64,000 nt of DNA, taken from contig OZ360231.1 in assembly GCA_977017645.1 (NCBI GenBank), forward strand, positions 54,932,001 through 54,996,000, in the 5' to 3' direction. This DNA is from Torpedo marmorata (lineage: Eukaryota). Below the pieces are notes generated by a model. It ran no database searches. It saw only the letters and a list, made by a program, of their open reading frames with translations, and was not told the DNA's origin. Position 1 is the stretch's first letter; the number at the start of each line of letters is the position of its first letter. This document shows positions 1-64,000 of this stretch, one piece after another. The position numbers and the translations under genes were made by a program.

Positions 1-407
1 AGGTACAAATCACCCATGATCTCACTAAATGGCAGAATGGATTTGAGATTTGATATTCTAATCTTTAATCTGTATTTAATGATGGTGGATATGTTCTCTA
101 AATTTTGTTGATTACAATGGAAAGAAAAAATCGAAAGCGTGTACTTGTCTGCTGATGAGCAGCCGCCAGTTTTATGCCCTCACTGCAGATAAAGGCTTTG
201 CGCATTATTTCAAACCAAAGTGTATGTGTTGAAAGCTATAAGATTACAGTTAACATAATTGTTGTCGGAGTATCATTCCATGAGTAAAAAACAAAAGGAA
301 TAAAGAATATAAAATTATCATTTGTTTCCAATGAGCATTAAAGCTTTTGACTCCTGCTGGTAAACAGACGTTCAACATTCTTATAATATTCAAATATTTC
401 ATTTTGT

Positions 408-1897
408 GGAATTATGAAATGGGTGGTTTACAACTTCCTAATTTTCAAAATTATTATAAAGCAGCTCAACTAAAATTTGTTAATGAACTTTTTGATTTAA
501 CTAAGTCTTCCGCTTGGATTAGAATAGAATTAAATAATATAGGAGAAGATTCCAAAGAAGAGGTTATTTATAAATGGAATTCTAAATTAATATTAACAAG
601 AAGGAAGAATTCTCCTATCTTTAAACATTTGCTAGAAATATGGAATAGAGTGGATAAGGAAATAGGAGGAAAAGGGTTGATTTCTCCAAAAATGCCTCTA
701 TATCAAAATGAACTTATTCCATTTACTGTTAATAATCAATTATTTAAAATTTGGTTTCAAAAAGGAATTAAGAAAATAAATGATTGTTTTGAAGCTGGTA
801 AATTTATTACTTTTCAAAGAATGAAAGATAAATTTAATATATTGGATAATACACTTATTGCTTATTATCAAATTAGAGCATTTTTGGTTGGGAAATTAGG
901 CTACAGTTTGACTTTACCAAGACAGAGTGAATTAGAATTATTAGTTACTAACGGAGATGTAAATAAATTTATTTCTCAAATGTATAGACTGTTTCAGAGA
1001 AAAATCCCTAAAGTAGGAATTCATAAATCAAGATTAAAGTGGGAATTAGATTTGAATGTAACAATAGATGAAGATCATTGGAAAGAATTATGTAAACTAA
1101 GTATGACGAAGATTATTAATGTTAGATATAGATTAGTTCAATATAATTTTTTTCATCAATTATATTTAACACCTAAAAAGTTAAAGAAATTTAACGCAAC
1201 ATTATCAGGCTTATGTTTTAGATGTAATAGAGAGGAAGGTTCTTTTGTACATTCTACATGGTTCTGTCCAAAAGTTTATGATTTTTAGTTGAAAGTTAAA
1301 ATTTTTTTAGATAAAGTACTAAAAATTACATTCCCAATGGACCCTAAGATATTTTTGTTTGGAGATATTAAAAGAGTTAGTATTAAGATGAAATTAAATA
1401 TGTATCAAATAGAATTTTTGCGAATTGCTTTAGCGGTATCTAAAAAATGTATTGCTATTACTTGGAAATCTGACGTAGATTTATGGTTAGAAAGATGGCA
1501 TGCAGAACTTCGTTCATGTATACCACTTGAAAAAATTACTTATAATTTACGTAATAAATATCATTTATTTTTGAAAATATGGAGCCCATATATGAAGGTT
1601 GTTGGTTTAAGGATTTGAAGATCTCTGGACATCGGATCTGACTGGCGAACCTATCCTCCATAATAAAATTAGTCATCGATGTATTTTTTAGATTGACATT
1701 CTCCTTATTCTATCTTTTTCTTTTTTTCTTTCTTTCCTCTTTTTTTTATTTTAGTATATTAGAGGGGGTGGGAGGGTCAGGGAGGGGAGGGAGGGAGGGA
1801 GGGTGAAAATGTATCACATGTATTTTGATAATTTTATATTTTACCTTATGTATTTTGTGATTTAAAATTTTAAATAAAACATTTTTTTTTTTTTTAA
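408..1897 (+). mobile_element. 5'-truncated L1/Tx1-like LINE (ORF2 C-terminus + 3' UTR)
   Basis: ORFs 347-1288 and 1289-1618 closely match the C-terminus of the ORF2 at 34258-38043 (YEMGGLQLPNFQ...CFRC...HSTWFC...WSPY). G-rich 3' UTR and AATAAA. Flanking direct repeat TTCATTTTGT at 398-407 and 1898-1907. Confidence 0.9.
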
Positions 1898-2287
1898 TTC
1901 ATTTTGTAAAATGATTTAGACTAGCTTTGCTCACTAACGTGAAAACATCATTATATGTTCCTCAGTAAAACGAAAAGGCATTCACCTCGCCATGTATGTG
2001 CATGCAAATCCAAGCATTGTACCCAGGTCATTCCAGCCTTACAGACATTCTTGTACAAGTCTTTGAATCTTGCTATCTTTATATTATTTGCTGTGACATT
2101 AAAGTATACCAGGAACAATACCAAATTCTAAACATTGCAAAGTCACTGTCGTATTATAATCCTACAAATATATAGACAAAACTGGATGGCTGGTTTTACT
2201 TTCCAGGATTATTAACACATTTAGATTGTTAAGTAATTACATTAAATTACTGATTAGAAGCTATTTAATTAACATATTTTGATTTAC

Positions 2288-2358
2288 CTAAATGAGAAGA
2301 CATCGCTGTCCACAAAATAATATCCAAGAGCTGGAGATGTGCTATACAATTGCTTCAG
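2288..2358 (-). CDS. C3orf52: C3orf52/TTMP-like protein, coding exon 4 (SEA-like region)
   Basis: Acceptor ttttttttccag, donor gtaaat. Translates LKQLYSTSPALGYYFVDSDVFSF, similar to human TTMP LTDVYSTSPSLGRYF as recalled. Phase 0 start fits exon 3. Confidence 0.8.
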
Positions 2359-2515
2359 CTGGAAAAAAAATGATATTTTTTAGTATTAAGCATGACAAGC
2401 TGCAACTTTGATAATTTTGGAACCAGGAGCAAGGCTTGATGAACAGTAATACTGTACACTTTTGAATGAATTTATGATTGTTTAGCACAGGTTTTAGAAA
2501 TGTTAAGAAGCTGAG

Positions 2516-3070
2516 TCCATGGGCAGCAAGGCTATGTACAAAGATTTCAATTATTGTATGCCAGTAGTATAGATAAAGATACAGCAAAACGTTAGACTTA
2601 TACTTCATCTAATATCAAGTACTGGGAGACTGCCTAGGAACACCAGGTGCTGTAGGTTTCTGTGAGGGGCGCTGGACAAAGTAACGACTCTCTGTCTGCC
2701 TTACGGTAGACAAAAATTAAAGAATTTCATGTATGTCACATTCTAAATGTAGTATTACGTGACAATAATGGAACCTTTACCTTTACACTTTAATTCTTTA
2801 AACGCTTTAACTTTGCAAATTTTTGATAAAAATACATGGTTTATCATGAGCAAATGTGACTGTTCTCCACTGGTTAGTCCCTACTAAGAGTAACTATAGT
2901 GCAATGACTCAGTTAAATTTGCCATGCAATAAATTTTTCTTCAATGTTTTGCTTGTGTAGTCTCTGCTAATGATATTAGATGAAGTATAAGTCTAACGTT
3001 GCTGTATCTTTATCTGTACTTCTGGCATACAGTAATTGAAATCTTTGTGCATAGCCTTGCTGCCCATGGA
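2516..3070. repeat. ~100-bp inverted repeat pair (2516-2617 and 2971-3070)
   Basis: TCCATGGGCAGCAAGGCTATG...CTTCATCTAATATCA is the near-exact reverse complement of TGATATTAGATGAAG...GCTGCCCATGGA. Confidence 0.9.
2618..2786 (+). mobile_element. 5'-truncated 5S-rRNA-derived SINE (SINE3-like)
   Basis: AGTACTGGGAGACTGCCTAGGAACACCAGGTGCTGTAGGTTT resembles the 3' third of vertebrate 5S rRNA. It is followed by AATTTCATG...TGACAATAA and an (ACCTTT)2 tail. Confidence 0.7.
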
Positions 3071-3432
3071 TTAAAGGTTTCTGAAACATACATAAATTAA
3101 ATGACATTAATCAAAATTAACAATTATAAAAATTTCCTCAAAAATATTTATTAAAAAGATGAAAATTAAAATAAAATGTAAAAAGTGGATCAGAAAACAT
3201 CGCAGACACTCAGCAGGTCGGGCAGCAAGAGAAAGGTTAACATTTTAGGTCCAGAAACAATGATAGATCTTGGACCTGAAATGTTTCTCTTTCAGTTCTG
3301 AGCTGCTGAGAGTTCTGGCATTTTCTGTTTTCTTCCCAAGGAAAGATGGTCTGTAAATTCAGAAAAAACAAACTGATGCAGCATTTGCCTCCTATTTTCT
3401 CATTTGAAAGGATATTTTATTAAATCACTTAC

Positions 3433-3599
3433 CATAATATTCAATGTTTTTGACAAGGAGAAGAAGCTTTTAGATTGAGGCACAATGAGTTCAGTTGTAA
3501 ATGAACATCTGGGTAGTTTCATACTTCCAATGTAATATCGGGGAGTTCCATGAATTTTGAGGTCGGGATCAATGTATTCATCATCAATTGCAGTGGCTC
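3433..3599 (-). CDS. C3orf52: C3orf52/TTMP-like protein, coding exon 3
   Basis: AG/GTAAGT boundaries, 167 nt, phase 1 to 0. Open frame (R)ATAIDDEYIDPDLKIHGTPRYYIGSMKLPRCSFTTELIVPQSKSFFSLSKTLNIM, like the start of a SEA domain. Confidence 0.78.
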
Positions 3600-3989
3600 C
3601 TTACACACAGGGAAAAATATTATTAAAAAGTACCTAAGAACATTTTATTGAAGAGGCTTTTTCTTCTGATGTGATGTATTAAAACCAAATTACCAAATGC
3701 TCAGATTCAGTGATAGTTAATGTTACATCTGTATACATGGATTGAATACAAGAGTCAATAATATTGTTACAAAATTATATCTTTTGACTGACTCATTCCC
3801 CCTCAGCCAGTTTTCTTTTATAAAATGCAAACGCCTAGACTGAAAACACTATGAAATCAGTTTTACATTTTTCTTGGATCAACATGAATTCATAAAGCCA
3901 TAAAATGAAAAGCACAAACTTAAATGCATTCATGAACATAAATTCATCATCACGACCTAAAACTGGTCTTCAAAGTATATTGCATGTAT

Positions 3990-5010
3990 AAGTATAAGAA
4001 GGGGGTGATTACTTTGATGGAATTGCACTGTAGACCCCCCCCCCAATAGTCAGTGGGAATTAGAGGAGCAATTATGCAGGGAGAAGACAGATAACTAAGA
4101 ATAATAGTGGGGAATATAAAATTCCCTAATATTGATTTGGACTGCCTCAGTGCTATGGGATTGAATGGAATGGAAGTGTGAAGTGTGTCCAGTGTCCAGG
4201 AATGTCTTTTTCAAGTAATATGTAGGGGGTCCCACTGGAGAGAGTGAAACACTGGACCTCCTATTGGGAAGTGAGGCAAGGTCAGTGATTGCAGTCCCAA
4301 TCAATATTAGCAGTGGAGCATTTTGGGACCAGTGACCATAATTCTATTAGTCTTTAAATAGTTATGGAAAAAGATGGCGCTGATCCACAAGTTAAAGACC
4401 TAAAGTGAGGCCATGATGATTTTGATGGCATTAGACAGGAACTTGCAAAGGTAGATTGGGAGAGGCTATTTGTAGATGGAGGGACATCTAGCGAGTGAGT
4501 GGGAGCCTTTTAAATGTGAGATAGGGAGAGCATGTTCCTGTTGGAGTGAAGTGCAAGGCTGGCATGACAAAACCTGGGTGGAGTGATATTGAGGCTCTGA
4601 TCGGGAAAAAGGAGGAGGCACATATCAGGTATAGGCAGTGCGATAAATTCCCTTGAAGAATACAAAGAAAGTATGAGTACATTTAAAAGAGAAGCCAGGA
4701 GGGTAAAAAGAAGACAAGGTAGCTTTGGCAGATCAGGTAAAGGAGAATATTAAGAGATTCTACAAGTATATTAAGAGCAGAAGGGTAGCTAGGGAGAGAA
4801 ATATCCCCTTAAGGTTTGATGTGGTTGTCCATATCTGGATCTTAAATGAATACTTCTTGTCTGTATTAACTGGAGAGGTCATGCAAGCTTGGAAATTCAG
4901 GGTAGAGAATAATGATGTCTTGAAATATGTTCACATTACAAAACAGGAGGAGCTGGCAGTCTTAAGATGCTTAAAGCTGGATAATTCCTCAGGGCCAGAC
5001 CAAGTGTAAG
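3990..5010 (+). mobile_element. degraded CR1-type LINE fragment (EN/linker region)
   Basis: Remnants such as KENIKRFYKYIKSRR, LNEYFLSV and LKLDNSSGPD. Confidence 0.7.
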
Positions 5011-5021
5011 GTAGGACGAAA

Positions 5022-5482
5022 GTAAATCACGAAAATCTATAGACACCGTGGTTGAAGTAAAAAACACAAATGCTGGAGAAACTCAGCAGGTCAAACAGTG
5101 TCTTTTATGCAGCAAAGGTAGAAATACATAACCGAAGTTTCGGGCTTGAGCCCTTCATCAAAGTATAAGAAAATGCCGTCAGGAGTCCGAAAAAAAGAGT
5201 GAGGGGGGGAGGGGGGAGGGTGGCAAAGGCAGGAGATGATAGGTGGAGAATTTATAGTGAAGATGATGCGGTCCGGTTCAGGGAATCTGAAGTCATTGAG
5301 GAGATGGAGGGCATGTGAGGTGTCACGGACGTAGGTGGGGAGGGATTGGACCAGGGGAGAAAAGGTGGAGTCAAGGTAAGATGAAACTAGTTCGGTGTTT
5401 ATAGTGAAGATGATGCGGTCCGGTTCAGTTATAGTGAAGATGATGAGGTCCGGTTCAGTTATAGTGAAGATGATGCGGTCTG
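5022..5482 (-). mobile_element. Penelope-like element fragment with internal 30-bp tandem duplication
   Basis: 5030-5190 is the reverse complement of the 3' end of the GIY-YIG element (59890-60059). TTATAGTGAAGATGATGCGGTCCGGTTCAG occurs at ~5252 and three times at ~5399-5480. Confidence 0.7.
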
Positions 5483-5775
5483 TGATTAGTAAGGTGGTAT
5501 GTGAGTGGAAAGAAAAAGTTTGAAAACCACTGTTTTAATCGTACCTAATTGATTCGTTATGTGCATGGTTTCATAACTCCAAAGGAAATGAGCTAATGAC
5601 AATTTTTCTCAAGCAAAATACTTCAGTAACAATTGGGTCGAGAGCAGTGGTTCTCAACCTTTTTTTCCCACTCACATACCACCTTAAGTAATCCCTTACT
5701 AATCACAGAGCACCTATGGCATAGGGATTACATAAGGTGGTATGTGAGTGGAAAGAAAAAGTTTGAAAACCACTG
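5483..5775. mobile_element. hAT/Charlie-like MITE(s)
   Basis: Terminal inverted repeats CAGTGGTTCTCAACCTTTT...CCACTCACATACCACCTTA (~5646) and TAAGGTGGTATGTGAGTGG...AAAACCACTG (~5775). A second right end at ~5490-5532. Confidence 0.65.
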
Positions 5776-5779
5776 TTCT

Positions 5780-6590
5780 AGATGAACTGGGAACGTGGGC
5801 CAAGGAATGGCACATGGAATTTAACTTGGACACGTGCGAGGTGTTGCACTTTGGGAAGTTAAACCAGGAAAGGACTTGCACAATAAATGTTAGGATCCTA
5901 GAATGCACTGTCGAACAGAGACAGTGGGGTACAGTATATTGTTTCCTGAAAGTGGTGATACAGGTAGGCAAGGTGGTGAAGAATGTTTTCCATACCTGCC
6001 TTCATCACTCACAACATTGATTACAGGAGCATCATGTTACAACAGTACAAGATGTTGGTGAGACTGCATTTGGAGTATTGTGTTCAGCTGTGGTCACTTA
6101 GTTATCAGAAGGATGTCATTAAGTTGGAAAGGGTGCTGAAAAGATTCACAAGGATATTAATGGGCTGGAGGGCTTGAGTTCTAAGGAGAGACTCGATAGG
6201 CTGAGACTTTTTTCCCTGCAGCATAGGAGGCTGAGGGGTGACCTTATAGGGGTATACAAAATCATGAGAGGAATGGTCACAGTCTTTTTGTCCAGAGTAG
6301 CGAGTCTTAAAAACTAGAGGGCATAGATTTAACGTGAGAGGAGAAAGGATTTAAAGGGGACCTGAGGGGCAATTTTTACACAGAGGTTGATGTGCATATG
6401 GAATGAGCTGCCAGAGGAAGGGGTCGAAGCAGGTGCAATTACAACATTTAAAAGACATTTCAACTGATATGTGGATAGGAAAGGTTTAGAGAGATGCAAA
6501 TGCAGGCAAATGGGACTAGCTCAGTTAAACAACTCGACCAGTACGGACAAGTTGGGCCTAAAGGCTTGTTTCCATGCTTTCAATGACTGC
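5780..6590 (+). mobile_element. CR1 LINE 3' fragment
   Basis: WHMEFNLDTCEVLHFGK and LVRLHLEYCVQLWS motifs, plus a CR1-type 3' UTR. Confidence 0.8.
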
Positions 6591-6631
6591 ATGCAATAAA
6601 AGTACAATTTTAATAAAAGTATTTTACTTAC

Positions 6632-6785
6632 TTATGCCGAAAATTACAAAAATAGTGGTTAATACTCCCACAAACAAAACAATCAACATCCATATTTTAC
6701 ACTTCCTGCAGATGATGTTGTTGTTGGTATCGCTATTGCATAAGTGGTTGGGAATCAGACTTCTCCATTGTCTATTGTTTTCTTG
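6632..6785 (-). CDS. C3orf52: C3orf52/TTMP-like protein, coding exon 2 (transmembrane anchor)
   Basis: tttcaacag/GTAAGT boundaries, 154 nt, phase 0 to 1. Translates QENNRQWRSLIPNHLCNSDTNNNIICRKCKIWMLIVLFVGVLTTIFVIFGI. CKIWM plus a hydrophobic helix resembles TTMP CKLWMIITSIFLGV as recalled. Confidence 0.82.
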
Positions 6786-8835
6786 CTGTTGAAAGAATTA
6801 AAAAAATGAATTCAGGTGATTACATATTTTATGTACATCAGTTTGTGGTAAGGAATGTGATATGCTGCAGTCTGCAGGTTATCCTCAGCTTTATTTTCAT
6901 TTCCTCTCTGTTAGCATTTTTAGCACGGTTTATTTGTTAATATAAGATTGCATTAAAATATCAGGTAAAGATGATAAAGATTCTATGCCACTATTTGAAA
7001 GGTAGGGGAGTTTTCCTGATATTCTGACTTTTATCTCTTATCCAAGAGCACAATAAACAAATTTCTGATTACCAAGTAGCCTCTGTTCCCTCGGTGTTGA
7101 GGAATGACTTGCTTCCACTCCAATTTTGTCAGATCTATGGCAGCTGATGTGGGGCCAATGTGGGGCCCATAGTCTCACCACAGTGTGGTAGGAGGTGTGT
7201 GAAGGGGCAGGTGACTGGATAGTTTGGGAGGTGGTATGCTCCTTCTGCCATGTTAACTGCGCTTCCTCATGCTTCCAATGAAGGGACCCAAGATTATCAA
7301 TGTCTTTCATCAATTTCCTTCTCCATTTGAGCTATCATAGGTTAGGAATTCCAAAGTCAGTGAGAATGTTACATGGAGGACTTGAGAACATCCTGTAAGG
7401 GTCTTCTCTGTCCTCCTGGTGATTTTCTTACAAGCCAGTAGTCTGATGTTGGGCATGAGATTAAAGTAATCTGCCCACTGGAACTGATGGAGTGAAATAG
7501 AGGGTCAGTGCTGGGATGTTGGTCTGGGCGAGTTCACTGATGTTGTTCACTTGGTCCACCAATGGATTTTGAGCATTTTGCAGAGGTAGCATTGACAGCA
7601 TCTCTCCAGTCTCCTTTCTTGAATATGGTGCTCATTTTCATCTTCCTGAGGTTCTCTAGAATACATTCCCAGGTGAGGAGGGCAAGGCTGCAACTGTATA
7701 TCTGCAGTTTCATCCCACCAAATTTCACAACTTCATCAGGGATATTTCTGAAGCTTTGCTGATATTTGGCCTTTCAACCTTTCACCTGCCTGAGGTAGCA
7801 GCCAAGACTGGACTAATTAGTTTGCTGTGAAATGGAGTCAAGGATAATTACGTCAATGACTAGTCGAGGGTGAGGTGTTCATCTACAGTAAGTGCTCCTT
7901 CTAATGGATACTGACTGCTCTCTATTCTCCTCTGTTCCTGGTTCTCAGTTGGGCTGGCCCCAGAACAATTGGGCTGTGCAAGATGTTGACTGCACAAGGT
8001 GGCCAAGGATGTTAGTTTTGATGGACTTTGGGACACTGTGGTTCTGAATGGTTGGAATTGTCAGGCTGCCTGTGAAGTGCTGTCCAACAGGAATTTGCTT
8101 TGTGAAATCCCTGAGTCTTTCAGCCTTGATTTTCTTTTGACAAACATTATGTTACCATTAGGGTTGTCACTCTAATGCGTGGTTGTTTTGACACCAGGTC
8201 AATGGAGATAAGAGGCAGTGGTCACCCCAATTGTCATCGACACCTGTTGTGGCACGGATGATGTAGACATCTTGCTTGGATGATGATACAATCAAATAGG
8301 TACCAGTGCTGTGTTTCTCATGAAGCAAGCTGTTGTTTATGACAAAGACAATACATCTCCCATTCCATGGGCATTGAATTTTTCTATTCTTTCCTTACCT
8401 TTCCAGAGGTTTGTGTCCTTCCTGACCCTGGCATTAGTGACACCAGCTCAGAGCTGGAGGAAACTTGGAGTGGGAGGAGAAAGACACAGTTGTCATGGTT
8501 CTTGTGGAAAACAATGATGTACGTAGAGGTTCAACTTAAATATTAATAGCTGGGTCAACATCAAAAAGCAAAACCACAAAACTTAGTAATCTTCAGATTA
8601 CTGCCACAGCCTTGTCAACAAGATCAGAGAGGTGCATGTGTGGCTCAGAAATTAGTGTGTGGAAGTGGGTTTTAAAGCAGAAGGAACTGGTACCAGCACT
8701 GGGGGAAAAGAAAGCTGTTCTTGTAGACATTTCACTTTTATCAGGCGTAAACTAAGCAACAGAGGAAGGGCTTGCCGGTAAGGGTTGGAGTGATGGGAAA
8801 GAAAGTTACAAAGAAAGAACAAGATGATCGTGCAG

Positions 8836-9468
8836 AAACTCTTAGAACAAATTACAGAAATTCAGTTCCCACAACGCCCAGAATTATTTCTATTGGGCAA
8901 CATCTCTGGCGTAAGACCTAAGATGAGGCTGTCAAAATTTCAAATAAAATTTGTAGAGATCGCATTGGCGGTGGCCAGAAAATGTATAGCGCTCACATGG
9001 AAGTCTGATTCCCATCTAGGTATGACAAGATGGAATGAGGAAATGTACAGTTGTGTTCCCCTTGAGAAGATTACCTATAATCTTAGAAATAGGTATGATA
9101 TATTTTTAAAGATTTGGACTCCATATTTACAACACATGGCTGTAAATCTATAGCTAGGCCCCTCCTCGCCTCCAGGACCTATGCCCATTTCCTCTTTAAA
9201 AATCCGAGTATGCCAAGTAATTTAAGCCTGCGGGGTGGACGACAAGCCTCCAACGTCTTCTTTCCTTTTCTATTTCAACCTTTTCTTATTCTATTCCTCT
9301 TTTTTTTTCTTTTAGGGGGGAATTGGGTGGGTGGGTTTTCCTTTGTTTGTAATTTTGTTGTTTTTTAGTATAATAGTCAACAGACAAATATTATATTTGA
9401 TGATGTATTATTTTTGTTATTGATAATATGTTTGGCTTTAAAAAATACAAATAAAATATTCCAAAAAA
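8836..9468 (+). mobile_element. short 5'-truncated L1/Tx1-like LINE
   Basis: ORF2 C-terminus (ARKCIALTWKS...LEKITYNLR...WTPY) and poly-A. 15-bp TSD AAGATGATCGTGCAG at 8821-8835 and 9469-9483. Confidence 0.9.
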
Positions 9469-10761
9469 AAGATGATCGTGCAGTGTTGTAAAAAGGGTAA
9501 TAACCAGATTGTGTGCAGACCATAGAAACATAAACCCTCAATGAGGATCAGAGTAGAGAAAAATGCACTATGCAGTAGAAGGGTGGAAACAAAAGACATT
9601 GATGTGTATGGGTGTTAGGAATACACCATTGAAATAGAGCAACAGCCATGCAACATTAGCAAATCTTAGGGAATTAACTATTTCAGGACATTTGACATTT
9701 GGAAAAATGGGTAAAGTGGAAAAGGAAGAGGGTGCCCCTGATATTTAAGGATAGCACAAAAACAGCAAAGGGAAAGGATTTCATCTTAAAAAATCAAGTA
9801 GAATCAGTTTTTGGGTTGGAGCAAAAAGCATAGGGCAGAAAATAATAGGAGAAAGTTGGCCATAGGCCAGGCAATACCTGTAGTTGTGATAGCATAATTT
9901 GTTGTATAAAGTAGGGAATTAAAGTGCATGCAACAAGGGTTTTGCAATAAACATGAGAGACCTACGTACAAATAGACAAGGCCAACCTAATTAACCATAA
10001 TATTGTGGAATATTCATGTAATGTAAAAGATGTTCTTTGTAGATCAGTAAGTTGATGGATCAGGCTAGATACCACAATATCTAGTATTGTGGAATGGAAG
10101 TTGGTTATTCTATGATTGTGTAGTTAAGGGGCCTTTGGAGAACAATGACCATGATATGATGTTACAATTACCACAACTGTAATTACAACTATACAGACCA
10201 CACCTGGAGTATTGTGTTCAGCTTTGACCTTCTTACCCAAAAAAGGTATAATTACTATAGAGGGAGACACTGCCAGAGGTTAGTTATTTTTTTTCCGAGG
10301 GAAGGTGAATATAAAACTGGAGGGAAAAGATTTAAGGTGAGATGGGAAAGTTTTAAAAGGGACCCGAGAGACACTTTTATTCACACAGCGGTTGGTGGTA
10401 TGTGGAATGAACTGCCAGAGGAAGTGGTAGAGGCAGGGACAATTGTAACATTAAAAAGACATTTTGACAGGTACGTGGATCAGAAAGGTTTCCAGGGATA
10501 TGGGCCAAACACAGGCAAATGGGACTAGCTTGGGTTGACAACTTGGTCAGCATAGACAAGTAGGGCCGAAGGGGCTATTTCTGTGTTGTATCAGTGAGTC
10601 CTGAAGGGTGTAGTCTCTGTGGAAAGCAGAAAGGGGAGGGGGTGGTGGGAAAAGATCTCCATCCTGTATTCTGACTCATCATTTCCTGCTTTTCGGCCGA
10701 AGTTGGCTTACACAATCGTGAGTATGGAGGGAATAGAGCAGAGGACTAAGCATGCACTCTT

Positions 10762-11006
10762 TTTTTTTTTAAATATTTTATTTAAAATTTTTAAATCACA
10801 AAATGCATAAAATGGAATATAAAATTATCAAATTATTTGTGATACAATTTCACCCCCCCCTCCCTCCCTCCCCTCCCCAACCCTCCCAACCCCACTAATC
10901 TAATAAAAAAATATATAAAAAATAAAAATAGAAAAAGAAGAAGAAAAAGAAAGAAAAAGATAGAGTAAGGGGAATGCCAATCTATAAACTAATTCTATTA
11001 TGGAGG
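10762..11006 (-). mobile_element. L1-like 3' UTR-only insertion
   Basis: Poly-T and C-rich tract on the + strand. 15-bp TSD TAAGCATGCACTCTT at 10747-10761 and 11007-11021. Confidence 0.85.
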
Positions 11007-11578
11007 TAAGCATGCACTCTTCAGGTGGCCCTGTGTTGATGGTCAGTGAGGAGACGATGTTGCCAAAACGTAGTGATTGAGGTCTACCACTGAGGAAACC
11101 GTGGATCGACGAACAGAGCCCCAGATGCCTGAGGTTAATTCCTGGGGTGCTGCAGAGGCCCCATCTGGGGTGCTGCAGGGAACATTGCTGGGGCCCCATC
11201 TGTTCACAATTTATATCAATAAGGGAATCAAGTATCATATATACACAGCCTGGGTCACTGTTTGGGCTGACAATGATGCAGAAAAACTTCATGCAGACAT
11301 AAATAGGCTAAGCAAATTACCAAGAACATGACAGATAAAATATGATGTGGAAAAATATAAAGTCTGTTATTTTGGTAGAAAAGCAGGAAATGTTTAAGTG
11401 GTGCTCAATCCTCTGTCGACTCCTCAGCCTCTCCATTCACCTGTACCCATGTGGTTCCCAGTTGTCCACACATCACCTCTGTCCAGCCTCTCCACATGGT
11501 CAATCCCACCATGAACCCCAGCCCCTCCTCCTCCCCTGTCCAACTCTCCCCACCCTCTCCTTCTGGTTCCCAGCCCCT

Positions 11579-12275
11579 GAGATGATTGTGGACTTCCAGA
11601 GGAAGTCAGGGGAACACGACCCAGTCCTCATCGAGGGCTCAGTAGTGGAGAGGGTCAAGAACTTCAAATTTCTGGGTGTCAACATCTCCAAGGATTTGTC
11701 CTGGAGCATCCATGTGGATGCAATCACAAAGAAGGCTCGTCCACGGCTATACTTTGTGAGGTGTTTGCGGAGATTCGGTATGTCACCAAAGACTCTCGTA
11801 AACTTCTACAGGTGTACCGTGGAGAGCATTCTGGCTGGTTGCATCACTGCCTGGTTTGGCGGCGCCAACTCCCAGGACAAGAGTAAACTCCAGAAGGTTG
11901 TTAACTCGGCCTGTGACATCACAGGCACCAAACTTCACTCCATCGAGGACATCTACATGAGGCGGTGTCTTAAAAAAGCAGCCTCTATCCTCAAGGACCC
12001 CCACCACCCAGGCCATGCCCTCTTCACTCTGCTTCCATCGGGGAAAAGGTAAAGGAGCCTAAAGACGAGCACTCAACGGCACAAGGACAGCTTCTTCCCC
12101 GCTGCCATCAGATTCCTGAATAATCAATGAACCAAAGACTTTTCGTGCACTATTGTTTATAATTTTGTATAGTAATGTTGTTAGATGGTAAATATGAACG
12201 TTAATTGCACTATGATGCTGCCGCAAAACACCGAATTTCATGACTTTTTCATGACAATAAATTCTGATTCTGATT
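11579..12275 (+). mobile_element. Rex1/Babar-like LINE 3' fragment
   Basis: EMIVDFQRK...VERVKNFKFLG...FYRCTVESIL...DPHHPGHALFTLLPSGKR, ending in an (ATTCTG)n tail. Confidence 0.85.
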
Positions 12276-12342
12276 TCCACCCTGTTCACATTTCCCACCC
12301 TGCCCTCTCCTCCCCATAGTTCCCACACTGTCCACCCCTTCC

Positions 12343-12907
12343 AGAATCAGAATTTATTGACATGAACAAGTCACGAAATTCGGTGTTTTGCGGCAGCATC
12401 ATAGTGCAAACATTCATATTATGAACCATCTAACAACAATAATATAAAAAATAAAAATATAAATAATAGTGCAGGAAAAGTAAGGCAGTGTCTTTGGTTC
12501 ATTGATTATTCAGGAATCTGATGGCAACGGGGAAGAAGCTATCCTTGCACCGTTGAGTGCTCGTCTTTAGGCTCCTCTACCATTTTCCCGATGGTAGCAG
12601 AGTGAAGAGGGCATGGCCTGGGTGGTGGGGGTCTTTGAGGATAGAGGCTGCTTTTTTAAGACACCACCTCATGTAGATGACCTCGATGGAGTGGAGTCTG
12701 GTGCCTGTGATGTCGCAGGCCGAGTTAACAACTCTCTGGAGTTTTTTCTTGTCCTGAGATTTGGCGCCTCCATACCAGACAGTGATGCAACCAGCCAGAA
12801 TGCTCTCCACGGTACATCTGTATAAGTTTTCAAGAGTCTTCGGAGACATACCGAATCTCCTCAAGCACCTCACAAAGTATAGCGTGATTGCATCAACATG
12901 GATGCTC
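12343..12907 (-). mobile_element. Rex1/Babar-like LINE 3' fragment, inverted relative to its neighbour
   Basis: ORF 12577-12942 is nearly identical in peptide to 11342-12052. Tail CAGAATCAGAATTTATT on the + strand. Confidence 0.85.
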
Positions 12908-13012
12908 CCCATGCAGTCCCCAGCCTTGTCACCTCTCCCCAAATAGTCCCCAGCCCCCTCCTCCCCTACCCACTGTCACCCATCCCCATAGTCCCCGTCC
13001 CTGTCCACACCT

Positions 13013-13995
13013 CCCCACCGTCCACACCTCCCCACCGTCCACCTCTCCCCATACAATCCCCACCCCGTCCACCTCTCCCCATACAATCCCCACCCCGTCC
13101 ACCTCTCCCCATACAATCTCCACCCCGTCCACCTCTCCCCATACAATCGCCACCCCGTCCACCTCTCCCCATACAATCCCCACCCCGTCCACCTCTCCCC
13201 ATACAGTCCCCACCCCGTCCACCTCTCCCCATACAATCCCCACCCCGTCCACCTCTCCCATACAATCTCCACCCCGTCCACCTCTCCCCATACAATCCCC
13301 ACCCCGTCCACCTCTCCCCATACAGTCCCCACCCCGTCCACCTCTCCCCATACAATCTCCACCCCGTCCACCTCTCCCCATACAATCTCCACCCCGTCCA
13401 CCTCTCCCCATACAATCGCCACCCCGTCCACCTCTCCCCATACAATCCCCACCCCGTCCACCTCTCCCCATACAATCGCCACCCCGTCCACCTCTCCCCA
13501 TACAATCCCCACCCCGTCCACCTCTCCCCATACAATCCCCACCCCGTCCACCTCTCTCCATACAATCCCCACCCCGTCCACCTCTCCCCATACAATCTCC
13601 ACCCCGTCCACCTCTCTCCATACAATCCCCACCCCGTCCACCTCTCCCCATACAATCCCCACCCCGTCCACCTCTCTCCATACAATCCCCACCCCGTCCA
13701 CCTCTCTCCATACAATCCCCACCCCGTCCACCTCTCCCCATACAATCGCCACCCCGTCCACCTCTCCCCATACAATCTCCACCCTGTCCACCTCTCCCCA
13801 TACAATCGCCACCCCGTCCACCTCTCCCCATACAATCGCCACCCCGTCCACCTCTCCCCATACAATCCCCACTCCGTCCACCTCTCTCCATACAATCGCC
13901 ACCCCGTCCACCTCTCCCCATACAATCCCCACCCCGTCCACCTCTCCCCATACAATCGCCACCCCGTCCACCTCTCCCCATACAATCGCCACCCC
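13013..13995. repeat. 30-bp minisatellite, ~32 copies
   Basis: Unit CACCCCGTCCACCTCTCCCCATACAATCCC with CCC/CTC/CGC variants and one 1-nt deletion near 13260. Confidence 0.97.
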
Positions 13996-14119
13996 TGTTC
14001 TCCCGCTGGTTCCCACCGTTTCGCCACCACCCCCACCCACCTCCTTAAATTCTCCAGCCCCAATACAAGGTAATCAAGAGTCGTTCACTAGTGAGAAACA
14101 CGTTGGTAGAGAGAGACGA

Positions 14120-14800
14120 TAAGGCGCTAACGAAATGCAGGTCTCTCCAGTGGTTGGACTGCGCCCTGAAGCCGGCGACAAGGTGGGGACGGGCGGTCGG
14201 GGCGACTGGCCGGGCGAGGGGTCCCGAACGCGCTGCTCACCTGCTCGGCACGGCCGCCGAGGAGTAGGCGCTGCCTCTGCTCCCCGTCAGCCACTCCATC
14301 CGAGTGGCCTGACACCACGGTCATTTGTATGGCGCCGGTCTCTGCCATACTCCGTGATCTGACTCCTTCGAAGAACACGAAAGACGAAGCAAGTCGTGGT
14401 TTCGCTTGTCCCAAGTCGGATCCTAATCCCGGAAGTGGCGGCTTCAAGTGAAGTCTGGAGAAAGTTTCTGCGAGTTGCCGGAGGTGCGGGAAAGCTGAAG
14501 TCTAATTTTTGGACAGAACACGTTGGACATGGACGAGGACCCGTGTGGGTGTGTGGAACCTCTCTCCTTCCCCGGGTGCTTCCCACCAATGAAGCAATGT
14601 GCTGGTCACACCTCTTTAATCGCGCACAGAAACTGGTGGGTGTGAGAAAATGGTGAGAGCGGGGCTGGCGTAAGTACTGAAGTCGTACCTTGGAATTCAA
14701 AACTGAAAGTCTTTCCGTGCTCGTTCACCAGACACTGTCTTGTCGGGAGCATCGGGGACAACGGTGCTGAGGCTCAGGGGCGGTGTTAGCATCATACATA
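14120..14800. promoter_or_regulatory. CpG-island promoter of the C3orf52-like gene
   Basis: CpG-dense, non-repetitive, spans exon 1. ETS motif CCGGAAGT at 14429-14436. Confidence 0.65.
14241..14348 (-). CDS. C3orf52: C3orf52/TTMP-like protein, coding exon 1
   Basis: ATG at 14348 within a CpG island. MAETGAIQMTVVSGHSDGVADGEQRQRLLLGGRAEQ, then a CAG|GTGAGC donor. Phase 0 fits exon 2. Confidence 0.72.
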
Positions 14801-16194
14801 CATCATGGGGGTGCGTTTAATTATTAGCCTGGCTTCCATATATCTTTGTAAGAAGGGTGGAATTTGACATTTGTTTTGAGTTTATTATTTAATTTGGCTC
14901 CTTGCTTCCAACTAAACTCAGCCGCAGAAGGGATCGGCTGGCCACGAATACATTGATATTAGAGGACAAATATGCAGTTGCAGAAAAACTTGTGTGACAT
15001 TTTCCTTAATTGGTTAAAAACTCCATGCTAGGTTTAAGAAAAAAAAAGCAAGAGACCGCGGTCAACTTTGAAATAAAGAAACAAAAAGGCTGCAGATTCA
15101 GGAATCTTGAGCAAACTTTGAAATAGTTCGTCCACCTATCCAGTTCCCAAGAGTGGGATTTAATAACCCTTGCTGTTGAGTTATACCACGGCTAATGTTC
15201 CACCTTGCTCCCTCCATTGGGTCGTGTTTAATGTCAACAAAATCAATTAGGAAGCCTCAATTATTTTTTGCTTTCCAGCCCACGAATATACTAAATTCTT
15301 CAACGTTTAGCTCACGTCCAGGCACGAACAAGGCAGAACTTACTGTATTGTACTTAAATCCATAACGTCGTAAACCTCCCACGGTGTTGCAATAACACGG
15401 GTGTGGTGCCGAGGCATTTGGAGAGGAAGGCTAAGGCAAAGAAGTAGATTTTAATGGTCGCTAAAAAGAGGAGTTAGAAATAGAGAATCGGAATGTGAGG
15501 GAGAAATCCTACAGCCTAAGTCCTGGACAATTGAAGGCATGGTTACCAACGGCAGAGCCAGAATGGGAGAAGCGCCTATATCAGAAGGCTGCAGAGGGTG
15601 GCGAACCCAGCCAAGTGCATCGCGGGCACTGACCTCCCGTCCATTGAAAACATCTCTGGGAGATGCGGCCTCAAGAAGGCAGCCAACATCATAAAGGACT
15701 CCCATTTCCTTGGGCACAACCTCTTCTCGCTGCTACCTTCAGGCAAAGGTACAGAAGCTTGAAGTCCAGCACAGGTTCGAGAACAGGATTTCCCCCCAAC
15801 ACCTATCAGGATCATGAACCCCTACACTACCCTAACTATAAACCACTCTGCGACCATCAAGGGGTCTATGGTGACTTCGATCAAACAATAGTCACCTGGA
15901 GGCTAAGTGAGATACTTGTCTTTGACGCGTTTTAATTAATTTACTAACGAAGTCCAATATGTTCAAAAACCTTTATTTACACACGTGACTTGCAGTAATC
16001 TTCAATGACTTTAATATAAACAGTTCTTGAAAACGATGTATGATGAGTTTCTTTAAATGATTCCTTTAACAATTCCAAAACGATGTATAAGACGTTATAA
16101 AACGATATAAAACGCTGTAAAACGGTCAATAAAGATATGGAGATCTCACTCACCCTCCTAAATCTCCATCTTCCTCCTATTCTATTTCTCTCCA

Positions 16195-16420
16195 ATTCGC
16201 GCATGCTCCCGTCGCTCCTATACCACTGCGCACCCTCCACCGCGCATACTACATTTCCCAGACTACACCGCGCACAATGACGTCACTCCAGACTGCGCAT
16301 GTGCCCGTCGGCACTCCAGCGCATGCGCAGAGCACAGAACGGGCCGAGGACGGCCTACAGACAACAACGCGAGCGCTCCACAACCCGACAAGACATCGGA
16401 GCGCTGCAACAACGGTAAGT
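16195..16420 (+). promoter_or_regulatory. housekeeping-type CpG promoter with probable non-coding first exon
   Basis: ZNF143-associated ACTACATTTCCCAGA (16248-16262), CRE TGACGTCA (16278-16285), NRF1-like GCGCATGCGC (16319-16328) and variants, consensus donor CG|GTAAGT (16415-16420). Confidence 0.65.
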
Positions 16421-19400
16421 TAATGAGCCTACGGCTCTTACAGGGTCTGTTTGCACTTTTGAAACAAAACCTTTTCACTAACTCCAAATGTGAATATTTA
16501 TATATCATTCATTCAGGTGCCTTACCATTCGGCGTGGGCGAGCATGTCTCTCCATCCGTCACGATCTCTGACCCTCCGAATTGTAGTTGTTACCTCCCCT
16601 GTTCTCCTTCGGTGAAGGTTCCATCTTTGAGCTGAGACCGTAGTCGATGTTGAGTTCATGATTATACAAGAGAAAAATACTGAAGTGGTTTCCCGTTGCC
16701 TTCTTCAGTTGCAGTGTCCATACTGGACGGGTAACCCTGGCCATTGATCAGCAGATTCATCTGCCCAGCGTTTTTAGTTTCACAACCATAAATTCCAATT
16801 TGTAGAATCTGCTTGTAAAAACCATCCACCATCTGCAATCCATGGCTTCACATGACCCTGATTGAGAGGCTAAACAGGTACTACACCTTGCCCAAGGGTG
16901 ACCTGTAGGCTATTGGACAGAAGGAGCGCCTTACACCTCCTTTTGCTGAGCAATTGCACAGCACCGACACCGTTATTTATATATAGTTTTATATTTATTA
17001 TTTTGGTACATTGAAGTCATTTAACTTATACCATTTTCATTGGTATATCTTGTACACCTTTGTCGTTGCAACAAGTAAGGATTTGGTGCATTGGTACACT
17101 GACAATAAACTGTCAGAAACTCAAAATTCATCTGAGCTTGTTGCAGACTGAGGGATATCAAAAGGAGATAACCCATGGGAGCATTTGGGCCACAAAGATT
17201 TGAATATTTTAAAATCAAGATGATTTAACAGGAAGCTATCAGAAATCAGCAAAAACAATGGTGATGGATGAATAAGACAATGGATTTTGGATGACTTCAA
17301 GTGTAATCTTCATATCGAAGGGATGAATGAGGATTTCAGCAGCAGATGCTGAAACAGCAGTCAGTTTATGTTACAAAGATGGAAATAAGTGTGGTTAGTG
17401 ATGATGCAGATATGTAGTCAGAGGTCTTCTCTGGGTCAAATATAACTTTAAGATGCACACAATGTGCCTTGCCCACACACTAAGGAGCCCACAGGAGCTT
17501 CATGGAGATACAAGAGATGCAGATGCTGTAATATGGAGCAAAAAGCAAACTGCTCAGAGAACTTGGCAAGTCAGGCAGCATCTGTGAGGAGAGAGGGGCG
17601 GTCAATGTTTTGCATTGAACTCTGCATCAGGGATGAGATTGGGCAGGGGAGAAAGTCTGCATTAAGAGATGAGGGAAAGGGCAAGGCAGGAGCTAGCCGG
17701 TATTAGGTGCAACTATGTGAGGATGGAGATTATGAATAGATAGATCCAGGTTAGGGAGGGGATGGGTGGAGTTGGGACACAGTGGCTGGTGCGTGAAAGC
17801 TAGAGACATAAGGAGAAAGGGAAGCCAGGAGGAAGGTGGGAATACAAAAAGCTGCAGCTGCTAGAATCTGAAAAGCAAGAAAGATGTTAAGTGCATCCAG
17901 GTGAGGAGGAGGAATAAAACTGGCCGGCAGGAGGTGGGAACAGAAGGAGGGAAAAGGGAGTAAAGGGAGGAGTGTCAGTTGTGAAATTGGAGCATTCAGT
18001 ATTTACACCATTGGGTTGCAGTATACCCAGGCTGAATATGAGGTGGTGTTCTTGTTTGTGTTTGTGTTTGGCCTCACCCTGACAATGCGGGAATGGGAAG
18101 AGGAGTTGAAATGGTATGTATCCAGCAGGTCAGGATCAGATGGAGCATAGAATTTTGTTGTTCGGAGTGAGGTAGTGAATAGGAGTGTTTGTTTTAAACC
18201 GTATGAATGAATAGAGAAGATAAATCTTTAACCCAGCACTTCAGGCTGCCCTCAGTAGAGGTGGGTCAGCAATCTCAGCCTGTAATAAACTCATTAAATG
18301 TGTTAACAACTTAGAACTTTAACTCGGGTTTACTCGGCATCAGTGTGAATTCCAGTGCACCCAAAAGGCAAATATAGTGACACTGGAGATGGATTGAATG
18401 TTGAATAAGGAATTTAGCCAGAAATATTCCACCCATTGAAGCAAGGTCATTGATCCATCCTGTCCAATCTGCATTCTTCACCACTGATACTGCTGAATAC
18501 TGACAGTACTTTCTGTTCCCAGTAGTACACACATAACTCCTTGTGTGACTTTGTTGTAAAACATTCTTAACAGTAAGTTACAATTTTGTCCAGAGGTTTT
18601 GTTGGTCCTGGATTTTTGAGGGACATATTTCTGTTCATCCTGCAGTAGACATTTGGACCGGTGGATTATTTAGAAAATGTGCAGCAGATAGGAGAGGTGA
18701 AGCAGAGGTACAGAGCTGATTGTGTTAGAGTCCATGTGGAACATGGTGTAAACACATGATGAGACCGTGATTGTTGATGCAAGTGCAGATAATGGAGAAC
18801 TGAAATAGGTTTTTAATACATGGAATTCTTATTAATAAATTTCTTATGAAATGTCACTGAGCAAAAAACATTCACCATATTTTACTCTCCATATATGCTG
18901 TTTGACCTGCTGAACATTTATGATATATTTTGCTTTGCAAGTAATCACACTCATTTAGTTTCAGATGAGAAGTAACTGGAATACTTACAAGATAGTTTAA
19001 TTTGTTTCTGTGGTATCATGTCAATTCAAATTTAATGACACAACTGATTTTCAGAATTAGAAAGTTGCACAATTTCTCATGCCCAAGTTTCAGAATTACT
19101 GCATGTGTGGCAAAGTTCACTTTGTGATATATCAGTTCCATGCTCCCTGTTTGACTAAACTTAAACAACAATGTAAAACAAACTTGTGACCAGCCTCTCT
19201 GATATTAGTCGGGTGTTAAATATTCTGTGGAAACTTTAGATTCAACTTGTTTCTAATGAGTGAATCATATATATGACAAACTGTTTATCATTTATCCTGA
19301 AGTCATGTTGGATTTCTATCAAATATTTTGAGCGGACAGAAATCAATTTTTCTATTTAGGTGCCTTTATTATTAGAAAAAAAACTTGTTTAATGGCGGTT

Positions 19401-19989
19401 ACTCCTTTTACTCAGTTTAAAAATAAGGAACTGAAAGCTTTCTGTTCAATACAAGTAATTTCTTTATGAATTAGCAAATAAAAATACTTTTCAATGATGG
19501 GCCAGCAGAATAAAATGGTAAACTATGTATCAGTCACCTGTCTGATAATACGTTTGTTGTTTCTGAAATTTTAATTTTATTAATAGGTGAGATCTGGGCT
19601 TTGCTGACGAGGTCTGCTTTTGTATTCCATTTTGTAATTGCTATTGAGAAGGTGTTGACGATCCCTCTTGTGAACCTCTGCGGTGCAGATGATCAAGAAT
19701 TCCAACATTTAACCCAAACACAAGTTGCTGGAGGAACTCAGCAGGTCAAGCAGCATCAGTGGGAGAAAAAGAAAGGTCAAAGTTTTGAGCCAAAACTCTT
19801 CATCAGTCCTGCACACAGGCACAAAATTCTTATTTGCTGCAGCCAAACAGGTACTTTTGTAACTAAAAACCCCAATAGCATATATTAAATTACCCCAGTA
19901 TGGAAAGATACAATGAATATAAAAAGATAGATGTATAACTTTCATTTACAGATAGCATTAGAGAAAAGAAAGTGGCATTTCAATAGTGC

Positions 19990-20985
19990 AGTCAGGTCTT
20001 TTTGTGGTGCCTGTTAGCTTATGATAGGGTAATAAGGAGAGATTCAAGATCCTGGTAGCTAGTGGAAGAAAACTGTTCTTGAACCCAGTGATGCTGGGCT
20101 TTAGGCTTCTGTACCTTCTTCGCGAAGATAGCAGTGAGAAGAAATTGTGACCAGGGTAATGATAGTCCGTTATAATGTTGGCTGCCCTCTTGAGGCGGTG
20201 CCTCACATTGATGCACTCAGTGGATGGGAGGTCAGAGCCCGTGTTGGGCTTGGCTATATTTGCTACTTTCCGCATCTTCTGTGCTCCTGTGCACTCGAAT
20301 TAGTAAACCAGGCCGTGATGCAACCGGTTAGTATACTTTCCACAGTACATCTATAGAAATGCAATAGAGTATTCAACAACATGCCAAGTCTCCTCAGACT
20401 TCTTAGAAAGTAGAAGAGTTGGTGTGCCTTCTTCATGGTTGCCTCAACGTTCTGACTTCAGGAGAAGTCCTCCAATATGTGCAACTTGAAGGTACTATCC
20501 TTCTTTGCTGTTTCCCCATCAATGCAGACAGATGTGTGGTTCCTTGGTCTTCTCTTCATAAAATCAACAATAAGTTCCTTCCTTTGGTGATGAGAGCAAG
20601 AATGTTGTTCTGGCACAACCCAACCAGATTCTCTATCTCCATCCTGTATCATTATTGGGCCAACAACAGTGGTGTCACCAGCGAGTTTATAGATTGCAGA
20701 GGAGTCAAACTTGGCTCTTCAGTCATGAATGTAGAGGGAATAGAGCAGAGGACTAAGCATGGAGCCTTGAGATGCCCCTGTGTTGACGGTCAGCGAGGAG
20801 GTGATGTTGTCCATCTGCACTGATTGGGGTCTGACAATAAGGAAGTCAAGAATCCAGTTGCAGAGGGGTGAATAGAGTCACAGCTCACTTAGTTTGATCA
20901 TAGGTTTTGATCATAGGTATGATGATGTTGGACACCGAGCTGCAGTCAATGAACAACAGCCTGATGTAGATGTTTTTGTGGATGC
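19990..20985 (-). mobile_element. degraded Rex1/Babar-like LINE fragment
   Basis: KELIVDFMKR and AANIITDYHYPGHNFFSLLSSRRRYRSLK remnants. Similar relics at ~15580-15830 (+), ~45717-46220 (-) and ~47860-48130 (-). Confidence 0.7.
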
Positions 20986-21297
20986 ATCCCTTTGCCTCCA
21001 CAGATAATGCTTGACTTACTGAATACTTCCAGCAAATTGTATCTTTTTGTTCCAGATTCCAGTCACTTGTGTCTTCATCCACACACTTGCAGACCCAACT
21101 ACCAAGCCGAGAACTGTTTTATGTTGGGCTCCAAGGCTTCATTTTAAATCAAGCTGCCGTAATGAGATTTGAATATGTTTGTCAGGCCTCTAGGTTGTGA
21201 GTGCGGAAATCTAACCATAATATTACCATTCTCGGATGTGGAATTTGTAACTGTGCGAAAGTGTGATGGAGCATATGAATGTTAGATATGTGGCTTA

Positions 21298-21556
21298 AAT
21301 TAAAATTTTAAATTTAGACATACAGCACGGTAACAGGCCATTTCGGCCCACGAGTCCGTGCCGCCCAATTTACACCCAATTAACTTACATCCCCGGTACG
21401 TTTTGAACAGTGGGAGGAAACCGGAGCCCCCGGGGAAAACCTATGCAGATACTGGAAGAATGTACAAACTCCTTACAGACAGCGCAGGATTCGAACTCCC
21501 GTCCCGATCGCTGGCACTGTAAAGGCGTTGCGCTAACCGCTATGCCAACCGTGCCA
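21298..21556 (-). mobile_element. tRNA-derived V-SINE
   Basis: A box TGGCATAGCGG, B box GTTCGAATCC and V-domain GTAAGGAGTTTGTAC...CTCCGGTTTCCTCCCAC on the minus strand; AT-rich tail. Confidence 0.85.
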
Positions 21557-24500
21557 CTTGGTGGTTTGTGTGTGAATGACAGGAATGGGATAATAGCATG
21601 TACTGTATAAACACAACATCAACATTTAGACATTGGCCTTTTACCCCTTTTGAAGTCATGGACATATTCGCAGCATTGCATCTAAGTCTTTGGGGTGTGT
21701 ATTCTCCAGAAATATCCGAACCCACTGCATTCTAAGAATGAGTCAAAAGGGCCTGCTGTGTCCTGGTGCTAAACAAAATATCTCTCTCACTTTGCATCCG
21801 CTCCAGCAAGATGACCCTGATGCCTGAAAATCGAGGAGTATATTTCTCCAATATTGTAATGAAGTCAACACATCTCCTTGCATTGTGTGTACAGATTCAT
21901 TGCTATTTGCAAATCTGTTTCTTTCAGCCCCCCACTCCCAACCCAACCATGGTTCTGTTCCAGAACGCATGCTTAGTGTTATGGGAGTCAAGCAGTCGAG
22001 TTGTGTGGGTAATATGTATTTGCTATTAAATGCCATCTATAATTCACCTCCATATTTTTTATGACTGGAAATCTTCCTGAATTCTATACATTTCCTTTTA
22101 ATATCTCACAGTCTTGCATAATAGTACATCTTAAAATATTGTGGCTGCTGAATGATAAAATGCATTAATAGCTGTAAAGAGAATGATCCTTAAAATAACT
22201 TACAATTTTTAAGAATTTTGTTCTCACTGAAAAGAATGCCACAGCTCAAAATAATTTAATATATAAAATCACCTTCAATTTATTGTTCTAAGCATTAAAT
22301 TTGTTCAGATACTCTACAGTAATCATATTGTACTTTATTATTTTCCATTTTAAAGGGATACCATCTTCATGGTCCAACAAATCTATAATTATATAACTGC
22401 ATATAAAAATATAACAAAACACATTATTACAGTAATTTGACAAATTGTTTAACACTGCAGACATTTTTGATTTTATTTCTTCAATCTATCTGAATCTAAA
22501 CCAAGAAAATATTCATTGCGTAGAAATTTAGTCGTGCAAGGGAAATCACCTTCCTGATTCTGACACTGTATCATCGATGCTGAAAAAGCAATTTGCCTCA
22601 AAAAAAAATCATGCAGATAATATTCAATTTTTTCATGTTATAAACTACAGAGTATGAAAAGTTTCTCCAGTGTGTAGAATTTTGCCAAATGTAATTGCAT
22701 AGGAATACCTACACATATAAAATGAAAACAAATGTATTTTTTGGAAGGGCTGTTTACAAATTATACAAAGTTCCAGTGATAATGATTGAAGAACCAAACA
22801 AACTATGGGAAAAATGCATAATTGAAATGTGATAGATCAGATCTTAATTTAGCTTGCACTGAATTTGTTCTGAAGGGACCCCGTGGTCACCAGTTGAATC
22901 CAGACGTTATTAATAGAGTGCTTCTCAGATTTTAACCGCAACCGCTTGATTTAATGGCTTTCACTTGAGCCATTAGGCATGGTGTCAGGATAGGGCATGG
23001 GACTTGGACATTGCTGGGGTAAGGGAAAAGTTTGTCAAGTTGATGGATTTGTAGTGCCAGAAGCACCAACTGGTCCTCCTTGGCCTTCACAGATTCTTGG
23101 CCACTTTCTGATGTGATTCAATTCTTGGATTTGTCTCTGTGCAGACATTCTGAATGAATGTCTCAAAATAAAGTGTACGACCAGAAATGTATCAAGTTGA
23201 GGCTTTGGATTTAAAGCTGGCCTCTTTCTACTTGTATCAGAGCTCTCAGCTAACCAGTGTGATGATGGTGGTTAAGAATGTGCTGAACTCGTCATCATAT
23301 TCAGAATTAAATGTAAAAGTATCATTAGACTTCTGTGTGTACATTCACTACCTAACGACAAAGTACTTTATGCCAATTTGTGGTTACTTTTTATTGCTAT
23401 TAAAGTAAACTATAGAAAATCCTCAATTTAAAGATATTTAAAATGAATCTATAGATGGGGCGGTGATATATTTGTTAGCAGCAGTTCCCTCTTCATTGGA
23501 TTTTACACTATAATTTTCAGGATGTAATCTCTCCTTAGCTGAAAGTTTGCCATAGAGTTACAGAGTCATACAACATGGAAACAGGCCTGTCAGCCCACTG
23601 TCCATGCCCATCATCAAAGAGGCATCAACACTAATCTAATTTCTGATATTTGGCCCATAGCTTTCTATGCCTTGGAGTTTCAAGTACCAGTCCAGATACT
23701 TAAATGTGGTCAGAGTCTCTGCCTCCAACTACACTGAAGGTGAAAACCTAACCCTCATCCTACCTCACTCGAAACCAGTGCCCTTTGGTTTCAGATACTT
23801 ATGCCACAGGAAAATCTTTCTCAGAATCCACCCAATCTCAGTCCATCCTAATTTTGTATATTTAAATCAGATTCTCAACCTTCTCTGCTTCAAGAAAAAC
23901 AAACCCAGTCCATGCAGTCTCTCTTCATGACTGAAATACTCCAGCCCGTACTTAACCAATGCTTTATAAAGTTGTTCTATAATCTCCTTGCTCTTATATG
24001 CAGTACCACAGCTAATGATGTTAAGTATCCTGTATGCTTTCTTAACCACTTTGTCTGGTTGTACCGCCATCTTTAGGGTTCTTTGGACTTGTACACCAAG
24101 GTTCCCTGTGTCTTCATACAACCTATCGCTCTACTATTCATTATGTAAGTCCTCGCCTTATCAGTTGTCCCAAAATGCATCTTAATTCTAAAGTTGGTTG
24201 TCGGGCTAACTATACACCAGAACAAAGCCTCATGACGTGTTAACCCAGTGAATGTCTAGATAAAACAAAATGGTGGTCACTTAGACCTCGAGGACACTGC
24301 ATACACCCAGTTGCAATTGATTTGAATAAATCTAATGGTGCCACTGTACATTTTACACCTGAGAAAGAAATTTGAAGTTCATCAACGGCTACTGCCTGTG
24401 TGAAACCCAAACTAAATCTATTACTGTTAGTGTAATTTAAAGTGTAAATGATCCTTAAGAATATACCCTACAAAAAGCTTTCTGAATCATACTGTTGAAG

Positions 24501-24795
24501 TAGTCAGTGACTTACATCAATAGACTGTAATGAAGTTCAGCTGGAAAATACAAATCTACAATGCATAACAATCATTTCCTCTATAACAAATCTGGTTTAT
24601 TCTTTAACCTCATATCTATTGGACTACCACACAGAAACAATGATCATGCTTAATTTCATTCAATCATAAAATCTATAATTGTTGTGTGACTAAATCCTAT
24701 CTATTTGTTTGCAGTATTCTACTGATGTGCTCTGAGCATTCTATGTAAAATTGAAAATTTCTTGAATTAAATTGTTTCTTTCACAGTAACAACTT

Positions 24796-24969
24796 TCAAG
24801 AATTTCCACCAATTCCAACATTCCTGTGCATCCATTCTCGGAACTTTGTGATTCGTGTGTAAACTCCAGGGTGTCCATACCGGCCACATCCTTGACCCCA
24901 GCTCACAATTCCTGCCAGAAACCATTTTCCAGATGGTTCTTTACAGACCAATGGCCCCCCAGAATCACC
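24796..24969 (-). CDS. matriptase-subfamily type II transmembrane serine protease, terminal exon (catalytic Ser)
   Basis: ttctcggcag acceptor. Translates [57 protein letters not shown]. Phase 0 joins ...VDACE from 45023. Not in the ORF track. Confidence 0.95.
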
Positions 24970-25590
24970 CTGCCGAGAACAAGGAAAATCTTAGAAATAT
25001 CCAACTCTGTCAAAGGATTCAATACTCAGTTTTTTTTTAAACCTCTGCTGTTCTTTGCATTGTGTTTCCCGGGAGTTCAACAATAGATCTGCAAGAAATG
25101 AGAAAACTGCAGCGTGGGTTTATGATGAACAAACTGTTTCTTTTCTCTTGAAGATTGAGGAGTGGCCTAACTGAAGTCTTTAAAATTGAATAAAGGTTTT
25201 GGTGGAGTGGCTACAAATATTGCCATCGTGTGTGCATTTGTGGTCACCACACTGAGGAAAGATGTCATAGTGCTGGAATGGGTGCAGAGGAGATTCATCA
25301 GAATACTGCCTGGGATGTTGCATTTCAGTTATGAGGAGAGATTGGATAGGCCTGGTTTATTTTCCCTGAATGGAAAATGGTTAAGAGTGGGCATGATTGA
25401 GGTATATAAAATTATGAGGCATATAGATGGGGTAGACTGAAGAAAATCTATCTCTTAATCACAGGTTAATAAAACTAGAGGACATGGTTTTAGGGGAAGT
25501 GGTAACAGATTTAGGGGAAATTTTAAAGGGATTTTTTTCAGAAAGTGGTAAGACCCTGAAATGCATTGTTGGAGAGAGTCACTAACTAAA

Positions 25591-25852
25591 GGCGGCACAG
25601 TTAGCATAGCATTAGCGCAACGCTGTTACAGCGCCAGCGATTGGGACGGGGGTTCGAATCCCGTGCTGTCTGTAAGGAGTTTGTACATTCTCCCCATGTC
25701 TGCATGGGTTTTCTCTGGGAGCTCCGGTTTCCTCCCACTGTTCAAAACATAAGGGGGTTGTAGGTCAATTAGGTGTAATTGAGTGGCATGGGCTCGTGGG
25801 CCGAAAGGGACTGTTACCGTGCTGTATGTCTAAATTAAAAAATTTAAATTTA
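25591..25852 (+). mobile_element. tRNA-derived V-SINE inside a CR1 relic
   Basis: GGCGGCACAGTTAGCATAGC...GGTTCGAATCCC...V-domain; flanked by CR1 3' remnants (~25130-25980). Confidence 0.85.
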
Positions 25853-27210
25853 AGAAAGGTCTGGATGACCACTTGAATCACCCAGGCAGAGAAGGCTGCA
25901 GGCCAAGTGCTGGAAGATGAGATTAATATGGATGGGTGTACATGTAGGCCAAATAGCCTGCTTCCATGTTGTGTAACTATATGACTTTAGCAGGGAAGAA
26001 CCTAACTAGGGCTATTAATTAAAATGGATTGAAGAAATCCAACAGGAATTCAGAAGAAATCCTTTTACCATAAGAATTGTGAGCATGTGGAGCTGGTTAT
26101 AACAAGTACTTGAAGGGAACTCAAGGAGTAAATGTAGAGGAAGGGAATAGAGGGTTGCACTGATCTGTTTTCCTGAGGAATAATGTAGAAAGATCAAGTT
26201 GAGCAAAAATACCAAATGGCCTGCTTCTGTGTAACATCAACTATATAACATCACATACAAATTACTTTAAAATTGACTTAATAATTTATTAAATATGCAA
26301 GTCACTCTTATCACAAGGAGTCAGATTTGGTTTATTTTTTGCAGATGTAAATGATCAGATGCTGGAATCTGGAGAAAAAGAACACCTTCCTTACTTATCA
26401 CCATACTGCCCTCTCCCCGTCACTCATTTTCATCCCTCCCCGCCTGTCTCCTGGTCCAATCCACTTACTGCTAATGTTATGGACCATGACTGACCATTTG
26501 GACTGCGGACGGTCAGCAGGAAGGATGAAGTCTTTTGGAGTACACACTGGGACCAGGTACTGAAAGAGTTAACTTGCCCAGGACTTGGTGTACCCAGAGA
26601 GAGAGAGAGAGAGCAGAGAGAGACAGGCTGTGGAAAAGATACTTTGTTGCACTTTTGCAAAAGCAGGTGCAGACCTCTGCAAAAAGCAGACAGTTGGGAG
26701 TTGCAAAGGCTAGAGAACACAGCCAAATCCAGGCTTGTGCATCCCAGAGAAAAGGCTGGAAGAATAGCACATGGCCTCCTATCTCAGAGAAATTCTGAGT
26801 TAAAAGCAACTTCTGTGGAGAACAGGCGTGAGATCAGCGAGACCAGCTGTGAGATCCAAGCACACGCCTTTATCAGTGGTATACTGATCTGAATTCGCAA
26901 ACCTTATGAAAACACAAGAAGGGTGTGGTAAACCACTTTAGTATGTATATATGTATTGTGGCCTGAGGCAAGTATGACCATGACCTGTCTGTCTGTCCCG
27001 GTGACTCCTCCCCCCTTTCCCCTGGAATAAAGGCCTTGAGCCATTGACTCCTCCCTCAGTTCCGGGACAATCCAGCAGGGATCACCAGGTCAAAGTGTAG
27101 CTTAGCCCTGGCCTGATTTCTGGTATTAAAAGCCTATTGATTTCCTGCACTTCCAGACTCGCGTCTGTCATTGATAGGTACATCAATTTTAATACCAGTT
27201 TTAAAATCCG

Positions 27211-28236
27211 ATGGAGAATTTTCTGAGGCCGGACAAGCTGGACATCGACCCCCTGGCTCAAGACGCTGCAAGTGACTTTGAACTCTGGCTGCGCTGCTTC
27301 GTAGCCTTCCTGAGGTCGACCAGAGCGGTTACAAACGAGAATAAACTCGACATCCTCATGTCCAGGGTAAGCAAACGAGTGTATGGCACTGTCAGAGACT
27401 GTGATACCTATGAGGATGCCTTGGAAGCCCTCCGAAGGCTGTACCTGACGCCGGTGACCGAGGTTTTCGCGAGGCACCGGTTATCGCAACGGTACCAGCG
27501 ACCCGGAGAGTCGATCTCTGAATATATCCAGGACGTGATGCTCCTGGTGCGGGCGTGCGATTGCCGAGCCCTGACGGCTGAGCAACACGCCGAAATATTG
27601 GCAAGGGACACGATCATTATGGGGCTCAGGTCGGTTTACATTCGCCAGCGATTGCTGGAACACGCCGACCTGACCCTGAGATCTACCGTTCAGAATGCCC
27701 TCACGCTGGAATCGGCGCTCAAGAACGCTGACGCTATGCAGGCGCAGCCTGCCTCTTGGATCGCCCCAACCGCCAGCCCTGCAAGCAACGCGACGGCCGC
27801 TGCCGTCTACCGGGACCCGCTCGCCGCCGCCGACGCTATCCGTGAGTTGGCCGCTGCCGCCGCTACCCGGGAGCCCGCCGCCACCCGTGAGTTAACCGCT
27901 GCCGCTGTCACCCGGGAGCCCGAGAAGTGCTACTTCTGCGGGCTCGACAAACACCCACGCAAGCGCTGCCCGGCCCGAGACGCGACTTGTTCTAGCTGCG
28001 GCAAGAAAGGCCACTACGCAAAGGCCTGCCGCTCCAAGTCGCGTACGGGTCCGAGCAGCGCCGCGTGCGAAGTAAGGGAGCGGCCATCTTACCTGTCGTC
28101 ACTTCCGGCGGAGACCTCGTGCGAGGAATGGAGGCGGCCATCTTGGCCTTCAGCACTTCCGGTTTCAAGCAGCGCCGCGTGCGAAGTAAGGGAGTGGCCA
28201 TCTTACCAGTCGTCACTTCCGGCGGAGACCTCGTGA
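27211..28236 (+). CDS. Gag of element A (two Cys/His knuckles)
   Basis: 341-aa ORF with CYFCGLDKHPRKRC and CSSCGKKGHYAKAC. Ends at an in-frame TGA; the frame continues open into pol. Confidence 0.88.
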   Translation: MENFLRPDKLDIDPLAQDAASDFELWLRCFVAFLRSTRAVTNENKLDILMSRVSKRVYGTVRDCDTYEDALEALRRLYLTPVTEVFARHRLSQRYQRPGESISEYIQDVMLLVRACDCRALTAEQHAEILARDTIIMGLRSVYIRQRLLEHADLTLRSTVQNALTLESALKNADAMQAQPASWIAPTASPASNATAAAVYRDPLAAADAIRELAAAAATREPAATRELTAAAVTREPEKCYFCGLDKHPRKRCPARDATCSSCGKKGHYAKACRSKSRTGPSSAACEVRERPSYLSSLPAETSCEEWRRPSWPSALPVSSSAACEVREWPSYQSSLPAETS

Positions 28237-28437
28237 GAGGAATGGAGGCGGCCATCTTGGCCTTCAGCACTTCCGGTTTCTACATTTCCGGCGCGGCCAT
28301 TTTACAACCTCGCCGCGGCTCTGCCAGCACTTCCGGCGCCGCCATCTTGTAGCGACACGTGTGCGCTACGGGAGCTGCCATCAGCGTCGGATCAAGACGA
28401 CTCGTCGGATCAAGACTACGTCTCGACCCTGGCATCC

Positions 28438-31323
28438 GTGACGCTGGATCAGAGCGCGCCCCATCAGCTGTCCAGATCGATGATGGACATACTAGTTGAG
28501 GGGCATAAGACTACCTGCCTGTTCGACACAGGCAGTACTGAAAGTTTTGTCCACCCAGACACTGCCCAGCGCTGTGGCCTCACAATTGTACCGGTAAGCC
28601 AGAGGGTGGCCATGGCGTCTGGAACCCACACAACAGACATCCGGGGGGGTTGTGTGGCGAATATAGTAGTGCAGGGCACGGAATATCGCGGGTTTTCATT
28701 GATGGTCATGCCCCGTTTGTGTGCTCCTGTATTGCTGGGACTGGACTTCCAAAGCCACCTGCGAAGCGTCACCATGCACTATGATGGGCCCCACCCCCCG
28801 ATCGTTGTGACCAACCCCCAGTACTTGAATAATACGCCCCAGACTACCTGTGGTCTCTCCACGCTGAAGACCCAACCCCCGCCACTCTTCGCCAACCTGA
28901 CCCCTGACTGTAAGCCTGTAGCGACTAAAAGTAGGCGATACAGTGCAGGGGACAGGGCTTTCATTAAGGCGGAAGTGCATCGTCTACTGGGGGAAGGGAT
29001 CATAGCACCCAGTAACAGCCCCTGGAGAGCACAGGAAGTCGTGGTGAAGAACGGGGCTAAGAGCCGGATGGTGGTGGACTATAGCCAGACCATTAACCGG
29101 TTCACGCAACTGGATGCCTATCCGCTGCCGAGAATCGCGGATATGGTCAACCAGATTGCGCAGTATAAAGTATTCTCCACTATTGACCTAAAGTCGGCTT
29201 ACCACCAGCTTCCGATTCGCCGGGAAGACCGAGCGTACACCGCTTTCGAGGCGGACGGCAGATTATTCCATTTTCTGCGCGTCCCCTTCGGGGTAACAAA
29301 TGGGGTATCCGTGTTTCAACGGGAGATGGACAGGATCATTGACCAGTTCAAACTCACTGCCACCTTCCCGTACCTGGACGACATCACCATTTGTGGTCAT
29401 GATCGCCAGGATCACGATAGGAACCTTCGGAAGTTCCTACAGGCGGCTAAGACGCTGAACCTCACCTATAACGAGGAGAAATGCGTGTTCGGGACTACCC
29501 GACTCGCTATCCTGGGGTGCGTCGTGGAGAACGGGGTGATTGGACCCGACCCCGACCGCATGCGCCCCCTATTGGAACTTCCGATTCCCCTCACCCCCAA
29601 AGCCCTTAAACGATGCCTCGGGTTCTTCTCGTATTATGCGCAGTGGGTCCCAAACTACGCGGACAAAGCCCGACCCCTCGTCAAGTCCACCAAGTTTCCC
29701 CTTGCAGCGGAGGCACGTGAGGCTTTCGACCTCATAAAAGGGGACATCGCCCGAGCAGCGATGCACGCGGTGGACGAGTCGGAACCTTTTCAGGTGGAGA
29801 GTGACGCCTCGGACTTCGCACTGGCTGCTACCCTCAACCAGGCGGGAAGACCGGTAGCGTTTTTCTCCCGCACCCTTCAAGGCCCCGAAATTCGGCACTC
29901 CGCGGTAGAGAAAGAGGCCCAGGCCATTGTTGAGGCTGTTCGGCACTGGAGGCACTATCTCGCCGGAAAACATTTTACCCTGCTGACGGACCAGCGCTCC
30001 GTCGCATTCATGTTTAACAGCCAGCAGCAGGGTAAAATCAAGAATGACAAAATCATGAGGTGGAGAATAGAACTCTCCACCTACAATTACGACATCATGT
30101 ACCGGCCCGGGAAGCTCAACGAGCCCCCTGACGCTCTATCCCGGGGATCGTGCGCCAGCGCGCAGATCGACCGGTTATACTCCCTACACAACGACCTCTG
30201 CCACCCAGGAGTCACCAGGCTGTTCCACTTCATCAAAGCACGGAACCTGCCTTTCTCCCTGGATGAGGTCAGAACCATGACCAGCAGCTGCCGAGTCTGT
30301 GCGGAATGCAAACCGCAGTACTACCGCCCCGTCAGAGCACAGCTGGTCAAGGCCACACGCCCGTTCGAACGTCTCAGTGTAGACTTCAAGGGCCCCCTTC
30401 CCTCCACGAACCGCAATGTGTACTTCCTTAACATCTTCGATGAGTACTCGCGGTTCCCCTTTGCCATCCCCTGCCCAGATACCTCGGCGGCTTCGGCTAT
30501 CAAGGCCCTCCGCCAGGTATTCACCTTGTTCGGGTTCCCCAGCTATATCCATAGCGACCGGGGATCCGCGTTCATGAGCGAGGAGCTGCGACAGCATTTG
30601 CAGACCCGAGGCATCGCCACCAGTAGGACCACGGGGTACAACCCACGGGGGAACGGACAGGTAGAGAGGGAGAACGCCACTGTATGGACAGCTACACTAC
30701 TGGCCCTGAAATCAAAAGGGTGGCCAGTGGCCCGCTGGCAGGAGGTTCTCCCGGACGCCCTCCACTCTATACGATCCCTCTTATGTACTGCCACTAACGC
30801 TACCCCTCACGAACGTCTCTTTTCCTTTCCCAGAAAATCGACTACCGGGACTACCCTCCCTGCCTGGCTGACGTCCCCGGGACCGGTGCTACTCCGCAAA
30901 CATCTTCGGAGTAGCAAGTACGAGCCCTTGGTCGAGAGGGTGCAGCTGATCCATGCGAACCCGCAGTACGCATTCGTGGTTTTCCCCGACGGGCGGGAAG
31001 ACACGGTGTCAATACGGGACCTGGCGCCTGCAGGAGCGTCAGAAGAGGTCCCCGACAGCGGGAACGCCGGGTCACAGCTGCCCCCTCCGGCCCATCCGCC
31101 TCCCAGCACGGCGGGTACAACGCCCCGGCCGGAGCTGGAAAGGCCACAAGCCAGGCAGGAGGCAAACCAGACCCAGACCCACCCTACAACACCTACTCCC
31201 ATTCCACAACCACAACCATCTCCGCAGGCATCACGTACCCTCATTCCACAACCACTACCATCACCGCTGGTACTACGCAGGTCACAGCGGCGAATCCGGC
31301 CGCCGGTTAGACTCAACCTGTAG
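28438..31323 (+). CDS. Pol of element A (protease, RT, RNase H, integrase)
   Basis: LFDTGS; YPLPRI...DLKSAYHQ...PFG...YLDD; ESDAS; HHCC; VDFKG...HSDRG...GQVER. Same frame as gag. Confidence 0.93.
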   Translation: MTLDQSAPHQLSRSMMDILVEGHKTTCLFDTGSTESFVHPDTAQRCGLTIVPVSQRVAMASGTHTTDIRGGCVANIVVQGTEYRGFSLMVMPRLCAPVLLGLDFQSHLRSVTMHYDGPHPPIVVTNPQYLNNTPQTTCGLSTLKTQPPPLFANLTPDCKPVATKSRRYSAGDRAFIKAEVHRLLGEGIIAPSNSPWRAQEVVVKNGAKSRMVVDYSQTINRFTQLDAYPLPRIADMVNQIAQYKVFSTIDLKSAYHQLPIRREDRAYTAFEADGRLFHFLRVPFGVTNGVSVFQREMDRIIDQFKLTATFPYLDDITICGHDRQDHDRNLRKFLQAAKTLNLTYNEEKCVFGTTRLAILGCVVENGVIGPDPDRMRPLLELPIPLTPKALKRCLGFFSYYAQWVPNYADKARPLVKSTKFPLAAEAREAFDLIKGDIARAAMHAVDESEPFQVESDASDFALAATLNQAGRPVAFFSRTLQGPEIRHSAVEKEAQAIVEAVRHWRHYLAGKHFTLLTDQRSVAFMFNSQQQGKIKNDKIMRWRIELSTYNYDIMYRPGKLNEPPDALSRGSCASAQIDRLYSLHNDLCHPGVTRLFHFIKARNLPFSLDEVRTMTSSCRVCAECKPQYYRPVRAQLVKATRPFERLSVDFKGPLPSTNRNVYFLNIFDEYSRFPFAIPCPDTSAASAIKALRQVFTLFGFPSYIHSDRGSAFMSEELRQHLQTRGIATSRTTGYNPRGNGQVERENATVWTATLLALKSKGWPVARWQEVLPDALHSIRSLLCTATNATPHERLFSFPRKSTTGTTLPAWLTSPGPVLLRKHLRSSKYEPLVERVQLIHANPQYAFVVFPDGREDTVSIRDLAPAGASEEVPDSGNAGSQLPPPAHPPPSTAGTTPRPELERPQARQEANQTQTHPTTPTPIPQPQPSPQASRTLIPQPLPSPLVLRRSQRRIRPPVRLNL

Positions 31324-32232
31324 ACATAATAATGACTATGTAAATAATCTATGTTTATTTGTGTTTTTTTAATTACGGTATCCACTTCACCCCCCCGTCG
31401 GACTTGTTCTAAAAGAAGGGGTGAATGTGGTAAACCACTTTAGTATGTATATATGTATTGTGGCCTGAGGCAAGTATGACCATGACCTGTCTGTCTGTCC
31501 CGGTGACTCCTCCCCCCTTTCCCCTGGAATAAAGGCCTTGAGCCATTGACTCCTCCCTCAGTTCCGGGACAATCCAGCAGGGATCACCAGGTCAAAGTGT
31601 AGCTTAGCCCTGGCCTGATTTCTGGTATTAAAAGCCTATTGATTTCCTGCACTTCCAGACTCGCGTCTGTCATTGATAGGTACATCAAAGGGAACGTCAT
31701 CAGAGAAGAAAAACAAGTATTTGTAAGCATAAACAGTCATTGTCTCTCTCCAACGTTCATTCAGAAGTACTTCTACCAGCACACCAAGCTGAATTTGAAA
31801 CCTGAACTTAGAGAGTGGAATTTTGTGGACTGTATTATTCTTTTTTTGACTGACTTGTTTTTATGACTGACCTGGGGTTTTTTGGGGAAAGTTTTTCCAT
31901 TTTTACATAAGGGTTGGGCACAGACTGTATGGTCTGGGCTTTACACACACACACCTTTTAGATAAGAATAGTGTTTATAGATGTTTATAGTGGGGTTAAT
32001 TGTTGTGAAATATATGTTTAATTGTGTTTAATAAATATAAATTTCAATTTTACCCCTTTTGCATTGCGTCTTCTGTCATTGCTGGTTTGATTTTGTAACA
32101 AAATTGGGGGCTTGTCGTGGGATTTGAATCAAAATCCATCTTGGTAATTGAAGGAATTCCAGTTTGGTTTAAGGCATTCCTTTTGTAAAGCTAATTAAAA
32201 GCTAGTGTGTGTGTAACGAAAAACCAGCAACA

Positions 32233-34036
32233 ATGGATGTAGAACATTTTTTGGAATCACCTGAACCTGATACTTTAAAAAAGGCGAAAAAGGAACAGTT
32301 AGTGGCTATAGCAACAAAGCTGGGCATTGCTTCTGTAAAAGCATCTATGAAAAAGGCAGAGATTGGGAGAAAAATTGTCAAATACTATATAAAAGAAAAA
32401 AAGTTTGAGGAGAGCATGTGAGAGCAGTTTCCCAAGGGTAAACCTTCTGAAAACATACAGTTGGAACTAAAGAAATTGGAATTGGAGGCAGCCAGGGAAC
32501 AAAAGAAATTAGAATTGGAGGCAGAAAGAAATTAGACATGGAAATGGAACAAAAGAAATTTGACATGGAATTGGAATTGGAACAAAAGAGATTAGACTTA
32601 GAGAACGATGAGAAAAATAGGAGATATGAGCTGGAAAAGATGAGGTTGGAAAATGAGAGGAGACAAGAAGAGCACCAAGATCAAATTCGTCATCCTGCTG
32701 TGGGGTTTTTGGCTAGTAGGGAAGTTAGGTTGGTTCCTCCATTTGAGGAGGCAGAAATAGATAAGTACTTCCAACATTTTGAGAAGGTGGCTGTAAATTA
32801 AAATGGCCACAAGACCAATGGTCTCTTATGTTACAAAGTGTAATTAAAGGAAAAGCTCAGCAAGCTTATTGTACTGTTACCACGGAGCAAGCTGCTGATT
32901 ATGAAACGGTAAAAAAGGCTATAGTCCAGGCTAATGAATTAGTTCCAGAGGCTTATAGACAGAAGTTTAGAAATTTAAAAAGATTAGCAACCAAATCTTA
33001 TACAGAGTTTGCCTATGAAAAGGTTGTGTGTTTTGACAGGTGGTGCACATCTAAGGCGGTAAACAATGATTACAATCAATTGAGAGAATTGATAATAATC
33101 GAGGAGATAAAAAGGTGTGTTCCTGAGGATATTAAGGCATACTGAGATGAAAAGGAGGTGAAAACTTGGCAAAATTCAGCTAAGTTAGCAGATGAATATG
33201 CTTTAACCCACAAGCCTAAGTGGACGTCAGGTAGAATTTTCCAAAAGGTCACTGTGGATAATCAGAAGCAAGTGGAAAGTAAGTTTGGAAGTGATGTTAA
33301 GAAAAGGGATGAAGGAAAGTGGAAAAGGGAAAACCATTTGGGTCCCATTTGCCACTACTGTAGGAAGGCTGGTCATATGATAGCAAGCTGTCCAGTGTTG
33401 AAAAAGAAGAGAGAAAAGGATGCAACACCTAATGCTTGTAATCAGAGTGAGAAGAGGGATAACACCCAGGAAGGAGATAAATTTACTGACAAAGTTAAAG
33501 ATGTATTTAAACCTTTTGTGACTGATTGTTTTGTTTCAGTTAAGGCAGGATCAAAACAAGTTCCAGTGAAAATCTTGCGAGATACTGGAGCCGCTCAGTC
33601 ACTTGTGTTAGATAGTGTCTTGGAATTTTGTGAAGCTACTGACACCGGTGACATAAATTTAATTAAAGGAATTAGTGGTGATGTTGAGTCCATTCCTTTG
33701 CACAAAATATTATTGGACTAAGGCTTGGTGGAAGGACCAGTTATAATAGGAGTGAGATCAGAGTTGCCAGTAGAAGGAGTCTCACTGTTGTTAGGCAATG
33801 ACTTGGCCAAGGGTAAAGTAGTTCTTGCAGTGCGAATGACCACTAAGCCAGTCATTGATAAGTCAGAGAAAGACTCTGATATTTATCCGGCATGTGCCAT
33901 AACCAGGGCCATGTCTAAGAAAAATGTCACTGTAGAGAAGGCAGTGGAAAATAACATGGTGAAAAAAAAAGACAGTGATAATCAAGAAAAACTGGAAAAG
34001 GTTGAGCAATCTCCTATGTTACACCCATCCACTGAT
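32233..34036 (+). pseudogene. disrupted gag/protease of the Gmr1-like element
   Basis: PPFEEAEIDKYFQHFEKVA, KGKAQQAY...ELVPEAYRQKFR (SCAN-like capsid), CHYCRKAGHMIASC and ILRDTGA, with several stops and frameshifts. Confidence 0.85.
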
Positions 34037-34050
34037 AAGACACCTAAAGG

Positions 34051-37000
34051 TACCACCACCACTTTAGCGGTTGTACCGCTTCTCGAGCGACGGAGGGGGG
34101 TAGCACTGGGATATATACAGTCCAGTGTTAATTATGGGATGTTCTTTTTTCTTGCTTTTCTATTATTTCACTCTATTTGAGGAGAAAATATGTAATCAAC
34201 GGAATAGGAGGGATGCGTCGGCGGATCTGACAGATAGAGAATGTTTAAAATTTAATTATGGTTGATTCTAGAAGTATTAATTTTGTAAGTATTAATGTTA
34301 ACGGGCTTAATAATCCAATTAAAAGGAAAAAAACTTTGGCATATATTAAAAAATTAAAAGTAGATATAGCTTTTTTACAGGAAACACATTTGACTGATAA
34401 AGAACATCAAAAGTTGAAGAGAGAATGGGTAGGACATGTAGTAGCTTCGTCTTTTAATTCTAAAGCGAGAGGAGTAGCAATTTTAATCAATAAAAAATTA
34501 CCATTTAAAATACAATCAGTAATGACGGATATAGCTGGTAGATTTGTTATGGTGCATTGTCAAATCTATTCAGAAACATGGACTTTTTTAAATTTATATA
34601 TTGTAAACCCAGAGGATGAACAATTTATTCAAGATATCTGTTTACATTTATCTGAAGCTAAGGAAAATATTTTAATTGGGGGAGATTTTAATTGTTGTCT
34701 TAATACGAATATGGATAAAACATCTAAAACATCTGTTAAACCTAAAATAGTTAAAAGAATTATTAATTTAATGGATGATTTAAATTTAGTAGATATTTGG
34801 AGAAAGGTAAACCCTAGAGAAAAAGATTATTCATTTTATTCTTTTCGACATAACTCATTCTCGAGGATTGATTTATTTTTAATATCGTCACAAATTCAGG
34901 ATAGAATAACTCAAATTTCTTATAAAGCAAGAATAATTTCAGACCATTCACCGTTATTAATGACTTGTATAATTCCAGAGAAAGAAAAAACTGTATATAA
35001 TTGGAGATTAGATTCTTCTTTATTAAATAGAAAAGATTTTTGTGATTATATGAGAAAAGAAATTCAGGAATTTTTAAGAATTAATAATAATTCAGTTGAT
35101 GATAAGTTTATAATTTGGGAATCTTTAAAAGCATATTTAAGTGGATTGATAATAAGCTTCTCGGCAAAAATTAGAAAAGATTATTTGAAGGAAGAAGAAA
35201 AATTGGAGGGGGAGATTGAAGTTATGGAAAAAGATTTTCAAAGAAACAAAACAATTCTTAAGAGACAACGTTTAATGGGGAAAAAATTACATTATAATAT
35301 ATTACAAACTCGAAAAATGGAAAAATTAATTGGTAGAACAAAGCAAAGATATTATGAATTGGGAGAAAGAGCACATAAAGTTTTAGCATGGCAATTAAAG
35401 AAAGAACAAGTTTCCAAAACTATAAATGCTATAAAGAAAAGTAATGGAGATATAACTTATAAACCTCAAGAAATAAACAATTCTTTTAAAGAATATTATC
35501 AAAATTTATATACTTCACAAATGAGTCAAGATGTTGTAAAAATTGATGATTTTTTATCCAAAATTATGTTGCCCAAATTAAATAGTTCTAATAGAGATTT
35601 GTTAGATCTACCAATTACAATGAGAGAAGTAGGTGAAGCTTTATCATCATTGAATAGTGGTAAATCTCCTGGTGATGATGGATTTCCTGTAGAGTTTTAT
35701 AAGAAGTTTAAAGATTTATTGATACCTATATATATGGAAGTATTGACTCAAATAAAGGAAACTCAGTTATTACCGAAAACTTTTTTAAATGCTGTTATTA
35801 CAGTTATACCAAAGAAGGATAGAGATGTATTGAAAACTGAATCGTATAGACCTATATCATTGTTAAATGTAGATTATAAATTAATGGCGAAAATCTTGAC
35901 AAATAGACTAGCTAAGTTTTTACCATTTTTAATACATCCAGATCAAGCAGGATTTATTAAAAATAGATATTCAAAGGATAATATAGCAAGATTAATAAGT
36001 TTGATTAATTTACAAAAGAAGAAACAGGATTTACCGTTAGTGATAGCATTAGATGCAGAAAAAGCATTTGATAGGTTAGAGTGGAAGTTTTTATTTAAGG
36101 TTTTAGAGAAATATGGATTTGGAAATACGTTTATAAATTGGATTAAAACTATATATAAGGAACCTATAGCTAAAGTAATTACAAATGGTCAAATATCATC
36201 TAAATTTTCTTTGACACGGTCAACAAGACAAGGATGTCCATTGTCACCTGCCTTATTTGTATTGGCAATAGAACCGTTGGCGGAAATGATCAGGAAAGAT
36301 ATGAATATAAAAGGGATAAAAGTAGGTGCAGAAGAGCATAAAATTAGTTTGTTTGCAGATGATGTATTAATATATATGACAAAGTCTATTGAATCACTTC
36401 AACAATTAGATAAAATATTGAGGGATTATGGTGAAATATCTGGATATAAAATAAATTCGGATAAAAGTGAGATAATGGCTTTATCTCAAGGAGATTATAC
36501 TAAATGTAAAGAAGTTACAAAATTTAAATGGGCTAAAGAAGCTATTAAATATTTAGGAGTTAAAGTGGATACAAAGTTAGAAAATTTATATAAATTAAAT
36601 TACATACCTTTATTTCAGAAAATAAAGAAGGATTTGGATAATTGGAAAGATTTACCTATAACTTTAATAGGAAGAGTGAACTGTATTAAAATGAATATTT
36701 TTCCAAGAGTTCAATATCTTTTTCAATCTATACCTTTTGGTATTCCTCAAAATTTTTTTAAAGATTTAAAAAGTATTATTAGAAAGTTTTTATGGAAAGG
36801 AAAACTGGCAAGAGTAAGTATGGATAAATTAACTTGGGAATATGAAATGGGTGGATTACAACTTCCTAATTTTCAATATTATTATAAGGCAGCACAATTA
36901 AAATTTATAAATGAATTATTTGATTTAACTAAAAACACGGCATGGATTAATATAGAATTAAGTAATATAGGAGAAAGAAATAAGGAAGATATTATTTATA

Positions 37001-38329
37001 AATGGAATTCTAAATTATTATTGATTAAAAAGAAAAAGTCACCGATTATTAGACATTTATTAGAGATTTGGAATCAATTAGATAATGAAATAGGGCGAAA
37101 AGGATCAATCTCTTTAAATATGCCATTATATCAGAATTTATTATTACCATTTTCTATGGATAATCAATTTTTAAAATTATGGTATCAAAAAGGAATTAAG
37201 AAGATTAAAGATTGTTTTGAGGCAGGAAGATTTGTTACTTTTTCCAGATTGAAAGAAAAATTTGGAATAATGGATAATACAATTTTGGCTTATTATCAAG
37301 TTAAAGGATTTTTAGTTGAGAAATTAGGGAATCAATTAATATCTCCTAGACAGGATGGGTTAGAGTTACTAATTACTAATGGAAATGTTAATAAATTTAT
37401 ATCGTAAATGTATAAATTATTTCAGAAAAAGATACCTAAAGTAGGATTGCATAAATCTAGATTAAATTGGGAATCAGATCTAAATACTAATATAGATGAA
37501 CAACACTGGAAAGAATTGTGTAAATTGAGTATGACTAAGATTATTAATGTTAGATATAGATTAGTACAGTATAACTTTTTTCATCAATTATATATAACAC
37601 CCAAAAAATTAAAGAAATTCAATCCGGCATTGTCAGATATGTGTTTTAGATGTAAAGATGAAATAGGTTCTTTTGTACATTGTACATGGTCATGTTTGAA
37701 AATTAAAAATTTTTGGTCTAAAGTCAAAGATTTTTTAGATAGAATTTTTAATATTATGATTCCAATGGATCCTATGATATTTTTATTTGGAGATATAAAA
37801 AAAATGAGTATTGGAAATAGATTAAATATGTACCAAATAGAATTTTTACGAATTGTGTTAGCTATTTCAAAAAAATGTATTGCTATTACTTGGAAATCAG
37901 ATTTAGATTTGAATTTAGATAGATTACATGCAGAGTTACGTTCTTGTATACCACTCGAAAAAATTACGTATAATTTACGAGACAAATATCATTTCTTTTT
38001 GAAAATTTGGAGCCCATATATGAGAATTATGGGTATGAATTAATTCTCTAAAAGTTAGTACCGCTGACAAAAGTATCCTCCATATACAAATAGAGTTAGT
38101 CTGAAATAGTTTTCTCCTCATACTAACTCTCTTAACTTTATTTCTCATTCTATTTCTTTCCTTTTAACTAACATTTCTATATATTCTTTTTTTTTTCTCT
38201 TTATTAGAATAGTGTGGGAGGGAGGGAATGGGGGATGGTAAAAATATCACATGTATTTTGAATAATATATTATTTTTGACTAAGTATTTTGTGATTTTAA
38301 AAATTAAATAAAAATGAAAAAAAAAAAAA
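34051..38329 (+). mobile_element. L1/Tx1-like LINE with full-length ORF2, truncated upstream of ORF2
   Basis: 14-bp TSD AAGACACCTAAAGG at 34037-34050 and 38330-38343; poly-A tail; no ORF1. Confidence 0.95.
34258..38043 (+). pseudogene. L1-like ORF2 (APE endonuclease, RT, cysteine-rich region) with one in-frame stop
   Basis: NVNGL, LQETH, GGDFN, SRID, SDH; DAEKAFD, RQGCPLSP, FADD. TAA at 37405-37407 where the copy near 978 has CAA. Confidence 0.9.
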
Positions 38330-38478
38330 AAGACACCTAAAGGCACAGATTTGTCACTATCCCGACAGGAGTTAACAGCAAGGCAAAAGGACGATCCTGA
38401 TCTTGCTGAGGTGAGGGATAAGGTTCTCTCTGAAGAGGAGATTAAAAAGGTGCCAGTGGGTTATTATGAAAAAGATGG

Positions 38479-40392
38479 GTGTTGATGAGAAAGTGGAGAC
38501 CATGTGATGTTCCTGCCAATGAAGAATGGGCAGTAGTGCAGCAGGTTGTGATCCCTAAAGTATATAGGGATGCAATAATAACTTTGGCTCATAGTACACC
38601 CTTGGGTGATCACCTTGCGGTGAAGAAAACTATAAGGAAGATAATGAAACAATTTTATTGGCCCAGTTTGAGAAGGGAGGTGATAAGCTTTTGCCGGGCC
38701 TGTCACACTTGTCAGGTAGTGGGTAAACCTAATCAGGGTCCCCCGGTGGCACCCTTGCAACCTATCCCTGCTTTCAGTGAGCCTTTCTCGAGAGTAATTG
38801 TGGACTGTATTGGCCCATTGCCCAAAACCAAAGCGGGGAATGAGTATTTGTTAACAATTATGTGTGCAGCCACCAGATTTCCAGAGGCCATTCCTCTGAG
38901 AAACATTAAAGCAAAGACAATTGTAAAGGCAATGGTAAAGTTTTTCACCTTGGTAGGTTTGCCAAGGGAAATTCAATTAGATCAGGGCAGTAATTTCATG
39001 TCAGGCGTTTTCCAACAAGTGGTTGATGGACTGGGAGTTAATCAGATTGTATCCTCTGCGTACCATCCAGAAAGTCAAGGGGCCTTGGAGAGGTTCCATT
39101 CGACTTTGAAAAACATGATTAGAACCTATTGTTGTGAAAAGGAAAAGGATTGGGATGAGGGGGTTCATTTCTTGTTATTTGCAGCGAGGGAGTCTGTCCA
39201 AGAATCACTTGGTTTTAGTCCATTCGAGTTAGTTTTCGGACATGAGGTGAGAGGTCCTTTAAGATTATTAAAAGAACAGTTGATTAATAGTGATGTGCAT
39301 TTAAATCTGTTAGATTATGTTTCAAAATTTAAGTATCGGTTGAATAGGGCTTGTGAGATGGCAAAGGAGAATTTAAAGGCCACTCAACAGAGAATGAAGG
39401 TTTGGTATGATCGAAAGGCTAAGATGAGAACTTTTAAACCTGGTGAGAATGTATTAGTTCTGTTTCCCATCCATTCAAATCATCTTAGGGCTAGATTTTC
39501 AGGACCCTATAGAGTTAAGTCAAAAATTAATGATGTCACTTATGTCATAGAAACACCTAATCGCAGACGAGACACACAGGTCTGTCATGTAAATATGATT
39601 AAGCCATATTTTGAACAGGTGCCGCAAAAAGGGACTGAACATTTACCAGAGGTACTGGTTATTGACAGGGGTAAGGAGGAGACAGATAAAACCAGATTCA
39701 GAGAGGGTCATGGGACTGTTCATTCTCGGGGTTATGTAGTAGGACAGGGGAAGTTGGCGCCAGTAGAGGCAAAGGTTGTGACTATTTCCGAGTTCCCTGT
39801 TCCAACTGGTAAGAAAACTCTGAGGAGGTTCCTGGGAATGATTGGCTACTACCGCAAGTTCTGTAAAAACTTTGCTGATCTTGCGCTCCCTCTCACAAAT
39901 TTGCTTAGAAAGAAAGAAAAATTTGTATGGTCGACAGGTTGTCAGGAAGCATTTGTCAAATTGAAAGCCATGTTATGCCACCAACCTGTGCTTAAGTCAC
40001 CTAATTTAGAACAGCCGTTTTCTTTAGCCGTGGATGCCAGCGATGAAGCTGTGGGCGCGGTACTGTTACAGAAGAAGAACGAAGAGGACATTGACCATCC
40101 GGTATCCTACTTCTCGAAGAAGTTCAATGATCATCAAAGGAATTATTCAACCATAGAAAAAGAATTGTTGGCTCTTGTGTTGGCTCTACAACACTTTGAT
40201 GTGTATATCTCTACAGCTCAAAAACCACTCATAGTGTATACTGACCATAATCCATTGGTTTTTCTTTGTGAAATGAAAAATAAGAATCGACAGTTGTTGA
40301 ATTGGAGTCTAATTTTGCAAGAATATGATTTGGTAATCACACATATAAAAGGTAAAGATAATGTAATTGCTGATTGTCTTTCGAGATGTTAA
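38479..40392 (+). pseudogene. integrase fused to an RT C-terminal remnant and RNase H of the Gmr1-like element
   Basis: H..H..CHTC, IVDCIGPLP, LDQGSNF, GALERFH, then GYVVGQG...RRFLGMIGYYRKF...AVDAS...ADCLSR. The RT core (YxDD) is absent. Confidence 0.88.
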
Positions 40393-42260
40393 ACTTTATC
40401 AATGAAAGTAGTTCATATTTTGTATATGTGGATGAACATTGTAGATTTTGTTTATATTGTGACACCTCAATTACTTTCCAAAATTTTGTTCTTGCAGACC
40501 AAAATTTTCTTTGTGGGTGGGAGGTGTTATGGACCATGACTGACCATTTGGACTGCGGACGGTCAGCAGGAAGGATGAAGTCTTTTGGAGTATACACTGG
40601 GACCAGGTACTAAAAGAGTTAACTTGCCCAGGACTTGGTGTACCCAGAGAGAGAGAGAGAGAGCAGAGAGAGACAGGCTGTGGAAAAGATACTTTGTTGC
40701 ACTTTTGCAAAAGCAGGTGCAGAACTCTGCAAAAAGCAGACAGTTGGGAGTTGCAAAGGCTAGAGAACACAGCCAAATCCAGGCTTGTGTATCCCAGAGA
40801 AAAGGCTGGAAGAATAGCACATGGCCTCCTGTCTCAGAGAAATTCTGAGTTAAAAGCAACTTCTGTGGAGAACAGGCGTGAGATCAGCGAGACCAGCTGT
40901 GAGATCCAAGCACACGCCTTTATCAGTGGTATACTGATCTGAATTCGCAATCCTTATGAAAACACAAGAAGGGAACGTCATCAGAGAAGAAAAACAAGTA
41001 TTTGTAAGCATAAACAGTCATTGTCTCTCTCCAACGTTCATTCAGAAGTACTTCTACCAGCACACCGAGCTGAATTTGAAACCTGAACTTAGAGAGTGGA
41101 ATTTTGTGGACTGTATTATTCTTTTTTTGACTGACTTGTTTTTATGACTGACCTGGGGTTTTTTGGGGAAAGTTTTTCCATTTTTACATAAGGGTTGGGC
41201 ACAGACTGTAATGGTCTGGGCTTTACACACACACACACACCTTTTAGATAAGAATAGTGTTTGTAGACGTTTATAGTGGGGTTAATTGTTGTGAAATTAT
41301 ATGTTTAATTGTGTTTAATAAATATAAATTTCAATTTTACCCCTTTTGCATTGCGTCTTCTGTCGTTGCTGGTTTGATTTTGTAACACTAACACATTTCC
41401 CCCACTGAATCCCCACCCCCAACTGATTCCATCTTCCCTCATGGTTCCCAGTATCATGGCAAAGCACTGGTAGCCTTTGTGTTACTGCTCATCACTCTCC
41501 AGCAGCCATTCCACCTTCACTCTCCTCCCACCCCCAAAATCTGGCTCCATCTATCCTTTTTCCCCCCACCCATCACCCACTTGTTTCTGTCTCTCAACTC
41601 TACCCCTTCCCCACTTGGTTCATCTATCCATCATCCTTCTCCCCTCCCATCATCTACTGACCCATCACACCTCTGCCCCTCTCCCCTTGGGCAGTGTACC
41701 TTCCCTCTGCACTCTTAGACCCAATACAGGGTCTCGACCCAAAACGTTGATGATTCCTTTCCCTCCCCCCTGCCCCTCACATATGCTGCTCACTCCACTG
41801 AGTTCCTCCAGAAATTTGTTTTTTATTTGCTAAAAATTGTAAACAATTCTGCAGTCTCACCAAGGAACCAATTTCCAAGTGTGATTTCACCAAGACCCTA
41901 TTATAATTGTATTATCTTTACTCGTACTCAAATCCTCTTGCAATTTCCCACATTTTTTTTCTCAAATGACACACATGCAGCTGACATTTCTAATTACTTG
42001 GTTATATCAATGATGGACAGCAGACAGAATAGGTATTAATGTGAATAATGTTCACTCCCATTCTATGGCAAGACTGTAACATATTCCTTGTTCTAATTTG
42101 AGGTTTCCTTCCTTTGTTTCCTATCCTTGCCAACATGAGGAATATGGATCATTATCAGGAAAAACAGTACCTTGCGTGGGTCTGGCAGATGGAGTGCAAT
42201 GTTGGTAAACGTGAGGTTATCCATTTTGGAAGGAAAAATAGAAGGTCAGCTTATTATTTA

Positions 42261-42559
42261 AAAAACACAAATGCTGGAGAAACTCAGCAGGTTAAACAGT
42301 GTCTTTTATGTAGCAAAGGTAGAAATACATAACCGACGTTCCGGGCTTGAGCCCTTCATCAAAGTATGAGAAAATGCCGGCAGGCGTCCGAACAAACGCC
42401 TGCCGGCATTTTCTCATACTTTGATGAAGGACTCAAGCCCGGAACGTTGGTTATGTATTTCTACCTTTGCTACATAAAAGACACTGTTTAACCTGCTGAG
42501 TTTCTCCAGCATTTGTGTTTTTTACTTCAACCACGGTGTCTACAGATTTTCATGATTTA
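42261..42559. mobile_element. Penelope-derived fold-back element (inverted pLTR pair)
   Basis: ~125-bp arms (~42261-42387 and ~42396-42522) with a ~8-nt loop. Flanking direct repeat CAGCTTATTATTTAAA at ~42247 and ~42560. Confidence 0.85.
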
Positions 42560-42948
42560 CAGCTTATTATTTAAATGGAAAGTGATTGCAGCATGCTGCT
42601 GTGCAGAAGGACTTGGAAGTGCTTATGCTTGAATCAAAAAAGGTTGGTTTGCAGGTGCAGCAGGCTATCAAGATGGCAAATGGAATGTTGGCCTTCATTG
42701 CTAGAAGGATTGAATTTAGGAGCAGGGAGGTTATGCTGCAACTGTACAAGGTATGGTGAGGCCTCATCTGGAGTACTGCGTGCATTTCTGGTCTCCTTAC
42801 TTGAGGAAGGATGTACTGGCTTTGGACGCAGTGCAGAGGAGGTTCACCAGGTTGATTCCAGAGATGAAGGGGATAGCCTATGATGAGAGATTGAGTCGTC
42901 TGGGGCTGTACTCACTGGAATTTAGAAGAATGAGAGGGGATGTTATAG

Positions 42949-43188
42949 GGCGGCACGGTTGGCGCAGCGGATAGCGCAACGCCTTTACAGCGCCAGCAAT
43001 CGGGACCAGGGTTCAAATCCCACACTGTCTGTAAGGAGTTTGTACGTTCTCCCCGTGTCTGTGTGGGTTTTCCCTGGGGGCTCCGGTTTCCTCCCATTGT
43101 TCGACACGTACTGGGGGTGTAGGTTAATTGGGTGTGGACTCGTGTGCCGAAATGGCCTATTACCGTGCTGTATGTCTAAATTTAAAAT
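42949..43188 (+). mobile_element. tRNA-derived V-SINE
   Basis: GGCGGCACGGTTGGCGCAGCGG, GGTTCAAATCCC and V-domain. Confidence 0.85.
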
Positions 43189-45022
43189 AAAAAGAAACAT
43201 ATAAAATAATGAAAGGCGTAGATAATATAGGGGTAGGCAGGTTGTTTCCATTGGTGGGGGAGACTAGAACTAGGGGACTTAAATTAGCCTCAAGATTCAG
43301 GGTAGTAGATTTAGGACGGAGATGAGGAGGAACTGCTTTTCCCAGAGGTTGGTGAATCTGTGGAATTAGCTGGCCATTGAAGCAGTGGAGGCGACCTCAG
43401 TAAGTATATTTAAGACATGGTTGGATAGATTTTTACATAGTAGGGGAATTAAGGGATATGGGGAAAAGGCAGGTAGGTGGAGAAGAGCCTATCATCAGAT
43501 CAGCCAAGATCTCATTGAATGGCAGAGCAGGCTCGACGGGCCAGATAGCCTACTCCTGCTCCTATTTCTAAGCCACAGGCAAGGTGCCAGAAGACTGGAG
43601 GATAGCTGATGTTGTTCCTTGATTTAAGAAGGGCAGCAGGGATAGGCCAAGTGAGCCTTCCGTAAGTGATTGGGAAAGTACTGGAGAAAATTCTAAAGGA
43701 CAGGATTTATGATTATTTGGAAAGGCCCAGCTGATTATGCATAGTCAGGATTATTAGTGCCTTTCAAAAGGCATTTGACTAGATCCTGCGTGATCCCGCA
43801 TGATAACTTGGTCCAAAAGGTTAAGACACATGAGATCCAGGACAAGCTGGCTAATTGGATCCAAAGTTAGCTCAGTGATGGAAGACAGAGGGTAGTAGTG
43901 GAAGATTGCTTTACTGATTGGAAGTTTACGACTCGTGTTGTACCGCAGGGATTGACACTCTTTGTGATACGCAGTGATAACTTGGATGTGAATGCTGGAG
44001 GTATGATTAGTACATTTGCAGGTAACTTGAAAATCAGTGGTGTTGGGGATGGTGAGGATGGTTGTCAAAGGATGCAGCAGGATATAAAGTTAAAAAAAAC
44101 TTTTGGAAGAACAGTTAGGTAGAACCTGTAGAGGGAAATGACAGTTGACATATTGACATATTGACATATTGAGAGCAGATGTGAATGTGTACAGCTAATA
44201 AGGAACATTCTGATAAACTTTTTTTATAAGAAACCTCCTAAATTAAAGTCTACAATGCAAAGTGACCCCTCTCCACACTTCAATTCTTAAACCTGATTTG
44301 CTCCATCACCTACCACCTGTGGGAATCTAGATGACACATAATAAGCCCACACATCCTCCTTTGCAGGATCATAATAAGAATGACAAAATTCCTGATTGAT
44401 TTATTGAAATGACTCGCCACATCTGATTTCTATGGTCTGCAGCTCACACTGTGACATGTCGACATGAAAATGATTTGCTTAAGAGGAGATTCTTGCAGGC
44501 TGGAGGAGAGAGCTGGGGCCACCTCCTCCAAGCCTTGCTATTTTCATTACTTAAGTCACAGGTAGATATTTGCTCTCTTTTCCTTGTTTTGGTCTTTATT
44601 TACATCCTCCCACCCTGTCTCAATTCCATTTCCTTCTCAGCATACCATTGCAAAAAAATTCTGCACATAGATCAGTATGTTTAACAACCTGCCTTTGACC
44701 CTTCGTTTCTGCTTTCGCAATCTGCTCAACGATGAACTCACCTCATCCTTTCATTAAAACCGTGAGTTCCTCTTGTTCTGCCCACATCCCTCCTTTGTTT
44801 GCTTTGTGTCTTTTAAGATACTCCCGAAATCCCATAACTTTATTGGAGTTTTCGATCATCTGTGTCAATATCTAATTTTTTATCTCAGTATGAAACTGTT
44901 TGATATCACTCCAGCAATGCACTTTGGAGTGTTTTATCCAGCTACAATTTTACGTCATTGTTATAAGATTGTGGAAAGTACAATTGCCATCTGTTTGCAT
45001 TGTTCAGTTTCTGTTTACATAC

Positions 45023-45159
45023 CTCACATGCATCAACTTCTCCAGTTAGATAACCTGCACACAGCATTCGCGGTGTTAGTATATTTTCCATAAAGTTATT
45101 GCATGTTGTTTGGTTAATGATTCTTACTTCACCTTTTTGAAGAATTATGGAGAGAGGAC
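45023..45159 (-). CDS. matriptase-subfamily serine protease, penultimate exon
   Basis: tttttcag/GTATGT boundaries, 137 nt, phase 1 to 0. Translates (G)PLSIILQKGEVRIINQTTCNNFMENILTPRMLCAGYLTGEVDACE, with an S1-pocket Asp (trypsin-like). Confidence 0.95.
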
Positions 45160-46539
45160 CTGAAAAACAAAACAAAAAATGCTTTTGCTTTGAAGCAGTT
45201 TTTAACCATTATATTCAGATATAGAAATATGCCAGTAATGATCTACAGTGTGCATTGATATTTCAGATCGCAAGTTTACTCACTGTTTCTTTACACTTAA
45301 TACAGGTTTAGAGATATTTAGTGTTCATTACCTCTATTTACATTAATCTCTTATTCCTTAAAACTTTATTGCAACAAATATCCAAACCCTCAATAAAAAA
45401 ATAATCTGTTCTTTTGTATTCTTTACATTCATATTTTACATTTAGTAATTTTGTTGAAGTACTATGGTTGTATATTCCCTGTAAGACACTATCGCTGGAC
45501 GACATACAAGAGTCGTTCACCTAAAACGTTTGTCTTGCCTTTTCTATATATTTAATTAAAATTTTGAATAGAGTATGCAAAAGTTGCCTATTAGAGTTAT
45601 TACTACTTGACTTGCATTTCAGTTAATATTAGAAATTTAAACTGTTGTCATCTGTCAAGAGTTGATGCAAGGGATCAGTGGAATGTTGTCATTCCTAACC
45701 ATCTTATGGGAAAGAAACAGAATCAGAATTTATTGTCATGAACATGTCACAAAATTTGTTGTTTTACGGCAGCATAGTGCTAATATTGCTATAAATTACA
45801 TTTTAAAATAAATAAATAATGCAATAGGAGAAAGTGAGGTAGTGTCTGTGGTTCATTGTCCATTCAGAAATCTGATGGCAGAGGGGAAGAAGCTGTCCTT
45901 GGGTGGTGAGGGTCCTTGAGGATAGAGGCTACTTTCTTAAGACACCGCCTCTTGTAGATGTCCTCGATGGAGTGAAAACTGATGCCTGAGATGTCGCTGG
46001 CCGAGTTAACAACTCTCTGGAGTTTTTTCCTGTCCTGTGAATTGGCACCTCCATACCAGACAGTGATGCAACCAGACAGAATCCACGGTACACCTGTAGA
46101 AATTTTCGAGAGTCTTTGTTGACATACCAAATGACCTCAAACTCCTCATGAAGTATAACCACTGGCGAGCCTTCTTCGTGATTGCATCAACATGGAGGCC
46201 ACAGGACAGATTCTCAGAGGGATACAATTACGTTGTAGCAACCCATGTGTCAAACGCACTCGTCATATTGACATGATTTCAATGGTGACCCAAATATGGT
46301 CTTCACATTGGTAAGTTGGAACATTCTAACTTTACTATGAATTTATTCCATTTATTTTTACTCATTATGGCACCTTACATTGTGCAACAGTAGGCAATGA
46401 TCACAGATAAGGATTCTTCAGAGGAGCGTGTGTCCCAAGCCTTTGAAAGGGGATCAATGTGCTTGGTTCAGTTTTAACCAGGCATAGGTTAATTGCTGCA
46501 ATCCACTCTAGTGCAGTGCAACAATGTTCCATTCAGTTG

Positions 46540-47310
46540 GACATTGCCACATTACCTATACTTAGTGGAAAAGTTCCTTCAGTAAGAGAACTTTGTCCAC
46601 GTCCAGCAGGCAGTGGTCAGCACGGAACATCCTGCAGACCTTGTGTGATAAAGACTCAGTCAATCGTGTGGGATGGTTTCTTGAGCAGACTGCCAAAACT
46701 TGCCAACAAGCACAAAGATCTCGCTTGGCTGGCAATGAGAGGGGCTCGCCCTATCAGATCGTTCCTGCACAGTTAATGTCTTACCCACAACACATGCTGC
46801 ACTCCAGATGCATGCGATTAGACCAAGATAATCATCCAGCTGTTTGTGGATTGTGGATTTGCAAAGAAGATCTGGAAAAGAATGCAAGGTTCCTTGCCAA
46901 GGTTCATCCCAAGCGGTTGTGAAACAGACAACTCACTGATCTATGGACCATTCCAAGGAAGACTGAGACAAATATCAAGTGCTGCTGCAAGATTGTCAAC
47001 TCAGGTCTGCCTAAAACTTGATGGTGGTGTCAATGACTGCAGTCCAAGGTCCTGATGCCAATCGACCCTGAGGGGCTAGATCCTGTTGAAATGCTCCTGA
47101 AAGCTCAAGTATGTATTGTTCAGAGGCCACATGAGAAGCAATGGGGCCTTGTACATAAAACATACCAACACTACAAATGTAGAAACCTCTTAACACTTAG
47201 AATATACAGACTGGATGACACTATCAATGTAAAGGAAGCCTTGCGTTTGTTTTTGTATTTCTTATATATATTTTTCATGAATAAAGTCTATTTTTGAAAT
47301 GTAAAAAAAA
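46540..47310 (+). mobile_element. degraded Tx1-like LINE 3' fragment
   Basis: NKHKDLAWLAMRGARPIRSFLH and DCGFAKKIWKRMQ remnants; AATAAA plus A-tail. Confidence 0.65.
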
Positions 47311-49447
47311 TCCTGCAGTTGGCCATGGCAACGGCAGAGGATGACAACAGCAGAAACCAGGATCTTTGCTAGGACATCCCAGTAAACTTCGATATTAGCA
47401 TTTAGGTAGAAGACTTGCCCACTGAGAAGCAGCAAAGAATATGGGAAGCCTTTCAAGCCCAAAAAATGCAGAGACTGGTAAAGCCTAGCTCAGGCATAAG
47501 TCAAATGACATTACACGTTATTGCTACAACATGATTTACGGCAGATAGAGTGGTCAGTACCAATGGAACATCACATATTGTAATCAAAGGAGTTTGTGTG
47601 CACATTCATTACATCTGTGTACTTTGCCACCTTGAACAGAATGACATGCCTTACGTGGCCGTTCAAGTTCACGTTTATAGTCACATGTACCAAAATGCAA
47701 TGATAGAGGTTGTTTTGCGAGCAGACCAGCTGACATCTCATATATAGTTCAACAAGACACAATACAAAAGTGCAGAGCAACTGAGAGAGATCAATTGTTA
47801 CAGATCAAAGACAACATACAGTAGTTTTACTATTTTGGGATTCCTTCAGGAGTCTGATAATGGCAGGAAAGAAACCATCCTTGAATCTGGTGGTACATGA
47901 TCTCATTCTTGTGAATCTTCTTCCTGATGGAAGAGAGTTCAAAGAGCATGGCTAGGGTGGTAGGAAAATTTTAATATGTTGGCTGCTTTTTCAAGACAGT
48001 GGGAGTTGCAGATGGAGTCGATGGAGGGGAGGAGGGTGGTGGTATGTGTGATGACCTGAGCCACGGTCACAACCCTCTGTAGTTCCTGCACCACATTGTA
48101 ATGCACCTTGACAGGATGTTTTCAATATCATTCTGCATGTGACAGAAATGAAAGTAAAAATGGCATGGAAGGAAGGAGTCCATTCAAAACACTACCCATC
48201 CACTATTAAACAATATTTCTTTATTTTTATACATGTATAAACGTACTGCATATGTATCGTTTGTCTGTATGCGTGTTTGCATGTTTTTGCTCCAAGGACC
48301 AGAGAACGCTGTTTCATTGGGTTGTATTTGTACAATTGGACGACAATAAACTTGAACTATCCACACTTGTTGCCCTGTACAGGCTGCCCTTGTACAAATA
48401 CAGGTACAGCAATCTTTCTTGGGCTCTCACTGGCTTTGAAACTGGCATCACTTTACCAGGAATAAAATACAGTATGTCTCAATCTTTTTGATTCTTGATT
48501 CCGCTGCATATCACACCAGATAGATTGCCATTCACTTTGCTTTCTTGGATTGGGTGTGACAGCACCCACTCAGTTTGGTTTAACACAAGAGTTGATGCTT
48601 ACAGAACTTTAAATCAGTAATTTTGGAGTTAGGGTGGAATGGTGAAAGAGTGACCATTGCATGTGCCTTGCCATTGGTCAACTGGTACAATCTAAGTGAA
48701 CCTTAATCTTCTGCCTCCACTTCTTACTCACATTCACCTAAAAAGAATCCAAGCTCCACGTCTTGTTCTCCCTGCCAGTCCAAACCTCACTTCCATAAAA
48801 TATTTTTATTTATTCAAGGAATATGAGCTTCACAGTCTGAGCCACTATTTAATTGCCCATTCCCAATTGCCCTTGAGTAGGTGGTGGTGATCCGTCCTCT
48901 TGAACCGCTGCAGTCCTTGACATATGGGCATACCCACAATGCCACTAAGGAGCTAGTTTCAGGAATTTGACCCAGCCACGTGAAGGAATGGCAGTCTATT
49001 TCCAAGTCAAGATGGTGTGTGGCTTGGAGGTCAAATTCCAGATGGTGATATACCCATGCTTTTGTTGCCTTTGTCCTTCTTGCTGTAATCATGGTTTGGA
49101 AGGTGCTGTCTTATAAGCTTGGGTGAGTTGCTGTTGTGCATCCTGAAGAGGGTACAAGCTGCTGCTTCTGTGCATTGGTGGTAGAATGTGTAAATGGTTG
49201 TGTATGCACTGCCTATCATGTAGGCTTATGTCCTGTATGGTGTCGAGATTATTGAGTTTTGTTGAAGCCGTACTGATCCAGGCAAATGGAGAGTATTCAA
49301 TCACTCTCCTAACTTCAGCCTTGTCGATCGTGGAGAGGCTTTGGAGAGTTAGGAGGTGAGTTAGTCACCACAGGATTTCCAGACTCTGACCTGCTCTTAT
49401 AGCTACAGTGTGCACGTAGCCACTCCAGGTCAATGCAGCACACCATG

Positions 49448-52400
49448 TGTGGTAAACCACTGTTACATGTATTGTGGGCTGGGGATAAGTCTGGGCATGT
49501 CCTGCTGTCTGTCCCGGTGGCTCCTCCCCCTTCCTCCCCCGAATAAAGGCCCTTGTGCCACTGCTCCACCCCCAGTCCGGGATAGATCAGCAGGTCTCAG
49601 CAGGTCAACTGCAGCTCCCTTTTATAGCTAATAAAAGCCTACTATTCTTGCACTACTTCCTGCCTCTCGGGAATCATTGATAGGCCTATCAATTTTATTA
49701 GCTATAAAGTCTGATGGAGAGCGTCCTGAGACCGGATAAGTTAGACATCGATCCTCTAGCTCCAGACGCCGGTAACGCTTTTGAACTCTGGCTGCGTTGC
49801 TTTGAGTCCTTCTTAAGGACGATCAAGGTGAAAAACGAGGACGAAAAACAGACGATCCTCGTGTCCAGGGTAAGCCCTCGGGTATACTCGACAATCCGGG
49901 ATTGTCAAACGTACGAGGAGGCTATGGACGCTTTGAAAAGACTGTACATAATGCCCGTGAACGCGGTCTACGCAAGGGACAGGCTATCAACGCGGCAGCA
50001 GCGGCCCGGGGAGTCGATCTCTGAATTTGTACGAGATATACAGTCGCTGGTGCGGGCGTGCGATTGCAGAGCGCTGACGGCTGAGCAGCATGCGGAACTG
50101 CTGGGGAGAAATCAGGTCGGTATACGTGGGCCAGCGGCTGCTGGAGCACGCCGACCTGACTTTCCGTTCCGCGGTTCAACTGGCCCACACGCTGGAGGCC
50201 GCGCTGCGGAACTCTGATGCTATGCAAGCGCGCGACCTTCAGCCGGCCTCGTGGACAGCCCTGACACCCAACCCTGCCGGTGATCTGACCACTGCCGCCG
50301 TCTGCCGCGACCCGATCGCCGCCGCCGCCATCCGTGAACTGACCGCTACAGCCGTTAACCGAGAGCCCAAGAAATGCTATTTCTGCGGGCTCGAGAAGCA
50401 CCCTTGCAAACGCTGCCAGGCCCGAGACGCGACCTGCTCCAGCTGCGGCAAGAAAGGCCATTACGCAAAGGCCTGCCGCTCTAATCCGCAAGCGGGTCCG
50501 AGCAGCGCCGCGTGTGAGATTCGGGAGTGGCCATCTTACCTTCCGTCACTTCCGGCGTTGTACTCACCCACGGTTGCGACCTCGTGGAAGAGTGGAGGCG
50601 GCCATCTTGGACACCGGTACTTCCGGCTCTGCCATCTTACAGCTCCACATCGGCACTTCTGGCACTTCCGGCGCCGCCATCTTGCAGCTCCAGCCATGAC
50701 ACGTGCGACTCACGGAGGCGGCCATCTTCTTCAGCGCCGGATCAAGACTACATCCTGACCCTAGCATCCGTCACCCTCGACCAGAGTGCACCCCACCAGC
50801 TGTCCCGATCCATGATGGACATCCTGGTTGAGGGGCACAAGACCACCTGCCTGTTCGATACAGGCAGCACGGAGAGCTTTATACATCCGGACACAGTACA
50901 GCGATGTGGCCTCACTACAGTACCGGTAAGCCAGAGGGTGGCCATGGCTTCCGGGTCGCACACAATGGACATCCGGGGGGGTTGTGTAGCGAACATTGTA
51001 GTACAGGGCACAGAATGCCGGGACTTTTCATTACTTGTCATGCCTCGTTTGTGTGCGCCGGTACTACTGGGACTTGAATTCCAGAGTCACCTACGAAGTG
51101 TCACGATGCGCTACGACGGGCCCCACCCTGCAATCATGGTAGTTAACCACCAGTATCTTAACAACGGGCCTCAGACTACCTGTGGCCTCTCCACACTTAA
51201 GATCTCGCCCCCGTCGCTATTAGCCAACCTGACCCCTGACTGTAAGCCCGTGGCAACTAAGAGCAGGCGACTATTGGAGGAGGGGATCATCAAACCGAGT
51301 AATAGCCCCTGGAGAGCCCAAGTAGTCATGGTAAAGAACGGGGCCAAGAGCAGGATGGTGGTGGACTATAGTCAAACGATCAACAGGTTCACACAACTGG
51401 ACGCATACCCGTTACCACGAATCGCGGATATGGTGAACCAAATAGCCCAGTACAGGCTATTTTCGACTATAGACCTTAAGTCAGCTTATCACCAGCTCCC
51501 TATCCGCCGGGAGGACCGCACGTACACCGCTTTTGAGGCGGATGGCAGGCTGTTTCATTTCCTGCGTGTCCCCTTCAGAGTCACAAATGGGGTGTCCGTG
51601 TTCCAGCGGGAGATGGACAGAATAGTTGACCAATTTAAGCTCAAAGCCACCTTCCCATACCTGGACGACATCACCATATGTGGTTATGATCGCCAGGACC
51701 ATGATAATAACCTTCGGAGGTTCCTGCAGGCGGCCAAGGCGCTAAACCTCACATACAATAAAGATAAATGCGTGTTCGGGACCATCCGACTCGCTATTCT
51801 GGGGTGTGTCGTTGAGAACGGGGTTATTGGACCCGACCCCGACCGCATGCGCCCCCTGCTGGAACTTCCGCTTCCCCACACCCCCAAAGCCCTTAAATGA
51901 TGCCTGGGGTTCTTCTCGTACTATGCGCAGTGGGTCCCTAATTACGCGGATAAAGCCCGATCCCTTGTCAAGTCCACCACGTTTCCCCTTGCATCGGAGG
52001 CACGTGAGGCTTTTGATCTCATAAAAGGGGACATTGCCCGAGCAGCAATGCATGCGGTGGATGAATCGATACCTTTCCAGGTGGAGAGTGACGCATCAGA
52101 CTTCGCGCTGGCTGCTACCCTCAACCAGGCGGGAAGACCGGTGGCATTCTTCTCACGGACCCTCCAAGGCCCCGAAATTCGGCACTCCGCGGTTGAGAAA
52201 GAGGCCCAGGCCATAGTGGAGGCTATTAGGCACTGGAGGCACTATCTCGCCGGTAAGCACTTTACCCTGCTGACGGATCAACGCTCTGTTGCGTTTATGT
52301 TTAACAACCAGCAGCGGGGTAAGATCAAAAACGATAAAATCATGAGGTGGAGAATAGAGCTCTCCACCTACAATTACGATATCCTGTACCGACCCGGGAA

Positions 52401-53936
52401 GCTCAATGAGCCCTCCGATGCTCTATCCCGGGGATCGTGCGCCAGCGCGCAGATCGACCGATTGTACTCCCTCCACTGTGACCTCAGCCACCCAGGAGTT
52501 ACCAGGCTGTTCCACTTCGTGAAAGCCAGGAACCTGCCCTACTCCCTGGAAGAGGTCAGAACAATGACCAGCAGTTGCCGAGTCTGCGCGGAGTCCAAAC
52601 CACAATTCTACCGCCCCGACAAGGCACAGCTGGTCAAAGCCACCCGCCCTTTTGAACGACTCAGCATCGATTTCAAGGGCCCCCTTCCCTCCACGGACCG
52701 CAATGTGTATTTCCTCAATATCATTGACGAATACTCGCGGTTCCCCTTTGCCATTCCCTGCCCCGATACCTCGGCCATCTCTGCCATTAAAGCTCTTCGC
52801 CAGATATTTACTCTATTCGGCTTCCCCAGCTATATACATAGCGACCGGGGATCAGCTTTTATGAGCGAAGAGCTACGACAGTACCTGCAGGCCCGGGGCA
52901 TCGCCACTAGTAGGACCACGGGGTACAACCCACGGGGCAACGGACAGGTGTAAAGGGAGAACGCCACCGTTTGGAAAGCCACGCTCCTAGCCCTCAAGTC
53001 AAAAGGGTTGCCGGTCTCCCGCTGGCAGGAAGTTCTCCCGGAGGCCCTCCACTCCATCCGGTCCCTGCTGTGCACTTCTACTAATGTCACCCCCCACGAA
53101 CGACTTTTCTCCTTCCCCAGGAAGTCGACCACCGGAACCACCCTACCTGCTTGGCTGACGTCCCCGGGAACTGTGCTGCTCCGCAAGCACCTTCGGAGTA
53201 GCAAATACGAACCCATGGTCGAGAGGGTGCAGTTAGCCCATGCTAACCCTCAGTACGCCTACGTGGTCTTCCCTGATGGGCGGGAAGACACCGTATCGAT
53301 ACGAGACCTGGCGCCCGCAGGAGCACCGGGAGAGGCCCTCGACAATGAAAACCCCTTGTCGCAGCCCCCCCCACCCCCCCAGCACGACAGCCCCAGCACC
53401 CTCGCCGGTGCCGGATGTACTGCAAGCCAGGCAGGAGGCAACTCTGCTGCAAACCAGGCAGGAGACAACCCTGCCATCCCCCCTATCACCACAGCCCGCC
53501 CCGTCACCACGGGTACTGCGCAGGTCGCAGCGGCGGATCCGACCGCCTGATCAGCTCGACCTGTAAATGTATATATGTATATATTTGTATATATCTGTTT
53601 TACACTTTGTATTTTACTCTCCATTGTATTTGTAAGATAACCACAGTGGCCACGTCACCCCGTTGGACTCTTTTAAAAAAAGGAGGGGTGAATGTGGTAA
53701 ACCACTGTTATATGTATTGTGGGCTGGGGATAAGTCTGGGCATGTCCTGCTGTCTGTCCCGGTGGCTCCTCCCCCTTCCTCCCCCGAATAAAGGCCCTTG
53801 TGCCACTGCTCCGCCCCCAGTCTGGGATAGATCAGCAGGTCTCAGCATGTCAACTGCAGCTCCCTTTTATAGCTAATAAAAGCCTACTGTTCTTGCACTA
53901 CTTCCTGCCTCTCGGGAATCATTGATAGGCCTATCA
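49448..53936 (+). mobile_element. small Gypsy LTR retrotransposon (element B, older relative of A)
   Basis: 244-bp LTRs 49448-49691 and 53693-53936 (5 substitutions counted). 5-bp TSD CCATG. PPT AAAAAAAGGAGGGG. Confidence 0.96.
49714..53566 (+). pseudogene. disrupted gag-pol of element B
   Basis: Fragments 49714-50217, 50090-50758, 50527-51900, 52048-52953 and 53008-53550 are highly similar to element A. Frameshifts, stops at 51898 and 52951, and a short deletion at the RT start. Confidence 0.9.
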
Positions 53937-54602
53937 CCATGATAATGCTTTGGCGCTGCTGTTACATTCCAAAGAACTGAAGCACATCTTCAGCTTACAA
54001 TGGTTAGTTTAATCCCAAATGGCAGATTTGTGTTATTTGTTGCAGTGTTGTTACAGTGTTGTTCGTTTTTTTTAATCAATCAGGTTACTGACTGATGTCA
54101 GAAAGCAAGTTTGAAGTATGTATCCTTTGAATGCCTCCTACCACTGCTTAATGTTGCTGCTAATTAGCTTGGAGCTTGGAATTCCACAAAGACATTTTGG
54201 TCATGTCTACCATGAATCATGCACACATCAATATAAAGATGTTTTGATAGCTGCATGCTATCTGTTTGGGAATGGGAGATCTTGCTTTGTTCCTGTGAGA
54301 ACACAGACAGTGTTAAAACTTTATAACCAACTCATTCAGATTGGATTCATCCTCAATAAAGATGACATAATTGTCAAATGTTTGAAACAGGATATCAAAC
54401 TAATGTGCAAATGGTTGGGAAATTCAGGCAAAATCTTGAATCAGAAGGGCACACTAGATTGAATAGAACGTAGAACAGTCCAGCACCTTCGACCACAATG
54501 TTGTGCCCACTGACATAAACCTACTTCATGATTAATCTAACCCTTTCCTCCCTCACAGTCCATAAACTCCCATTTATAATAATTGGTATGTTTTCCACTA
54601 TA

Positions 54603-55102
54603 CAGTAAAACCCCCGGTGTCCAGCACCTATGGGGATTGATAGATGCCGGATAATTTTTTTAAATGTTTTAAATTTAGACATACAGCACGGTAACAGGCC
54701 ATTTCGGCCCACGAGTCCGTGCCACCCAATTTACACCCCATTAACCTACACCCCCAGAAAGTTTTGAACGGTGGGAGGAAACCGGAGCTCCCGGAGAAAA
54801 CCCACGCAGACACGGGAAGAACGTACAATATCCCCATGTCTGTACAGCGCGGGATTCGAACCCCAGTCCGGTCCCGATCACTGGCGCTGTAAAGATGTTG
54901 CGCTAACCCCTACGCCAACCGTGCCACCCTTTTCTGGGTTTTTTTTCCGGTTGCTTGAGATTGCGTTTTGTGGATTGGCAAACTAACTGCTGGGGGTGCC
55001 AATTTTAAACTTTCGTATTTTTTACCTATTTATTTTCCGCGACTTTTGCCGGTTGCTTGAGGCTACCAGTTGCTTGAATTCCGGATAACGGGGATTTTAC
55101 TG
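54603..55102. mobile_element. Tc1/mariner-pogo (Tigger-like) MITE containing a V-SINE (~54668-54928, minus strand)
   Basis: TA|CAGTAAAACCCCCG ... CGGGGATTTTACTG|TA terminal inverted repeats with TA flanks. Confidence 0.75.
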
Positions 55103-55455
55103 TATAATGCATTGCATGTTGTAGCTCTTAAGAGTAACAACCCTGTCGGACATTGTGCTCCCTGCTGGCTAGCCTCTGGAGTCCAAACTGTAGACTGCTT
55201 CTGCTGCACAAGATCATCATTAGACCCCCACAAGTTTTAATCTAAGCAGTGCCTATCCTTCCACTGCCATTTGTTTCATGCAACATTCCTACAGACTTGA
55301 CCTAGGTGTGGAAATCTAAGGTTCGGAGGCAACCTCTGGACTTGTTGATCCTTTAGCTGATTTTAAAACCTCTCGTCCTGTTTTTCCTAACTCAACCATC
55401 TGCTAAGTCATGTAAAGAATTATATAATGGGAGCTTGTGTATTGGGCATTAAATG

Positions 55456-56308
55456 GGAAAATGGCGGCACTGCCGGAGCCGCTGTAGCTGCCACTGGTGC
55501 GGACCCGTGGGGAGCAAGGGAGCGGAGACGCAGCGCTCCCGCGGGGTCCAGCCGCCCAGTCGACTGCCATCGGCTCCGCACGGGCTTTGAACGGCCCATT
55601 GAGGGAGCCAACGGTGGTTTTGTTTGAGATCCTGCGACCGCGGGGTCTGCGCCCAAGATGGCAGTGCTTATCAATCGGCAGCAGCCACGAGGGGCTACAG
55701 ACTCCGGGGAGGCGGAGGACTGGAGCAGGGCACCAGAGGACGGAAAGATCACCCCCCCCCCGTCTGAGAAGGAGAAGCGGGGGAGACGACCCACGGGACG
55801 GTGACCACGGCGGCGGACCAGTGAGGCTGAAGGATCAGTGCATGCGGTGGGCTGCTGGCGACTCGAGGCGAGGAACCCGCAGAGGCTGTGGGCTGCTGGA
55901 GTCTGCTGTCGGGTGACTCGCGCTCGGCTGCGGACTGCTGGAGACGGGCTCGAACTGGCTGGAGGAGTACCGGGTATCGGAACCGGGATGCGAGGGGGTG
56001 TCGAGGGCGCCGAAGGGTTCCTGACCGTGTCGGAGGTTCGGATCTGGAGCTCGGGTTGCCGATGGTTTGAACTGGACTCTGTGTGGCTGCGGAGGCTGCG
56101 GAAGCGCTGGAGGCGAATCTACGGACGCTCGTTGACTCTGGGGGGACTCTCTTTTGCTTCTCTTTCTCTGACTGTAAGGAATGTTAGAGGCGATTAGGCA
56201 GTTTCTGCCGGTGGCGAATCTGTCTGCCTTGCAGCAGGTAAAAATAAATTTCATGTAATATGACACTGTTTTATTACTATGACAATAAATTGAATCTTGA
56301 ATCTTGAA
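55456..56308 (+). mobile_element. GC-rich non-autonomous retroelement with a Rex1-like tail
   Basis: Abrupt CpG-rich block starting GGGAAAATGGCGGC; ends AATTTCATG...TGACAATAAA plus TTGAATC repeats. No recognisable ORF. Confidence 0.6.
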
Positions 56309-56590
56309 ATATGACTGGGGAACTAAAACACACATTTAAAAAATTCCAAGATCTAAATTTTATTCTAGTTATCTGGAAAGATTCTAAAATGATCTGTGAA
56401 ATGCACACACAATTATTTTGAGAATCCTTAATGTAGATACTACTGCAGGAGCTGGACAAAACAATTGGCCACACCAACTTTTCTGCTGATTCATTTTAGT
56501 TGTAAATATAGTGAAACACAAGGATATTATAGATATATACATGTAATGAAAATTATTCCTTGGAAATAGATTTCAGTACAAAAAACTTAC

Positions 56591-56862
56591 CGCTTTCCTG
56601 TAGCAAGCCCCAGCCAGTAACATAACATCTTTGATTGGCTGGAAAAATATGTAATGGTGATGGGAGACACACTGGTTGGATGTAACTATTGTATCTTACA
56701 GGTGCTGAAAGTTCAAGTAATGCTATATCATAATCCATGGTGACATTGTCAAATTGTTCATGAATTATCAACCGTTTGATGAGTCGTCTTTCTACCTCAG
56801 AGTCAGAAAAGGTAAGCGAATGTGCTCCAATATACACTCTCCATGACTGTCGGTCAGAGTAC
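56591..56862 (-). CDS. matriptase-subfamily serine protease exon (catalytic Asp)
   Basis: ttttaacggcag/GTAAGT boundaries, 272 nt, phase 2 to 1. Translates YSDRQSWRVYIGAH...MDYDIALLEL...IQPVCLP...CYVTGWGLLQES(G). The catalytic His exon was not found in the window. Confidence 0.95.
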
Positions 56863-57145
56863 CTGCCGTTAAAAAAAAAGATGCTTACATTATGTTTATT
56901 GCAATAAGCTATTTAGGGCAGTGACCAGATATTTTCCATCTTTCATAATGTGATATTTGTTTTGTAATAATATTAGAATATCTAGAACAAAATATTAAGA
57001 TGGAAAGAAAAATATATCAGGTTTTCTAAACTATGATTAATTATCAACTAGCATGTTAGTTGGCAGCAAGCAAGGTTTGATGTGTAAATCTACACTGATT
57101 TTCTTCATAAAGATTATATTCTGAAGACAGATATAATCTCTGGGG

Positions 57146-57400
57146 TGGCAAAGTTGGCTTGGCGGTTAGCACAATGCCTTTACAGCGCCAACGATCGGGA
57201 CCAGGGTTCGAATCCCGCGCTGTCTGTAAGGAGTTTGTATGTTCTCCCTGTGTCTGCGTGGGTTTTCCCAGGGAGCTCTGGTTTCCTCCCACTGTTCGAA
57301 ACGTATTGGGGGTGTAGGTTAATTGGGTGTAAATTGGGCGGCACGGACTCGTGGGCCGAAATGGCCTGTTACCGTGCTGTAAAAATATTTAAAATTTAAA
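57146..57400 (+). mobile_element. tRNA-derived V-SINE
   Basis: B box GGTTCGAATCCC, V-domain and AT tail. Another copy at ~58300-58510. Confidence 0.85.
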
Positions 57401-57937
57401 TAAACATGGAATTAATCAGAGATTTGAAACAGGTGAGAGGATTTTCTTTGGACATGAAGTTATCTATCGCTTTATAGCCAACTATTGAAGCATATTTGTT
57501 TTCTAGCAGATCCACCTTGTTTGTAAAAGAAAAAACTTGCACTTAGTGCAGTGCAATATCAGAGAAGCAAATGTAGGGGGTTAGTGAAGATGTTAGTGAA
57601 GGAAATACAAGAAGAGTGATACTAAATTTGATAGTTGAGTTTCAAGGAACAGCTTAAAGAGGTCAGAGGGTTGGAAAAAGGATGGGGAGGATATTCCATA
57701 ATGTGGGGCCTCATGAGCAGCGAATTGATAAGTTGATTATACTCTTGTGGATGGCATGACACAGGGGCATTATGTAGATAAAAAGGATGAACTAAATATA
57801 AATCAGTGAAAGAGGTTCTGAAGAAGACAGTCCAGATGAAAAATTATGGAAATAGTGAGGAACGGGACCTGACCTGGACGGTCCAAATGAACCAGACAGT
57901 GGACGAAGAGTAACACGGAAAACTGTGGATGCTATAA

Positions 57938-58298
57938 CACTGGATAACAAATATTTTGCTTCCTGAACACTTACCTTTGGGTGTATTTTATAGATTTTGG
58001 GCTCCTGATCATGAAAATCACCTTAACATTTTCCTATCACGTACCATTTTTTAGATATAACATATTTTTTGTGATTTCTTGTCATATTTTAAGTCTACTT
58101 CAAGCATACAAAACCATGAAGTGCAAATTGAAAATTCATTTTCTGCATTCGCCCTTGGACATTTCCCTGCTGATCTTGGTGCAGTCAGCGACGAACATGG
58201 TGAAAGGTTTCACCAGGGCATTGCGACCATGGAAAAGTGGTATCAGGGCAACTGGAATCTATCAATGCTGGCCGATTATTGTTTGACACTGACACGAG
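57938..58298 (+). mobile_element. DNA transposase relic, probably CMC/Chapaev3-like
   Basis: Across a frameshift: LKIHFLHSPLD..FPADLGAVSDEHGERFHQGIATMEKWYQGNWNLSMLADYC. Superfamily assigned from motif recall only. Confidence 0.55.
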
Positions 58299-58853
58299 AG
58301 GCACGGTTGGTGTAGCAGTTAGCGCAACGCCATTACAGCGTCAGCGATTGGGACCGGGGTTTGAATCCCACGCTGTCTGTAAGGAGTTTGTACGTTCTCC
58401 CCGTGTCTGCGTGGGTTTTCCCCAGGTGCTCCGGTTTCCTCCCACTGTTCGAAACGTACCGGGGGTTGTAGGTTAATTGGGTGTAATTGGGCGGCACGAG
58501 CTCATGGGCTGATTGGTGCAATCAAAGCTCTTTGCGGTTGTGTGCACTCAACCCCAGCATCTTCAGAATTTTTTGTTTAACTTTTTGGGGTCATCCACCA
58601 ACCTCCAGTTGTTGACCATATATTAAGACATTCACAGGAGCCATGAGCTCCAAAATATCGCTGGTTAACATTATGATCTAGTTCCATGCAATGTTCACTC
58701 AGTGTGTCAATACCCAGATTAGTTGGCATCTCGTGCAATTTGTCCCAACAGATATGCATGTCATCAAAAACACCACTTGTTGATTTAAGGTGTGGTAAAG
58801 AAGAGATAAGCACTATTGAACCAAATTTGTCACCCATTGATTGTATGCAAATA

Positions 58854-60059
58854 AAAAACACAAATGCTGGAGAAACTCAGCAGGAAACACATCTTCACAC
58901 CCTGTCCCCTGCAAGGACTCCATCCCCTTCTCTCAATTTCTCCGCCTCCGCCACATCTGTTCCCAAGATGAGGTGTTCCACTCCAGATCTTCTGAAATGT
59001 CTGCCTTTTTCCACAAACGTGGCTTCCCCTCCACCACCATCAACTCAGCCCTCACCCGCATCTCCTCCATTTCCCGCTCATCTGCCCTGGCCCCCTCTGC
59101 CCCCAGACGCAACAAACATAGAATCCCCCTCATCCTCACCTACCACCCCACCAGCCTCCGCATCCAACACATTATCCGCCGGAATTTCCGGCACTTACTA
59201 CAGGATCCCACCACCAGACACATTTTTCCTTCTCCTCCCCTCTCGGCCTTCCGTAGGGACCGCTCCCTCCGCGATTCACTCGTGCACTCATCCCTCACCA
59301 CCCATCGCACCCCCGGAACCTTCCCCTGTGCCCGCAGGAGGTGCAACACCTGTGCCCACACCTCCCCCCTCACCACGGTCCAGGGCCCCAAACAGGCCTT
59401 CCAAGTGAAACTATACTTCATTTGTACATCCAGAGAACTTATTTACTGCATCCGGTGCTCCCTTTGTGGCTTTCTATACATTGGAGAGACTGGCCGTAGA
59501 TTGGGAGACCGCTTTGCTGAGCACCTCCTCTCCGTCCGCAACAACAGCGACCTCCCAGTAGCCAACCATTTCAATTCCGGGTCACACTCCCACACTCACA
59601 TGTCTGTCCATGGCCTCATGTACTATCCCACCCAGACTACCCGCAAATTGGAGGAACAACATCTCATATTCCGTCTCGGCACTCTCCAGCCAGATGGCAT
59701 TAACACTGACTTTTCTGCTTTCCACTAAACCTGCTTGTCGTTCCCTTCCCCTCCCCCCTCACCTGTCCTTCCTGTTTTTCTCCAGCTACCTAGCCATCCC
59801 TCCTCCCCCTCTTTGCTGCTGTCCCCTCCCTCCTTTCTCCACCTATCATCTCCTGCCTTTGCCATCTCCCTTCCCCCCTCACTCCTTTGTTCGGACGCCT
59901 GCCGGCATTTTCTCATACTTTGATGAAGGGCTCAAGCCCGAAACGTCGGTTATGTATTTCTACCTTTGCTACATAAAAGACACTGTTTGACCTGCTGAGT
60001 TTCTCCAGCATTTGTGTTTTTTACTTCAACCACGGTGTCAACAGATTTTCGTGTTTTAC
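58854..60059 (+). mobile_element. 5'-truncated Penelope-like element (GIY-YIG endonuclease)
   Basis: ORF to 59728 with LIYCIRC..C...YIGETGRRLGDRFAEH...GIN. Short inverted pLTR copy at the 5' end. 17-bp TSD TTGATTGTATGCAAATA at 58837-58853 and 60060-60076. Confidence 0.92.
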
Positions 60060-62528
60060 TTGATTGTATGCAAATACTTGCTTGCCTCATTTATTTACCA
60101 CTGGGTGGAGCAATTATCCACTACAAAGAAACAGAAGGAGGGAAATTTTTGAAAAGGCACTTTGCCAGCAACAGTATCAATTCAGCCAGATTTAGGCTCA
60201 ATTTAGAATACTCAGATATCTTGACAGCAGCATTCTAAAATTCCTGATAGGGTTAGAAGTGGGATGGAGGGGAAAAGATGAGAAAATACATAAAATTATA
60301 AGTTCATAGAAACGTAAAAGTAAAAGCTGACATACCATGCTAGTGCCAAGTACTCTTTCGACCTGCCCAAATCTGATGAGGGGGTCTAAATATATTTAAT
60401 TTTTGGTTTCATTTCACTTCTTGGCATTTACTTTTACTTTAGTAGTATCGGGGGAATCCCTTAATTAGAAAACATTGACCGTGTGTTATGGTAAAATTGA
60501 CTAATTGGAAAATGATACAATGTACATGTTATGGCAACAGCAGTGAAGAAATGATGAAGTAGTAAATATAAGAAGATTCAGAAATGGGTTTTAAAAAGAG
60601 TAAGATAAAGTTCAGCGTTAAGTTGTCTTTTTTTTTTTTGCAATACGACCAGATTTCTCATTCAAATTGTAATTGCTACTTTAGTTTTGAAGACAAATGT
60701 ACAACTTTTTGACCAAACTAAAATAACAAGTTTTGAAGGGAAAAACTGAGTGTTTTGCAGAAGAGAAGCAATTTGAGGCTTCACTATAAAGCTGCACCTG
60801 AAGTGGAAAAAAAGTGAGTAAATTGCTAAAGGAATAGTGAGGTGTAAAATATCTTAAAAGTCAGGTACAAAACAGAGAAGTGCTGGGGAAACTTAGCAGA
60901 CCATGCAGCATCCATAGGAAGTAAAAGGCAACTGTCGTTTTGGGCCTGAGCCCTTTGTCAGGACCTGCTGAGTTTCTGAAGCACTTTTGTGCATTGCACT
61001 TGACCATAGCATCTGCAAATTTCTTGTTTAACTCCTTAAAAATAAGATATATGGTGAATCTATATAAAGTCAAATTAAGACGATAGTTGTGAAACAAGAA
61101 AGTCTGCACATGCTATGAATGTAGTAAATACACAAAAGTACTGGAGAAACTCATCAGATCCCACAGCGTCCATGGGAGGCATAGCTACATAACCAATGTT
61201 TTGGGCCTGAGCAGGCCTCCTACGCCTCCTATGGACGTTGTGGAGCCTGCTGAGTTTCTCCAGCACTTTTGAGTATTTATTAAGATTATAGTAGCAGTTT
61301 TGGGTTCAACTCTATAGGAAAGATATTGAGGCAACAACAGGTACAGCACAGATTCACCAGGATGCTGATTATTATTATTATAAGGAAATTCAAATATAAC
61401 CCGCCTTAAAATACAGACTTTTTTCAATAAGGTGAATTGATAGTTTTAAACAACTATAAACACAAAAAACAATACTGAGTAGTAAAGCATTTTTCATGGC
61501 TCAGTGGCCTACACTAAAAGACATATACAAGATTGTATATTGAATGTGAGTTTATTGACATATACCTAAGTAATACACAGATGTAATGAAAGGCTTACTT
61601 GCTACAGTTTCATAGTTAAAACACACCAACACAACTCAAGTAATAATTAAGCCACTGGGAAGAAAGAAAAGAAGATAGAAAATGTAAAAGGAAGAGCAAA
61701 GAAAATAAATAATACATAGTCACAGTTGGCTGGCCGATAGAACACATTTTTTGCACTATCAGTAGTATAGACAAGTCTTTGGTGAACTCGTTGCAGTGTT
61801 ATGATTCGGGTGATATGTGGAGGTTCAATAGCCTAGTAACTATGGAAAGAAACTGTTTTTGAAGAGGTGCTGGGCTTCAGGACTTCTTCCTTCTGTCTGA
61901 AGGAAGAACCACGAAGAGAACTTGACTAATGTGTAAATGATAAAGAAGAATAGGGAGGACACTGTAGATGTGGAACACAAATAGCCACACAGACTAAATG
62001 AAATTATACCACAGAATAAGTTAATTTTACATCTATATGCAACATTAAAACTCTAAGTGCATTAATCTGAGATTACTATAGATCTATGTAATACCATATT
62101 TTAAAAAGGATAAATGGACGTCTTATTAACTTCCCAACCCATCTTTTCCAAAATTACAGGAATAAATGAATATTAATAACAATTTAAACATCAGTCGCTT
62201 TTATTTTGTAGACTAGATTAAATGTAATATTTACAAAATAATGCTGTTTATGATTTCAATATTTGTACAAAGGCACTCTTTTCCTGTGTAGAGTAACAAA
62301 TTTTCCTCCCTCTGAACACTGCAGTATAAGCCCATCTTCTTATCACTGGCCTTCCAAACTCCACTGACTATCAGATCTCGCTGAATTAAGATGAGTGTAA
62401 CTTCAAAATTATTCTTCACATAAACTGCTTCCTCCACTATAATATTGCCTGTGTTTTCTCTTCTTCCCTTTAACATCCTGAGTGATTGCTTCAGTTTTAT
62501 ACTAATTGTCCAACATTGAATTCCTTTT

Positions 62529-64000
62529 GGGGGTCACATGATGCGAAGATAGGGAGAAGACGCTGACCCAAGGGCTCCTGGAAAAAGCAAGATTTAAAGC
62601 CATTTAAAACATTCAACTTAATATAAAACTGATAAATACCTTTCCCAAGATGGGTAAGAAGATCAAGAACCCAATCGCTGTGGAGGAAGGGGCCACCGGA
62701 TCGCCGACATCGGCGAGTGATTCTCCTCGCGGGAGCAGCAGTTCGGGAACCTCCAGAGCCTTCGTCATGGAGCGGGTGAGTGGGGCCCCAGAACCCACGT
62801 CACAAGACATTCTGAATGCTGTGCAAGCTCTCGCAGGCAGAATCACGGGGCTGGAGGAAAGAATTTCTGGGCTCGACGCCAAGTTTTCTGGGCAGGATGC
62901 CAAGTTTAAAGAGATCGCAGAGGGGATTAAAAAGATCAAGAGCTCCTTTGGAGTTTTAACCTCCCGCGTGGGGGAGGTGGAAGAAAAAATGGAGGGCATC
63001 TAAGAAAGGTTAGAGAAGCACGAAGACAGCGTGGATGCCTGGAAACTGGAGAGGGACGAAATCCTAAATAAAATTGACAGGCTGGAAAACTTCAGCAGGA
63101 AAAACAATATTAGAATAATTGGTCTGAAGGAAGGGCGAGAGGGCAAAGATCCAGTGAAATTTTTTGACGGGTGGATCCCAAACATCCTGGGCCAAGAAAA
63201 TTTAAACAAAACTTTATCCATAGAAAGGGCCCACCGGATCCTCGGACCCCAGCCAGACTCAGGTCAACGGCCAAGACCATTCCTGGTGCGGTTGTTAAAT
63301 CACCAGGACCGGGAGAGGATTCTACGCGCGGCAGCCACACATACAAGAGAAGTTGGTGGGCCCACTGATCCAGAGGGGAAGAAGGTGTTTTTTTTTCCAG
63401 ACCTGAGCGTGGCCTTAGTGAAGCGTCGGTAGGCGTTCAACGCAGTAAAGCGGCAACTGAGAGCGAAGGAGATTCCATATGCGCTACTCCACCCCGCGAC
63501 GCTGAGGCTCGACACAACAGAAGAAGGCAGAAAATTCTTCAAGACGCCCCAGGAAGCTTCAGACTTTGTTCAAAACCTTCCAATGATAAAAGAACTTTGG
63601 CATATATTAAAAAGTTGAAAGTAGATATAGCTTTTTTACAAGAAACTCATTTGACAGATATTGAACATCAAAAATTGAAAAGAGATTGGGTAGGGCACGT
63701 TATAGCTTCGTCATTTAATTCTAGGGCTAGAGGAGTAGCTATTTTAGTAAATAAAAAGTTACCTTTTAAGATACAATCGAAAGTGATCGATACGGCAGGA
63801 AGATATGTTCTGATATATTGTCAAATTTATTCAGAATTTTGGACTCTTATGAATTTATATGTGTCAAATCCTGATGATGAACAATTTATTCAAGATGCTT
63901 TTTTACATCTATCGGATGCTAAAGAAAATATTTTAATTGGTGGAGATTTTAATTGTTGTTTAAATCCAATAATGGATAAAACTTCTAAAACATCTGTTAG
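62529..64000 (+). mobile_element. L1-like LINE 5' end (ORF1 relic joined by deletion to the ORF2 endonuclease); runs off the window
   Basis: G-run start; ORF1 coiled coil and DRLENFSRKNNIRIIGLKE...IERAHR...FFPDLS with stops. At ~63590 it jumps to LAYIKKLKVDIAFLQETH. Confidence 0.88.

Follow-up and report, generated by a model that had tools for sequence, protein, structure and literature searches.

Self-pairing between the LTR and the predicted primer-binding site of a Gypsy lineage in Torpedo marmorata, and its probable role in priming

Element A and the pairing at its 5' LTR junction

Which RNA primes DNA synthesis in a Gypsy element that lacks the TGG-starting primer-binding site (PBS) typical of tRNA-primed Gypsy elements (Mag, CsRN1, Gmr1)? 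The question is raised by element A, located in a window of 64,000 nucleotides of the Torpedo marmorata genome (contig OZ360231.1, positions 54,932,001 to 54,996,000 of the forward strand; all coordinates below are those of the window). Element A (26924-31687; all its features are on the plus strand) is delimited by identical 5' and 3' LTRs (26924..27185 and 31426..31687, TG...CA, 262 nt each) and flanked on both sides by the 5-bp target site duplication (TSD) AAGGG. A polypurine tract with a TGAA spacer is present in the sequence at 31411..31425, and gag-pol (27211..31323) encodes two zinc knuckles, protease, reverse transcriptase (RT), RNase H and an integrase without chromodomain. These features and the gag-PR-RT-RH-IN order are those of Ty3/Gypsy, and Ty3 is also the top PDB match.

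A is a young element. An in-frame stop at 28234-28236 (codon 342) breaks its gag-pol; as this stop is present in 0 of 20 other copies, family A has a single ORF of ~1370 codons. The linker between gag and protease contains a tandem duplication of 114 nt (28046-28273), most family-A copies having two units, and the stop of A falls within the second of these. A has inserted into the 5' LTR of element B (26475-41387), in which integrase precedes RT/RNase H, a Gmr1-like order. Element B has an ordinary TGG-type PBS at ~32105, after a 4-nt gap, and provides a control from the same window. An ORF of a LINE (34249-37407) lies inside element B, and elsewhere in the window a long array of 30-nt tandem repeats (12869-14122) is open in several frames.

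In A, the terminal CA of the 5' LTR (27185) is followed by a single A (27186) and then by the predicted PBS, TTTTAATACCAG (27187..27198). The original prediction held that no TGG-type tRNA PBS follows this LTR, that 27187-27198 reads as the perfect reverse complement of a segment within the same LTR, 27120-27131, and that the 3' end of this arm faces U5, as a primer would; on all three points the sequence agrees. The predicted self-primer arm, CTGGTATTAAAA (27120..27131), forms 12 Watson-Crick pairs with the PBS, interrupted at both ends, and contains ATTAAA, a variant of the poly(A) signal, at 27125-27130. Contigs from two sequencing runs aligned here differ at both sides of one pair, with T>A at 27126 and A>T at 27192. 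A has 12 nt complementary to its own LTR 1 nt after the LTR, and PMC6317226 takes elements to be self-primed where the PBS is complementary to the own LTR over at least 10 nt and starts 0-5 nt after it.

Chance was considered as the source of this pairing, and was ruled out by LTR shuffles together with the fold z-score: none of 5000 dinucleotide shuffles of the LTR reached a run of 12 (maximum 11), and folding gave z = -2.8 for 27050-27215, the interval that had been proposed for folding, and z = -4.4 for 27112-27205. Eleven of the 12 helix pairs have a probability of at least 0.97, also within the whole predicted leader, and the innermost pair has 0.43. Enclosed by this helix lies an R/U5 hairpin region (27132..27186), for which two inner helices had been proposed. 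CAGAC-tcgc-GTCTG (27155-27168) is indeed part of the minimum free energy (MFE) structure. The other, CCTATTGA/TTGATAGG, can be drawn, yet has a probability of only ~0.03 in A because ATTGAT/ATCAAT wins; in several relatives its counterpart is dominant and present in the MFE. No Rfam match was found at 26900-27300.

Covariation of arm and PBS in copies and relatives

In 20 further copies of family A, with LTR pairs that are 98.5-100% identical, the PBS is the same as in A; the one change found in a 5' arm is private, and the 3' LTR of that copy still matches the PBS. More variation is available genome-wide, where 36,374 sites match the constant frame of the junction. For an unselected test, we took the first 30 of these sites, the variable part having played no role in their selection. 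At least 12 Watson-Crick pairs were found in 25 of these 30 copies and at least 11 in 28, with 16 distinct PBS 12-mers among them, and their 180 free positions comprise 174 Watson-Crick pairs, one G·U and five mismatches. The window itself holds a related element, C, on the plus strand (LTRs at 49448-49691 and from 53693), where arm (49621-49636) and PBS (49693-49708) form a helix of 16 pairs with letters that differ from those of A.

A wider set brought together 110 elements in which the LTR end could be defined. Near-identical copies of family A made up 30 of them, and two out of 91 upstream regions from the same genome had been left out for absence of the junction. A run of at least 12 is present in 92 of the 110 (14 nt in L144), and in 90 of the 95 elements with a run of at least 10 the helix begins exactly 1 nt past the LTR end. 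The mean run is 14.4 against the own LTR versus 5.8 against LTRs of other families and 4.9 against shuffles, in a selected set limited to those 19 of 29 distinct PBS 12-mers that have a run of at least 12. A count of 741 Watson-Crick pairs out of 741 is circular, since these elements were picked on a perfect run.

Like pairing was seen in metagenome relatives with 50-65% RT identity. Among 88 metagenome or metagenome-assembled genome (MAG) loci, 57 had enough upstream DNA; an inverted repeat of at least 12 nt lies upstream of gag in 28 of these versus 0 of 57 control windows, although many come from one record set and are not independent, and a run of 12 is missing from the other 29. Where these loci have LTR pairs, the repeat mostly begins 1 nt after the CA. 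For a supported RT subclade (L177, L180, L182, L208), neither an LTR pair nor a self-complementary junction helix was found; its members could be decayed or tRNA-primed, so the self-pairing trait may not be universal. A divergent member (L183, positions 1-150) has a 14-nt match that begins 2 nt after the LTR, and carries TTTT in place of RCC after its arm. Eight contigs in bacterial MAGs (L221-L228) also encode relatives, likely as host contamination.

During plus-strand synthesis, LTR elements copy their primer into the PBS. A self-primer that is copied in this way should keep a strict Watson-Crick match, whereas a helix with a structural role would be expected to pass through G·U states. We therefore counted the states of the pair at arm position 9 throughout the genome, which gave 7286 C-G, 6575 U-A, 74 U·G and 64 C·A copies, while the reversed-pattern controls gave 0. 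Both Watson-Crick states are found with five or more U5 backgrounds, as judged by eye from the first 100 rows of each. As such, there is no wobble lineage at the tested arm-PBS pair, unlike the inner hairpin: in the inner helices, 108 of 725 predicted pairs (15%) are G·U.

The discordant copies themselves were fetched for 40 of the 74 U·G and 40 of the 64 C·A cases (the first 41 rows of each list, with one skipped). Among the 40 U·G copies, the change is private to the 5' LTR in 20 and restricted to the PBS in eight, three of the latter being one duplicated insertion and another having a doubtful 3' LTR, with 12 unusable; among the 40 C·A copies, it is private to the 5' LTR in eight and restricted to the PBS in 22, with 10 unusable. 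In total, 22 of the 80 have no usable 3' LTR. This mirror pattern looks like the outcome of mutation after insertion. Two copies with a C·A mismatch and both LTRs alike (L250 and L251) were considered as an inherited mismatch lineage; independent PBS mutations fit the counts. Strong selection for perfect pairing could yield similar counts, and the wobble result therefore supports, rather than proves, copying into the PBS.

Cut site, primer and rival explanations

Where would such a primer begin and end? In A, a putative TATA-like box (AATAAA, 27026..27031; its role follows from its spacing to an initiator-like motif) precedes the initiator-like TCAGTT (27056..27061), and CAGT occurs at like spacing in other copies inspected. 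Of the 30 unselected copies, 29 retain GAATAAAGG, at a distance of 83-106 nt upstream from where the arm ends. GAATAAAGG and the initiator-like CAGT are ~32 nt apart; by the usual spacing of a TATA-like box and an initiator, these two motifs predict a start near 27058, ~60 nt upstream of the arm, which would place the arm at +63 to +74. The 3' end of the arm falls at a TAAA(A)/RCC junction in all but one of the 18 distinct PBS classes (17 of 18), the remaining one having GCG. This constant feature, mostly succeeded by a hairpin, resembles a cut site more than a signal, and we infer a cut at 27131/27132 (AAAA/GCC) in A.

We consider self-priming in either form, in cis or in trans, to be the best reading of these data, with a probability of about 0.87. 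The original prediction of a tRNA-independent, self-priming Gypsy element is backed by evidence at the level of single copies. As to mechanism, we lean towards a fold-back followed by a cut at AAAA/GCC and priming by the 5' fragment, with occasional exchange within a dimer. The R-region arm would fold onto the PBS of its own RNA, where a cut, likely made by the RNase H of the element itself, would free its 3' end. With transcription predicted to start near 27058, this would leave as primer a 5' fragment of ~74 nt (~55 nt in most sister families), paired through its last 12-15 nt. Extension by RT would then run through U5 as far as the cut, with a jump to the 3' copy of R immediately past the arm. 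The paired primer letters would subsequently be copied into the PBS during plus-strand synthesis, resetting the match each cycle. While the primer would mostly stay on its own RNA, it may now and then land on the PBS of a co-packaged partner. That the fold would also hide the 5' poly(A) signal may be an added advantage.

What there is to say on cis versus trans comes from two clean copies with a foreign PBS, a third noisier one, and one jump recombinant. Two subfamilies, X (1840 concordant copies) and Y (769), can be told apart by two sites in the arm and two in the PBS, and 10 of 10 double-discordant copies carry exactly the letters of the sister family, out of nine allowed combinations. Ancestry was painted with 50 diagnostic sites, and along whole elements. 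This showed L462 to be X throughout with a Y PBS, and L465 to be Y throughout with an X PBS, both pure over ~4 kb and both LTRs except for the two diagnostic PBS sites, with a foreign tract of less than 30 nt, intact TSDs and LTRs that are 99% alike. A foreign PBS beside a native U5 and leader calls for a primer from another molecule, and both copies would bear the mark of a primer taken from another RNA, although conversion over a short tract, or RT switching templates in the final bases of the minus strand, could mimic them. The third foreign-PBS copy, L383, is older and noisier. Together, the wobble-free covariation and the foreign-PBS copies both fit a PBS that is copied from an LTR-derived RNA primer.

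The jump recombinant, L463, has U3 and arm of X in both LTRs, U5, PBS and 5' interior of Y, and again a 3' interior of X, with an intact TSD. Its first jump appears to have taken place between the arm and the end of U5, which fits a template that was cut after the arm, although a premature jump could mimic this. Furthermore, six or seven copies (L460, L461, L464, L466, L468, L469 and L354) carry a foreign arm in the 5' LTR only; wherever a 3' LTR could be located, its arm is native. This indicates that conversion between subfamilies happens. We read these 5'-LTR arms as gene conversion; the proposed mechanism does not account for them. L413 likewise has the arm of its sister subfamily in the 5' LTR next to a native U5 and PBS. 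In a family A-like group with an AAT arm and AAT-type PBS, a 3' LTR is available for seven of nine copies; in six of these seven, only the 5' LTR has changed. Possibly, such 5'-LTR-private arm changes involve more than ordinary conversion.

The same copies bear on whether priming in trans could be the rule, with a separate short LTR transcript (from TATA to poly(A) signal, supplied by 3' or solo LTRs) or the 3' copy of R being trimmed at the arm and priming uncut genomic RNA. Putnam et al. 2007 reportedly proposed such a model, with a short LTR RNA as primer, for Nematostella in their supplement. It would account for L462 and L465 with their need for a primer from another molecule, for the arm ending at the poly(A) signal in every shark-type copy examined, and it would leave the template with a whole R for the first jump. 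However, the intramolecular helix, with its pair probabilities of at least 0.97, would block the PBS; clean copies with a foreign PBS are rare, two among the ~2600 of X and Y; L463 puts the jump downstream of the arm; and the hairpin directly after the arm is found again in distant relatives. We therefore regard trans-priming as the rule as possible, but rather unlikely. Could the helix instead merely hide the 5' poly(A) signal, or serve packaging, while some other primer is used? Hairpins that occlude a poly(A) signal are known in retroviruses, and the arm indeed overlaps A(A/T)TAAA in 14 of 18 PBS classes. Yet the arm of the other four classes holds GTTAAA or TTTAAA, and in two of these a canonical signal lies elsewhere than in the arm. 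A helix of purely structural role would be expected to accept G·U in the way the inner helices do, but U·G at the tested pair is no commoner than C·A. The exact distance of 1 nt to the LTR argues against it as well, and no other primer site is left, making this explanation very unlikely.

That leaves a primer derived from a tRNA. The PBS of A matches the 51 distinct host tRNAs over at most 5 contiguous Watson-Crick nucleotides (7 with G·U), within a partial set that has 15 anticodon labels and is without Leu, Asn, Met, Tyr and others, and without mitochondrial tRNAs; no tRNA gene was found within the 64-kb window. The most plausible candidate would be the 5' half of tRNA-Ile(AAT), which, according to PMC6317226, is the primer of plant Bianca copia elements. 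Among PBS variants, the common TTATTAGC(A) ones (AGC variants) pair over 8-9 nt with the anticodon arm of host tRNA-Ile(AAT). The 6575 copies with TTATTAAC, though, keep only six pairs, and the AAC and CAC variants five to six. Moreover, the Ile half binds more weakly than the own arm in both A and C (for A, -8.6 versus -13.4 kcal/mol), and the PBS tracks the LTR through 16 variants in 30 copies. Such covariation argues strongly against any single tRNA as primer, and appears to largely refute priming by a tRNA half, which we deem highly improbable.

Placement of the lineage and implications

The nearest proteins are those of rays and catsharks (~76-85%), followed by anemone (64%), nematode and damselfly (57-64%); no relatives were found in viral contigs. 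With these identities, and with metagenome contigs that share the pairing, the lineage is not confined to vertebrates, contrary to what had been proposed. Metagenome and MAG loci are spread over the RT tree, in which the lineage forms one side of a 100/100 branch versus three Gmr1-like rows only. That the integrase has no chromodomain, and that the element may lie outside the Tf1/sushi group, had been suggested from the start. The first of these holds, and the second is the best reading: neither PF00385 nor PF24626 was detected in 10 of 10 proteins (E 0.05), which thus have neither the Tf2-type SH3 GPY/F feature of the integrase nor a chromodomain, and neither domain is among the precomputed ones of the 120 relatives listed. 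For RT-RNase H, the score is 188 bits versus Ty3 and 582-815 within the lineage. Chromoviruses were also sought in the same genome; each of the 12 SH3_Tf2-1 loci inspected appeared to be either partial or Gmr1-like. The 15 Chromo matches among 95 candidates were judged to be host genes by their short frames and low number; with no abundant chromovirus among them, sushi-type elements may be scarce in this genome.

Self-priming is best known from Tf1, where the first 11 nt of the mRNA pair with the PBS and RNase H cuts at 11/12, as described in PMC7175516. Like Tf1/Tf2 of S. pombe, Tj1 of S. japonicus and the Tf1/sushi chromoviruses including Tcn1, the A lineage has a PBS complementary to its own LTR directly after the LTR end and apparently no tRNA counterpart, and like the Tf1 group it has a structured R/U5 between arm and PBS (PMC7175516, PMC4600332). 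In contrast to Tf1, where priming is proven and the primer is the 5' end of the mRNA, the arm of A is predicted to begin ~60 nt into the transcript and to cover the poly(A) signal, and its priming is deduced from sequence. Outside chromoviruses, self-priming has been predicted from an LTR-complementary PBS for the plant copia lineage TAR (Houba/Osr-1) in PMC6317226; TAR belongs to another superfamily and kingdom, suggesting an independent origin.

In the available portions of PMC3601003, PMC6317226, PMC7175516, PMC4600332 and PMC5006619, self-priming is discussed for chromoviruses and the TAR lineage only, and those of PMC2774666 and PMC6238403 hold nothing on self-priming, the latter also being silent on the PBS of Cigr-1, a clade of Gypsy that it reports in molluscs as well. 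Full-text literature searches listed no paper on self-priming in this lineage. The original prediction had raised the possibility that self-primed animal Gypsy families were already catalogued, and this is probably right. The supplement of Putnam et al. 2007 is said to describe self-primed Gypsy families of Nematostella, with a PBS of 12-15 nt complementary to an internal part of the LTR, a gap of 5-10 nt between LTR and PBS, and relatives in frog, lancelet and sea urchin. In the A lineage, which includes the sea-anemone proteins at 64%, this gap is 1 nt; we think it probable that the two are the same lineage. Cigr-1 of Ciona has LTRs of ~245 nt, one ORF of ~1200 aa and a Mag/SURL-like gag, and the A lineage is similar in its LTRs of 233-262 nt, single ORF of ~1200-1370 aa and double zinc knuckles, making identity with the Cigr-1 clade a lead only.

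To our knowledge, the genome-wide wobble test and the foreign-PBS chimeras are additional to prior work. Only tentatively can one go as far as an undescribed, animal-wide, non-chromovirus Gypsy lineage, having a 55-75 nt R primer that is cut at the poly(A) signal and is swappable between genomes, which would amount to a second, independent self-priming chemistry with the primer recorded in tens of thousands of PBS copies. If it is true that an abundant animal lineage, with more than 36,000 junctions in one genome, needs no tRNA, then self-priming would be common in animals and would have arisen more than once. Such elements would presumably escape both PBS-based LTR finders and silencing by tRNA fragments. 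Furthermore, their copies form a natural experiment, allowing primer identity, and priming in cis versus in trans, to be tested from sequence alone.

Follow-up and report, generated by a model that had tools for sequence, protein, structure and literature searches.

Introduction

How is reverse transcription primed in a retrotransposon whose 5′ LTR is complementary to the sequence directly beyond it, and what does this pairing do to the poly(A) hexamer that it covers? The question is raised by two elements, A and B, in a 64,000-nucleotide stretch of Torpedo marmorata contig OZ360231.1 (hereafter, the window). The initial annotation had proposed that one helix may both block premature polyadenylation at the 5′ LTR and supply a primer by internal cleavage; all of its coordinates proved right, and the parts of its proposal are taken up below where the evidence bears on them. 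An overlap of primer and poly(A) signal is of interest because it offers, in a small space, a way to examine how a pair of identical LTRs can serve opposite functions.

To our knowledge, experimental tests of self-primed reverse transcription are confined to the Tf1-type elements of fission yeast; Repbase entries reportedly describe some self-primed animal Gypsy families, which may bear on the novelty of the present case. In Tf1 the primer lies at the 5′ end of the RNA (PMC10085805), and the replicating RNA of Tf2 starts at R (PMC5341516). Self-priming has also been predicted from LTR-PBS complementarity for the plant Copia element TAR and for Tcn1, which belong to another superfamily and to the chromoviruses, respectively, and for which the available text mentions no overlap with a poly(A) signal (PMC6317226). 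Neither self-priming in the animal group treated here or in Mag nor a primer holding a poly(A) signal was found reported in the open literature searched (including PMC2774666, PMC6238403, PMC3601003, PMC13524379, PMC6934838, and PMC12440569).

Architecture of Elements A and B

Elements A and B are sister Gypsy retrotransposons (branch lengths 0.047 and 0.053 in a quick tree computed without bootstrap). The 5′ LTR of A (26924..27185, + strand; 262 nt, TG...CA) and its 3′ LTR (31426..31687, +) show no differences, and the pair is flanked by the TSD AAGGG (26919-26923 and 31688-31692). Between the LTRs lie gag (27211..28236, +), with two Cys/His knuckles and an in-frame stop at its end, pol (28237..31323, +), encoding protease, RT, RNase H, and integrase, and a polypurine tract (31411..31425, +). 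TG...CA LTRs, a TSD, a polypurine tract, and gag followed by PR-RT-RH-IN assign A to Ty3/Gypsy, and A is a young Gypsy retrotransposon. The gag translation contains two Cys-X2-Cys-X4-His-X4-Cys motifs, with a weak zf-CCHC match on the second, and the best solved-structure relatives are Ty3 RT and Gag-Pol. Among the best 120 of 1658 matches, the named proteins of highest identity (75-84%) belong to rays and a catshark, and a sea anemone follows at ~60%; many unnamed assemblies within the same best 120 of 1658 also stand at ~60% identity. By themselves these matches would make a cartilaginous fish the probable host. Element B has a 5′ LTR at 49448..49691 (+; 244 nt; TSD CCATG) and a 3′ LTR at 53693..53936 (+), with 5 differences in 244 nt between them (98% identical).

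The pol of A has no Pfam match to a chromodomain up to E=1 in its last 240 aa and none at 0.001 over its whole length; judged from the encoded protein by this chromodomain test, A and B are outside the Tf1/sushi group. [quoted passage not shown] The LTR ends of A and B also resemble Mag C motifs (PMC3601003).

A 114-nt tandem duplication (28046-28273) at the end of A gag includes the in-frame stop (28234-28236) that separates gag from pol; this stop may be read through or may be a lesion.

Pairing across the 5′ LTR Boundary

The putative self-primer segment of A (27120..27131, +), whose predicted primer 3′ end at 27131 stands in a register common to 33 families, forms 12 Watson-Crick pairs with a primer-binding site at 27187..27198 (+), which is complementary to the element's own LTR. 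Likewise, the corresponding segment of B (49621..49636, +), with AATAAA at 49630-49635 inside it, forms 16 Watson-Crick pairs with 49693..49708 (+). In both elements the partner begins 1 base past the terminal CA of the LTR, and the paired LTR segment ends 55-56 nt before its partner; the loop of the A helix (27132..27186, +) comprises the rest of R, U5, and one spacer base, and forms inner stems in the folds. Given that a pseudo-primer control over 3931 internal positions per element reached at most 10 bp against the element's own LTR, helices of 12 and 16 bp at a fixed place are not due to chance. Folding of the helix region gives z -5.5 in A (91 nt) and z -1.8 in B. No tRNA-type primer site was seen in A or B, neither of which has the TGG start after the LTR that a neighbouring element has.

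Of the three duplexes in the Tf1 'pretzel', the central one is present here and the inner stem beside it occurs in 20/33 families; centroid folds of the A and B region contain no third duplex 3′ of the PBS. One minimum-energy fold of A adds 5 pairs (27115-27119 with 27204-27208) across a 5-nt bulge that are not in the centroid, and the helix so extended spans 17 positions, near the 16 of B.

Conservation of the Helix among Relatives

Relatives were fetched with an alignment of 46 pol proteins, which yielded 80 of 492 related metagenome loci, and a further 10 loci came from bacterial-labelled assemblies (L081-L090), these last being probably eukaryotic contamination or carry-over; a scan of IMG/VR found neither relatives nor LTR matches. 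A gag start was present in 51 loci, 48 of them with at least 110 nt upstream, and in 43 of these 48 a helix with at least 11 of 13 Watson-Crick pairs is anchored at the CA of the LTR, with G-U pairs over the 13 positions in 0/43; the five loci without it are L007, L020, L044, L052, and L075. The comparisons below use 33 families (A, B, and 31 relatives), drawn from the 54 loci flagged among 92 after unrelated inverted repeats were dropped and near-identical copies merged by hand, some close sisters remaining.

Helix length across the 33 families is 11-19 Watson-Crick pairs, of which the lower bound is not a result, since an 11-pair minimum was imposed when the set was built. With positions numbered from the primer 3′ end, cognate pairing holds at 0.97-1.00 from -1 to -11, vs 0.40-0.48 between families at variable positions; it is 0.91-0.73 at -12 to -14, declines further through -16, and stands at background from -17. 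G-U pairs are absent from the first 14 helix positions and are not enriched at the distal helix edge either (4/46 non-Watson-Crick cells vs 0.14-0.19 expected), whereas the stem directly after the primer end, found in 20/33 families, contains 12 G-U in 112 pairs. A helix free of G-U beside a stem that contains it argues that the binding site is rewritten with the primer as template, with which the strict Watson-Crick pairing fits; such copying is also suggested by Tf1 cDNA ends, about half of Tf1 cDNAs being described as carrying a copied PBS at the 3′ end (PMC11042837). The primer site begins 1 base past the LTR's CA in 32/33 families and 2 bases past it in one, 21-70 nt separate primer end from primer site, and the register is fixed, with a T-rich stretch at -15 to -12, A/T at -11 (32/33), and G at -10 (31/33).

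These regularities bear on the reading that the helix is regulatory only, serving poly(A) or translation control while a host RNA, e.g., a tRNA fragment, primes. Such a role would leave unexplained a partner placed, in 32 families, exactly where the primer must end, a site sequence that changes from family to family in step with its LTR partner, an absence of wobble pairs next to a stem with 12/112, and the lack of a TGG start like that of the neighbouring element's primer site; we regard it as highly improbable. The helix is thus supported as a signature of self-priming, and self-priming in this element group appears very probable.

Two other sources of a primer were considered, of which the first was rejected and the second set aside. 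A primer made by splicing, in the style of BEL/Pao, does not suit a pairing that is contiguous in the LTR, and most LTRs have no donor upstream; a tract resembling an acceptor does precede the primer more often than in shuffles by a crude score, but it is strong in only 5/31 families and absent in A. In B, 49612-49627 is splice-acceptor-like, with a pyrimidine tract and an AG just inside the primer, and similar sequences occur in 4 more of 31 families. Priming by the RNA 3′ end, suggested by primers that end in AAA, would presumably be blocked by the poly(A) tail.

Where the RNA Begins

Tf1-like priming from the first bases of the RNA, operating outside the Tf1/sushi group, is the best reading and somewhat the more probable one. 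Helix length is nearly independent of leader length (rho 0.13, n=26), and the abrupt end of pairing near -16, whatever the leader, fits a primer 5′ end there. As the helices run 3.4 nt past -11 on average vs 0.7 expected, the RNA start would lie upstream of the -11 motif in most families; starts would then spread over -11 to -19. A pyrimidine-purine step is also found at -8 to -6 in 33/33 families, and this test does not single out -12 to -10.

Three relatives have very short LTRs of ~80-125 nt (L050, 2571-2706; L058, 3961-4052; L063, 126-189). The LTR sequence preceding -11 amounts to only 39 nt in L058, 40 nt in L063, and 44 nt in L050, so these compact relatives cannot start 60 nt upstream within the LTR. 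Their helices are 11-12 bp, and each has an all-A/T 8-mer at -34 to -26; in L050, TATATA stands at -28 and an Inr-like TTAGTT places its A at position -11, A/T boxes being weak evidence in LTRs as A/T-rich as those of the compact relatives. The LTR starts of L087, L042, and L057 are unreliable and were left out.

The alternative is that the A/B lineage begins its RNA farther upstream, as the initial annotation held when it pointed to a conserved GAATAAAGGCC (27025) followed by CAGT. That observation is borne out: an 11-nt GAATAAAGGCC block (27025..27035, +, in A) is identical in B, and an Inr-like BBCABW (27055..27060, +, with its A at 27058) follows, the latter also being readable as a CA cleavage site. 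The module of B (49541..49576, +) has AATAAA at 49542 and an Inr-like CCCAGT with its A at 49574, and the distance from the first A of AATAAA to the A of CAGT is 32 nt in both elements (27026/27058 and 49542/49574). A C-rich tract lies upstream (27005..27014, +; a 10-nt block identical in B), which we take to be Sp1/KLF-like. The GAATAAAGGCC block may be a TATA-like element, an unused poly(A) signal, or a duplication relic.

On the first of these options, and for the A/B lineage only, an ERV9-like promoter would start the RNA at 27058/49574, 62 nt (A) and 47 nt (B) before the helix, and RNase H would cut inside it to leave a capped primer of 60-75 nt. This is possible, if unlikely. In its favour, the 32-nt spacing is rare among the window's other AATAAA (BBCABW at exactly 32 nt in 2/122, at 31-33 nt in 4/122); the 11-nt block is identical in A and B; a precedent exists in ERV9/LTR12, where AATAAA stands ~30 nt before a BBCABW-like start with Sp1 just upstream (PMC11853044); and a perfect AATAAA kept in U3 should be costly unless functional. 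A long primer is also mechanically possible, the Ty1/Ty3 primer not being inherited and plus-strand transfer proceeding via R-U5 (PMC5371799). Furthermore, a TATA-like box is lacking 30 nt ahead of the helix in both A and B, which counts against a start at the helix edge.

Against this stand several observations. As A and B are sisters, the module counts as one observation, and its GAATAAAGGCC block is one of nine identical A/B LTR blocks of at least 7 nt. Its layout can equally be read as a poly(A) signal followed by a CA site, as the LTR of the neighbouring element illustrates. The module is absent from the LTRs of the relatives, including L083, the nearest relative of A and B in the tree, which has 61 nt of LTR before -11; A(A/T)TAAA 60-120 nt upstream occurs in 1/29 relatives, and there it lies outside the LTR. 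The helices of A and B are as strict and end as abruptly as those of the rest of the group. A three-way junction 5′ of the helix, considered as an RT stop, was rejected: A and B fold alike there, not better than shuffles (z 0.13 and -0.84), which leaves no significant upstream structure to halt RT at the helix edge. Finally, the model cannot hold in the compact relatives, in which only 39-44 nt lie between the LTR start and the primer. ERV9/LTR12 is, moreover, an unrelated element, and the function of the A/B module is putative.

A start about 60 nt upstream, as the initial annotation had it, is matched by the position of the module and is not established, the module being limited to A and B and the compact LTRs offering only 39-44 nt; of the claim that the helix supplies a primer by internal cleavage, the self-priming part is supported and the internal cut is not established.

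The module may alternatively have no role in transcription and be what is left of an ancient duplication, within the LTR, of the sequence around the primer end, which seems unlikely. The segments 27022-27063 and 27120-27154 can be aligned with their hexamers in register, GAATAAAGCC is found at the primer end of several relatives, and the LTRs of A and B are the longest among those measured; shuffles, however, score as well in 64/1000 cases for A and 427/1000 for B. Such a relic is compatible with the favoured Tf1-like reading and competes only with the promoter reading.

A DPE at +28 from 27058 was considered and rejected, the GGTCA match lying 2-3 nt off. An AGGTCA half-site occurs in both LTRs (27087-27092 in A; 49592-49607 in B), and in B it forms a direct repeat with a 4-nt spacer, presumably like a nuclear-receptor element.

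The Poly(A) Hexamer and Its Predicted Occlusion

The paired LTR segments hold the hexamers that the initial annotation placed there, namely ATTAAA in A (27125..27130, +; 3′ LTR copy at 31627-31632) and the AATAAA of B; AATAAA occupies the helix hexamer position in B, and contigs show a further family A copy with AATAAA there as well. A CA follows the hexamer at +18 in A and +16 in B, that of A (27148-27149, within the helix loop) being a candidate cleavage site. Of the candidate poly(A) signals, the ATTAAA/AATAAA in the helix is the likelier one, and the copy that would serve is that of the 3′ LTR.

The competing signal is the upstream AATAAA, which might itself work, with cleavage at the CA of CAGT and a start further upstream (TATATA at 26946 in A). 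The helix segment would then fall in U5, and a primer cut from one RNA would be extended on a second, uncut RNA. This proposal is very unlikely. A CA does stand at +26 past the upstream AATAAA in A and B, and the same AATAAA plus CA pattern marks the neighbouring element's LTR, whose single AATAAA lies near its end (32030 and 41317). Nevertheless, no G/U-rich stretch was seen by eye after the upstream hexamer, relatives lack any such upstream signal, the 5′ LTR of B has no TATATA match, and the downstream hexamer occurs in A, B, and the further copy only in two working forms.

With the helix hexamer as the preferred signal, the predicted cost of opening it at the 5′ LTR is 3.0-5.1 kcal/mol in A and 2.8-7.6 kcal/mol in B. 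The initial annotation had stated that the partner lies outside the LTR, so that the 3′ copy is free; indeed, no match longer than 6 bp follows the 3′ LTR of either element, and the 3′ hexamer of A, its local partner gone, is free (0.1 kcal/mol to open), but that of B is partly paired in another fold (3.3 kcal/mol). According to these models, concealment of the hexamer at equilibrium is specific to the 5′ LTR in A and less cleanly so in B. Because every start site tried gives a hidden hexamer, predicted occlusion is independent of an upstream start. In the folding calculations, the hexamer stays unpaired until its partner is transcribed, 57 nt later.

Across the group, a canonical hexamer lies within the primer in 19/33 families; among families with a TAAA core, 19/28 have AATAAA or ATTAAA vs 4 expected from base composition, an excess that shared ancestry inflates. 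The 14/33 families with no canonical hexamer in the primer fall on several separate branches, 3 of the 14 having one in the loop, outside the helix, and occlusion is therefore not required group-wide. The helix hexamer would tend to lie in or near the primer: strong-stop DNA would end at the cut, the RNA 3′ end would then have to pass the primer end, and the signal stands 10-30 nt before cleavage. Of the proposal that the helix blocks 5′ polyadenylation, the predicted hiding (3-8 kcal/mol to open) survives, and its generality fails on the 14 families in which the primer has no canonical hexamer.

Silencing of the retroviral 5′ site is also attributed to promoter proximity, U3 elements, and U1 (PMC2645353 and PMC3694450), so 5′ poly(A) silencing here has known alternatives to the helix in promoter proximity, U3 upstream elements, and U1. 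As to U1, a splice-donor-like AGG/GTAAGC in A gag (27364..27372, +) is a candidate site 242 nt past the hexamer, and B has a donor-like gag site too, at 49870; the distance 3′ of the hexamer is 240-242 nt in A and B, and 2/24 relatives share a site at the same place. As a conserved U1 site, the gag donor was rejected, its conservation being not above the codon background (48/84 codons identical). The internal-cleavage model described above extends to these features: its hexamer would stand at +68/+57, as in HIV-1, and would have to be silenced actively, a task for the helix, perhaps with U1 at the gag donor. This extension is likewise possible yet unlikely; a predicted opening cost of 5-7 kcal/mol from the upstream start and a donor-like site comparable to that of HIV-1 at 195 nt (PMC3694450) speak for it, and the codon background speaks against it. 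[quoted passage not shown] Occlusion itself is, on the modelled folds, real, though probably of secondary importance.

Proposed Mechanism and Comparison with Known Systems

On the Tf1-like reading, A and B would belong to a broad set of animal Gypsy elements lacking a chromodomain and primed in the manner of Tf1. The start of the replicating RNA would coincide with the 5′ edge of the helix or precede it by a few bases (~27115-27122 in A; 49619-49626 in B), and the first 11-19 bases of this RNA, whose complementarity is observed, would fold onto the site past the LTR. By analogy with Tf1, the RNA would be severed where the helix stops and the inner stem usually starts (in A, between 27131 and 27132), and the released 3′ end would prime minus-strand DNA. 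The plus strand would later copy the primer into the binding site, which would keep the pairing strictly Watson-Crick. [quoted passage not shown] At the 5′ LTR, the hexamer would stand no more than ~10 bases from the cap, without upstream elements, and would also be hidden by the helix. The poly(A) signal would thus sit inside the primer mainly for reasons of space, hiding being a side benefit, and the upstream AATAAA-Inr module of A and B would be a lineage-specific extra, either a second promoter or a relic.

By analogy, then, A and B would work like Tf1 (PMC10085805, PMC5341516, and PMC4600332). They share with Tf1/Tf2, Tj1, and the Tf1/sushi group the absence of a tRNA-type site, a primer site complementary to the LTR, and stems beside the helix (PMC10085805). 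They differ in having no chromodomain match, a helix of 11-19 bp, and a primer whose 3′ end is of TAAA type and in many cases contains the poly(A) hexamer; the start, which is at the primer in Tf1/Tf2, is only predicted here. The 5′ LTR of HIV-1 resembles that of A and B in placing the hexamer in R, within a helix, a donor-like site following ~240 nt on in A and B (PMC2645353 and PMC3694450); the HIV-1 polyA hairpin, however, lies inside R and hence at both ends, whereas the partner in A and B is the primer-binding site, outside the LTR.

Self-priming in chromodomain-less animal Gypsy elements, if true, would point to a broader origin or spread of the mechanism, and control by tRNA fragments would be expected not to reach these elements. 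An upstream start, if true, would change the rule that a self-primer consists of the first bases of the RNA.

Other Features of the Window

Element A interrupts the 5′ LTR of a larger element, which has its LTRs at 26475-32100 and 40525-41387 and the TSD CTAA; in the pol of this host element (26475-41387), integrase precedes RNase H, a domain order that we take to be Gmr1-like. The primer site of this larger element, at 32105, begins with TGG and is of tRNA type. Inside it lies a LINE with an intact-looking endonuclease-RT ORF of 1052 aa (window 34249-37407). Elsewhere, a 30-nt tandem array of ~40 copies occupies window positions 12869-14122.

Follow-up and report, generated by a model that had tools for sequence, protein, structure and literature searches.

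Probable Tf1-like self-priming in a Ty3/Gypsy clade of Torpedo marmorata without a chromodomain, and the origin of covariation between its LTR and PBS

Experimental proof of self-priming is confined to the fission-yeast retrotransposon Tf1 in the literature available to us; elsewhere, it has been linked to chromoviruses and to a single copia lineage of plants. In Tf1, a self-primer of 11 nt is cut, according to the accessible text of PMC7175516. About half of Tf1 cDNA retains a copy of the PBS at its 3' end, and Tf1 RT adds non-templated bases (PMC11042837, available text). In HIV and MLV the plus-strand PBS is copied from the primer, and Ty1 and Ty3 inherit the PBS strictly (PMC7472051, in the sections available); primer copying is thus not general among LTR retrotransposons.

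The window, by which we mean the whole 64-kb stretch of Torpedo marmorata DNA that was analysed, contains two elements relevant here, A and B. Element B is a Ty3/Gypsy element, as judged by its TG..CA LTRs, TSD, PPT and Pfam order PR-RT-RH-IN. It belongs to a compact clade with a single ORF. Its 5' and 3' LTRs differ at 5 of 244 sites. The gag of the clade has two CCHC knuckles, which we take to resemble those of Mag gag. The gag-pol of element B gave no match to a chromodomain or a Tf2-type SH3 domain, a search of Rfam gave no match, and there is no tRNA gene within the 64-kb window. The ATG follows ~22 nt after the LTR, with no other primer site in between. The features are as follows.

49448-53936, + strand: element B, Ty3/Gypsy, flanked by a CCATG duplication
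49443-49447, + strand: TSD CCATG (second copy, 53937-53941)
49448-49691, + strand: 5' LTR of element B, 244 nt, TG...CA
49541-49549, + strand: candidate TATA-like box GAATAAAGG, found in 164/173 copies
49573-49577, + strand: candidate initiator CAGTC
49621-49636, + strand: LTR segment pairing with the PBS, predicted self-primer (family core, 49623-49636)
49630-49635, + strand: AATAAA inside the paired LTR segment of element B
after 49636, + strand: predicted primer cut of element B
49637-49641, + strand: GCCTA, 5' arm of the inner helix
49657-49673, + strand: apical hairpin TTCCTG/CGGGAA (arms 49657-62 and 49668-73), weakly supported across families
49676-49693, + strand: LTR-end palindrome, an alternative short hairpin
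49681-49685, + strand: TAGGC, 3' arm of the inner helix, within the LTR-end palindrome
49693-49708, + strand: PBS position, 1 nt past the LTR (core 49693-49706; letters beyond the core vary)
49714-53550, + strand: gag-PR-RT-RH-IN of element B, five open frames split by frameshifts and stops
53676-53688, + strand: polypurine tract of element B
53693-53936, + strand: 3' LTR of element B, with the paired segment but without a PBS partner
27120-27198, + strand: element A, with paired segment 27120-27131 (contains ATTAAA), LTR end 27185 and PBS 27187-27198

An earlier note on this DNA had reported that the 16 nt at 49693-49708, one base past the LTR end at 49691, match the reverse complement of the LTR segment TTTATAGCTAATAAAA (49621-49636) exactly. 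We confirm this. Shuffling the 25 post-LTR bases 2000 times never gave as many as the 16 bp of element B, and 0/2000 were as good as the 12 bp of element A (27120-27131 / 27187-27198). The region folds with z scores of -3.66 (element B) and -3.44 (element A). The length of 16 bp is exact for element B, but the constant helix of B-type copies is 14 bp, with positions 15-17 variable. The statement that both strands differ between A and B while pairing stays perfect is correct as to the pairing, but only four of the 12 shared pairs differ (positions 6, 9, 11 and 12 from the LTR end), all of them on both sides. Contrary to the same note, the inner helix does not differ in sequence: GCCTA is identical in A and B, and only its partner varies (TAGGC/TAGGT). 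The proposed apical hairpin exists in element B but is weak across families (mean z -0.4; 5/17 below -1).

Copies were gathered from the genome by likeness to B, likeness to A (60 loci were selected by likeness to A or B), a pattern, and two divergent gag queries. The degenerate gag-start pattern has 9,276 matches in the genome. There were 189 distinct copies with a gag start and enough upstream DNA, of which 173 could be parsed; the other 16 were left out because a parsing anchor was mutated or deleted. The constant helix measures 14 bp in B-type families, 12 in element A and 18 in a distant family of the same clade (family C, L228-L254), where the 18-bp pairing occurs in 14/24 loci and the helix ends in AGTAAA. 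Positions 1-7 complement AATAAAA or ATTAAAA with very little variation, although this invariance, like that of GCCT, is partly due to the parsing anchors. The paired segment contains a poly(A)-type hexamer in 169/173 copies (AATAAA in 128, ATTAAA in 41). More than 20 different LTR segments are found in this one genome, each with its own perfectly matching PBS. None of these 12-14-mers starts with TGG, and a control Gmr1-like Gypsy family of the same genome, with a PBS starting TGG, self-pairs over only 4-9 nt. These observations support the earlier conclusion that the primer is not a fixed tRNA.

Metagenome data yielded 47 loci, 20 with a gag start, of which 19 could be scored; 15/19 pair over 13-19 bp with their own LTR and 4/19 do not. 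The pairing copies represent eight LTR types, three of them close kin, and 14 of the 15 have RCCT directly 3' of the paired segment. Four metagenome copies have a common mismatch at position 14. At the site of the hexamer the metagenome relatives mostly have GTTAAA, TTTAAA or ATCAAA, with the one-base LTR spacing and RCCT kept. No relative was found in the viral contigs searched.

Covariation was analysed in 36 representatives (34 distinct), picked by gag cluster and not by pairing. RNAalifold found just the PBS helix and the stacked GCCT/RGGY helix in this set. Two-sided changes affected 8 of the 14 pairs of the PBS helix, where no pair was altered on a single side; the inner helix (GCCT/AGGY) showed no two-sided changes, and one-sided changes at 2 of 4 pairs, all via G-U. 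Paired cells amounted to 98.7%, compared with 31-46% in slid controls, and five of the top six pairs by mutual information belong to the PBS helix. Across all 173 copies, 2022/2076 cells of pairs 1-12 are Watson-Crick (97%) and 4/2076 are G-U. All four pair types occur at position 8. The inner helix, by comparison, has fixed G-U pairs in 61/173 and 37/173 copies. On the gag tree of the 173 copies, the two sides changed together in 31 of 46 possible instances, compared with 2-6 in slid controls; relatedness among copies inflates this and all the preceding covariation counts.

What maintains the match? The earlier note saw selection for an RNA structure rather than a primary sequence. This is half right: positions 8-14 do show two-sided changes, but positions 1-7 and GCCT are near-invariant. 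Compensatory selection normally passes through G-U and favours transitions. A copied primer would give strict Watson-Crick pairs, substitutions of any type, and errors where copying ends. The changes seen here are strictly Watson-Crick, poor in G-U and include fast paired transversions, and agree better with a primer that is copied into the PBS than with compensatory mutation.

The most informative case is a C>A change at pair 12, present in 201 LTRs. We fetched 60 elements and parsed 58, one being a duplicate of another's flank. The letter A at LTR pair 12 occurs in 41 distinct elements, 40 of which have the matching transversion in the PBS. The 40 matched elements form one young clade (SH-aLRT 99), which differs from 12 other A copies by 9 transitions and 3 near-fixed transversions in 4085 internal columns. 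The probability of a second transversion at that one site by chance is of the order of 0.0004-0.0007, a post hoc value for a single event that was chosen after being noticed. We had expected many unconverted intermediates in this lineage, which was wrong (1/41). At position 13, the C>A clade turns to the complementary letter several times (29 complementary, 12 not; 5 steps, whereas 38/40 comparable columns need ≤4). PBS position 15 took 28 parsimony steps, the highest of 77 columns, although poorly resolved trees inflate all these step counts; it is polymorphic in 7/16 groups and LTR position -22 in 8/16, so the hotspot is not unique. Four distinct insertions (L418-L421) have a common PBS-only mismatch at pair 12 that was inherited uncorrected, and element L408 carries the LTR variant in both LTRs, unmatched by its PBS. 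Probes for rare variants at PBS position 10 (2 matches), B position 11 (3) and the inner helix (4) returned only unmatched singletons, too few to decide. Given self-priming, we favour templating over selection alone by roughly 5 to 1, and the best reading of these sequences is that the covariation is mostly templated rather than the product of classical compensatory selection. A strict Watson-Crick helix next to a wobble-tolerant neighbour could serve as a sequence-only test for a copied primer. It is also a warning that covariation scores can stem from templating and not from selection on RNA structure.

The reading we prefer, at a probability of about 70%, is that this clade, which lacks a chromodomain, primes itself as Tf1 does and has its primer copied back into the PBS. 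That the pairing is a signature of self-priming, whether or not the primer is copied, appears highly probable. The signature consists of 12-19 bp of pairing from one base past the LTR and no tRNA-type site; the paired LTR segment ends 3' in an A-run followed by RCCT, which forms a short helix with AGGY. Folding of the leader would anneal the LTR segment to the PBS, and an RNase H cut between AAA and RCCT, an activity shown for Tf1, would free the 3'-OH. Plus-strand synthesis would then copy the primer, so that one or two rounds would suffice for a mutation of the LTR segment to appear in the PBS, and frequent mutation would be expected where the copied stretch ends (positions 12-15). In vertebrate-host subfamilies, the helix may in addition hide AAUAAA/AUUAAA in the 5' LTR, leaving the signal free in the 3' LTR.

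Nearest to the view of the earlier note is self-priming with an inherited PBS, as in Ty3, where the match would be held just by selection for a perfect RNA duplex. The available text of PMC7472051 provides the Ty3 precedent, mismatches at terminal pairs are inherited uncorrected (metagenome position 14; L418-L421), and a nuclease could reject G-U pairs. We nevertheless consider this unlikely, given two complementary transversions on a branch with only 3 transversions in 4085 columns, the two-sided change of pair 12 even though it tolerates mismatches, the near absence of G-U intermediates and the four pair types at position 8. Another possibility is that the helix mainly hides the 5' poly(A) signal, while another RNA or site primes. 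The near-universal AATAAA/ATTAAA of the paired segment (169/173 copies) does fall in its invariant half. But occlusion would tolerate G-U, most metagenome relatives have GTTAAA, TTTAAA or ATCAAA and yet keep the one-base spacing and RCCT, and the ~22 nt between LTR and ATG offer no alternative primer site, all of which makes this explanation improbable.

Strict Watson-Crick co-change and paired transversions would likewise result if the two arms were a quasi-palindrome that DNA template switching or hairpin repair keeps perfect and that plays no part in priming. This would leave its fixed position at the PBS and the missing tRNA site unexplained, and the neighbouring inner helix and LTR-end palindrome stay uncorrected; we regard it as distinctly improbable. 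Least credible is priming by a tRNA or tRNA fragment at the PBS. Mag-lineage elements of similar size do use Leu, Ser or Arg tRNAs (PMC3286476, in the text available), but the PBS here lacks a TGG start and occurs in >20 sequences that each fit their own LTR.

Returning to the preferred self-priming reading, the position of the putative primer in the RNA can be considered. An upstream GAATAAAG is present in 164/173 copies, at a variable distance (78-106 nt) from the predicted cut. CAG[T/A] was found in 149 copies, and in 134 of these its A lies exactly 32 nt past the upstream AATAAA. Using an initiator consensus from the accessible part of PMC3601003, we infer that GAATAAAG and CAG[T/A] are a TATA box and an initiator, which would place the RNA start 46-74 nt before the cut. 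The paired AATAAA would then be the poly(A) signal and the primer would be internal to the leader; such a start is a poor fit to a simple 5'-terminal primer. Promoter geometry hints at a primer internal to the leader, unlike that of Tf1. The sharp ends of the helix, together with an initiator-like CCATTC that several families have 18 nt before the cut, suggest a short primer instead. The upstream AATAAA is unlikely to be the poly(A) signal under self-priming, as, with a cut between AAA and GCCT, it would leave no R homology for strand transfer.

Upstream of the primer, the leader showed no sign of structure in 18 copies (z -0.3 to +2.0). A third 'pretzel' duplex, in which post-PBS bases would pair with the LTR downstream of the primer, was not found (mean z +0.59, 29 types). 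Post-PBS bases can also pair upstream of the primer, CTCCATT with the context of the start codon, strongly so in some families but not in others (mean z -0.74). Poly(A)-tailed retrocopies ending past the second AATAAA numbered 0, compared with 19 in the reversed control; this probe, which covered the second AATAAA, is uninformative. A primer built by splicing was considered and dropped: the complement is contiguous and, by eye, the nearby YAG is not conserved. In most subfamilies an inverted repeat, CTGTCCCGG / CCGGGA[C/T]AG (49509-49517 and 49577-49585), brackets the upstream AATAAA, perhaps as a hairpin of the 3' LTR RNA or as a pair of factor sites. Family C has motifs ~90-130 nt upstream of the predicted cut that we take to be CCAAT-, GC- and TTTAAA-like.

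Putting these pieces together gives a scenario that we regard as tentative and somewhat doubtful. An animal-wide Gypsy clade would have invented self-priming independently of Tf1/sushi, with a primer cut from mid-leader: a capped RNA of ~50-75 nt that pairs with the PBS through its last 12-18 bases, these doubling in fish subfamilies as a hidden poly(A) signal. Primer copying would rewrite the PBS, so that the covariation would come from the replication cycle and mark the length of the primer.

Several other features of the window deserve mention. Element A sits within the 5' LTR of a Gmr1-like Gypsy element (26475-41387), which has integrase before RNase H, a PBS starting TGG, and a LINE inside it at about 33146-38043. 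One insertion of element A recurs with an identical flank on at least 10 loci (among them L311, L320, L332-L333 and L335-L340), and about 30 more small contigs carry the same PBS variant, as if in an amplified array. The gag of element A has a 114-bp tandem duplication (28054-28280), and a stop at 28234-28236 splits its otherwise single ORF. Among relatives of the Gmr1-like element (L276-L287), L276 contains a 1310-aa ORF, uninterrupted, in which SCAN, integrase and RNase H were matched but RVT_1 was not; an RVT_1 match is likewise absent from the window copy; judging by these domain matches, the relatives are possibly a high-copy family without a polymerase domain. A C-rich minisatellite spans 13035-13995 (30-bp unit, 32 copies, 96% matches). 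An open frame at 11339-12052 has an ALKBH8_N match and is, we assume, probably the end of a LINE.

The closest named proteins to element B are from rays and catshark (75-84%), followed by sea anemone, nematodes, mussel and arthropods (57-63%), a ranking that by itself makes a cartilaginous fish the probable host. In an RT-RH tree, the element B clade (20 rows) is separate from 14 chromodomain-bearing rows, with support of 100 and a stem of 1.74, in a quick, unrooted analysis that had no named Tf1, sushi or Mag rows and excluded L276 for too little RT. Some metagenome relatives fall beside the nematode and sea-anemone proteins. RT-RH identity to the 14 chromodomain-bearing proteins is 26-34%. 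Chromo and SH3_Tf2-1 gave no match in A, B, L290, P0012 and P0059, and none of the 15 Chromo matches in this genome is near an integrase. On these data, an origin of self-priming independent of Tf1/sushi would be likely. In the full-text literature searched, which lies outside most subscription papers and Repbase reports, we found no description of self-priming in a non-chromovirus animal Gypsy clade. The available text of PMC6934838, PMC5006619, PMC12471100 and PMC6238403 contains no description of the element B clade, and 'Selgy' and 'Cigr-1' as possible names for it led nowhere. If the element B clade, which lacks a chromodomain, has ~9,000 gag starts in one genome and is related to elements of other animals, does prime itself, then priming free of tRNA would be commoner than assumed.

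How does the element B clade compare with known systems? A PBS complementary to the own LTR is also found in Tf1/Tf2 of Schizosaccharomyces pombe, Tj1 and the Tf1/sushi chromoviruses (PMC10085805, PMC7175516, PMC4600332, PMC5341516), and Tf1/sushi elements likewise have an extra helix beside the predicted cut (PMC10085805, PMC7175516, PMC4600332), as far as the accessible text of these papers goes. The Tf1 primer is copied into cDNA ends (PMC11042837, same limitation), as proposed here. Unlike Tf1/sushi, the element B clade has no chromodomain or Tf2-type SH3 match and no third pretzel duplex, just the helix upstream of the PBS; it pairs over 12-19 bp, compared with 11 in Tf1, and its segment may not be the RNA 5' end. 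By analogy, the clade would work like Tf1, but we do not file it under Tf1/sushi because of the missing chromodomain and third duplex and its separate position in the RT-RH tree at 26-34% identity. Self-priming with the same signature has been predicted for the TAR lineage (Houba, Osr-1) of plant Ty1/copia and for the plant Tcn1 clade (PMC6317226, available sections); unlike the element B clade, TAR belongs to another superfamily and Tcn1 to a chromovirus clade, both in plant hosts. The Mag lineage of Ty3/Gypsy is similar in its size of 4-5 kb, short LTRs, 5-bp TSD and often single ORF, but the Mag elements described in the accessible text of PMC3286476 have a tRNA-complementary PBS, which the element B clade lacks. 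In the correction of the HIV and MLV PBS by a tRNA primer, finally, the template is a host tRNA, whereas the template proposed here is encoded by the element itself; the PBS would therefore be free to drift with the LTR, and not revert to a host tRNA.
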